A stretch of DNA of 64,000 bases from the human T2T-CHM13v2.0 reference genome, Homo sapiens: positions 11,712,001-11,776,000 of the forward strand of contig CP086569.2 in the NCBI GenBank assembly GCA_009914755.4. Reading direction: 5' to 3'. The notes beneath the pieces are model-generated. The model searched no databases, was not told the DNA's origin, and saw only the letters and a program-made list of their open reading frames with translations. Made by a program: the position numbers and the translations under genes. Shown in pieces: positions 1-64,000 of this stretch (position 1 is the first letter of the stretch; every line of letters starts with the position of its first letter).

Positions 1-2635
1 GATTGGACACGAGAGGAATGGAAACGAATGGAAAGGAAGAGCATGGAATTGAAAGAAATAGAGTGGAATGGAATCAGATGGTATGGAATGGAATGGAATG
101 GTGATGAATGGAAATGAATCAAAAGCAATTGAATCGAATGGCATGGAAAGGAAAAGAATGGAATGGAATGGAATGAAATGGAATGGAATATACTTGAATG
201 GAATAGAACAGAATGTAATGGCAAAGAATGGAATGGAATGGAATAGAATGAAATGGAATGCATTGGACCCAAATGTAATGGACTCGAGTGGAATGGAATG
301 AAATTGAATGGACCCGAAAGGAATGGTCTCTAATGGAATTTATTCAAATAGAATTGAATCGAATGGAATGCATTATTAGGGAATGGAATCGAATGGAATG
401 GAATCAAATGGAATTGACTGAAACCAAATGTACGTAAATAGAATGGACTCGAATGTATTGGATTGAAAAGTAATTGATTTGAATGGAAGGGAATCAAAAG
501 TAATGTAATCAAAAGGAATGGAATGTCATGAAAAAGAATGGAATAGATTGGTATGCAATACAGTGGAACGGAGTGGAATCGACTGGAATGGAATTCCATG
601 GAATGTAATCGAATGGAACGGAATCAAATGAAATGGACTGGAAAGGAATGGACTCGAATAGAATGAACTGGAACACAATGGAATCGACCAGATTGGAATG
701 GAATGGAATAGAATGTACTCAAATGGCATTGAGTCGAATGAAATGGAACCAAATGGAATGGAAACGAATGTAACAGAATTGAATGGAATTGTAAAGAATA
801 CAATGGAATGGAGTGTAATTCAAAGATATTGAATGTAATGGAATGGAATGAAACGTACTTGAATGAAATACATTCGAATGGAATGAATTGGAATTCAATG
901 GACTCTAGTGGAATGGACTGGAATGGAATGGACTTGAATGGAAGGGACCACAGTGGAGTGGATCGAAAGGAAGGGAAACGAATGGAATGGAATGGAATAG
1001 AATGGAATGGCATCGGATTTAATGGTATCGAATGGAATGCAATTGAACAGAATCGAATCGAATGGAATGACATCAAATGGAATGGAATGGAATGGGATGG
1101 AATGGGATCGAATGGAATGGACTCGAATGGAATAGAATCAAAAGGATTGGCATGGAATGGAATGGAACTGAATGGAAAGGAATGGACCCAAATGGAATGG
1201 ACTCGAATGGAATGGACTCAAATAGAAAGGAATCGAAAAGAATGGTCTCTAACGGAATTTATTCAATAGAATGGAATCGAATGGAATGCAATAGCATGGA
1301 ATGGAATTGAAAGATATGGAAGAAAATGGATAGGAATGGAATGGACTGGACTGGACTAGAAGGGAATCGAATGTAATGGATTGCAAAGTAATTGATTCGA
1401 ATGGATTAGAATAAAATGGAATGTAATAAAACGGGAGGGAATGGAATGCAACGGATTGGAAAAGAATGGAATGCAATAAAATGGAAATGTGTGAAATCGA
1501 GTGGAATAGATTTGAATGGAATGGAGTCAAATGGAATGGAATCAAATGGAATGGACTGGAATGGAATGGACTACAATGGAATGAACTGGAACAAAATGGA
1601 ATGGAATGGATTGGAATCGAAAGGAAAGATAAGGAACGGAATGGAATGGACTCAAATGGAATTGACTCGAATGGAATGGAACCAAATGGAATGAAATTGA
1701 ATGGAATGGAAATGAATGGATTCGAAAGGAATAGAATGAAATGGAGTCTAAAGGAAAGATGCCAAATGGAAAGGAATGGAATGGAATGTAGTTGAATGGA
1801 ATGGAGTGGAATGGAATGGACTCGAATGGAATGGACTGGAGTGGAATGGACTCGAATGGAATGGAAAAGAACTGAATGGCATGGAATGGTAAGGAAAGTA
1901 ATGGAATGTTAAGTAAGAGTATGGAATGGAATCATATGGAATGGAATGAAATGGAAAGGAATGGAATGGAGTCGAATGGAATAGAATCCACAGGAATGTC
2001 TCCAAATGCAATGGAATGGAATGGAATGGAAAGAAGTCGAATGGAATGGAGTATAATGGAATGGAATGGAATGGACCCAAATGTAATGTACTCACATAGA
2101 ATGGACACACATGGAGTAAACTTGAAAGGAATTACCTTGAATGGAATTTATTCGAATAGAATGGAATCGAAAATAAAGCAATAATATGGAAGGGAATCGA
2201 ATGGAATGTAGTCGAATGGAATGGACCAGAATGGAATGGATTGGAATAGAATGGCTCGAATGTAATGGACAGCAATGTATTAGATTCGAATGGAATGGAT
2301 TCAAATGGCATCGAATAGAATGGAATATAATTAAACGGAATGGAATGGAATACATTGGAATGGAATAGAATGGAATGGAATCTAGTGGAATGGAATCAAA
2401 TGGAATGGAATTGACTGGAATGGAGTGGAATGAAATGGGCTCGAATGGATTGGACGGAAACAAAATGAAATAGAACAGATTGGAATTGAATGGAAACGAA
2501 TGGAATTGAATGGAATGGACTCGAATGGAATGGTGTCGAATGGATGGAATCAAATGGAATGGACTGGAAAGGAATGGACTCCAATGGAATGGACTGGAGT
2601 GGAATGGACTGAAATGGAATGGAATGGAATGTAAA

Positions 2636-2685
2636 GGAATGGAATGGAATGGAATGGAATGGAATGGAATGGAATGGAATGGAAT
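2636..2685 (+). repeat. Pure (GGAAT)n run, 10 units
   Basis: Direct read of lines 2631-2690. Confidence 0.85.
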
Positions 2686-5600
2686 TGATTAGAATGGAAT
2701 GGAATCAGATGGAACGGAATGGAATGAAAAGGAGTTGAATGGAATGGCATCAAATTCAATGGAATGGAAGGGAATCAAATTGAATGGAAATGAATGGAAT
2801 GCAAGGGTATGGAATGGAAAGGAATACAATGGAATTGAAATGGATGGAACGCATTTGAAAGGAATTGAGTCGAATGCAATATAATCGAATGGAATGGCAT
2901 CGAATGGAATTTAATGGAATGCAATGGAATGGACTCGAAAGGAAAGGATTTGAATGGAGTGGAATCGAATGTAATGGACTGGAGTGGAATGGACTCGAAT
3001 GAAATGGAAACGAATCGAATCGAAGGGAATGGAAAAAAAAAGGAATAGAATGGAATGGAATTGTATGTAGCAGAATGGAATGGAATGGAGTTGAAGAGAA
3101 TAAATTGGAATGGAATGGCACTTCGAATGGAATGGAATGAACTCTGATGGAATTGACTCGAATGGATTAAAAAGAATGGAATGCCATCGAATGAAATGGA
3201 ATGGAATTGAATGAAATGGACAGAAATATAATGGACCCAAATGTGATGGACTCGAATGGAATGGACTCAAATAGATTGGGATCGAAAAGAATGGCCTCGA
3301 ATGGAAATTATTCGAATAGAATGGAATTGAAAGGAATGGAATAGTATGGAATGGAATAGAATGGAATGGAATCAAACGGAATGGAACGTAATGGAACAGA
3401 TTGTAATAGAAAGTGCTCGAATGTAATGGATTTCAAAGCAATTGATTGGAATTGAGTGGAATAGAATGGAATGTAATCAAATGAAATGGAATGGAATGCC
3501 ATGGAATGAAATAGAATGGAATGCAATGGATTTAAATAGAAAGAAATGCAATGGAATGGAAAGGAGTGCAATCGAGTAGAATGGAATCAAATGGAATGGA
3601 ATCGAATGTAATGGACTGGAACGGAAAGGACTCCAATTGAATGCACTGCAAAAAATGCAAACGAATGGATAGGTATTGAACGGACAAGAATGGAATGGAA
3701 CTGAAAGGAATGGACTCGACTGGAATGGAGTGGAATGGAATGGAATCGAATAGAAAGGACTGGAATTGAATGGAAACTAATTGAAAGGAAATCAATGGAA
3801 TGGAAAGAATGAAATACAATGGAAAGGAATGCAATACAATGGAACAGAATGGAATGAAAAGGTATAGAATGGAATGCAATCATGTGGAATGGAATAGAAT
3901 GGAATGGAATGGACTCCAAGGGAATGGACTCAAATGGAATAGAATGGAAAGGAAGGGCATGGAATGGAATTTAAAGGAATGGAATAGAATGCAGTGCACC
4001 GAAATGTAAGGGAATCAAAAGGAAGTTACTCAAATGGAATTTATTCGAACAGAATGGAATCAAATGGAATGCAACAGTATGGAATGGCATCAAATAGATT
4101 GGAATCGAACACAGAGGACTGGAGTGGAATGGACTGGAATAGAACGGACCAGAATGCAATGAATTGCAATGTAATCGATTTGAATGGAAAGGAATCGAAT
4201 GGAATGTATTCAAATGGAATGGAATGGAATGCAATGGAATGGAATAGAATGGAATACAATGGAATGGAATGGAGAGGAAACGAGTGGAATGGAATGGAAT
4301 GGAATGGAATGGAACGGAATGGAATCTATTGGAATTGATTGAATTGGAATGGACTGGAAAAAAATGGAATTGAAATGATTGGAATCAAGCGGAATGGAAT
4401 GGAATGGAATGGAATGCAATGGAATGGAAAGGAATGGAATGGAATGGAACAGAATGGAACGGCCTAGAATGGATTGCACTGAAATGGAATGGACTGGAAC
4501 AAAATGAAATCGAACGGATTGGAATCGGGCAGAATTATATGGAATGGAAGGGAAGGGAATTGACTCGAACAGAATGTAGTCGAATGGAATGGAATCGAAT
4601 AGAATGGAATTGAATGGAATCGAAATGAATAGAATTAAATTGACTGTAATGGAAAGATATCGAATGGAAGGGAATGGAAAGGACTCGAATGGAATGGACT
4701 GGAATGGAATGGATTCAAAGGGAATGTAGTGGAATGGAATGCAGTAGAATGTAATGGAAAGGAATGGAATGGAATGGAAAGGAACGGAAAGGAATAGAAT
4801 GGAATGGAATCAGATGCAACAGAATGAGATGGAATAGATTCAAATGAAATGGACTCCAATGGAATAGAATAGAATGGAATGGCATCGAATAGTATGGCAT
4901 GAAAGGGAGTGTAGTGGAAAGATATCAAATAGAATGGAATGGACTCGAATAGAATCGACTGGATTGGAATTTACTCGAATGGAATGGAATAGATTGCAAG
5001 GGACTCGAATGGAATGGAAACGAATGGAATGGAATGGAATGGAATGGAAAGGAATAGAATGGAATGGAATCAGATGGAACGGAACAGAATTTAATGGAGT
5101 CAAATCGAATAGAATCGAATGGAATGAAACGGAATGGACTCGAATGAAATGGACTAGAATGGAAAGGAATCTAATGGAATGGCATGGAATGGAATAGAAT
5201 TTAAAGGAATAGACTGGAATGGAATCGGATGGAATGGAACGAAATTTAATGGAGCCAAATGTAATAGAATCCAACAGAATGGCAATGAATGAATGAAATG
5301 GAATGGACTCGAATGAAACGGACTAGAATGGAATATAATCGAATGGAATTCCATGGAATGGAATGGAATGGACCAAAATATAATACACTCGAATGGAATC
5401 AACTCAAATATAATGGAAACGAAAGGAATGGTCTCGAATGGAATTTATTTGAATTTAATGAAATCTAATGGAATGCAACAGTATGGAATGGTATTCAATG
5501 GAAAGGAATCGAATGGAATGTACTGGTATGGAATGGAGTGAAATGGAATGGACTCGAATGTAATGCATTGCAAAGTAATTGATTTGAATGGAATGGAATC

Positions 5601-5809
5601 GAATGGAAAGTAATCAAATGGAATGGAATGGAATGGAATAGAATGCAATTCAATGGACTGGAATCGCATGGAAAGAAGTGGAATAGATTCGAATGCAATG
5701 GAAAAGAAAGGATTGGAATCGAATGGAATGGACTCGAAAGGAATGGAGTGGAATAAAATGGAATTGAATGGATTGGAATCGAACAGAACGGAATGGAGTG
5801 GAATGGAGT

Positions 5810-5865
5810 GGAATGGAATGGAATGGAATGGAATGGAATGGAATGGAATGGAATGGAATGGAATG
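5810..5865 (+). repeat. Pure (GGAAT)n run, ~11 units; one of the longest uninterrupted pentamer runs in the window
   Basis: Direct read: GGAATGGAATGG continues without a substitution from ~5810 to ~5865. Confidence 0.85.
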
Positions 5866-8800
5866 GAACCGAATGGAATGGAGTCAAATGGAATGGAAAT
5901 GAATGGAATGGAAAGGAACAGAATGGAATAGTGTGGAATGGATAAATATGGAGTGGAATGGAATGGAATGGAATGGAATCAAAAAGAATGGGCGGGGTAG
6001 TTATGGAATCCAATGGAATGGACTACAACGGAATGGACTCGAATGGAATGGAAACGAAGGGAATGGAAAGGAATAGAATGGGTACGAATAGAATAGAATG
6101 AAATAGGATTGAACAGAATGGAATGCAATGGAGTGGAATGGAATAGAATCCAATGGAATGGCATTTAATGGAATGGAATGGAAAGGAATGGACTCGAATG
6201 AAATACAACAGAATGGAATGACATAAAATTAATTGGAAAGGAATGGAAAGGACCCAAATGTAATGGACTAGATTGGAATTTACTCAAATACAGTGGACTT
6301 GAAAGGAATGGTGTCAAATGGAACTTATTCTAATAGAATGGATTCAAATGGAATGCAGTAGAATGGAATGAAATCGAATGGAATGGATTTGAATGGAATG
6401 CAGTAGTATGGAATGAAATCGAATGGAATGGAATAAAATGGAAATGAATTTAAGTGAATGGACTGGAATAGAACGCATAACAATGTAATAGATTGCAATG
6501 TAATTGGTTTGAAAGGAAAGGATTCCATTGGAATATAATCAAATGGAATGCAATGGTATGCAATGGAATGTAATAGAATGGAATGCAATAAAATGGAATG
6601 GAGTGAAATCAAATGGAATGGAATCGAATGGAATGGAATTGAATGGAATGGATTCGAATGGAATGCACTGGAATGGAATGGATTTGAATGGAAAGGAATG
6701 GAACGAAATCGAATTGAACAGTTTGGAATCGAATGCAATGTAATGGAATGGAATGGAATGGAATGAAATGGAATGGAATGGAATGGATTCGAAAGGAATT
6801 GAAGGCTAGAATAGAACTGAATGGAACTGAATGGAATAGAATGGAATGGAGGGTAATGGAAAGACATCGAAAGGAATGCAATGGAAAGGACTCGAATGGA
6901 AAGGACTGGAATGAAATGGACTCGAGTGGAATGGACTGAAATGGAATGGAGACGAATGGATTGGAATGGAATGGAATGGAAAGGATTGGAATGGAATGGA
7001 ATCTGATGGAATGGAATGGAATGAAGTGGTGTTGAATGGAAAAGAATCATATGGAATGGCATTGAATGGAACGGAATAGAATGGACAGAAATAGAATGGT
7101 ATCGAATGTAATTTATTTGAATAGAATGCAATCGAATGGAATGCAATACTATGGATTGGAATCGAATGGAATGGAACGGAATAGATAGGACTGAAATAGA
7201 ACGGACTCGAATGAAATGGATTGCAATGTAACTCATTCAAATGGAATCGAATTGAATGGAATATCATCTTATGAGATGGAATGCAATGCAAAGAAATGGA
7301 ATAGAAAGCAAAGTAAAGGAAAGGAACGGAGTTGAATCGAGTGTAATGGAATCAAATGGAATGGAATCGAAAGGAAAAGACTGGAATGGAATGGACTCGA
7401 ATGGAATGCATTTTAACAAAATGGAATTGAAAGTATTGGAATCGAACGGAAAGGAATTTAATGGAAAGGAATTGAATAGAATTGAAAGGAATAGAATGGA
7501 ATTGAGTGTAATGGAATGATATCGAATGAAATGGAATGGAAGGTAATGGACTCAAATGGAATGGACTGTAAAGGAATGGACTCGAAAGGAATGGACAGAA
7601 CTGGAAAGGACTCGAATGAAATGGAAATGAATAAAATAATTTTGAATGGAATAGAATAGAATGGAATGGAATCAGATGGAACGGAATGGAATGGAATGGA
7701 CTTGAAAGGAATGGACTCGAAAGAAATAGAATAGAATGGAATGGAAGGGAAGGAGTTTAATGGAAAGATATCGAATGAATTTAAAGGAATGGAATGGAAT
7801 CGAATGGAATAGACTGGATTGGAATTTAATGGAATGGACTGGAGTGGAATTTACTCGAATGGAATAGAATGGAGTGGAATGAACTCGAACGAAAAGTAAA
7901 CAAATGGAATGGAATGGAATGGAGTGGAATGGAATGGAATGGAACGGAAAGGAATAGAATGAAATGGAATCAGGTTGAAAATAATGGAAAGGAATGGAGT
8001 CGAATGGAATGGAATCGAATGAAATGGCATCGACTGGAATAGAATGTAATGGGCTCAAATGGAATGGACTCGAATGGAATAGAATGCAATGGAATGACAT
8101 AGAATGGAATAGAATAGAATGGATTGGAATGGAATGGAATGGACCCAAATGTAATGGACTCGAAAGCAAGGGACTCAAATAGAATGGTCTCAAAGGAATG
8201 GTCTCGAATGGAATTTATTAAAATAGAATGGAATCGAATGGAATACAATAGTATGGACTGGAATCGAATGGAATTCAATAAAGTGAAATGGAATGGAATG
8301 GAATGGAATGGAGTAAAACGGACCAGAATGTAATGGATTGCAATGTAATTTATTAAAATGGAATGGAATTGAATGAGATTTAATCAAATGTAATGGCATG
8401 GAATGCAACGGAATGGAATAAACTGGATTGCAATGGAATTGAACGGAGTGGAATCAAATGCAATGGAACCGAATGGAATGGAATCGATTGGAATTGACTG
8501 CTATTTAATGGACTGATAGGGAATGGACTCGAATGGATAGGACTGGAACAACATGGAATCGAATGCATTTGAACTGAATGGAAAGGAAAAAAATGGAATA
8601 GAATGGAATGAACTCGAGTAGAATGGAATCGAAAGGAATGGAACTGAATGGAATGAAACTGAATGGAATCAAAAGGAACAGAATGGAATGGAGTGTAATG
8701 GAAAGGCATTGAATGGAATAGAAAGGAATTTAATGGATTCAAATGGAATGGACAGGAATGAAAAGTGGTCGAATTGAGTGGAATAGATTGGAATGGAATA

Positions 8801-10699
8801 GAATAGAAAGGAATTGAATGGAATCAAAGGGAATAGAATTGAATGGAGTGTAATGGAAGATATCTAATGGAATGGAATGGAATGGAATGGGCTCAAATGG
8901 AAATGTCGGTAATGGAATGGACTCCAGTGGAATGGCCTGGAGGGGAATGGATTAGAATGGAATGGAAGCAAACGGAATGATATGGAATGGAATGGAATGG
9001 AATGGAATGGAATGGAACGGAATGGAAAGGAATAGAAAGGAATGGAATAGGTTGCAATAGAATGGAATGGAATGGAGTCCAATGGCATAGAACAGAAAGC
9101 AATGGCGTCGAAAGGAATGGAATGGAGTGGAATCGAATGGAACCGACTGGAGTGGAATTGACTCGAATGGAATGGAAACGAGTGGAATGGAAGGTACTGG
9201 AATTGAAAGGAATAGAATGGAATCGGATGGAACTTAATGGAATGCAATGGAGTCGAAAGGAATAAAATCGAAAGGAATGGCATCAAACGGAATGGAATTG
9301 AATGGAATGAACTCGAATGGAACTTATTCAAATGGAATGGAATAGAATAGAATGAAATGACTTCGAATGGAAAAGAATGGAATCTAATGGACCCAAATGA
9401 AATGGACTCGAATGGAATGGACTCAAATATATTGGACTTAAAAGGAATGGTCTCGAATGGAATTTTTTCGAATAGAATGGAATTGAAAGGAATGAAATAA
9501 TATGAAATGGAATCGAAAGGAATGGAATCAAGTGGAATGGACCGGAATGGAATGGACTGGAACGGAACGGACTCGAATGTAATGGAATGCAATGTAATTG
9601 ATTCGAATCGAATGGAACGTAAAGAAATGGAATGGAAAGGAATGCAAAGGAATGTAATAGAATGGAATGAAATGGAATGGATTTTAATGGACCCAAATGT
9701 GATGGACTCGAAAGGAACGTACGCAAATATAATACACTCATAAGGAATGGTTTCGCATGGTATCTATTAGAATTGAATCGAATCGAAAGGAATGCAATAG
9801 TATGGAAAGGAATCGAATGGAATGTGATAAAATGTAATAGACCGGAATGGAATGGACTGCAATAGAATGGACTGTATTGCAACGTAATTGATAAAAATGG
9901 AATGGAATCAAATGGAATGAAATCTAACGGTATGTAATGGAATGCAATTGAGCGGAATAGAATGGAATGCAATGTAATGGAATGGAGTGGATTCAAGTGG
10001 AATGGAATCACATGGAATGGAATCGAATGAAATGGAATTGGATGGAATGGACTGGAATGGAATGGACTCCAATGGAAAAGACTGGAACAAATGGAATAGA
10101 AGGAATTGGAATCGAATGGAAAGGAATGAAATGGAATGGAATGAACTCTATTGGAATGGAGTTCAATGGAATTATACCGAATTTAATGGAATAGAATGGA
10201 ATGGAATTGAATGTAATCAAAAGGAATATAATTGAATGGAGAGTAATGGATAGATATTGAATGGAAAGGAATGGAATGGAATGTGCTCGAATGGGATGGA
10301 TTGAAATTGAATGGATTCGAATGTAATGCAATGGAGTGGAACGGTCAGAAATGGAATGGGAAAGAAGGGAATTGAATGGAATGGAAAGGAATAGAATGGA
10401 ATTAACTCGGATGGAACAAAATGGAATAGAATGGAGTCGTATGGAATGGAATAGAATGGAACAGCATCAAATGGAATGGAGTGGAATGGAATGGACCCAA
10501 ATGTACAGGATTCAAATGAAGTGGAATCAAATAGAATGGACTTGAAAGAAATGGTATCGAATGGAATTTGTCCGAATAAAATGAAATCGAATTTAATGCA
10601 AAAATATCGAATGGAATGAAATGGAATTGAATGGAGTGAACTGGAATAGAATGGACTCAAAGGTAATGGATTTTAATGTAATTGATTCGAATGGAATGG

Positions 10700-11700
10700 A
10701 ATCGAATGGAACTTAATCAAATGGAATGGAATGGAATGCAATGGAAAGTAGTAGAATGGAATGCAAAGGAAAGGAACAGTGTGGCATCGAGTGGAATGGA
10801 ATCGAATGGAAAGGAATCGAACGGAATGGAATCGAACAGACTGGAGTGGAATGGAATGGACTCGCACTGGAAGAAAATGCAATGGAACGGATTTGAATCG
10901 AACAGAAAGGAATGGAATGGAACGGAATGGAATGGAATGGAATGGACTTCAACGGAATGGATATGAATGGAACGGAACCGATTGGAATGGAACCGAATAG
11001 AATGGAATTGAAAGGATTCAAAAGGAAGAGAATGGAATAGAGTGTAATGGAAAGATATTGAATGGAATGGAATGGAATGGACTCAAATGAATTGGACAGG
11101 AGTGGAATGTACGCTAATGCAAGGGACTGGAGTGGATTGGACACGAATGAATTGGAAACGAATGGAATTGAACGAAAAGGAATGCAATTGCATCCATAGG
11201 AATAGAATGGAATGGAATCGGATGGAACGGAATGGAATGGAATGCAGTAGAATGGAATAGAATACCATGCAATGGTTTCAAAAGGAATAGAATGAAATGG
11301 GACTGGATTCAAATGCAATGGACTCGAAAGGAATAGAACACAATGGACTGGTTTAGAATGGAATGCATTGAAATGGAAAATAATGGAATGGATTCGATTC
11401 AAATGCAATGGACTCAAATGGAATAGAATCGAATGGAATGGCATCGAATGGCATGGAATTGAATGGAATGGATTGGATTGAAATGCAATGGACTTGAATG
11501 GAATGGAATAGAATTGAATATACTGGCATGAAATGCAAAGGAATGGAATGGAATGGAAAGGAAAGAACGGAATGGAATGGACACAAATGTAATGTATTGA
11601 AATGTAATGGACTCAAATAGAATGGACTCCAAAAGGATTGGTCTCGAATGGAATTTATTCCAATAGAATGGAATCTAATGGAATGCAATACTACGGAATG
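10700..11700. repeat. ~1 kb segment with a diverged partner at ~18180-19170 (offset ~7.5 kb)
   Basis: ORF 11353-11688 (MHSIRFHSIGINSIRDQSFWSPFYLSPLH...) versus 18268-19164 (MLHSIRFHSIRINSIRDQSFWSPFYLSTSH...). ORF 11083-11268 versus 18582-18782 (shared ...LHSIPFRSIRF.SILFL.MQ.HS.SFNSIRFQFIRV.STP...). ORF 10713-11444 versus 18002-18946 (shared ...IPFVSNSFVS.PL.S...). Confidence 0.6.
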
Positions 11701-14379
11701 GAATCAAATGGAATGGAATTGAATGAAATGTAATCAATCTGAATGGATTGGAATGCAAAGGAATGGAATTCAGTGGAATGCAAAAGAAAAGAAAGGAGTG
11801 GAATTGAGTGCAATGGAGTCGAATGGAATGGTATTAAATGGAATGAAATCGAATGGAATTGACTGGAATGTAATGGACTCGAATGGATTAAACAGGAAAA
11901 AAATGGTGTCGAACAGATTGGAATCTAATGGAATGGAATGGAACGAAATGGAATGGAATGGAATGGAATAGACTCAAAAGGAATGGAGTCGAATTTAATG
12001 GAGTCAAATGGAATGAAATCGAATGGAATGGACTGGAATGGAATTGAAAGTATAGAATGGAATAGAGTGTAATGGAAAGAAATCGAATGGAATGGAATGG
12101 AATGGACTCGAATAGAATGTATCGGAATTAAATGGACTTGAATGTCATGGACTGGAGTTGAATGGACTCGAATGCAATGGAAACGAATGGAATGGAATGG
12201 AGTAGTGTTCAAAGGAGTAGAACGGAAAGGAATAGAATGGAAGGGAAGCGGATGGAATGGAATTAAATGGAATCAAAAGGAATAGAAAGGAAAGGAGTGT
12301 AACAGAAACATATCAAATGGAATGGAATGGACTCGAAAGGAATGGACTGCAATGGAATGGACTCGAATGGAAGGGACTGGAGTAGAATGGCCCCGAGTGG
12401 AATGGAGACGAATTGAATGAAATGGAATGGAAAGGAATGGAATGGAATGGAATGAAGTGTAATGGAAAGAATTAGAATGGAATGGAATCGGATGGAACGG
12501 AATGGAATGGAATGGAGTCGAATGGAATAGAATCGAATGCAATGGCATCAAATGGAATTGAATGGACTCAAAGGGAATAGAATTGAATGGAGTGACATGG
12601 AATGAAATGGATTGTAATGGAATGGACACTAATGTAATGGGATGTAATGGAATGGACTCAAATAGAATGACCCCAAAAGAAATGGTCTCGAAAGTAATTT
12701 ATATGAATAGAATGGAATAGAATAGAATGCAATAGCATAGAATGGAAAGGAATGTAATGGAGGAGAATGTAATGGACCGGAATGGAATGTACTGGAATAG
12801 AACGGACTCGAAAGTAATGCATTGCAATGTAATTGATTTGAATGAAATGGAATCGAATGGAATGTAAACAATTGGAATGGAGTGGAAGGCAATGGGATCG
12901 AATAGAATGTAATGCAATGGAATGGAACGAAGTGGAATCGAATGGAATGGAATCGAATGGAATGTAATAGAATGGAATGGACTGGAAATTAATGATGTGG
13001 AATGGAATGGACTGGAGAGGAATGGACTCGAATTGAATGGAAACGAATGGAATGACATGGAATGGAATGGAATGCAATGGAAAGTAAAGGAATAGCATGG
13101 AATGGAATTGGATGGAACGGAATGGAATAGAATGCAGTCGATTGGAATAGAATCCAATGGAATGTGTTTGAATGGAATGGAATTTAATGGAATAGAACGC
13201 ATTCGAATGGAATGGACTAGAATGGAACAGAATATACTGGAATGGCATCGAATGGAATGGAATGGAATGGAACGGAATAGAAACAAATGTAATGTTCTCA
13301 AATGCAATGGAATCAAATAGAATGAACTTGAAAGGAATGGACTCGAATGGAATTTATTCGAATAGAATGGAATTGAATGCAATGCAATAGTATGGAATGA
13401 AATAGAATGGAATGGAGTTGAATGTAATGGACCGGAATTGAATGGACTGGAATAGAATGGACTAGAAGGTAATGTACTCCAATGTAATTGATTCAAACTG
13501 AATGGAATCAAATGGAATGTAATCAAAAGGAATGGAATTGAATGCAATTGAATGGAACAGAATGAAATGCAAAGGAATGGAAACGAGTAGAATCGAGTGG
13601 AATGGAATCGAGTGGCATGAAATTGAAAGGAATGGAATCGATTGGAATGGATTGGACAGTTGTGGACTCCAATGGATAGGAATTGAACAAAATGGAATCG
13701 AACAGATTTGATTCAAACATAACGGAATGGTATTGCATGGAATGCACTATAATGGAATGGAGTCGAATGGAATGCAGTCGAATGGAATGGAATGATATAC
13801 AACGGAATTGAATGGAATCGAAAGGAATACAATGGAATGGAGTGTATGGAAAGAAATCGAAAAGAATGGATACGAATGTAATGGACTGTTGTTGAATGGA
13901 CTCGAATGGAATGGAAACGAATGGAATGTAATGGAAAGGAGTGGAATGGAATGGAATGGAATGGAATAGAAAAGAATGGAATGTAATGGAAAGGAGTGGA
14001 ATGGAATGAAAAGGAAATCAATATAATAGAATGTAATTATATGGAACAGAATAGAATTAAAAGGATTGGAATGGAATACAATCAAATGGGATGGGATCAA
14101 ATGAAATGGAATGGAATTTAATGGAATGGACCCAAATGTAATGGACTCGAATGGAATTGACTCAAATAGAATGGACTCGAAAGGAATGGTCTTGAATGGG
14201 GTTTATACAAATAGAATGGAATCGAATGGAATGGAATAGAATGGAATTGAATGGAATGGAATGGAGTCGCTGGGAATGGACCGGAATGGAATGGACTGGA
14301 AAATAACGGACACGAATGCAATGGATTGCAAGGTAACTGATTCGAATGGAATGGAATCGAACGCAATGTAATCAAATGG

Positions 14380-15400
14380 AATGGAATGGAATGCAGCGGA
14401 ATGAAAGCAAATGGAAGGCATTTGAATGGAACGGAGTTAAATCGAGTGGAATGGATTCTAATGGAACGGAATCATATGGAATGGAATGTAATGGAATGGA
14501 ATAGAATGGACCTAAAGGTAATAGACTCTAATACAATGTACTCGAAAAGAATGGCAGCGAATGGAATTTATTCGAATACAATGGAATTGAATAAAATGCA
14601 ATAGTATGGAATGGAATAGAATGGAATGGAATTGATTGCAATCGAAAGAAATAGAATGGAATGCAGTGTAATGGAAAGATATTGAATGGAATGTAATGGA
14701 ATGGACTCAAATGGACAGGACGTTAATGGAATGGTTTTGAATGGAATGGACTAGTGTGGAATGGATTCGAATGGAAAGTAAAAGAATAGAAAGGAAATGA
14801 ATGGAATGGAATGGAAAGGAATACAATGGAAAGGAATTAGATGGAATGGAATGGAATGGAATGGAGTCGAATGGAAGAGAATAGAATGGAGTGGCATTGA
14901 ATAGAATGGAGTGGAAGGGAATAGAATGGTTATGAAAGGGATGGATTCGAATGGAATAGAATCGAATGGAATGGCATGGAATGGAATGGAATGGAATGCA
15001 ATGGAATGGAATGGAATTCAATGGAATGGAATGGAAAGGACCCAAATATATTGGACTCAAATGGAATGCACTCAAATAGAATTGATTCAAAAGGAATGGT
15101 TTCAAATGAATTTATTCTATTAGAATGTAATCGAACGGAATACAATAGAATGGAATGGAATCGAAGATAATGGAATAGAATTGAATGGAATGGAATGGAA
15201 GGGACTGTAATAGAACGGACTCGAATGTAATGGATTCCAAAGTAATTGCTTTGAATGGAATGGAATTGAATGGAATATAATAAAATGTAATGGAATGGAA
15301 GGCAATAGAATGGAATAGAGTGGAATGCAGTGGAATGGAAAGGAGTGGAATCGAGTGTAATGAAATCAAAAGGAATGGAATCGGATGGAATGGAATTGAT
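14380..15400. repeat. ~1 kb segment duplicated at 19300-20310 (offset ~4.90 kb) within the diverged domain
   Basis: GGACCCAAATATATTGGACTCAAATGGAATGCACTCAAATAGAAT occurs at ~15040 and ~19937. ORF pairs 14911-15123/19725-20021 (shared ...ERTQIYWTQMECTQIE...), 14976-15170/19829-20068, 15112-15369/20010-20537 (both end ...FDYILIE) and 14707-15105/19731-19988 are homologous. 14515-14600 matches 19441-19530. Confidence 0.8.
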
Positions 15401-18400
15401 TGGAATGGACTGGAATGTAATGGACTCGAATGGTTTTGACTAGAAAAAAATCAAATCGTACAGACTGGAATTGAACAGAAGGGAATGGAATGGAATAGAA
15501 TTGAATGGAATTGAGTTGAATGTAATGTAGTCGAATGGAATGGAATCGAATGGAATGGAATATAATGGAATTCAATGACATAGAAAGGAATATAATGGAA
15601 TGGAGGGTAATGGAAATAAATCGAATGGAATGGAATGCAATGGACTCGGATGGAATATACTGGAATGGAATGGACTCGAATGGTATGGACTGGAGTGCAA
15701 TGGACTAGAATGGAATGCAAACGAAAGGAATGGAATGGAATGGAATGGAATGGAATGGAATGGAATGGAATTTAATGGAATGGAAACAATCGAATGGAAT
15801 GGAATCGGTTGGAATGGAATGTAATTGAATGGAGTCAAATGTAATAGAATCATTTGGAATGGCCTCGAATGGAATGGAATGTAATATAGTGGACTGAAAC
15901 GGAATGGACTCGAATGGAATGGATTGATATAGAATGGAAACAAAAGGATGGACTTGAATAGAATTTATTCGAATAGAATGGAGTTGAATGGAATGCAATA
16001 GTATGGTACGTAATCGAATGAAATAGAATCGAATGGAATTGAGAGGAATGGAATGGCCTGGAAAAGTACAGACCCGAATGCAATGTATTGCAAAGTAATT
16101 TATTCAAAAGGAATTTAGTCGAATGGAACATAATCAACGAAATGGAATGGAATAAAATGGAATGGAATAGAATGGAATGCAATGGAATTGAACAGAGTGG
16201 AATTGATTGGAATGGGAACGAATGGAATGGAATCGAATAGATTGGGCTTGAATGGAATGGACTGTAATGCAATAGACTGGAAAAAACCGGAATTGAACGG
16301 ATTGGAATCAAAGGCAAAGGAAAGGAATTGAATGGAATGGAATGGAATGGATTCAAATACAGTGGAATCAAATGGAATGGAATTGATTGGAATCAAAAGG
16401 AAAATAATTGAATAGAGTGTAATGGAAATATATCGAATGGAATGGAATGGAAAGGAATGGTCTCGAATGGAATGGACTGCAATGGAACGGATTCGAATGA
16501 AATAGAGTGGAGTGGAATGGACTCGAAAGAAAGGAAATAAATGGAATGTAAAGGAAAGGAATAGAATGGAATGGAAACCGGATGGAGCGGAAAGGAATGG
16601 AATGGAAAGGAATCAGATGGAACAGAATGGAATGGAATGGAATGGAATTCAATCTAGACAAACGGAATAAAATCAAATGGAATGACATCGAATTTAATGG
16701 AATGGAATAGAATGGACCCAAATTTAATGGAGTCAAATGGAATGGACACAAATAGAATGGATATGAAAAGAATGGTCTCGAATGTAATTAATATGAATAG
16801 ACGGGAATAGGATGGAATGCAATAGTATGGAAAGGAATCGAATGGAATGGAAACGAATGGAATGGACCGGAATGGAATGGAATGGAATAGAACGGACTCG
16901 ATTGTTACATATTGCAATGTAACGGATTCAAATGGAATCGAAAGGAATATAATCAAAAGTAATGGAATGGAATGCAATGCAATGGAATTGAAAGAAATGA
17001 AATGGAATGGAACAGAGTGGAATTAAGTTGAATGGAATCGAATGGAATGGAATCGAGTGGAATGGAACCGAGTGGAATGGAGTTGAATGGAATGGACTGG
17101 AATAAATTGGAATAGAATGGATTGGAAACGAACGGAACGAAATTGAATGGAAACGAATGGAATGGAATGGACTCGAATGGAATGGGGTCGAATGGAATGC
17201 AATTGAATGGATTGGAATTAAATGGAATTGAATCGAATGAAATGGAATTGAAAGGAATCGAAAGTTATAGAATAGAATGAGGTGCAATGGAAGGAACTGG
17301 AATTGAATGGAATGGAATGGAATGGAAACGAATGGAATGGAATGGACTCGAATGGCATAGACTGGAAAGGAATGAACTCGAATCAAATGGAGTCGAAAGG
17401 AATGGAATCGAATGTAATGAAATTGAAAGGAATGAAATTGAAAGGAATTAAAGGAATAGAAAGGAATGGAGTGAAAAAGAAATATATCATATGGAATGGA
17501 ATGGAATGGACTGGAATTGAATGGACTTGAATGGAATGGACTGGAGTGGAATGGACTCGAATGAAATGGACTGGAGTGGAATGTACTAGAATCGAATTGA
17601 AATGAAGGAATGGAATGGAATGGAATGGAATACTATGAAATGGAACCTTATAGAACAGAAAGGAATGGAATGCAGACGCATGGAATAGAATCTAATGGAA
17701 AGGCATAGGATGGAAAGACTAGAATGGAATGGACTCAAATGAAATGGATTCGAACAGAATATAATTGAATGGAATGGCATCGAGTGGAATGGAATGGAAT
17801 GGGATGGAAGGGAAAGGAACCAAATGTAATGGAGTCTAATGGAATGTACTTAAATAGAATGAACATGAAGGGAATGGTTTCGAACAGATTTTATTCGAAT
17901 AGAATGGAATCGAATGTAATGTAATATTATGGAATGTAATAGAATGGAATGGAATCGAATAGAATAGAATGGAATGGACTGGAATGGAATTGAACGGACT
18001 CTCATGGATTGCAATGTAATAGTTTCGAATGAAATGGAATCAAATGGAATGTAATCAAATGGAATGGAATGGAATGCAATGGAATGGAATAGAATGCAAT
18101 GCAATGGAATGAAACAGAGAATAGTGTGGAATGGAATCGAATGGAATGGAATCGAATGGAATGGACTGGAATGGAAAGGAATCCAATGGAATGGACTGCA
18201 ACAAAATGGAACTGAACAGATTGGAATCGAACTGAATGGAATGAAATAGAATAGAATGGAATGGACTCTAATGGGATGGAGTCGAATGGAACCAAATCAA
18301 ATGGAATGGAGTGGAATGGAGTGGACACGCATGGAATGCACTGGAACAAAATGGAATGGAACGGATTGGAATCGAACAGAAAGGAATGGAATGGAATGGA

Positions 18401-19299
18401 ATGGAATGGAATGGAATGGAATGGAATGGAATGAAATGGAATGGAAAGGACTTGAAAGTAATGGAGTTGAATGGAATGTAACCGATTGGAATGGAATCGA
18501 ATGTAATGGAATTGAGTGGATTCAAAAGGAATAGAATGGAATGGAGTGTAGTGGAAAGATATTGAATGGAATGGAATGGAATCAAATGGATTGGACAAGA
18601 GTGGAATGGACGCGAATGGAAAGGAATGGAGTGGAATGGACACGAATGAATTGGAAACGAATGGAATTGAATGAATAGGAATGAAATTGCATGCAAAGGA
18701 AAAGAATGGAACGGAAACGGATGGAACGGAATGGAATGGAATGCAGTAGAATGCAATTGAATACAATGGAATGGTTTCGCATGGGATGGAATGAAATGGA
18801 ATGGAATGGAATGGATTGGATTCCAATGCAATAGACTCGAATGGGATAAAATAAAATGGAATGGTTTCGAATGGAAGGGAATGGAATGGATTGGATTGAA
18901 ATGCAATGGACTCAAATTGAATAGAATCGAATACATCAAATGGCATGGAATTGAATGGAATGGATTGGATTGAAATGCAACGTACTCAAATGGAATAGAA
19001 TCGAATTTAATGGCATGAAATGCAATGGAATGGGATGGAATGTAAAGGAATGGAATGGAATGGACTGGACACACATGTGATGTACTCAAATAGAATGGAC
19101 TCCAAAAGGATTGGTCTCGAATGGAATTTATTCGAATGGAATGGAATCTAATGGAATGCAACACTATGGAATGGAATCAAATGGAATGGAATTAAATGGA
19201 AAGTAATCACACGGAATAGATTGTAATGCAATGGAATGGAAGTCCATGGAATGCAAAGGAAAGGAATGGAGTGGAAATGAGTGGAATGGAATTGAATGG

Positions 19300-20310
19300 A
19301 ATAGAATCAAATGGAATGCAATCGAGTGGAATTGACCGGAATGTAATGGACTCGAATGGATTAGACAGGGAAAAAACGGAGTAGAACAGAATGGAATAGA
19401 GTGGAATGGAATGGAATGGAATGGAATACACTGGATCCAATTTAATAGACTCAAAGAGAATGGAATCGAAAGGAAAGGTAGCGAATGGAATTTATTCAAA
19501 TACAATGGAATTGAATAAAATGCAATAGTATGGAATGGAATCGAATGGAATGAAATTGAAGGGAATCGAAAAGAATAGAATGGAATGCAGTATAATGGAA
19601 AGACATCGAATGGAATGGAATGTAATTGACTCAAATGGTCAGGAGTTGATTGGAATGGTCTTGAAGGGAATGGACTGGAGTGGAATGGACTCGAATGCAA
19701 AGTAAACGAAAGGAAAGGAATTGAATGGAATTAATGGAAAGGAATAGAATGGAACGGAATTGGATGGAATGGAATGGAGTCGAATGGAATAGAATAGAAT
19801 GGAATGGCATTGAATTGAATGGAGTGGAATGGAGTGGAGTGGAAACAAATGGGATGGATTCGTATGGAATAGAATCGAATGGAATAGCATCGAATGGAAT
19901 GGAATGGAATGGTATGGAATGGATTGGAATGGAAAGGACCCAAATATATTGGACTCAAATGGAATGCACTCAAATAGAATGGACTCAAAAGGAAGGGTTT
20001 CGAATGTATTTATTCAATTAGAATGTAATCAAATGGAAGGTAATAGAATGGATTGCAATCTAAAATAATGGAATCAAATTGAATGTACCAGAATGGAATG
20101 GATTGGTATACAACGGACTCGAATGTTATGGGTTCCAATGAAATTGATTCGAATGGAATGGAATTGAATGGAATATAATCAAATGTAATGGAATGGAAGG
20201 CAATGGAATGGAATAGAATGGAAAGCAGTGTAATGAAATGGAGTGCAATCGAGTTCAGTGGAATCAAAAGGAATGGAATCGAATGCAATGCACTGGAATG
20301 GAAAGGAATC
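19300..20310. repeat. Second copy of the ~1 kb dispersed duplication (partner of 14380-15400)
   Basis: Same evidence as the 14380-15400 feature. The offset is 4897-4924 bp with a ~26 bp indel between the copies. Confidence 0.8.
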
Positions 20311-23300
20311 AAATGGAATGGACTGCAACAAAATGGAATTGAACAGATTGGAATCGAACTGAATGGAATGAAATAGAATGGAATGGAATGGAGTCGAACT
20401 GTATGGGGTCGAATGGAATGGAATCGAATGGAATAGAATCGAATGGAATCGGATTGAGTGGAATGGAAGGGAGTGGAATGGAATGAAATCAAATGGAATG
20501 GATTCAAATGGAATAGAGTCGAGTAGAACGGCATCAAATGGAATGGAATGGAATATAATGGAATGGAAAGGAATGGAATGGAATGGACCCAAATGTAATG
20601 GACTCAAACGGAACGGACTCAAATACAATGGACTTGAAAAAAAAGGGTTTCGAATGGATTTTATTCGTAACAAATGGAATCGAAAGTATTGTAATAGGAT
20701 CGAAAAGAATTGAATGGAATGGAATCGAATGGAATGTACCAGAATGGAATGGAGAGGAAAAGAATGGGCAAGAATATAATGGATTGCAATGAAATTGATT
20801 CGAATGGAATTAAATCGAATGGAATGTAATCAAATGGAATGGAATTCAATGCAATTGAATGGAATAGAATGGAATGCAATGGAATGGAATTCAGTGGAAT
20901 CGAGTGGAATGGAATCAAATGGAAAGGAATAGAATGGAATGGACTCGAATGGAATGGACTTGAAGTAAATGGAATCGTAAGGATTGGAATCAAATGGAAC
21001 AGAACGGAATGGAATTGAATGGAGTGGACTCGAATGGGATGTACTCGAATGGAATGGAATCGAATGGAATGCAACTGAATGGAACCGAATATAATGGAAT
21101 TGAATGGAGTGTAATGGAATGATATAGAATGGAATGGAATGGAATGGAATCGAATGGACACGAATGGAATGGACTGGTCTGGAAGGGACTGGGAAGGAAT
21201 GCATTGTAGTGGAAAGAACTCAAATGGAATGGAAACGAATGTGAAGGAAGGGAATGGAATTGAATGGCAACAAAAGGAAAGGAATGGAATTGAATCGGAT
21301 GGAATGGAATGGAAGGGAATGGAGTTGAGCGGAATAGAATCTAATGGAATGGCATCGAATGGAATGGAATGGACTAGAATGGAACACACTCAGGTTGAAT
21401 AGAATCAAAAGGAATGGCATCGAATGGATTGGAATGGAATGGAATGGAATGGACCCAAAAGTAATGAACTCGAAAGCAATGGATTCAAATAGAATGGACT
21501 CGAAAGAATTGATCTCGAATGGAATATATTCGAATAGAATCTAAAAGAATGGGAAGCAATAGTATGGATTGCAATAGAAAGGAATGGAATTGAACAGAAT
21601 ATAGCGCAATGGAATGAACTGGAAAAAATGGAATCGAACAGATTGAAATCGAACTGAACAGAATGGAAGGGAATGGAATTGAGTGGAATGGAATGTAATG
21701 GAATGGTCTCAAATGGAATGGACTGGAGTGGAATGGAGACGAATGGAATGGAAACGAATGGAATGGAAAGGGATGGAATGGAATGCAAAGGAATATAATG
21801 GAATTGTTTCAGATGGAATGTAATAGAATGGCTTTGAATGGAATAGATTCAAATGGAATGGCATTGAATGGAATCGAATGGAATGGATTGGAATGGAATG
21901 GAATGAAATGGACCCAAAAGTACTAGGCTGTAATGGAAAGGACTCAAATAGAATGGACTCAAAAGGAATGGTCTTCAAAGGAATTTATGGGAACAGAATG
22001 TAATCGAATGGACTGCAATAGTATGGAACGTAATAGAATGGAGCGGAATAGAATGGAATGAAATGGAATACAATGGAATGGAATAGAAAGGACATGAATA
22101 TACTGGATTACAATGCAATTGATTGGAATGGAATGGAATCAAATGTAATGTAATCAAATGGAAAGGAAGGGTATGCAATGGAATGCAATAGAATGGAATG
22201 CATTGGAATGAAACGCAGTGGAATCAAGTGGAATGGAATCGAATGGAATGGAATCAAATGGAATGGAATCAAATGGAGTGGAAACGAATGGAATGGAATT
22301 GAACAGAATGGAATCGAATAGAAAGGACACGAATGAAATGGACAGGAAAAAAACTGGAACCGATCGGAATGGAGTAGAACAGAATTGAATGGAATGGACT
22401 CGAATCAAATCGAGTATAATGCAATGGAAAGTAATGCGATGGAATCGACTGGAAATGAATTGAATGGAAATGAAAGGAAAAGAATGGAATGGATTTTAAT
22501 GGAAATATATCGAATAGGATAGAATGGAATGAAATGGACCCTAAAGGAAAGGGCTGGAATGGATTGGATGCGAATGGAATGTACTGGAGTTAAATGGACT
22601 CTAATGGAATGGAAACGAATGGAATAGAATGGAAAGACATATAATGAAATGGAATCAGATATAATGGAATGGAATAGAATGGTGTCAAATGGAATAAAAA
22701 CGAAAGGAATGGCCTCAAATGGAATGGAATCCAATTGAATGGAATGGAATCGAATAGAATGTAAACGAATGGAATGGAATTGAATAGAATGAAATGGAAT
22801 GGAAAGGACAAGAATGAAATGGATGGGAACGAAATGGAAGAGAACGGACTGGAGTAGAACGGAAAGGAATGGAATGGAATGGAATGGAATAGAATGTAAT
22901 GGAATGGACTCGAATCAAATGGAGTCTAAAGGAATGGAAAGTAATGCAATGGAATCCAATTGAAATGAATTGAATGTAATTGAAAGAAATAGAATGGAAT
23001 GGAGTGTAAAGGAAATATATGGAATGGGATAGAATGGAATGAAATGGACCCTAAAGGAATGGGCTGCAATGGAATGGATGCGAATGGAATGGACTGGAGT
23101 GAAATGGACTCTAAAGGAATGAAAACTAATGGAATGGAATGGAAAGGCATAGAATGGAATGAAATCAGATGGAATGGAATGGAATGGAATGGAATGGAAT
23201 GGAATGGAATGGAATGGTGTCAAATGGAATAGAATTGAATGGAATGGCATCAAATGGAATGCAATGGAATGGAATGGAATGGAATGGCCCAAAATATAAT

Positions 23301-26300
23301 TTACTAGAAACGAATGGACTCAAAAGAATGGAGTTAAAAGTCATGGTCTCGAATGGAAGTTATTCGAATACAATGTAACTGAAAGGAATGCAATAATATG
23401 CAATGGAATCAAATAAAATGTAATTGAATGGAATGTACCAGAATGGAATGGACTGGAATAGAACGGACTCGAACGTCATGGATTGCAATGTAATTGATTC
23501 AAATGGATTGGAATCGAATGGAATGGAATCGTATGGAATGGAATTGAATGGAATGGACCGGAAAGAAAAGGACAGGAATAGAATGGAAATGAATGTAATG
23601 CATTGCAATGAAATTGATTCGAATTGAATGGAATTGAACGGAATATAAACCAACGGAATGGAATGGAATGGAATGCAATGGAATGGAATGGAATGGAATG
23701 CAATTAAATGGAATGGAATAGAAAGGAATCGATTGGAATGGAATCTAATTGAATGGAATTGAATAGATTGGAATTGAATAAAATGTATTGGGAAGGAATG
23801 GACTCGAATCGAATGGATTGGAACAAAACGGAATCGAACGATTGGAATTGAATGGAACGGAAAGGAATGGAATCGAATCGAATGGAATGGAGTCGAATGG
23901 AATGGAATCAATTGGAATGGAAACGAATGGAATGGAGTAGAACGGAACCAAAAGGAATAGATTGGAAAGGATTGTAATGAAATGTTATCAAATAGAATGG
24001 AGTGGAATGGAATGGAATCACATGGAATCGACTGGAATAGAATGGACACGAATGGAATGTACTGCAGTGGAATGGACTTGAAAGAATGGAAACAAAAGGA
24101 ATGGAATGGAATGGTATGCAAAGGAATTGAATGGAAAGGAATCTAATTGAGTGGAATCGAACCAAACGGAATGGAGTGAAATGGACTCGAATGGAATGGA
24201 GTTAATTGGAATGGAATTGAATGGAATGTAATTGAATGGGTTGGAATTGAATGGAATCAAAAGGAATAGATTGGAATTCAGTGTAATTGAAAGATATCGA
24301 ATGGAACGGAATGGAATGGAATGGACTCACATGGCATGGACTGGAATGGAAAGAACTCGAACGGAATGGAGTCGAAAGCTATGGAATTGAATAGAATAGC
24401 ATTGGAAGAAATGGAATTGAAAGGAATTAAAGGAATTGAATGGTATGGAGTGTAATGGAACGAAATCAAATGGAATGAAATGGAATGAAATGGACTCGAA
24501 TGGAATTGACAGGAAAAGAATGGAATCAAAAGTTATATACGTGAGTGGAATGGACTCGAATGAAATGAACTGGAGTGGAATGGACTAGAATTTAATGGAA
24601 ACGAAAGGAATGGAATGGAATGGAATGGAAATGAATGCAATAGAATGGAATGGAATCTGATAGAATGGAAAGGAATGGAATGCAGTCGTATGGAATAGAA
24701 TCTAATAGACTGACATAAAATGGAAAAATGGAATGGAATTGAATGGAATGGAATGGATTCGAATTGAATGGCCTGGAACGGAATGTAATAGAATGGAATG
24801 GCATCGAACAGAATGGAATGGAATGATATGGAAGGGAATGGAACCAAATGTAATGGAATCGAATGGAATAGACTTAAATAGAATGGACTCTAAAGGAATT
24901 GTTTCAAATGCAATTTATTCGAATAGAATGAAATAGAATGTAATGCAATAGTATGGAATAGAATTGAATGGAATAGAATCGAATGGAATGAACAGGAATG
25001 GAATAGACTGGAATAGAACAGACCCTCATGTAATGGATTGCAATGTAATTGATTCGAATGGAATGGAATCTAATGGAATGGAATCAAACGGAAAAGAGTG
25101 GAATGCAATGTAATGGAATAGAATGGAATGCACTGCAATGGAATGGAACAAAATGGAATGGACTGGAACAAAATGGAATCAAAAAGACTGGAATCGAACT
25201 GAATGGAAAGAAATGTAATGGAGTGGAATGGACTTGCATGGAATGGAGTTGAATGGAATGGAATCGAATGCAATGGAATTCAAAGGAATTGAAGAGAATG
25301 AAATGGATTTGAATGGAATGGAATGGAATAGAATAGAATGGAGTGTAATGGAAATATATCGAATGGAATGAAATGAAATGGATTGGACTCGAATGGAATG
25401 GACTGAAATGGAATGAAATTGAATGGAAAGGAGTGGAGTGGGGTGGACTCGAATGGAAAGGAAACGAATGGAATGGAATGGATTGGAGCGTAATGGAAAG
25501 GAATAGAATGGAATGGAATTCGATGGAATGGAATCGAATGGAGTGTAATGGCAAAGAATCTTATGGGATGGCATTGAATGGAATGGAAAGGTATGGAATG
25601 GAATGGACTGAAAGGAATTGATTCTAGTGGAATGGAATCGAATGGAATTGCATCGAATGCAATGGAATGGAATGGAAACGGATGGACAAAATATAATGGA
25701 CTCGAAGGGAATCGACTCAAATAGAATGGACTCGAAAAAAATAATCTCGAATGGATTTTCTTCATATAGACTGGAATCGAATGTATTGCAATAGTATCGA
25801 AAGGAATTGAATGGAATGGAATCTAATGGAATGTACCAGAATTGAATAGAGTGGAATAGAACGGACATGAATGTAATAGATTGCAATGAAATTGATTCGA
25901 ATTGAATTGAATCAAATGGGATGAAATCAAAAGGAATGGAGTGGAATGCAATGGAATAGAATAGAAACGAATGCAGTGGAAAGAACGGAATGGAATCGAT
26001 TGGAATGGACTGGATTGGAATGGACTCGAATGAAATGGAATGGAAAAATAATGGAATCGTATGGATTTGAATTCAACGGAACGGAACGGAACGGAACGGA
26101 ATGGAATGGAATGGATTCGAATGGAAAATAGTCAAATGGAAAGGAATTGAATGGAATGGAATCGAATGGAATGCAACTGAATGGAATAGAAATGAATACA
26201 ATGGAATAGAGTGTAATGGAAAGATATAGAGTGTAATGGAATGGAATAGAATGGACTGGAATGGAATGGACGGGAATTCAATGGACTTGAATGGAATTCA

Positions 26301-29300
26301 CTGAAGGGGAATGTACTCGAATGGAATGGAAACCAATGGGATGGAATGGAATGGAATTGAAAGGAAAGGAATACAATGTAATGGAAGCTGAAGGAATGGA
26401 ATGGAATGGAATGGAGTGGAATGGAATAAAATCGAATGTAATGGCAAATAACGGAATATAATGGAATGGAAAGGATGTGAATGGAATTGACTCGAGTGTT
26501 AACGAATCGAACGGAATGGCATAAAATGGAATGTAATATCATGGAATGTAATGGAATGGAATATACCCAAATGAAAAGGATTCAAATGCAATGGATTCAA
26601 ATAGAATTGACTCGAAAGAAATGGTCTCAAATGGAATTTATTCGAATAGAACAGAAAAGAATGGGATAAAATAGTATGGAATGCAATCCAATGGAATGGA
26701 ATCGAACGGATGGTAGAGCGATGGAATGGACTGGAACAAATAGGAATCAAAAGGATTGGAATCAAACTGAATGGAACAGAAGGGAATGGAATGGAGTGGA
26801 ATGGAATGGAATGTATTTGAATGGAATGGACTGGAGTGGAATGGACTCGAATGGAACGTTAACGAATGGGAAGGAATGGAATGGAATGGAATGGGATGTA
26901 ATAGAAAGGAATATAAAGGAATGGAATCAATTGGAATGGAAAGGAGTAGAATGGAATAAAATCGAATGGAATGGCATCAAATGGAATGGAATGGATTCGA
27001 ATGGAATGGAATGAAATGAACCCAAATGTACTGAGCTCTAATGGAATTGATTCATATGGAATGGACTCAAAAGGAAAGGTCTTGAAAGGAATTTATTCGA
27101 ATAGAAATCGAATGGACTGCAATAATATGGAATGTAATTGAAAGGAAATGAATGGAATGGATTGGAATGGAATGGAATGGAATAGAATGAACTCGAATGT
27201 ACTGGATTGGAATGCAATTGATTTGAATGGAATGGAATTCAAAGTAATGTAATCAAATGGAATGGAATGGTATGCAAAAAATGCAATAGAATGGAATGCA
27301 ATGCAATGGAACGGAGTGGAATCGAGTGAAATGAAATCGAATGGAATGGAATCAAATTCAACAGAATCAAATGGAATGGAAGCGAATGAAATGGAATTGA
27401 ATGAAATAGAATGGAATGGAAATGACACGAATGAAATGGAAAGGAACAAAATGGAATACAACGGATTGGAGTAGAACGGAATGGAATGGAATGGAAAGGA
27501 ACGGAATTGAAAGGAATAGAACCGACTCAAAAGGAATGGAGTCGAATGTAATGGAAACTAATGCAATGGTATTGAAAGGAATGGAATTGAATGGAATTGA
27601 AACGAATGCAATGGAATGGAGTGTAATTGAAACATATCGAATGGAATTGAATGGAAAGGAATGGACTGGAATGGAATGGATTCCAATGTAATGGACTGGA
27701 GTGAAATGTACTCTAATGGAATGGAAACCAAGGGAATGAATTAGAATGGAAAGGAAAGGCATAGAATGAAATGGAATTGCATATAACGGAATGGAATGAA
27801 ATGGAGTTGAATAGAATCAAATTCATTGGAATGACATCGAATAGAATGGAATGGAATGGAATGGAATGGAATGGAATGGAATGGAATAGTCTCGAATGAA
27901 ATGGAATAGAATGGAATAGAATAGAATGTAAAGGAAAGAATGGAATGGAATGGAATGGACCCAAATGTAATGGGCTCAAATGGAATGGACTCAAATAGAA
28001 TGGACTTGAAAGGAATGGTGTCGAATGGAATTTAATCGAATGGAATGGAAACGAATGCAATCGACCTGAACGGAATGGACTGGAATAGATAGGACTTGAA
28101 CATAATGGACTGCTGCATACTAGATTCGAATGGAATGGAATCGAATGGAATGAAATCAAAAGTAGTGAAATGGAAAGCAATGGAATGGAATATAATGGAA
28201 TGCAATGTAGTGGAACTGAGTGGAATTGAGTGGAATGGAATAGAACGGAATATAATCGAATGGAAAGGAATCAACTGGAGTGAACTGGAATTGAATGTAC
28301 TCGAATGGAACGGACTGGAACAAAATGGAATAGAACGGATTGGAATAGAATGGAACGGAATGGAATGGAATGGAATGGACTCGAGTGGAAAAAAGTCGAA
28401 TGGAATGGAATAGAATGGAATGGAATCAAATGGAATATTATTTAATGGAATCGAAAGGAATAGAATGGAATGGAATCTAATGGAATGATATCGAATGGAA
28501 TGGAATGGAATGGACTCAAATGGAATGGACTACAATGGAATGAACTCAAATGGATTAGAATGGAGTGGAATGGATTCGAATGGAATGGAAATATATGGAA
28601 TGGAATGTAATGGAAATAAATAGAATGGAATGGAATAGGATGGAAAGTAATGGAAATGAAAGGAGTGGAATGGAATGGACTCAAATGGAATGGCATGGAA
28701 TGGAATGGAATGGAATGGAATGGAATGGAATGGACACCAATGGAATTGAATCAAATGGAATGGCATGGAATGGAATGGAATGGAGTGGAATGGGCCCAAA
28801 TGTAATGGACAAGAATGGAATGGACTCACATAGAATGGACCAAAAAGGAATGGTATCAAGCGGAATTTATTCGAATAGAATGGAAAAGAATGGATTGAAA
28901 TAGTATGTAATGGAATGCAATGGAGTAGAATCAAATTGAATGTACCAGAATGGAAAGGACAGGAATAGAATGGACTCGAATGTAATTGATTGCAAAGCAG
29001 TTTATTCGAATGGAGTGGAATCGAATGGAATGAAATGAAATGGAAAGGAATGGAATGCAGTGCAAACGTATGGAACAGAATGGAATGCAATGGAATGGAA
29101 TGGAGTGGAATAGAATGGAATGGAATTGAAAGGTGTGGAATCAAATGCAATGGAATCGAATGGAATGGAATTGAATGAAATCGAAAGGAATAGAATGCAA
29201 TGGATTGTAATGCAAATATATCCAATGGATTGGAATGGAATTCACTCGAATGGAATAGACTGGAATCTAATGGACTCAAACGGAACGGACTGGAGTGGAA

Positions 29301-32300
29301 TGGATTCAAATGCAGTAGACTGGAGTGGAATGGACTCAAAAGGAATGTAAACGAATGGAATGGAACTGAATGGAATGGAATGGAATGAAACAGAATGGAA
29401 AAGAATAGAATGGAATGGAATCGTATGGAACGGAATGGAATGGAATGTTATCAAATGGAATAGAATCGAATGGAATGGCATCAAAAGGAATGAAAGGGAA
29501 TAGAATGGAAACAAATGGAATAGAATCGAATGGAATGACAGAGAATGGAATGGCATGAAATAGTATGGAAAGGAATGCACTCAGAAGTAAAGGACTCAAA
29601 TGGAATTCACTTAAATAGAACGGCATCAAAAGAAATGGACTCTAGTGGAATTCACGCGAATAGAATCAAATAGAATGGAGTGCAATAGTGTGGAAAGGAA
29701 TCGAATGGAATGGAATCGAATGGAATGGAGCTTAATGGACTGGACTGCAGGAGAATTGACTCGAATGTAATGGATTGCAAAGAAATAGTTTGGAATAGAA
29801 TGAAATCCAATGGAATGCAATCGAATGGAATGGAAAGGAATGCATTGGAATAGAATAGAATGGAATGCAATGGAATGAAAGGTAGTGGAATCGAGTGGAA
29901 TGGAATCAAATGGAATGGAATCGAATGGAATGTACTGGAATGGAATCGATTCGAGTGGAATCTACTGGAACAAAATGGAATCAAATGGATTGGAATCAAG
30001 TGGAACAGAATGGAAAGGATTGGAAAGGACTTGAATGGATTGGGGTAGAAAGAAATTGAATCTAATGGGGTGGAATAGAAAAAATAGAAAGAAAAAGAAT
30101 TTAATGGAGTGTGATGGAAACATATGGAATGGAATTGAAAGGAATGTAATGGACTAGAATGGAATGGACTGGAGTGGAATGGACTCGAATGGAATGGAAA
30201 TGAATGGAATGGAATCAATGCAATGGAAAGGGGAAGAATAAAACGGAATCGGATGGAATGAAATGTAATGTAATAGAGTCGAATGGAATAGAATAGAATG
30301 GAATGGAATCGATTGGAATGGAATGCAGTGGAATGGAATGGAATGGAATGGAATGGAATGGAATGGAATGGACTCGAATGGATGAGAATGGAATGGAATG
30401 AAATGGAATGGAAGGGACACAAATGGACCCGAACGGAATGGGCTCTACTAGAATGGAATCGAAAGGAATGGTCTCGAATGGAATTTCTTCAAATAAAATG
30501 GAATGGAATGGAATTCAAAGTATGCAACGGAATCGAATGGAATGGAATCGAATGGAATGCACAAGAATGGAATGGAATGGAATAGAACGTACACAAATAT
30601 AATGGATAGTAATCTAACTGTTTTTAATGGCATGGAATCGAATGGAATGTCGTCAAATATAATGCAATGGAATGCAATGGACTGTAATAGAATGGAATGC
30701 AAAGGAATTGACACAGTGGAATCGAGTGGAATGGAATCAAATGGAATGTAATCGATTTTAAAGGAATCGAAAGGAATGGAATCGAATGGAATGGAATTGA
30801 ATGTATGCCAAAGGAATAGAATGTTATGGAGTGTAATGGAAGTATAATGAATGTAATGTAATGGAATGGAATGGAATCGAATGGAATTGACTGGATTTGA
30901 ATGGACTCGAATGGAATGGAGTGGATTGGAATGAAATGGAATGGAATGGAATGGAATGCAATGGAATGGAATTGGATGGAACGGAATGGAATGGAATGTA
31001 GTCGAATGGCATAGAATTGAATTAAATGGCATCGAATGGATTGGAATTTAATGTAGTGGAAGGGATGTGAATGGAAAGGAATTGAGTGGAAAAGAATGAA
31101 ATGGAATGTCATGGAATGGAATGGAATGGAACGGAATGGAATGGAATGGAATGGAATGGAATAAACCCAAATGTAATGGACTCAAATGGAACGGAATCAT
31201 ATAGGATGCATTAGAAAGGTATGGCCTCGAATGGAATTTATTCGAATAGAATGGAATCAAAAGTAATGCAATAGTATGGAATGCAATCGAATGGAATGCA
31301 ATGAAATGGAATGGAACGGAATGGAATGGACTGGAATACAACAGACTGGAATATAATGGATTGCAATGTAATTGCTTTCAATAGAATGGAACGTAATCAA
31401 ATTGAGTGGAATGGAATGCAATGAAATGGACACGAATGGAATGGACACGAATGGAATGGAATCGAATGGAATGGAATTGAATGGAATCGAAAGGAATAAA
31501 ATGGAAGGGAGTGTAATGGAAATATATCAAATGGAATGGAATGGAATGGAATGGTATTGACTCGAATGGAATGGACTGGAATAAAATGGACTCGAATGAC
31601 ATAGAATCAAATGAAATGGCTTCGACTGGAATGGAAGGGAATGAAATGGAATGGAATGGACCCAAATATAATGGAGTAGAATGGAATGGACTCAAATTAA
31701 ATTGACTCTAAAGGAATGGTATCAAATGGAATTTATTCGAATAGAATGGAATCGAATGGAATGCAAAAGAATGGAATGGCATCGAATGGAATGGAATCCA
31801 ATAGAGTGGACAAGAATGGAAAGGACTGGAATAGAATGGACTCAAATGTCGAAAGTATTGGAATGAAACGTATAGGAATGGAACAGAATGGGCTCGAATG
31901 GAATGGAGTCGAATGGAATGGAATCGAAAGGAATAGAAACAAATGGAATGGAATTGAATGGAATCAAAATGAATAGAATGGAATAGAGTTTAATAAAGAT
32001 ATTGAATGGAATGGAATGGAATGGAAAGGACTGGAATGGAATGGACTTGAATACAATGGACTGTAGTGGAATGAGCTCGAATGGAATGCAAAAGAATTGA
32101 TTGGAATGGAACGAAATGGAATGGAAAGGAATAGAATGGAATGGAATCGGAAGGAATGGATTGGAATTGAATGGATTCGAATGGAATAGAATCAATTGTA
32201 ATGGCATTGAATGGAATGGAATGGAATGTACTCGAAAGGAATAGATTCGAATGGAATAGAACCCAATGGAATGGCATCGAATGGAAAGGAATGGAATGGA

Positions 32301-35300
32301 ATGGAAGCGAATGGACCCAAATGTAATGGACCCGAATGGAATGGACTCAAATAGAATGAACTCAAAATGAATGTTCTCGAATGGATTTTGTTCGAAGAGA
32401 ATGAAATAAAATGGAATGCAATAGTATGGAATGGAATCGAATGGCTTGGAATCAAAAGGAATATTTTGGATGGGAAAGGACTGGAATAGAACAGACTCAA
32501 ATTTAATGGATTGCAATGTAATTGATTCTAATGGAATGGAATCAAATGGAATGTAATCAAATGGAATGGAATGGAATGAAATGGAATAGAATAGAATGGA
32601 ATGTTACCAAATGGAAGGGAATGGAATGCCATGAGATTTAAAACAATGGAATATAATAGAATGGAACAGCGGGAAATCGAGTGGAATGGAATTGAATGGA
32701 ATGAAATGGAATCGAGTGGCCTACAATGGAATAGAACAGAATGCAATGGAGTGTAACAAAATGGAATGGAATGGATTGGAATCAAACGGAACAGAATGGA
32801 ATGGAATGGACTTGAATGGAATGGAACCGATTGGAATGGAAATGAATGCAATCGTAAGGAAGTGAATGGAATGGAGTGTAATGCAATGATATCGAATGGA
32901 ATGGAATGGAACGGAATCAAATGGAATGGAATGGAATGGAATGAACTCGAATGGAATGGAATGAAATGGAATGGACTCGAGTGGAATAGTCAGGAGTTGG
33001 ATGGAATCGAATGGAATGGAAACAAATAGAATGGAATGAAATGGGGTGTCCAAGAATGGAACAGATTAGCATGGAAAGGCATCGAATGGAATGGAATGGA
33101 CTGGAAACGACTGGAGCGAAAATTAAGTGAATCGAATGAAACTGACTAAATTAGAGTGGACTCGAAAGGAACGGTCTCGAATGGAATTTATTCGAATAGA
33201 TTGGAACCGAATGGAATGCAGTAGTATGGAATGGAATCGAATGGAAGGGAATTGAATGGAATGCACTGGAATGGAATGGACTGGAATTAAATGGACTAGA
33301 TTGTAATTTATTGCAATATAATTGATACGATTTCAATGGAATCAAATGGAATGTTATCAAATGGAATAGAGTTGAATGCATTGGAATGGAATAGAAGGGA
33401 ATCCATTCGAATGCAATGGAGTGGAATAGAGTAGAATGGAATCGAATGGAATGGAATCAAATGGAATGGAATGGACTCGAAAAGAATGGACAAGAAAAAA
33501 TGGAATCGAACATATTGGAATTGAAGGAATGGAAAGGAATGGAATGGAATGGACTCAAATGGAGTGGAGTTGAATGGAATGGAACCGAATGGAATGGAAT
33601 CGCATGGAATGGAATTGAATGGAATCAAAAAGAATAGAATGGAATGGAGTGTTATGGAAAGATACTGAATGGAATGGAATGGACTCGAATGGAATGGACA
33701 AGACAGGAATGGACTTGAATAATATGAACTGCAGTGAAATGGACTTGAATGGAATGGAAATGAATGGAATGGAATGAAAAGGAATAGAAATGCATAGAAT
33801 ACAATGGAATCGGATGGAATGGAAGGGAATGGAATGGAGTGGAATGGAATGGAATCAAATGGAATGTACTCGAGTGCAATAGAATGGAATGGAATGGATT
33901 TGAATGAAATGGGAATGAATGGAATGGTTTTGAATGGACCCAAATGTAACGGACTCTAATGGTATGGACTCAAATAGAATGCACTCGAAAGGAAGTGTCT
34001 CGAATGGAGTTGATTCCATTAGAATGGAATTAAATGGAATGCATTAGTATGGAATGGAATCAAATGGAATGGAATCGAATGGAGTGGAAAGGAATGGACT
34101 GGACTGGAAAAGAACGGAATAGAATGTAACGAATAGCAATGTAGTTAATTTGAAGGGAATGGAATCAAATGGAATAGAATCAAATGCAATGCAATGTAAT
34201 GCAATGAATGGGATAGAATGGGTTGCAATGGAATGGAACGGAGTGCAATCGAGTGGAATGGAATGGAATGGAAAGGAATGGAGTAGAAAGGATTGGACTG
34301 GAAGTAAATGGCATTAAACGAATTGTAATCGAATATTATGGAATGGAATGGAATGGAAAGGACTGAAACAAAATGGAACAGAACGGATTGGAATAGAACA
34401 GAACTGAATGGAATGGAATGGAATGGACTCGAATGGAATGGACTGGAATGGAATGGAATGGAACAAAATGGAATCAAATAGAATGGAAATGAGTGGAACG
34501 GAATGGAATGGACTCGAAAGGAATGGAGTCGAAAGGAATGGAATGGAATGGAATGTCATGGAATGGAATCGAAAGGAATAAAATGGAACAGAGTGTAGTG
34601 GAAAGATATCGAATGGAATGGAATGGAATCGAATGGAATGGACTGGAATGGAATGGATTCGAATGGAATGAAATGGAGTGGAATGGTCTCCAATGTAATG
34701 GAAATGAACGGAATGGATTGGAATGGATTCGAAAGAAATGGACTCGAATGCACTGGACTGGAATGGAATGCACTGGAACAAAATGGAATCAAATAGAATA
34801 GAAGTGAGTGGAACGGAATGGAATGGAATCGAATAGAATGGAGTCGAATGGAATGGAATGGAATGGAATGGAATGGAATCAAAAGGAATAAAATGGAACA
34901 GAGTGTAGTGGAAAGATATCGCATGGATTGGAATGGAATTGAATTGAATGGAATGGACTGGAATGAAATGGAATGAAATAGAATAGAACAAAATGAAGTG
35001 GTCTCGAATGGAATGGACTCAAATAGAATGGATTTGAAAGAAATGAATCGAATGGAATTTATTAGAATAGAATGGAAACAAGTGGAATGCAATAGTATGG
35101 AATGGAAACGAATGGAATGGAATCGAAGGTTACGGACCGGAAAGGAATGGACTGGAATAGAAAGGACACTAATATAATGGATTAAAATGTAATTGATTTG
35201 AAAGTAGTGGAATCGAATGCGATGTAATCAAATGGAATGCAATGCAATGCAATGGAATGGAACGAAGTGGAATCGAGAGAATGGAATCGTATGAAATGGA

Positions 35301-38300
35301 ATCGAATGAAATGGACTCGAATGAAATGGACTGAAAAAGATGGAATCAAAGAGACTGGAATAAAAAGGAACGGAATTGAATGTAATGGAATGGAAAGGAA
35401 TCAAAAGGAATGGAGACCAACGGAATTGAATCGAGTGGAATGGAATGGAAAGGAATAGAATGGAATTGAATCAGATGGAATGGAATGGAATGGAATACAA
35501 TGGAATGGAGTCGAATGTAATGGACTGGGACAAAATGGAATAGGACGGATTGTAATCAAATGGAAAGGAATAGAATGGACTGGATAGGAATGGATTCAAT
35601 TGGAATGGACTGGAATGGAATGGACTCGTATGGAAAGGACTAGAATTGAATGGAATAGAATGGAATGGAAATGAATGGAATGGTAAGGAAAGGAATGCAG
35701 TGGAATGGAATGGAATGGAATAAAAGGGAATGGGATCATATGGAAAGGAATGTAATGTAATAGCCTCTAATGGAATAGAATGGAAAGGAATAATATTGAA
35801 AGGAATGGAATAGATTGGAATGGCATGGAATGGAATGGACTCGAATGGAATGGACTCAAATGCAATAGCATCAAATGCAATGGCATTGAATGGAATGGAA
35901 TGGAATGGACTCACATGGAATCGAGTCAAATTAAATAGAATCTAATTGAATGGAATTGAATGGAATCGTAAGAATCAAATGGACTGCAGTGTGATGTAAA
36001 GATACCGAATACAATGGAATGGACTCGATTGCAATTTACTGGAATGGAATGGACTAGAATGGACTGGACTGGAGTGGAATGGACTCGAATGGAATGGAAA
36101 CTAATGGAATGGAATGGATCGGGATGGAATAAAATAGAATGTAATGGGATGGAGTGGAATGGAATGGAGTGGAAAGGATTCGAATGGAATAGAATAGAAT
36201 GGAATGGCAATGAATCAAATGGAATGGCATGCAATGGAATGGACTGTAACGGAATGTACTCGAATTGAATAGCATTGAATGTAATGGCATCAAATAGAAT
36301 GGAAAGGAATGGAATGGAATGGAATGTATTGAAATTTACTTTATTTGAATGCAGTGGAATCAAATAGAATGGACTCGAAAGAATGGACTCGGATGGGAAA
36401 TATTTGAATAGAAAGGAATCAAAAGGATTGCAGTACTGTGCAATTGAATCGAATGGAATTGAATCGAATAGAATGGTCCAGAATGGAATAGATTGGAATA
36501 TTTCATGAAATGCAATATAATTGATATGAATGGAATGGAATCGAATGCAATGTAATCAAACGGAATGGAGAGGAGTGCAATGGAATGGAAGAGAATGGAA
36601 TGCAATGGAAGGGAATGGAGTGGAATCGAGTAGAATGGAATAGAATGGAATGGACTGGAATGGAATGGACTCGAATGTAATTGACTGGAACAAAATGCTA
36701 TCAAACGGATTGGAATCAAATGGAATAGAATGGAATGGAATGGAGTAGAACGAAATGGCATCGAATGGAATGGAAACGGATGGAATGGAATTGAATGGAG
36801 TTGAAAGGATTAGAATGGAATGGAGTGAAATGGAAAGATATCGAATGGCATGGAATGCAACTAAATGGACACAAATTGAATGGAAAATAATGGAATAGAC
36901 TCTAATGGAATGCACGGGAGTGGAATGGAGTCGAATGGAATGGAAAAGAATGGAATGGAATGGAATGGAATGGAATGGAATGGAATAAAATATAATTGAA
37001 TGGAACACAATGGAAAGTAATAGAATGAAATGGAAGTGGATGGTATGCAATAGAACGGAGTGGAGACGAACGGAATAGAATTGAATGTAATGGCGTTGAA
37101 TGGAAGAGAATGGACTCAAATGGAATGGACTTGAATGGAATAGAAAGAGATGGAATGGCATGGAATGGCATGGAATGGAATGGACACAAATGTAAAGGAA
37201 TCAAACAGAATGGAGTTGAAAGGAATGGTCTCGAAAGGCAATTGTTCGTATAGAATTGAATCGACTGGAATACACTTTTATGATATGTAATAGAATAGAA
37301 AGGAATCGAATGAAATGGACAGGAACGGAATATACTGGAATAGAAAGGACTCTATTGTAATGAGCTACAAAGAAATAGATTCGAATGGAATGGAATCGAA
37401 TGTAATGTACTGAAATTGAATGGAATGGAATGCAATGGAATGGAATAAAATGGAATGCAATGAAATGGAATGGATTGCAATCGAGTGGAATTGAATCGAA
37501 GGGAATGGATTTCAATGGAATGGAGTAGATTGGAATATACTGGAATGATACAGACTCGAATGGAATGGAATGGAAAAATGGAATCGAACGAGTAGGAATC
37601 AAACGGAATGGAAAGGAATGCAACGGAATGGAATGGCTTCAAAAGGAATTGAGTCGAATGGAATGGAATCAAAGTGAAAGGAATCGAAAGGAATGCAAGG
37701 GAATAGCATAAAAGGAATTTAATGGAAAGATATTGAATGGAACAGAATGGAATGGAATCGAATGGAATGGACTTCAATGAAATGGTCTTGAATGGAAAGG
37801 AGTGAACTGGAATGGACTCGAAAGAAATGGAAACGGATGGAATGGAATGGAAGGGAAAGGAATAGAATGGAATAGAAACGGCTGGAACAGAATGAAATGG
37901 AATGGAGTCGAATGGATTATAATCAAATGGAATGGCATCGAATGAAATAGAAAGGAAAGACTCGAATGGAATGGAAACGAATGGAATGGAATAGAATGGA
38001 ATGGAACCAGATGGAACAGAATGGAATGGAATGGACTCGAATGCAATAGAATCAAATGGAATGGCATTGAATGGAAGGGAATGGAATGGACTCGAATGGA
38101 ATGGACTCAAATGGAATAGAATAGAATTTAATGGAATAGAATGGATTGGAAGGAATGGAATGTACTCGAATGGAATGGAGACGAATGGAATATAATCGAA
38201 TGGAATGGACTGGAGTTGAAAGGACACGAATGGAATGGAAATTAAAGGAAAGGAATGGAATGGAAAGGAATGGAAAGGAAAGGAATAGAATGCATGTAAT

Positions 38301-38465
38301 TGGATGTAACGGAAATGAATAGAAAGGAGTGAAATGGAATAGAATAAAATGGAATGGCACCGAAGAGAAGGGTATCGAATATAATGGAATGTAATTTAAT
38401 GGAATGCACCCGAATATAATCGACTCCAATGGAATAGAATAGAATGGAATATCATGGAATGAAAT

Positions 38466-38510
38466 GGAATGGAATGGAATGGAATGGAATGGAATGGAAT
38501 GGAATGGAAT
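38466..38510 (+). repeat. Pure (GGAAT)n run, ~9 units. Similar short pure runs occur at ~15727-15771, 18383-18432, 23171-23217, 27847-27885, 30330-30370, 40583-40630, 59140-59188 and 59703-59743.
   Basis: Direct read. All pure runs are at most ~11 units, so the array is heavily diverged from the ancestral pentamer. Confidence 0.8.
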
Positions 38511-41399
38511 ACAATGGAATGGAGTGGAATGGAATGGAATGGAGTGTAATGGAATGGAATGGAATAGACTCAAATGTAATGGACTCGAATCCAAGGCAGT
38601 CAAATAGAACGGACTCCAAAGGAATGGCCTCGAATGGAGTTAATTTGAATAGAGAGGAATGGAATGGAATACGATAGTATGGAAAATAATCGAATGTAAA
38701 GGTATCAAATGGAAAGGAAGGCAATGGAATGGAATGGTCTGAAATAGAATGGACTTGAATGTACTTGATAGCGGTGTAGTTGAAACGAATGGAATGGATC
38801 GAAAAAATATAATCAAATGGAATGGAATAGAGTGCAATAGAATGGAATAGAAAGGAGTGCAATTGAATAGAATGGAGTGGAATGGAGTGAAAAGGAATCA
38901 AATGGAATGGAATCGAATGGTAGGGTCTGGAAAGCAATGTATCCAAATGGAATGGAAGGGAAAAAAATGCAATTGAACGGCTTAGAATCGATCAGAATGG
39001 AATGGATTGGAATGGAGTCGAATGGAATGGAGTCGAATAGAATGGAATGGCATGGAACGGTATAGAATGGAATGGAATGGAATGGAATGGAATAGACCCA
39101 AATGTAATGGACTCGAATCAAAGGGACTCAAATAGAATGGACTCGAAAGGAATGGCCTCGAATGGAGTTGATTTGATTAGAATTGAAAGGAATGGAATAC
39201 AATAGTATGGAAAGGAATCGAATGGACCGGCATCAAATGGAAAGGAAGGCAATGGAATGGACTGGAATAGAACGGACTCGAATGTACTGGATAGCGGTGT
39301 ATTTGAAACGAATGGAATGGAATCGAAACAATGTAATCAAAGGGAATGGAATGGACTGCAATGGAATGGAACAGAAAGGAATGCAATGGAATGGAATGGA
39401 GTGGAATTGAGTGAAAGGGAATCGAATGGAATGGAATCGAATGGGATGATCTGGAATGGAATGTATCTGAATGGAATGGAAGGGAAAAAAATGCAATCGA
39501 ACGGCTTAGAACCGTACAGAATGGAATCGATTGGAATGGAGTCGAATGGAACGGAATCCAAAGGAATGCACTCTAATGGAATGAGAATGAATGGAGTCAA
39601 AAGGAATAGAATGGAATCGAGTGTATTGGAAAGATATCGAATGGATTGGAAAGGAATTGATTCGAATGGAATGCACTCGAATGCAATCCAGTGGAGTGGA
39701 ATGGACGAGAATGGAAAGGAAATAAACGGAATAGGAAGGAAAGGAATGGAATGGAATGGAACTCTATGGAAACGAATAGAATTAAATGGAATCGGTTGGA
39801 ATGGAATGGAAGGGAATGGAGTCTAATAGAATAGAATCGAATGGAATGGCATTGAATCGAATGGAATTGAAGGGAGTTGACTCGAATGGGAAGGACCCCA
39901 ATGGAATTGAATTGAATGGAAAGGCATCGAATTAAATCGAAAAGAATGGAATGGAGTGAACTGAAATGGAATGGATTCGAATGGAATAGACTAGAATGGT
40001 ATGGCATCGAAGGGAAAGGAATGGAATGGAATGGAATGGTATGGACCGAAATGTAATGGACTGTACTCAAATATAATGGATTTGAAAGGAATGGTCTCAA
40101 AACAATTCATTCGATTAGAATGGAATCGAATTTAATGAAATAGTATTTAATAGATTCTAAGGGAATAGATTCCAATGGAAGGCACCAGAATGGAATGGAA
40201 ATTAATAGAACAGACAGAAATGTAATGGATTTCAATGTAATTACTATGAATGGAATGGAATCGGTTTTAATGCAATCAAATGGAATGGAAACTTATGCAA
40301 TGGAATGGAATAGAATGTAATGCAATGAAATGGAACGGAGTGGAATCGAGTGTAATGGATTCCAATGAAATGGCAACCAATGGAATCGAATCGAATGTAA
40401 TGGACACGAATTGAATGGAATGGAAAAATATGCAATCGAACGAATTGGAATCGAACGAAATGGAACGGAATGGAACGGAAGGTACTCGAATGGAATGGAA
40501 TCTAGTTTAATAGAATCGAATGGAATGGCATCGATTGGAAAGGAATGGAATGGAATGGACTCGAATGTAATGGACACGAATGGAATGGAATGGAATGGAA
40601 TGGAATGGAATGGAATGGAATGGAATGGAATGCACCCAAATGTAATGAACTCTAATGAAATGGACTTTAATAGAATGGATTAGAAAACAATGGGCTCGAA
40701 TGGAATTTAATCAAGTTGAATGGAATGGAATGGAATGGAATGCAAAACTATGGAATAGCATCAAATGGAATGGAATAGAATGGAGTGGAATGGAATGAAA
40801 TACACAGGTATAGAACAGACTCGAATATAATGGATTGCAATGTAAGTGATTCAAATGGAATGGAATAAAATGGAATATAATCAAATGGAATGGAATGGAG
40901 TGCATTGGAATGGAATAAAATGGAATGCAAACAATGGAAGAGAACTCAGTTGAATCTAGAGGAATGGAATCGAATGCAATGGAAAAGAATGGAATGGACA
41001 CGAATGGAATGGATTGGAAACAAATGGAATGGAAAGGATTTTAATCAAACAGAACAAAATAGAATGCAATGGACTCGAATGAAACGGAGTCGAAGAGAAT
41101 AGAATCAAATGGAAAGGAATCGAATGCAATCGAACCGAATGGAATGTGAATGAAGTTAATTGAAAGAAATAGAATGGAATGAAGTGTAATGGAAAGATAT
41201 CGAATTGAATGGAATTGAATGGAATGGACACAAACGGAAAGGACTGGAATGGAATGAACTTGAAAGGAATAGAATGGAGCGGAATGGACTCGAGTGAATT
41301 GGAATCGAATGGTATAGAATAGAATGGAATGCAAAGAAAAGGAATAGAAGGGAATGGAATCGGATATAACGGGACAGATTGGAATGGGGTAGAATTGAA

Positions 41400-43458
41400 T
41401 AGAATCGAAAGGAATGTCATCGAATGTAATGGAATGGAATGGACTCGAATGGAATGGAGTGACATGTAATGGAATCTAAAGGAATGGAATCGAATAAAAT
41501 GGAATTGAATGGAATAGAAAGGAATAGAATGGAATGGAGTTTAATGGAAAGATATTAAAAGTAATGGAATGGAATTGAGTGGACACGAATGGAATGGACT
41601 GGAATGGAAAGGACTCGAATGAAATGGAGCGCATTAGAATGGACTCTAATGGAATGGATTGGAGTTGAATGGTCTCGAATGGATTGGAAACGAATGGAAA
41701 GGAAAGGAATAGAATGGAATGTAATCAAATGGAACGAAAAGGAATGGAATGGATTAGACTGGAACAGAATTGAATGGAGTGGAATTGAATGGAATGGAAT
41801 GCAATCGAACGGAATGGACACGAATGGAATAGAATGAAATGAAATGGCATAGAATGGAATGGAATGGAATGGAATGGAATGGAATGGAATGGAATGGCAT
41901 GGAATGGAATGCAATGGAATGAAATGGATTGGAATGGGACGGACCCAAAAGTAATGGACTCAAATAAAAGGGACTCAAATAGAATGAATTGGAAAGAAAA
42001 GGTCTCGAATGTAATTTATTCGAATAGAAAGATATTGAATGGAATGCAAAAGTATGCAATGGTATCGAATAGAATGGAATAGAATGGAATGGAATGGAAC
42101 GGAATGCAGTGCATTTGAACAGACACAAATGCAATAAATTGCAATATAATTGATTCAAATGGAATGGAATCAAATAGAATGCAAACAAATGGAATGGAAG
42201 GCAATGCAATGGAAAGGAATAGAATGAAATGGAATAAATAGAATGGAATCGAATGGAAAGGACGCGAATATAATGGACTGTTAAGGAAAGGTCTCGAATT
42301 GAATTTATTCCAATCGAATGGAATGCAATGCTATTTAATCGAATCGAACGGAATGGAATAGAATGGAATGGACAGGAATGTAATGAACTGGAAGTGAATG
42401 GACAAGAACGTAATATATTGCAGTGTAATTTATTCAAATGGAATGGAATGCAATCGAATGGAATGGACTCGATTGGAATGGACTGGAGTGGAATGGACTC
42501 AAATGGAATGGAAACGAATGTAATGGAATGGAACGGAAAGCAAAGGAATCTACTGGAATAGAATCGAACGGAACAGAAAGGAATGGAATGGAATGGAGCG
42601 GAATGGACTCGAATGGAATGTATTCGAATGTAATGGACCTGAAGGGAATGGAATCCAATGGAATGGAATTGAATGGAATCAAAAGGAATAGAAACGAATA
42701 GAGTGTAATTGAATGATATCGAAAGGAAGAGAATGGAATGAACTCGAATGGAATGCACTGGAATGGAATGGACTTGATCAGAACGGACTGGAGAGGAATG
42801 TACACAAATGGAATAGAAACGAGTGGAATGGAATGAAATGGAATAGAATGAAATGGAATTGAAAGGAACTGAATCAAATGGAATCAAAAGGAATGGAATG
42901 GATTGGAATAGAATGGATTCAAATAAAATAGAATCGATTGGAATGGTATTCAATGGAAGGGACTTGAATGGAATGGAAAGCAATGGAAGATATTGGAATC
43001 GAATGGCATCGAATGAAATGGAATGGAACGGAATGGAACGGAACCGAATGGAATGGAATGGACTCAAATGTAATGGACTCGTATGTAATCGAATGAAATA
43101 TAATAGACTCGAAAGGAATGGACTCGAGCGGAATTTATTTGAATAGAATGGAATCAATTGGAATACAATAGTATTGAAAGGAATAGAATCGAATGGAATC
43201 GAATGGAATGTAATAAAATGGAATGGCAAGGAATTCAATATAATGGAATAGACTGGAATGCACTGGAAAGGAGCAGGGTGGAATCGAGTGTAATGGAATC
43301 AAAGGGAATGAAATCGAATTGAATGGACTTGAATGGAATTGACTCGAAAGGAATTGACTCGAAAGGAATGGACTGGAACAAAAAGGAATCAAATGGACAG
43401 GAATGGAATGGACTCGAATGGAATGGAGTGAAATGCAAACGCATCGAATGGAATGGAT
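41400..43458. repeat. HOR unit Z (partial): the distal part of module X (~41.4-42.33 kb) plus the ~1.13 kb unit tail
   Basis: ORFs 41555-41914, 41589-41837 and 41754-43238 match ORFs 46878-47333, 47116-47349 and 47361-48789 of unit A (offset ~5.51-5.55 kb). 43135-43392 matches 48686-49033. Similarity to module X fades upstream of ~41.39-41.44 kb. Confidence 0.7.
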
Positions 43459-46400
43459 TCAAATGGAATGCAATTGAATGGAATAGAAAGGAAGAGAATG
43501 GAATTGAGAGTAATGGAAAGATATCGATTGGAATGAAATGGAATGGAAAGGAATTGAATGGAAAGGAATGGACTCGAAAGAAATGGATTGCAATGGAATG
43601 GTCTCCAACGGAGTGGACTGGAGGGGAATGGAATCGAATGGAATGAAAAGAATGGAACGGAATGGAACGGAAAGGAATAGAATGTTATGGAATCCGATTG
43701 GACAGAATGGAATGGAATGGAGTTTCATGAAATGGAGTCGAATAGAGTGGCATCAAAAGGAATGGAATGGAATGGAGTGGACTCAAAAGGAATGGACTCG
43801 AAAGGAATGGAGTCGAACCAAATTGAATGAAATGGATTGGAGTCGAACAGAATGGAATGGAATGGAATGAACTCGACTGGAGTAGAGAGGAATGTAAAGG
43901 AATAGAATGGAATGTAATCAAATGGATTGCAAGTGAATGGAATCAAAAATAATAGAAAGGAATGGAGTGTAAAGGGATGATATTGAATATAATGGAATAG
44001 AATGGAATTTAATGGAATGGAGACGAAGGAATGGACAGGAATGTAATGGACGCCAATGGAATGGAATGGATCAAAATGGATTTGAACAGATTGGAATCGA
44101 ACGGAATGGAATGTAATGGAATGGAATGGACTCGAATGGAGAAGAGACAAATGGAATGGAAACGAATTCAATGGAATTGAAAAGAATAGGATGGAATGGC
44201 GTGTAATGGTAAGATACTAAATGGAATGGAATTGAACGGAATGTAATGGAATGGAACCAAATGTAATGCACTCGAATGGAATATACTGAAATAGAATGGA
44301 ATCGAAAGGAAAGGTCTCAAATGGAATTTATTCAATACAATGGATTCGAATGGAAAGCTATAGAATTGAATGGAATCGAATGTAATGGAATCAAATAGAA
44401 TGAACCAGAATGGAATGGACTGCCATAGAACGGACTGCAGTGTAATGGATTGAATTCTAATTCATTCAAATGGAATGGAATTGAATGGAATGGAATCCAA
44501 TGGAATGGATAGGATTGTACTGCAATGGAATAGAATGGAATGCAACGGAGTGGAATGGAGTTGAATGAAGTGGAATGGAATCGATTGGAATGGAATCAAA
44601 TGGAATGGACGGGAATGGAATGGACTGGAAGAGAACAGACTCGAATATAATGGATTGCAAAGTAATTGATTCAAACGGAATGGAATCGAATGGAATGTAA
44701 TAAAATTGAAGGGAATTGAGTTCAATGCAATGGAATAGAATGGAATGCAAAGGAAAGGAAAGGTACGGAGTGAAACCGAGTGTAATGGAATCGAAGGGAA
44801 TGACATCGAATGGAATGGACTCAAAAGAAATGGACGAGGGACAAAACGGAATCGAACTGATTGGAATCGAACGGAACGGAATGGAATGGAATGGTCTCCA
44901 TTGGATCGCAGTAGAACGGATTGGAATGGAATGGAATGAAATGGAATGGAAAGGAATAGAATGGAATGGAATGGAATGGAAGGAAATGGAAAGATATCGA
45001 ACGGATTGGAAAGGAATGGAATGGACCCTAATGGAATGGAATGGAATTCAACAGAAACGAATGGAATGGACTGGAGTGTAATGGAGTCGAATGTAATTGA
45101 CTGGAGTGGAATGGACTCGAATAGAATGGACTGGAATGGATTGAACTCGAATGGAGTGGAAAGGAATAAAATGGATTCCACCAGATTGGAATGGAACAGA
45201 ATGTAATGTAATGGAATGGAATACAATGGAATAGCACGAATGGAATGGAGTCGAACGCAATGGAACAGAAAGGAAAGGAATTGAATGGAATTGAAAGTAA
45301 CAAAATAAAATGGAGTGCAAAGGAAAGATATCGAACGGAATAGATCGAAAAGAAATAGAATGGAATGGACAGGAATGGAATGGAATAGAATGGAATAGAC
45401 TGGCCTGCAATGAAAACGAATGGAATGGAAACGAATGGAATGGAATGGAAAGGAATGGAGTAGAATAAATACTATGGAATGGAATGGAGGCGAAAGGAAA
45501 AGAATGGATTGGAATGTCACCGAATGGAAAGATACGGAATGGAAAGGAATGGATACGAATGGAATGGAATAGAAAGGAACGGAAAGGTAAAGAATGGAAT
45601 GGAATCGGATAGAATGGAATGCAATGTAATGGAGTCGAAGGGAAAGTAAACGAGTAGAATGATATCGAATGGAATGGAATTTAATGGAATGGAATGGAAT
45701 GGAATGGACTCGAATGGAATGTACTCAAATGGATTAGAATAGAATGGAATGGAACTAAACGTAATGAACTCGAATGGAATGGACACAAATAGAATGGAAG
45801 AGAAAGGAATGGTATTGAATGGAATTTATTCGAATAGAGTGGAATTCAATGGAATGCAAGAGTGTGGCATGGAATCAAATGGAATGGAATCGAATGGAAT
45901 GGACCTGAGTGGAATGGACTCACATAGAACAGCCTCGAATGTAATGGATTACAATATATTAGATTCGAAAGGACTGAAATCGAATGGAATGTAATCAAGT
46001 AGAACGGAATTGAATGCATGGAATGGCATAGAAAGTAATGCAATGGAATGGAATAGACTGGAATCGAATGGAATCGGATGGAATGTAATGAAATATAATG
46101 GAAGGAATGCCATGGAATGGAATGGAATGGAATGCAATGGGACGGTGTATAATGGAGTGCAATGGATTTCAGTGGAATGTAGTCAAAAGGAAAGAAATAG
46201 AATGGAATTCAATATAATGGAATGGCATCCAAAGGCAAGGAATGGAGCGGACTCCAATGGAAACGACATGAAAGGAATATAATATAACGGAATGGCATTG
46301 AAGGAAATGGAATGCAATGGAGTTAAAAGGTAAAATATCGAAAGGAAAAGAATTGAATGGACTCGAATGGAATATAATGGAATGGAATGGACTCGAATGG

Positions 46401-49029
46401 AATGTACTAGAGTTGAATGGAAACGAATGGAATGGAAAACAATGGAAAGGAAAGGAAAGGAATTGAAAGGAAAGGAATAGAATGGAATGGAATCGGATGG
46501 AACGGAATTGAATGGAATGGAAACTAAAGGAATAGAATAGAAAGGAATGGCATTGAATGGAATGGAATGGAATGGAATCAGATGGAATAGAAAGTAAAGG
46601 AATAGAATCGAATGGAATGGCATCGAAAGGATTGGAATGGAATGTAATGGAATGGAATAGAAAGGAATGGAATGGACTCGAATGGAATGTAGTCAAATAG
46701 AATACAATAGAATGGAATAGAAGTAAATATAATGGACTCGAATGGAATGCATTGGAATAAATTGGAATTGAGTGTATTGGATTCGAATGGAAAGGAATGG
46801 AATGGAATAGAATGGAATGGATACGAATGGAATGGAATCGAATGGAATGGAACGAATTGGAATGTAATTGAATGGAGTCAAAAACAGTAGAAAGAAATGA
46901 AGTTTAATCGAATGATATCGAATGGAATTGAGTGGAATGTACGCGAATGGAATGGACTCGAATGGAATGCAGTGAAATGTAACGGAATCGAAAGGAATGG
47001 AATCCAATGAAATGGAATTGAATGGAATAGAAAGGAATACAATGGAATGGAGTTTAATGGAAAGATATTAAAATAATGGAATGGAATTGAGTGGACACGA
47101 AAGGAATGCACTGGAATGGAAAGGACTCGAATGAAATGGAGCGCATTAGAATGGACTCGAATGGAATGGATTGGAGTGGAATGGTCTCGAATGGATTGGA
47201 AACGAATGGAATGGAAAGGTATAGAATGGAATGTAATCAAATGGAACGAAATGGAATGGAATGGATTCGACTGGAACAGAATTGAATGTAGTGGAATTGA
47301 ATGGAATGGAATGCAATCAAATGGAATGGACACGAATCGAATAGAATGAAATGAAATAGCCTAGAATGGAATGAAATGGAATGGAATGGAATGGAACGGA
47401 ATGGAATGGAATGGAATGGCATAGAATGGAATGGCATGGCATGTAATGGAATGGAATGGAATGAAATGGATTGGAAGGGGATGGGCCCAAAGAAATAGAC
47501 TCAAATAAAAGGGACTCAAATAGAATGAAGTGGAAAGAAACGGTCTCCAATGTAATTTATTCGAATAGAATGATATTGAATGGAATGCAATAGTATGGAA
47601 TGCTATCGAATAGTATGGAATAGAATGGAATGGAATGGAACGGAATGTAGTGCAATTGAACAGACTCAAATGCAATAAATTGCAATATAATTGATTCAAA
47701 TGGAATGGAATCGAATAGAATGTAAACAAATGGAATGGAAGGCAATGCAATGGAAAGGAATCGAATGAAATGGAATAAATGGAATGGAATGGAATGGAAA
47801 GGACGCGAATATATTGGACTGTTAAGGAAAGGTGTCGAATCGAATTTATTCCAATAGAATGGAATCGAATGGATTGCAATACTATTGAATCGAATCGAAT
47901 GGAATGGAATTGAATGGAATGGACAGGAATGGAATGAACTGGAAATGACTGGACAAGAACGTAATATATTGCAATGTAATTTATTCAAATGGAATGGAAT
48001 GCAATCGAATGGAATTGACTCGATTGGAATGGACTGGAGTGGAATGGATTTAAATGGAATGGAAAGGAATGTAATGTAAAGGAAGTGAAAGCAAAGGAAT
48101 CTACTGGAATAGAATCGAACGGAACAGAAAGGAATGGAAAGGAATGGAGTGGAATGGACTCGAATGGAATGTATTCGAATGTAATGGACCTGAAAGGAAT
48201 GGAATCCAATGGAATGGAATTGAATGGAATCAAAAGGAATAGAAAGGAATAGAGTGTAATTGAACGATATCGAATGGAAGGGAATGGAATGAACTCGAAT
48301 GGAATGCACTGGAATGGAATGGACTCGATCAGAACGGACTGTAGAGGAATGTACACAAATGGAATGGAAACGAATGGAATGCAATGAAATGGAATGGAAT
48401 GAAATGGAATTGAAAGGAACGGAACCAAATGGAATGGAATGGAATGGAATGGATTGGAATAGAATGGATTCAAATAAAATAGAATCAATGGGAATGGTAT
48501 TGAATGGAAGGGACTTGAATGGAATGGAAAGCAATGGAAGATATTGGAATCGAATGGCATCGAATGAAATGGAGTGGAACGGAATGGAACGGAACCGAAT
48601 GGAGTGGAATGGACTCAAATGTAATGGACTCGAATGGAATCGACTGAAATATAATAGTCTCGAAAGGAATGGCCTCGAGCGGAATTTATTTGAATAGAAT
48701 GGAATCAAATGGAATACAATAGTATTGAATGGAATCGAATGGAATGGAATCGAATGGAATGTAATCAAATGGAATGGAACGGAATTCAATATAATGGAGT
48801 AGAATGGAATGCATTGGAAAGGAGCAGAGTGGAATCGAGTGGAATGGAATCAAAGGGAACGAAATCGAATTGAATGGAGTTGTATGGAATTGACTCGAAA
48901 GGAATTGACGCGAAAGGAATTGAATCGAAAGGAATGGACTGGAACAAAAAGGAATCAAATGGACAGGAATGGGATGGAATGGACACGAATGGAATGGAGT
49001 CAAATGCAAACGTATCAAATGGAAAGGAT
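43459..49029. repeat. HOR unit A, 5571 bp, contains module X. The unit phase is arbitrary and was set at the low-coordinate end of the MKLHSIPFC ORF.
   Basis: Landmark spacing of 5571 bp to unit B1. ORFs 43459-43728, 43538-43870, 43685-43921 and 44462-45520 have counterparts at 49030-49299, 49109-49327, 49256-49492 and 50032-51111. Confidence 0.85.
45690..47900. repeat. Module X copy in unit A (~2.2 kb present/absent block of the HOR)
   Basis: Unit A minus unit B is 5571-3361 = 2210 bp. Left junction: A at 45661 (GATATCGAATGGAATGGAATTTAATGGAATGGAATGGAATGGAATGGACTCG) and B1 at 51251 (GATATCGAATGGAATGGAATTGAATGGAATGGAATGGAATGGAATGAACTGGAAGTGAATGGACAAGAACG) share sequence and then diverge. Right junction: A at 47891 (CGAATCGAATGGAATGGAATTGAATGGAATGGACAGGAATGGAATGAACTGGAAATGACTGGACAAGAACG) rejoins the B path. 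Confidence 0.8.
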
Positions 49030-52000
49030 TCAAATGGAATGCAATTGAATGGAATAGAAAGGAAGAGAATGGAATTGAGAGTAATGGAAAGATATCGATT
49101 GGAATGAAATGGAATGGAAAGGAATTGAATGGAAAGGAATGGAGTGGAAAGAAATGGATTGGAATGGAATGGTCTCCAATGGAATGGACTGGAGTGGAAT
49201 GGAATCGAATGGAATGAAAAGAATGGACCGGAATGGTACGGAAAGGAATAGAATGTTATGGAATCCGATTGGACAGAATGGAATGGAATGGAGTTTCATG
49301 AAATGGAGTCGAATAGAGTGGCATTAAAAGGAATGGAATGGAATGGAGAGGACTCAAAAGGAATGGACTCGAAAGGAATGGAGTCGAACTAAATTGAATC
49401 AAATGGATTGGAGTCGAACAGAATGGAATGGAATGGAATGAACTCGACTGGAGTAGAGAGGAATGTAAAGGAATAGAATGGAATGTAATCAAATGGATTG
49501 CAAGTGAATGGAATCAAAAATAATAGAAAGGAATGAAGTGTAACGGGATGATATTGACTGTAATGGAATGGAATGGAATTTAATGGAATGGAGACGAAGG
49601 AATGGACAGGAATGTAATGGACTCCAATGGAATGGAATGGATCAAAGTGGATTTGAACAGATTGGAATCGAACGGAATGGAATGCAATGGAATGGAATGG
49701 ACTCGAATGGAGAAGAGAGAAAAGGAATGGAAACGAATTCAATGGAATTGAAAAGAATAGGATGGAATGGCGTGTAATGGTAAGATACTAAATGGAATGG
49801 AATTGAATGGAATGGAATGGACCCAAATGTAATGCACTCGAAAGGAATATACTCAAATAGAATGGAATCGAAAGGAAAGGTCTCAAATGGAATTTATTCA
49901 ATACAATGGAATCGAATGGAATGCAATAGAATGGAATGGAATCGAATGTAATGGAATGAAATAGAATGGACCAGAATGGAATGGACTGCCATAGAACGGA
50001 CTGCAGTGTAATGGATTGAATTCTAATTCATTCAAATGGAATGGAATTGAATGGAATGGAATCCATTGGAATGGATAGGATTGTACTGGAATGGAATAGC
50101 ATGGAATGCAACGGAGTGGAATGGAGTTGAATGAAGTGGAATGGAATCGATTGGAATGGAATCAAATGGAATGGACGGGAATGGAATGGACTGGAAGAGA
50201 ACAGACTCAAATATAATGGATTGCAAAGTAATTGATTCAAATGGAATGGAATCGAATGGAATGTAATAAAATTGAAGGGATTTGAGTTCAATACAATGGA
50301 ATAAAATGGAATGCAAAGGAAAGGAAAGGTACGGAGTGAAATCGAGTGTAATGGAATCGAATGGAATGAAATCGAATGGAATGGACTCAAAAGAAATGGA
50401 CGAGGGACAAAACGGAATCGAACTGATTGGAATCGAACGGAACGGAATGGAATGGAATGGTCTCCATTGGATCTGAGTAGAACGGACTGGAATGGAATGG
50501 AATGAAATGGAATGGAAAGGAATAGAATGGAATGGAATGGAATGGAATGGAATGGAAGGTAATGGAAAGATATCGAACGGATTGGAAAGGAATGGAATGG
50601 ACCCTAATGGAATGGAATGGAATTCAACAGAAACGAATGGAATGGACTGGAGTGAAATGGAGTCGAATGTAATTGACTGGAGTGGAATGGACTCGAAAGG
50701 AATGGACTCGAATAGAATGGACTGGAATGGATTGTACTCGAATGGAGTTGAAAGGAATAAAATGGATTCCACCAGATTGGAATGGAACAGAATGTAATGG
50801 AATGGAATGGAATGCAATGGAATAGCTCCAATGGAATGGAGTCGAATGCAATGGAACAGAAAGGAAAGGAATTGAATGGAATTGAAAGTAATAGAACAAA
50901 ATGGAGTGCAAAGGAAAGATATTGAATGGAATGGATCGAAAAGAAATCGAATGGAATGGTCAGGAATGGAATGGAATAGAATGGAATAGACTGGCGTGCA
51001 ATGAAAACGAATGGAATGGAAACGAATGGAATGCAATGGAAAGGAATGGAGTAGAATAAATACTATGGAATGGAATGGAGGCGAAAGGAAAAGAATGGAT
51101 TGGAATGTCACCGAATGGAAAGATATGCAATGGAAAGGAATGGATACGAATGTAATGGAATAGAAAGGAATGGAAAGGTAAAGAATGGAATGGAATCGGA
51201 TAGAATGGAATGCAATGTAATGGAGTCGAATGGAAAATAATCGTGTAGAATGATATCGAATGGAATGGAATTGAATGGAATGGAATGGAATGGAATGAAC
51301 TGGAAGTGAATGGACAAGAACGTATTATATTTCAATGTAATTTATTCAAATGGAATGGAATGCAATCGAATGGAATGGACTCTATTGGAATGGACTGGAG
51401 TGGAATGGACTCAAATGGAATGGAATGGAATGGAATGGAATGGAATGGAAAGCAAAGGAATCTACTGGAATAGAATCGAACGGAACAGAAAGGAATGGAA
51501 TGGAATGGAGTGGAATGGACTCAAATGGAATGTATTCGAATGTAGTGGACCTGAAAGGAATGGAATCCAATGGAATGGAATTGAATGGAATCAAAAGGAA
51601 TAGAAAGGAATAGAGTGTAATTGAATGATATCGAATGGAAGGGAATAGAATGAACTCGAATGGAATGCACTGGAATGGAATGGACTCGATCAGAACGGAC
51701 TGGAGAGGAATGTACACAAATGGAATGGAAATGAATGGAATGGAATGAAATGGAATTCAATGAAATGGAATTGAAAGGAACGAAATCAAATGGAATGGAA
51801 TGGAATGGAATGGATTGCAATAGAATGGATTCAAATAAAATAGAATCGATGGGAATGGTATTGAATGAAAGGGATTTGAATGGAATGGAAAGCAATGGAA
51901 GATATTGGAATCGAATGGCATCGAATGAAATGGAACGGAACGGAATGGAACGGAACCGAATGGAATGGAATGGACTCAAATGTAATGGACTCCAATGGAA

Positions 52001-52390
52001 TCGACTGAAATATAATAGTGTCGAAAGGAATGGCCTCGAGCGGAATTTATTTGAATAGAATGGAATCAAATGCAACACAATACCATTGAATTGAATCGTA
52101 TGGAATGGAATCGAATGGAATGTAATCAAATGGAATGGAACGGAATTCAATATAATGGAGTAGAATGGAATGCATTGGAAAGGAGCAGAGTGGAATCGAG
52201 TGGAATGGAATCGAGTGGAATGGAATCAATGGGAACAAAATCGAAATGAATGGACTTGAATGGAATTGACTCAAAAGGAATTGACTCGAAAGGAATGGAC
52301 TAGAACAAAAAGGAATCAAATGGACAGGAATGGGATGGAATGGACACGAATGGAATGGAGTCAAATGCAAACGCATCGAATAGAATGTAT
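49030..52390. repeat. HOR unit B1, 3361 bp, lacks module X
   Basis: Exact 3361 bp spacing to B2 at several independent landmarks. ORF translations 51285-51473, 51310-51603, 51350-51613, 51382-51717, 52047-52394 and 52391-52660 are identical to 54646-54834, 54671-54964, 54711-54974, 54743-55078, 55408-55755 and 55752-56021. The 209 aa pair 51521-52150 / 54882-55511 differs at 2 residues. Confidence 0.9.
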
Positions 52391-55300
52391 TCAAATGGAA
52401 TGCAATTGAATGGAATAGAAAGGAAGAGAATGGAATTGAGAGTAATGGAAAGATATCGAATGGAATGAAATGGAATGGAAAGGAATTGAATGGAAAGGAA
52501 TGGAGTGGAAAGAAATGGATTGGAATGGAATGGTCTCCAATGGAATGGACTGGAGTGGAATGGAATCGAATGGAATGAAAAGAATGGACCGGAATGGTAC
52601 GGAAAGGAATAGAATGTTATGGAATCCGATTGGACAGAATGGAATGGAATGGAGTTTCATGAAATGGAGTCGAATAGAGTGGCATCAAAAGGAATGGAAT
52701 GGAATGGAGTGGACTCAAAAGGAATGGACTCGAAAGGAATGGAGTCGAACTAAATTGAATCAAATGGATTGGAGTCGAACAGAATGGAATGGAATGGAAT
52801 GAACTCGACTGGAGTAGAGAGGAATGTAAAGGAATAGAATGGAATGTAATCAAATGGATTGCAAGTGAATGGAATCAAAAATAATCGAAAGGAATGGAGT
52901 GTAACGGGATGATGTTGACTATAATGGAATGGAATGGAATTTAATGGAATGGAGTCGAAGGAATGGACAGGAATGTAATGGACTCCAATGGAATGGAATG
53001 GATCAAAATGGATTTGAACAGATTGGAATCGAACGGAATGGAATGCAATGGAATGGAATGGACTCGAATGGAGAAGAGATAAATGGAATGGAAACGAATT
53101 CAATGGAATTGTAAAGAATAGGATGGAATGGCGTGTAATGGTAAGATACTAAATGGAATGGAATTGAATGGAATGGAATGGACCCAAATGAAATGCACTC
53201 GAAAGGAATATACTCAAGTAGAATGGAATCGAAAGGAAAGGTCTCAAATGGAATTTATTCAATACAATGGAATCGAATGGAATGCAATAGAATGGAATGG
53301 AATCGAATGTAATGGAATCAAATAGAATGGACCAGAATGGAATGGACTGCCATAGAACGGACTGCAGTGTAATGGATTGAATTCTAATTCATTCAAATGG
53401 AATGGAATTGAATGGAATGGAATCCAATGGAATGGATAGGATTGTACTGGAATGGAATAGCATGGAATGCAACGGAGTGGAATGGAGTTGAATGAAGTGG
53501 AATGGAATCGATCGGAATGGAATCAAATGGAATGGACGGGAATGGAATGGACTGGAAGAGAACAGACTTGAATTTAATGGATTGTAATGTAATTGATTCA
53601 AATGGAATGGAATCGAATGGAATGTAATAAAATTGAAGGGATTTGAGTTCAATACAATGGAATAAAATGGAATGCAAAGGAAAGGAAAGGTACGGAGTGA
53701 AATCGAGTGTAATGGAATCGAATGGAAAGAATTCGAATGGAATGGAATCAAAAGAAATGGACGAGGGACAAAACGGAATCGAACTGATTGGAATCGAATG
53801 GAACGGAAGGGAATGGAATGGTCTCCATTGGATCGGAGTAGAACGGCCTGGAATGGAATGGAATGAAATGGAATGGAAAGGAATAGAATGGAATGGAATG
53901 GAATGGAATGGAATGGAATGGAAAGATATCGAACGGATTGGAAAGGAATGGAATGGACCCTAATGGAATGGAATGGAATTCAACAGAAACGAATGGAATG
54001 GACTGGAGTGAAATGGAGTCGAATGTAATTGACTGGAGTGGAATGGACTCGAAAGGAATGGACTCGAATAGAATGGACTGGAATGGATTGTACTCGAATG
54101 GAGTTGAAAGGAATAAAATGGATTCCACCAGATTGGAATGGAACAGAATGTAATGGAATGGAATGGAATGGAATGCAATGGAATAGCTCCAATGGAATGG
54201 AGTCGAATGCAATGGAACAGAAAGGAAAGGAATTGAATGGAATTGAAAGTAATAGAACAAAATGGAGTGCAAAGGAAAGATATTGAATGGAATGGATCGA
54301 AAAGAAATCGAATGGAATGGACAGGAATGGAATGGAATAGAATGGAATAGACTGGCGTGCAATGAAAACGAATGGAATGGAAACGAATGGAATGCAATGG
54401 AAAGGAATGGAGTAGAATAAATACTATGGAATGGAATGGAGGCGAAAGGAAAAGAATGGATTGGAATGTCACCGAATGGAAAGATATGCAATGGAAAGGA
54501 ATGGATACGAATGTAATGGAATAGAAAGGAATGGAAAGGTAAAGAATGGAATGGAATCGGATAGAATGGAATGCAATGTAATGGAGTCGAATGGAAAATA
54601 ATCGTGTAGAATGATATCAAATGGAATGGAATTGAATGGAATGGAATGGAATGGAATGAACTGGAAGTGAATGGACAAGAACGTATTATATTTCAATGTA
54701 ATTTATTCAAATGGAATGGAATGCAATCGAATGGAATGGACTCTATTGGAATGGACTGGAGTGGAATGGACTCAAATGGAATGGAATGGAATGGAATGGA
54801 ATGGAATGGAAAGCAAAGGAATCTACTGGAATAGAATCGAACGGAACAGAAAGGAATGGAATGGAATGGAGTGGAATGGACTCAAATGGAATGTATTCGA
54901 ATGTAGTGGACCTGAAAGGAATGGAATCCAATGGAATGGAATTGAATGGAATCAAAAGGAATAGAAAGGAATAGAGTGTAATTGAATGATATCGAATGGA
55001 AGGGAATAGAATGAACTCGAATGGAATGCACTGGAATGGAATGGACTCGATCAGAACGGACTGGAGAGGAATGTACACAAATGGAATGGAAACGAATGGA
55101 ATGGAATGAAATGGAATTCAATGAAATGGAATTGAAAGGAACGAAATCAAATGGAATGGAATGGAATGGAATGGATTGCAATAGAATGGATTCAAATAAA
55201 ATAGAATCGATGGGAATGGTATTGAATGAAAGGGATTTGAATGGAATGGAAAGCAATGGAAGATATTGGAATCGAATGGCATCGAATGAAATGGAATGGA

Positions 55301-55751
55301 ACGGAATGGAACGGAACCGAATGGAATGGAATGGACTCAAATGTAATGGACTCCAATGGAATCGACTGAAATATAATAGTGTCGAAAGGAATGGCCTCGA
55401 GCGGAATTTATTTGAATAGAATGGAATCAAATGCAACACAATACCATTGAATTGAATCGTATGGAATGGAATCGAATGGAATGTAATCAAATGGAATGGA
55501 ACGGAATTCAATATAATGGAGTAGAATGGAATGCATTGGAAAGGAGCAGAGTGGAATCGAGTGGAATGGAATCGAGTGGAATGGAATCAATGGGAACAAA
55601 ATCGAAATGAATGGACTTGAATGGAATTGACTCAAAAGGAATTGACTCGAAAGGAATGGACTAGAACAAAAAGGAATCAAATGGACAGGAATGGGATGGA
55701 ATGGACACGAATGGAATGGAGTCAAATGCAAACGCATCGAATAGAATGTAT
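52391..55751. repeat. HOR unit B2, 3361 bp, lacks module X; near-identical tandem copy of B1
   Basis: Same evidence as B1. A few substitutions and small indels are visible around 53.7-54.5 kb relative to 50.3-51.1 kb. One example is GAACGGCCTGGAATGG at ~53826 versus GAACGGACTGGAATGG at ~50468. Confidence 0.9.
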
Positions 55752-58700
55752 TCAAATGGAATGCAATTGAATGGAATAGAAAGGAAGAGAATGGAATTGA
55801 GAGTAATGGAAAGATATCGAATGGAATGAAATGGAATGGAAAGGAATTGAATGGAAAGGAATGGAGTGGAAAGAAATGGATTGGAATGGAATGGTCTCCA
55901 ATGGAATGGACTGGAGTGGAATGGAATCGAATGGAATGAAAAGAATGGACCGGAATGGTACGGAAAGGAATAGAATGTTATGGAATCCGATTGGACAGAA
56001 TGGAATGGAATGGAGTTTCATGAAATGGAGTCGAATAGAGTGGCATCAAAAGGAATGGAATGGAATGGAGTGGACTCAAAAGGAATGGACTCGAAAGGAA
56101 TGGAGTCCAACCAAATTGAATCAAATGGATTGGAGTCGAACAGAATGGAATGGAATGGAATGAACTCGACTGGAGTAGAGAGGAATGTAAAGGAATAGAA
56201 TGGAATGTAATCAAATGGATTGCAAGTGAATGGAATCAAAAATAATCGAAAGGAATGGAGTGTAACGGGATGATATTGACTATAATGGAATGGAATGGAA
56301 TTTAATGGAATGGAGTCGAAGGAATGGACAGGAATGTAATGGACTCCAATGGAATGGAATGGATCAAAATGGATTTGAACAGATTGGAATCGAACGGAAT
56401 GGAATGCAATGGAATGGAATGGACTCGAATGGAGAAGAGATAAATGGAATGGAAACGAATTCAATGGAATTGTAAAGAATAGGATGGAATGGCGTGTAAT
56501 GGTAAGATACTAAATGGAATGGAATTGAATGGAATGGAATGGACCCAAATGAAATGCACTCGAAAGGAATATACTCAAGTAGAATGGAATCGAAAGGAAA
56601 GGTCTCAAATGGAATTTATTCAATACAATGGAATCGAATGGAATGCAATAGAATGGAATGGAATCGAATGTAATGGAATCAAATAGAATGGACCAGAATG
56701 GAATGGACTGCCATAGAACGGACTGCAGTGTAATGGATTGAATTCTAATTCATTCAAATGGAATGGAATTGAATGGAATGGAATCCAATGGAATGGATAG
56801 GATTGTACTGGAATGGAATAGCATGGAATGCAACGGAGTGGAATGGAGTTGAATGAAGTGGAATGGAATCGATCGGAATGGAATCAAATGGAATGGACGG
56901 GAATGGAATGGACTGGAAGAGAACAGACTTGAATTTAATGGATTGTAATGTAATTGATTCAAATGGAATGGAATCGAATGGAATGTAATAAAATTGAAGG
57001 GATTTGAGTTCAATACAATGGAATAAAATGGAATGCAAAGGAAAGGAAAGGTACGGAGTGAAATCGAGTGTAATGGAATCGAATGGAAAGAATTCGAATG
57101 GAATGGAATCAAAAGAAATGGACGAGGGACAAAACGGAATCGAACTGATTGGAATCGAATGGAACGGAATGGAATGGAATGGTCTTCATTGGATCGGAGT
57201 AGAACGGCCTGCAATGGAATGGAATGAAATGGAATGGAAAGGAATAGAATGGAATGGAATGGAATGGAATGGAATGGAATGGAAAGATATCGAACGGATT
57301 GGAAAGGAATGGAATGGACCCTAATGGAATGGAATGGAATTCAACAGAAACGAATGGAATGGACTGGAGTGAAATGGAGTCGAATGTAATTGACTGGAGT
57401 GGAATGGACTCGAAAGGAATGGACTCGAATAGAATGGACTGGAATGGATTGTACTCGAATGGAGTGAAAGGGATAAAATGGATTCCACCAGATTGGAATG
57501 GAACAGAATGTAATGGAATGGAATGGAATGGAATGTAATGGAATAGCTCCAATGGAATGGAGTCGAATGCAATGGAACAGAAAGGAAAGGAATTGAATGG
57601 AATTGAAAGTAATAGAACAAAATGGAGTGCAAAGGAAAGATATTGAATGGAATGGATAGAAAAGAAATCGAATGGAATGGACAGGAATGGAATGGAATAG
57701 AATGGAATAGACTGGCGTGCAATGAAAACGAATGGAATGGAAACGAATGGAATGCAATGGAAAGGAATGGAGTAGAATAAATACTATGGAATGGAATGGA
57801 GGCGAAAGGAAAAGAATGGATTGGAATGTCACCGAATGGAAAGATATGGAATGGAAAGTAATGGATACGAATGGAAGGGAATAGAAAGGAACGGAAAGGT
57901 AAAGAATGGAATGGAATCGGATACAATGGAATGCAATGTAATGGAGTCGAATGGAAAATAATCGTGTAGAATGATATCGAATGGAATGGAATGGAATGGA
58001 ATGAAATGGAATGGAATGGAATGAAATGGAATGGAATGGAATGGAATGGAATGGACTAGAATGGAATGTACTCAAATGGATTAGAATAGAATGGAATGGA
58101 ACTAAACGTAATGAACTCGAATGGAATGGACACAAATAGAATGGAAGAGAAAGGAATGGTATTGAATGGAATTTATTCGAATAGAGTGGAATTCAATGGA
58201 ATGCAACAGTGTGGCATGGAATCAAATGGAATGGAATCGAATGGAATGGACCCGAGTGGAATGGACTCACATAGAACAGCCTCGATTGTAATGGATGACA
58301 ATGTATTAGATTCGAAAGGACTGAAATCGAATGGAATGTAATCAAGTAGAACGGAATTGAATGCATGGAATGGCATAGAAAGTAACGCAATGGAATGGAA
58401 TAGACTGGAATGGAATGGAATCGGATGGAATGTAATGAAATGTAATGGAAGGAATGCCATGGAATGGAATGGAATGGAATGCAATGTGACGGTGTATAAT
58501 GGAGTGCAATGGATTTCAGTGGAATGTAGTCAAAAGGAAAGAAATAGAATGGAATTCAATATAATGGAATGGCATCCAATGGCAAGGAATGGAGCGGACT
58601 CCAATGGAAACGAAATGAAAGGAATATAATATAATGGAATGGCATTGAACGAAATGGAATGCAATGGAGTTAAAAGGTAAAATATCGAATGGAAAAGAAT

Positions 58701-61360
58701 TGAATGGACGCGAAAGGAATATAATGGAATGGAATGGACTCGAATGGAATGTACTAGAGTTGAATGGAATCGAATGGAATGGAAAACAATGGAAAGGAAA
58801 GGAAGGGAATTGAAAGGAAAGGAATAGAATGGAATGGAATCGGATGGAACGGAATTGAATTGTATGGAAACTAAAGGAATAGAATAGATAGGAATCGTAT
58901 TGAATGGAATGGAATGGAATGGAATCAGATGGAACAGAAAGGAATGGAATAGAATAGAATGGAACGGCATCGAATGGATGAAATGGCATGTAATGGAATG
59001 GAATAGAAAGGAATGGAATGGACTCGAATGGAATGTACTCAAATGGAATAGAATAGAATGGAATGGAAGTAAATATAATGGACTCGAATGGAATGCATTG
59101 GAATAAATTGGAATTGAGTGTATTGGATTCGAATGGAAAGGAATGGAATGGAATGGAATGGAATGGAATGGAATGGAATGGAATGGAATCGAATGGAATG
59201 GAACGAATTGGAATGTAATTGAATGGAGTCAAAAACAGTAGAAAGAAATAAAGTTTCATCGAATGATATCGAATGGAATTGAATGGAATGTACGCGAATG
59301 GAATGGACTGGAATGGAATGGAGTGACATGTAACGGAATCGAAAGGAATGGAATCCAATGAAATGGAATTGAATGGAATAGAAATGAATAGAATGGAATG
59401 GAGATTAATGGAAAGATATTAAAATAATGGAATGGAATTGAGTGGACACGAATGGAATGGACTGGAATGAAAGGACTCGAATGAAATGGAGCGCATTAGA
59501 ATGGACTCGAATGGAATGGATTGGAGTGGAATGGTCTCGAATGGATTGGAAAGGAATAGAATGGAATGTAATCCAATGGAACGAAATGGAATGGAATGGA
59601 TTCGACTGGAGCAGAGTTGAATGGAGTGGAATTGAATGGAATGGAATGCAATCGAATGGAATGGACACGAATTGAATAGAATGAAATGAAATGGCATAGA
59701 ATGGAATGGAATGGAATGGAATGGAATGGAATGGAATGGAATGGTATGGCGTGGAATGGAATGGCATGGCATGGTATGGAATGGAATGGAATGGAATGAA
59801 ATGGATTGGAATGGGATGGGCCCAAAAGTAATAGACTCAAATAAAAGGGACTCAAATAGAATGAAGTGGAAAGAAATGGTCTCGAATGTAATTTATTCGA
59901 ATAGAATGATATTGAATGGAATGCAATAGTATGGAATGGTATCGAATAGAATGGAATAGAATGGAATGGAATGGAACGGAATGGAGTGCAATTGAACGGA
60001 CTCAAATGCAATAAATTGCAATATAATTGATTCAAATGTAATGGAATCGGATAGAATGTAAACAAATGGAATGGAAGGCAATGCAATGGAAAGGAATCGA
60101 ATGAAATGGAATAAATGGAATGGAATGGAATGGAAAGGATTCGAATATATAGGACTGTTAACGAAAGTTGTCGAATCGAATTTATTCCAATAGAATGGAA
60201 TCGAATGGAATGCAATACTATTGAATCGAATCGAATGGAATGGAATTGAATGGAATGGACAGGAATGGAATGAACTGGAAGTGAATGGACAGGAACGTAA
60301 TATATTGCTATGTAAGTTATTCAAATGGAATGGAATGCAATCGAATGGAATGGACTCGAATGGAATGGACTGGAATGGAATGGACTCAAATGGAATGGAA
60401 AGGAATGTAATGGAATGGAATGGAAAGCAAAGGAATCTACTGGAATAGAATCGAACGGAACAGAAAGGAATGGAATGGAATGGAGTGGAATGGACTCGAA
60501 TGGAATGTATTCGAATGTAATGGACCTGAAAGGAATGGAATCCAATGGAATGAAACTGAATGGAATCAAAAGGAATAGAAAGGAATAGAGTGTAATTGAA
60601 TGATATCGAAAGGAAGGGAATGGAATGAACTCGAATGGAATGCACTGGAATGGAATGGACTCGATCAAAACGGACTGGAGAGGAATGTACACAAATGGAA
60701 TGGAAACGAATGGAATGGAATGAAATGGAATGGAATGAAATGGAATTGAAAGGAACGGAATCAAATGGAATGGAATGGAATGGATTGGAATAGAATGGAT
60801 TCAAATAAAATAGAATCGATGGTAATGGTATTGAATGAAAGGGACTTGAATGGAATGGAAAGCAATGGAAGATATTGGAATCGAATGGCATCAAATGAAA
60901 TGGAATGGAACGGAATGGAACGGAACCGAATGGAATGGAATGGACTCAAATGTAATGGACTCCAATGGAATCGACTGAAATATAATAGTGTCGAAAGGAA
61001 TGGCCTCGAGCGGAATTTATTTGAATAGAATGGAATCAAATGGAATACAATACCATTGAATGGAATCGAATGGAATGGAATCGAATGGAATGGAATCAAA
61101 TGGAATGGAACGGAATTCAATATAATGGAGTAGCATGGAATGCATTGGAAAGGAGCAGAGTGGAATCGATTGGAATGGAATCGAGTGGAATGGAATCAAT
61201 GGGAACAAAATCGAATTGAATGGACTTGAATGGAATTGACTCGAAAGGAATTGACTCGAAAGGAATGGACTGGAACAAAAAGGAATCAAATGGACAGGAA
61301 TGGTATGGAATGGACACGAATGGAATGGAGTCAAATGCAAACGCATCGAATGGCATGGAT
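55752..61360. repeat. HOR unit C, 5609 bp, contains module X
   Basis: Landmark spacing of 5609 bp to unit D. The X module at ~58010-60250 matches 45690-47900 of unit A (ORF pairs 58096-58341/45749-45994, 58357-58629/46010-46282, 58516-59358/46169-46696, 59442-59675/47116-47349). Confidence 0.85.
58010..60250. repeat. Module X copy in unit C
   Basis: Unit C minus unit B is 5609-3361 = 2248 bp. Right junction at 60221-60300 (TTGAATCGAATCGAATGGAATGGAATTGAATGGAATGGACAGGAATGGAATGAACTGGAAGTGAATGGACAGGAACG) matches the A right junction and the B1 path. Confidence 0.8.
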
Positions 61361-64000
61361 TCAAATGGAATGCAATTGAATGGAATAGAAAGGAAGAGAA
61401 TGGAATTGAGAGTAATGGAAAGATATCGATTGGAATGAAATGGATTGGAAAGGAATTGAACGAAAAGGAATGGAGTGGAAAGAAATGGATTGGAATGGAA
61501 TGTTCTCTAATGGAATGGACTGGAATGGAATGGAATCGAATGGAATGAAAAGAATGGAACGGAATGGAACGGAAAGGAATAGAACGTTATGGAATCCGAT
61601 TGGACAGAATGGAATGGAATGGAGTTTCATGAAATGGAGTCGAATAGAGTGTCCTCAAAAGGAATGGAATGGAATGGAGTGGACTCAAAAGGAATGGACT
61701 CGAAAGGAATGGAGTCCAACCAAATTGAATCAAATGGATTGGAGTCGAACAGAATGGAATGGAATGGAATGAAGTCGACTGGAGTAGAGAGGAATGAAAA
61801 GGAATAGAATGGAATGTAATCAAATGGATTGCAAGTGAATGGAATCAAAAATAATAGAAAGGAATGGAGTGTAAAGGGATGATATTGAATTAAATGGAAT
61901 GGAATGGAATTTAATGGAATGGAGACGAAGGAATGGACAGGAATGTAATGGACTCCAATGGAATGGAATGGATCAAAATGGATTTGAACAGATTGGAATC
62001 GAACGGAATGGAATGCAATGGAATGGAATGGACTCGAATGGAGAAGAGACAAATGGAATGGAAACGAATTCAATGGAATTGAAAAGAATAGGATGGAATG
62101 GCGTGTAATGGTAAGATACTAAATGGAATGGAATTGAATGGAATGGAATGGACCCAAATGTAATGCACTCGAAAGGAATATACTCAAATAGAATGGAATC
62201 GAAAGGAAAGGTCTCAAATGGAATTTATTCAATACAATGGAATCGAATGGAATGCAATAGAATGGAATGGAATCGAATGTAATGGAATCAAATAGAATGG
62301 ACCAGAATGGAATGGACTGCCATAGAACGGACTGCAGTGTAATGGATTGAATTCTAATTCATTCAAATGGAATGGAATTGAATGGAATGGAATCCAATGG
62401 AATGGATAGGATTGTACTGGAATGGAATAGCATGGAATGCAACGGAGTGGAATGGAGTTGAATGAAGTGGAATGGAATCGATTGGAATGGAATCAAATGG
62501 AATGGACGGGAATGGAATGGACTGGAAGAGAACAGACTCGAATTTAATGGATTGCAATGTAATTGATTCAAATGGAATGGAATCGAATGGAATGTAATAA
62601 AATTGAAGGGATTTGAGTTCAATGCAATGGAATAGAATGGAATGCAAAGGAAAGGAAAGGTACGGAGTGAAATCGAGTGTAATGGAATCGAATGGAATGA
62701 AATCGAATGGAATGGACTCAAAAGAAATGGAAGAGGGACAAAACGGAATCGAACTGATTGGAATCGAACGGAACGGAATGGAATGGAATGGTCTCCATTG
62801 GATCGGAGTAGAACGCACTGGAATGGAATGGAATGAAATGGAATGGAAAGGAATAGAATGGAATGGAATGGAATGGAATGGAATGGAATGGAATGGAAGG
62901 TAATGGAAAGATATCGAACGGATTGGAAAGGAATGGAATGGACCCTAATGGAATGGAATGGAATTCAACAGAAACGAATGGAATGGACTGGAGTGAAATG
63001 GAGTCAAATGTAATTGACTGGAGTGGAATGGACTCGAAAGGAATGGACTCGAATAGAATGGACTGGAATGGATTGTACTCGAATGGAGTGGAAAGGAATA
63101 AAATGGATTCCACCAGATTGGAATGGAACAGAATGTAATGGAATGGAATGGAATGCAATGGAATAGCTCCAATGGAATGGAGTCGAATGCAATGGAACAG
63201 AAAGGAAAGGAATTGAATGGAATTGAAAGTAATAGAACAAAATGGAGTGCAAAGGAAAGATATTGAATGGAATGGATCGAAAAGAAATCGAATGGAATGG
63301 TCAGGAATGGAATGGAATAGAATGGAATAGACTGGCGTGCAGTGAAAACTAATGGAATGGAAACGAATGGAATGCAATGGAAAGGAATGGAGTAGAATAA
63401 ATACTATGGAATGGAATGGAGGCGAAAGGAAAAGAATAGATTGGAATGTCTACGAATGGAAAGATATGGAATGGAAAGGAATGGATACGAATGGAATGGA
63501 ATAGAAAGGAACGGAAAGGTAAAGAATGGAATGGAATCGGATAGAATGGAATGCAATGTAATGGAGTCGAATGGAAAATAATCGTGTAGAATGATATCGA
63601 ATGGAATGGAATTGAATGGAATGGAATGGAATGGACTCGAATGGAATGTACTCAAATGGATTAGAATAGAATGGAATGGAACTAAACGTAATGAACTCGA
63701 ATGGAATGGACACAAATAGAATGGAAGAGAAAGGAATGGTATTGAATGGAATTTATTCGAATAGAGTGGAATTCAATGGAATGCAACAGTGTGGCATGGA
63801 ATCAAATGGAATGGAATCGAATGGAATGGACCCGAGTGGAATGGACTCACATAGAACAGCCTCGAATGTAATGGATGACAATGTATTAGATTCGAAAGGA
63901 CTGAAATCGAATGGAATGTAATCAAGTAGAACGGAATTGAATGCATGGAATGGCATAGAAAGTAACGCAATGGAATGGAATAGACTGGAATGGAATGGAA
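61361..64000. repeat. HOR unit D (partial, truncated by the window end); module X begins at ~63630
   Basis: ORFs 61361-61630, 61440-61772 and 61587-61823 match 55752-56021, 55831-56163 and 55978-56214. ORFs 63676-63921 and 63773-63970 match the first X-module ORFs 58096-58341 and 58193-58390. Confidence 0.8.
63630..64000. repeat. Module X copy in unit D (start only; continues beyond the window)
   Basis: The sequence at 63641-63700 (CTCGAATGGAATGTACTCAAATGGATTAGAATAGAATGGAATGGAACTAAACGTAATGAACTCG) is identical in pattern to the X starts at 45701-45780 and 58061-58120. Confidence 0.75.

What the first reader, a model, noticed from the sequence alone, without database searches (positions are those of the whole stretch)
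41300..41600. Transition from an old diverged HSat3 domain to a recently homogenised HOR domain, same polarity, no junction insert
Upstream of ~41.4 kb none of the HOR landmarks occur. Downstream, the sequence can be aligned unit-to-unit with >95% and locally >99% identity. Homology of unit Z to module X of units A and C can be traced back to ~41.39-41.44 kb and then stops. The junction is plain satellite: same GGAAT strand, with no A-rich tract, TE or inversion. This fits an HOR that arose in situ by amplification of a segment of the older array, not by transposition of a foreign block.
Basis: seen in the sequence. Interest (0 to 1): 0.55.

Follow-up and report, generated by a model that had tools for sequence, protein, structure and literature searches.

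The report
Edge of a Y-chromosome HSat3 repeat array

Summary
The jump in self-similarity is real. Inside the window every long 92-99% self-alignment starts at 41,432. Upstream, the best non-self identity is 72-80% background, with a few 82-88% patches. Polarity is uniform and there is no insert.

But 41,432 is not the edge of the repeat family. Five independent human-metagenome contigs match window 40,593-41,907 at ~96%, straight across it. Position 41,432-41,458 is one copy of a ~27-bp direct repeat. Between two such copies, 1.98 kb is missing from the short 5.56-kb units relative to a 7.57-kb long unit. Only the window's first unit keeps part of that segment (40,632-41,431). The real family edge is a perfect (GGAAT)10 tract at 40,582-40,631.

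The repeat carries the HSat3A3 marker 24-mer (chrY pericentromere). It is a nested tandem repeat (NTR), not a HOR.

The window copies are not freshly homogenised. Each is closer to the external consensus (96.7-97.6%) than to its neighbours, and the outermost copy is the most diverged. Only the Q3/Q4 pair is young (99.5%).

In-situ origin is neither supported nor refuted. This is a known kind of feature and of low interest.

The parts
1..40581 (+). Older diverged (GGAAT)n-type HSat3 with no long-range periodicity, only isolated decayed local duplications
   Evidence: Best non-self identity is 72-80%, with a few patches at 82-88%. There is no array-wide period; the 7.5-kb offset peak comes from one duplication. 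Identity to the external repeat consensus is 74-82% (tiles from 36,001). No exact hit to any Table-1 subfamily marker 24-mer.
40582..40631 (+). Perfect (GGAAT)10 tract: true left edge of the HSat3A3-type repeat family in this window
   Evidence: Homology to five external long-unit contigs starts here. It is unambiguous from 40,633 (ACCCAAATG...). BLAST places the start at 40,593.
40632..41431 (+). Segment X2: part of the long (7.57-kb) repeat unit, kept only by the window's first unit and so looking 'unique' inside the window
   Evidence: 92-98% identical to L064, L068, L071, L074 and L077, continuous with what follows. It is absent from window units 2 and 3.
41432..41458 (+).
   Evidence: Base-level alignments. 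Two copies lie 1,978 bp apart in the circular long unit L064, bracketing X1+X2.
41459..42342 (+). R-right, unit 1
   Evidence: Together with the 27-bp repeat (41,432-42,342), 94.2-94.7% identical to the corresponding parts of R1 and R2.
42343..45706 (+). Q1: outermost 3.36-kb Q module and the most diverged
   Evidence: 95.3-95.9% to the other Q copies and 96.7% to the external consensus. It has 72 private derived changes. Exact HSat3A3 marker at 43,951.
45707..46944 (+). R-left
46945..46971 (+). Deletion joint of a short unit: a single copy of the direct repeat, with R-left joined directly to R-right
   Evidence: alignments; sequence print.
46972..47893 (+). R-right, unit 2
47894..58018 (+). 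Q2-Q3-Q4: local triplication of the 3,361-bp Q module, with joints near 51,255 and 54,620
   Evidence: A 6.77-kb alignment at offset 3,361 (98.0%). Q3 vs Q4 is 99.46%. The joints lie in about 17 bp of shared sequence, ATCGAATGGAATGGAAT.
58019..59295 (+). R-left
   Evidence: R1 vs R2 is 95.99%.
59296..59322 (+). Second short-unit deletion joint (single direct-repeat copy)
59323..60233 (+). R-right, unit 3
60234..63635 (+). Q5: the Q copy closest to the external consensus
   Evidence: 97.6% to L072 and L064, with 30 private changes. Exact HSat3A3 marker at 61,853.
63636..64000 (+). R-left of the next unit, cut by the window end, so the array continues beyond the window
   Evidence: 99.0-99.5% to 58,019-58,420.

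Best explanation
The window spans one edge of a nested-tandem-repeat (NTR) array of the HSat3A3 subfamily. The literature places that subfamily in the human Yq pericentromere.

Layout:
- To the left, up to about 40.58 kb, lies older HSat3 with no long-range periodicity.
- At a perfect (GGAAT)10 tract (40,582-40,631) the first repeat unit begins.
- Genome-wide the family has at least three unit lengths. The long unit is 7.57 kb (X2, R-right, Q, R-left, X1). The short unit is 5.56 kb and lacks X1+X2. A third unit of 8.93 kb is the long unit plus a 1.36-kb internal duplication in Q.

In the window the first unit is long-type at its left end and keeps X2. Units 2 and 3 are short-type. Within-window homology therefore stops at 41,432, the direct repeat.

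Mechanism (inferred): unequal sister-chromatid exchange or replication slippage at short, near-perfect pentamer repeats. These events create and remove multi-kb blocks: the indel, the Q triplication, and probably the array edge itself.

Status of the window copies: they take little part in homogenisation and decay independently, the outermost fastest.

Shown: the anatomy, the breakpoints, the unit variants, the marker match and the divergence pattern. Inferred: long unit ancestral (by parsimony), the exchange mechanism, and chrY placement (marker plus literature).
For: - Within-window lattice and breakpoint.
- A Q-specific 31-mer recovers 20 contigs, several labelled human-skin metagenome, with 4.5-22x coverage in their names.
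- Strict BLAST: L064, L068, L071, L074 and L077 each match window 40,593-41,907 (L077: 40,593-41,897) at 96.1-96.3% in one HSP, flanked by R-left and R-right/Q segments.
- Sliding identity between window and L074 is 38-77% left of about 40,650 and 92-99% from there through 41,432. The contigs agree with each other at 99-100% over most of the region.
- Window tiles against all contigs: 74-82% up to 40,500, 88% for the 40,501 tile, mostly 94-98% from 40,751, and no dip at 41,432.
- Circularly collapsed contigs give periods of 5,564, 7,571, 8,929 and 8,939 bp.
- Direct-repeat geometry at base level. The copies in L064 are 1,978 bp apart.
- Q|Q joints lie in about 17 bp of shared sequence.
- The HSat3A3 marker 24-mer is exact in 17 of 20 contigs (22 hits) and at window 43,951 and 61,853. 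Other subfamily markers score 0, apart from two HSat3B5 hits in L069.
- Each window Q copy is 96.7-97.6% identical to the external consensus but 95.3-97.2% to other window copies. The two external units are 99.24% identical. Private changes: Q1 72, Q2 38, Q3/4 37, Q5 30.
Against: - The external contigs are short-read metagenome assemblies of a collapsed repeat. They are consensus-like and could contain graph artefacts. Five assemblies do agree, and two are circular.
- No independent copy of the 40.6-kb edge was found, so that edge rests on this window alone.
- Subfamily typing rests on one marker 24-mer, because the full list is not held.
- Long-ancestral versus short-ancestral is decided by parsimony only.
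- The 27-mer is common, with 15 exact copies in the window, so only its position is informative, not its presence.
- The array interior is outside the window, so 'periphery of the main array' is inferred from the divergence pattern.
Confidence: 0.8

Rival explanations
1. One reading: 41.4 kb is the boundary between an old HSat3 domain and a recently homogenised HOR that arose in situ by amplifying a segment of the old array.
For: Within the window the lattice does stop at 41,432. Polarity is the same and there is no insert. The k-mer dialect is the same on both sides.
Against: - External copies of the repeat run continuously across 41,432 and include 40,593-41,431.
- The switch lies in a direct repeat that brackets a 1.98-kb indel.
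- The copies are not homogenised with each other.
- The dialect test has no discriminating power (L082).
- The unit is slightly less related to the flank than flank pieces are to each other.
The 'in situ' component, moved to 40.6 kb, remains possible.
Confidence: 0.05
2. Flank capture: the short 5.56-kb unit is ancestral and 41,432 was the original array edge. The long unit arose later, when an unequal exchange at the edge pulled flanking sequence (X2) into the repeat and that variant spread.
For: X2 sits exactly where flank sequence would be in the window. Short units exist genome-wide (L072).
Against: - In long units X2 is preceded by X1 (1.13 kb). X1 has only 72-76% background similarity to anything in the window, including the sequence left of X2. 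A captured flank should be contiguous flank.
- The long unit carries two copies of the direct repeat and the short unit one. That is the signature of deletion between repeats.
Confidence: 0.07
3. The window's 23-kb block is not the periphery of the main array. It is a separate, older paralogous block, or an orthologous array in a close ape relative, that shares ancestry with the high-copy human HSat3A3 array represented by the metagenome contigs.
For: - Window copies are 2.4-3.3% from the external consensus, and none is above 97.6% over a full Q.
- 14 derived states are shared by all five window copies.
- The source of the window is not given.
Against: - Many 250-bp tiles are 99-100% identical to the human contigs.
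- The marker 24-mer is exact in two copies.
- Divergence falls steadily away from the edge (72, 38, 37, 30), as expected if the array interior lies to the right.
- The block runs off the window end.
Confidence: 0.07
4. Assembly artefact: a mis-join in satellite sequence creates an apparent abrupt boundary.
For: Satellite arrays are hard to assemble. The 40.6-kb edge lies in a perfect repeat tract and has no independent confirmation.
Against: Continuity across 41,432 is confirmed by five independent assemblies. Composition, polarity and pentamer phase are seamless. Hallast et al. describe two adjacent pentamer-satellite arrays on Yq.
Confidence: 0.01

Closest known systems
HSat3A3 subfamily of human satellite III (Altemose et al. 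2014, PMC4022460), located in the chrY pericentromere
   Same: The NTR part carries the subfamily's most common specific 24-mer, exact in two window copies and in 17 of 20 related contigs. It is pentamer-derived and lacks the CAACCCGAGT decamer that occurs in the HSat3B1 marker.
   Different: Only one of the subfamily's markers could be tested. The upstream 40.6 kb carries no exact marker of any subfamily. No unit structure for HSat3A3 was found in the papers I searched, so the 5.56, 7.57 and 8.93-kb unit variants may be undescribed detail.
Nested tandem repeats (NTRs) of HSat2/3, for example the ~3.6-kb DYZ1/HSat3A6 unit (Altemose et al. 2021, bioRxiv 10.1101/2021.07.12.452052; Rhie et al. 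2023, bioRxiv 10.1101/2022.12.01.518724)
   Same: A multi-kb unit built from diverged (CATTC)n, tandemly repeated. Periodicity changes along the array. Peripheral copies are more diverged. Evolution by unequal exchange is the proposed mechanism.
   Different: The unit lengths and sequence differ from DYZ1: the HSat3A6 marker has no exact or 1-mismatch hit. Here several unit-length variants coexist and are related by direct-repeat-bounded indels.
Alpha-satellite HOR arrays with diverged flanks (layered-expansion model)
   Same: A homogeneous core elsewhere with more diverged copies toward the edge. There is an abrupt change in the self-identity heat map.
   Different: There is no discrete monomer, so this is not a HOR. 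There is no series of progressively older layers of the same unit beyond the edge: identity to the family falls from about 96% to background within about 50 bp. No kinetochore role is implied.
Yq pericentromeric layout of DYZ3, then an HSat3 array (372-488 kb), then the DYZ17 array (0.86-1.74 Mb) (Hallast et al. 2023, bioRxiv 10.1101/2022.12.01.518658)
   Same: Two adjacent pentamer-satellite arrays on Yq, one annotated only as generic HSat3 and one with its own consensus unit. The size of HSat3A3 in HuRef (836 kb) is close to the lower end of the DYZ17 range.
   Different: Equating HSat3A3 with DYZ17, and this window with that boundary, is my inference and was not tested. The hg19 clone order (3A4, 3A3, gap, 3A2) does not settle it.

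Membership tests
Human satellite III (HSat3), broad sense | Derived from a (CATTC)n/(GGAAT)n pentamer array, diverged, on one strand | tested here: met
   51-71 GGAAT versus 0-2 ATTCC per kb across all 64 kb, and lag-5 identity of 0.63. In the 12 kb tested, TRF finds only periods that are multiples of 5, plus one short 25-bp repeat.
HSat3B group (classical satellite III with the decamer) | Interspersed CAACCCGA(A/G)T / A(T/C)TCGGGTTG decamer. The motif is from my own knowledge of classical satellite III; it also occurs in the HSat3B1 marker. | tested here: not met
   0 occurrences in 64 kb. The 3B1-3B5 markers have 0 exact hits.
HSat2 | HSat2 subfamily-specific 24-mers (2A1, 2A2, 2B) and CATTCGATTCCATTCGATGAT-type units | tested here: not met
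   0 hits even at 2 mismatches or fewer. HSat2-type motifs are absent.
HSat3A3 (Altemose 2014) | [quoted passage not shown] Only the most common one, CTTTACACTCCATTCCTTTCTATT, was available. | tested here: met
   For the NTR part: exact at 43,951 and 61,853, 2 mismatches in Q2-Q4, and 22 exact hits in 17 of 20 related contigs. For 1-40,581: not met, with 0 exact hits and one 1-mismatch hit at 22,988.
HSat3A3 (Altemose 2014) | Localisation to the Y chromosome | not testable with these tools
   Literature only: PMC4022460 Table 1 and Table S8 (clone RP11-295P22, Y:13.54-13.75 Mb hg19), and 10.1101/2021.07.12.452052. No human genome was available to map against.
Nested tandem repeat (NTR; Altemose 2021) | Multi-kb tandem unit made of diverged simple repeat, not of a discrete number of similar-length monomers | tested here: met
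   Periods of 5,564, 7,571 and about 8,930 bp from circular contigs. Window offsets are 3,361 and about 5,540 bp. No intermediate period up to 500 bp.
Higher-order repeat (alpha-satellite sense) | Unit composed of a discrete number of monomers of similar length | tested here: not met
   TRF reports only 10, 15 and 30-bp (pentamer-multiple) periods at 62-66% matches, plus one short 25-bp repeat, and no monomer.
Recently homogenised array core | Neighbouring units more similar to each other than to the family consensus, typically 98% or more | tested here: not met
   Window Q copies are 95.3-97.2% to each other and 96.7-97.6% to the external consensus. Only Q3/Q4 reach 99.46%.

The most novel reading that the evidence does not exclude
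The (GGAAT)10 tract at 40.58-40.63 kb is the preserved birth scar of the Y-specific HSat3A3 array. On this reading the first unit (X2, R-right, Q1, R-left) is the progenitor segment of old HSat3, still in its ancestral context, and the whole ~1-Mb array was seeded from it in situ. The flat 1:2 transition:transversion spectrum with only weak CpG excess in the peripheral copies would then reflect a non-standard mutational process in this heterochromatin, such as micro-conversion between pentamer variants.
Probability: 0.2. Interest if true: 0.4.

Novelty: already known. Interest (0 to 1): 0.18.

Why it matters
It matters little beyond bookkeeping. Satellite arrays with multi-kb nested units, locally varying periodicity and more diverged edges are already documented for HSat2/3 and for the Y chromosome.

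Three points are useful:
- A self-dot-plot of a single window can misplace an array boundary when the edge unit is a structural variant. Here the error was 840 bp, and copies from elsewhere corrected it.
- All structural events seen sit in 17-50 bp near-perfect pentamer repeats: a 1.98-kb indel, a 3.36-kb triplication and the array edge. That fits unequal exchange or slippage as the engine of NTR turnover.
- The HSat3A3 unit variants (5.56, 7.57 and 8.93 kb) could serve as markers for Y-haplotype structure, if they are not already catalogued.

Tried and rejected
1. A probe for the junction flank (32-mer at 41,361-41,392) found nothing in metagenome contigs. It later turned out to differ from the family consensus at 2 nt, so that null result says nothing.
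2. A (GGAAT)7 scan of IMG/VR gave 61 loci. All hold only short microsatellites (2-14 GGAAT per kb against about 60 here), so they are useless as HSat3 outgroups.
3. A generic HSat3 29-mer in prokaryotic genomes gave only two tiny human-contaminant contigs. L082 was still useful: it shows that unrelated HSat3 is 77-79% similar to the old array, the same as the old array is to itself. The 'same dialect' result therefore cannot support in-situ origin.
4. Searching for older paralogy between the repeat unit and the adjacent old array found none above background. The unit is, if anything, slightly less related.
5. A hidden periodicity in the old array was rejected. The 7.5-kb offset peak is one local duplication.
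6. An exact ORF look-up and one protein homology search with the ORF spanning the 40.6-kb edge found no copy of that edge (best 57% identity).
7. The full subfamily 24-mer list (Dataset S2 of PMC4022460) is held only for 2A1 and 2A2, so the upstream side could not be typed.
8. A published DYZ17 unit length was not found in the papers I searched.
Full report
**What the window is.** All 64 kb are pentamer-derived satellite on one strand. GC skew is +0.55 to +0.63 in every 2-kb bin. There are 51-71 GGAAT versus 0-2 ATTCC per kb, and lag-5 self-identity is 0.63 with no non-satellite stretch anywhere. The classical CAACCCGA(A/G)T decamer and all HSat2 motifs are absent.

**Checking the observation.** A k-mer dot-plot and gapped self-BLAST show a strong lattice only in the right-hand third. 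Offsets are 3,361, about 5,540, 6,722, about 8,950, about 12,300 and about 17,870 bp. Every long alignment at 92-99% begins at or after 41,432. The leftmost are 41,432-41,921 against 46,945-47,433 (94.3%) and against 59,296-59,764 (92.4%).

In 500-bp tiles, best non-self identity is 72-80% for every tile up to 41,001, except a few old patches at 83-87%. It is 89% for the 41,501 tile and 91-100% from 42,001 on. A three-way alignment places the switch at about 41,420-41,432. Left of it, units 2 and 3 remain about 95% identical to each other, while unit 1 falls to pentamer-phase background. That includes same polarity, no A-rich tract, no TE and no inversion.

**Anatomy inside the window.**
- The repeat consists of a 3.36-kb module Q and a 2.2-kb module R.
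- Q copies lie at 42,343-45,706, 47,894-51,254, 51,255-54,619, 54,620-58,018 and 60,234-63,635.
- R copies lie at 45,707-47,893 and 58,019-60,233. A further copy starts at 63,636, and only the right 0.9 kb of R is present at 41,432-42,342.
- The basic period is therefore about 5.55 kb, with a local triplication of Q in the middle unit.
- Q identities are 95.3-95.9% for Q1 against the rest, 96.6-97.2% among Q2, Q5 and Q3/4, and 99.46% for Q3 against Q4.

**Copies from elsewhere change the reading.** A 31-mer conserved in all five Q copies recovered 20 contigs from public metagenome assemblies. Several are labelled human-skin metagenome. They reach 9 kb, and their names give 4.5-22x coverage. 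So the sequence matches human DNA, and the unit has enough copies to assemble from host contamination.

With strict scoring, five contigs from different assemblies each match window 40,593-41,907 at 96.1-96.3% in a single alignment (L077 stops at 41,897). These are L064, L068, L071, L074 and L077, and the alignment runs straight across 41,432. In the contigs this piece sits between R-left and R-right/Q segments.

Sliding identity between the window and L074 is 38-77% left of about 40,650. It is 92-99% from there through 41,432, while the contigs agree with each other at 99-100% over most of the region. Tiling the window against all contigs shows the same pattern. Identity is 74-82% up to 40,500, 88% in the 40,501 tile and mostly 94-98% from 40,751. 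There is no dip at 41,432.

The family boundary in this window is therefore at about 40.6 kb, not 41.4 kb.

**What 41,432 is.** Four contigs are circularly collapsed tandem units, with end overlaps of 51-64 nt. They give periods of 5,564 bp (L072), 7,571 bp (L064) and 8,929 and 8,939 bp (L071, L077).

The long unit has an extra 1.98 kb between R-left and R-right. It consists of X1 (1.13 kb, with only 72-76% background similarity to anything in the window) followed by X2 (0.84 kb, equal to window 40,593-41,431).

Base-level alignments show that both ends of this extra segment carry the same ~27-bp repeat, GAATGGAATGGACT(C/G)GAATGGAATGGA. The short units, at window 46,945 and 59,296, keep one copy, with R-left-specific sequence on its left and R-right-specific sequence on its right. 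In the circular L064 unit the two copies are 1,978 bp apart. The motif is common, with 15 exact copies in the window, so only its position at the homology switch is informative.

The parsimonious reading is a deletion, or an unequal exchange, between direct repeats that converted long units to short ones. The window's first unit keeps X2, and units 2 and 3 lack it. That is why self-comparison stops at 41,432-41,458.

The Q|Q triplication joints likewise lie in about 17 bp of shared sequence, ATCGAATGGAATGGAAT. The true left edge is a perfect (GGAAT)10 tract at 40,582-40,631.

- Only the HSat3A3 marker gives exact hits. They are at 43,951 (Q1) and 61,853 (Q5), with 2 mismatches at the same position in Q2-Q4.
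- It is exact in 17 of 20 related contigs (22 hits). All other markers score zero, except two HSat3B5 hits in the probably chimeric L069.
- Altemose et al. describe HSat3A3 as Y-specific. Their Table S8 types hg19 clone RP11-295P22 (Y:13,543,063-13,748,578) as 3A3, next to a 3A2 clone at Y:13,798,578-13,958,100.
- Hallast et al. describe the Yq pericentromere as DYZ3, then an HSat3 array of 372-488 kb, then DYZ17 of 0.86-1.74 Mb.

That HSat3A3 is DYZ17, and that this window is one of its edges, is my inference and was not tested. The upstream 40.6 kb carries no exact marker and could not be typed, because the held copy of the full 24-mer list stops at 2A2.

**HOR or NTR.** In the 12 kb tested, TRF finds only pentamer-multiple periods (10, 15 and 30 bp at 62-66% matches), plus one short 25-bp repeat. 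They run continuously from 40,248 to 52,000, with no discrete monomer. The published term for such units is nested tandem repeat. [quoted passage not shown]

**Homogenised or decaying.** I used the two circular external units as a reference; they are 99.24% identical to each other.
- Each window Q copy is closer to that consensus (96.7-97.6%) than to its window neighbours (95.3-97.2%).
- Derived changes are mostly private: Q1 72, Q2 38, Q3+Q4 shared 37, Q5 30. Only 14 are shared by all five copies.
- 160 changes move away from the canonical pentamer and 35 move toward it.

This is star-like decay from a consensus-like ancestor, strongest at the outermost unit. It is not local homogenisation. 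The one young event is the Q3/Q4 duplication. [quoted passage not shown] It also fits the long-standing expectation, from my own knowledge, that unequal exchange homogenises array interiors more than edges.

**In situ or imported.** The unit's k-mer spectrum is indistinguishable from that of upstream chunks at k = 8-15, and pentamer degeneracy is equal. But an unrelated HSat3 contaminant contig (L082) is 77-79% similar to the old array, as similar as the old array is to itself. That test therefore cannot discriminate.

The unit has no older paralogue in the flank. In a matched design, its tiles score slightly lower against the adjacent 20 kb than old-array chunks do against their own left flanks (median 309 vs 334-381 bits, p about 0.001). 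The old array has isolated decayed duplications at 82-88% but no lattice. Similar local duplication evidently happened there earlier.

An abrupt edge in a pure pentamer tract fits three scenarios equally well: an original duplication boundary, a later truncation, or a recombinational juxtaposition. I leave in-situ origin as possible but unsupported.

**Limits.**
- The external contigs are collapsed short-read assemblies.
- The 40.6-kb edge has no independent copy.
- Subfamily typing rests on one marker.
- Chromosome placement comes from the literature.
- The array interior is outside the window.

**Verdict.** This is a real but ordinary feature of a known kind. The domain boundary is 840 bp further left. 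The 41.4-kb point is a direct-repeat-bounded indel breakpoint between unit variants. The copies here are the worn edge of the array, not a fresh core.

Noticed in passing
window 42,343-63,635 (Q copies) versus L064 and L072: The 251 substitutions separating window Q copies from the external consensus have transitions:transversions of 95:156, and 26:52 for isolated sites. That is the unbiased 1:2 ratio, not the ~2:1 of the human germline. CpG positions are 5.3% of sites but only 10.8% of events. C positions are the most mutable (0.178 per site) and A the least (0.039). This may point to micro-conversion between pentamer variants or another non-standard process.
   Followed up: partly
window 10,909-11,954 ~ 18,413-19,427; 14,477-15,392 ~ 19,402-20,290; 17,772-18,320 ~ 19,892-20,447; 22,366-22,785 ~ 22,876-23,285; 38,467-39,027 ~ 38,995-39,551; about 27,001-27,500 ~ 21,893-22,398: The 'old' array contains isolated decayed duplications at 82-88% identity, some tandem (periods of about 510-530 bp) and some 2-7.5 kb apart. 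One pair shows a 2.5-kb indel between copies. They are remnants of earlier local duplications of the same kind, and there is no array-wide period.
   Followed up: partly
L067, L071, L076, L077 (external contigs): A third unit variant of about 8.93 kb is the long unit plus a ~1.36-kb internal tandem duplication of Q positions about 399-1,803. It appears in four independent assemblies and is absent from all five Q copies in the window.
   Followed up: partly
L069 (OOJA01000648.1): This contig carries two exact HSat3B5 marker 24-mers plus a 0.7-kb piece 98% identical to Q. It is probably a chimeric metagenome assembly joining two HSat3 subfamilies.
   Followed up: no
L082 (WYCU01000052.1, 'Azonexaceae bacterium s22') and L083 (NZ_VKHS01001643.1, 'Streptomyces calidiresistens DSM 42108'): Short contigs in deposited bacterial genome assemblies consist of HSat3-type satellite and are presumably human contamination.
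   Followed up: no
L001-L061 (IMG/VR contigs, several labelled GVMAG, up to 330 kb): 61 'viral' contigs contain perfect (GGAAT)7 or longer microsatellites embedded in otherwise non-satellite sequence (2-14 GGAAT per kb). They are not related to HSat3 arrays.
   Followed up: no
window 41,856-41,895 and 59,703-59,742; also 59,140-59,189: Perfect (GGAAT)n runs inside the repeat units vary in length between copies and split otherwise continuous alignments. They account for most of the length differences between units, for example 5,513 vs 5,542 vs 5,614-bp offsets.
   Followed up: no
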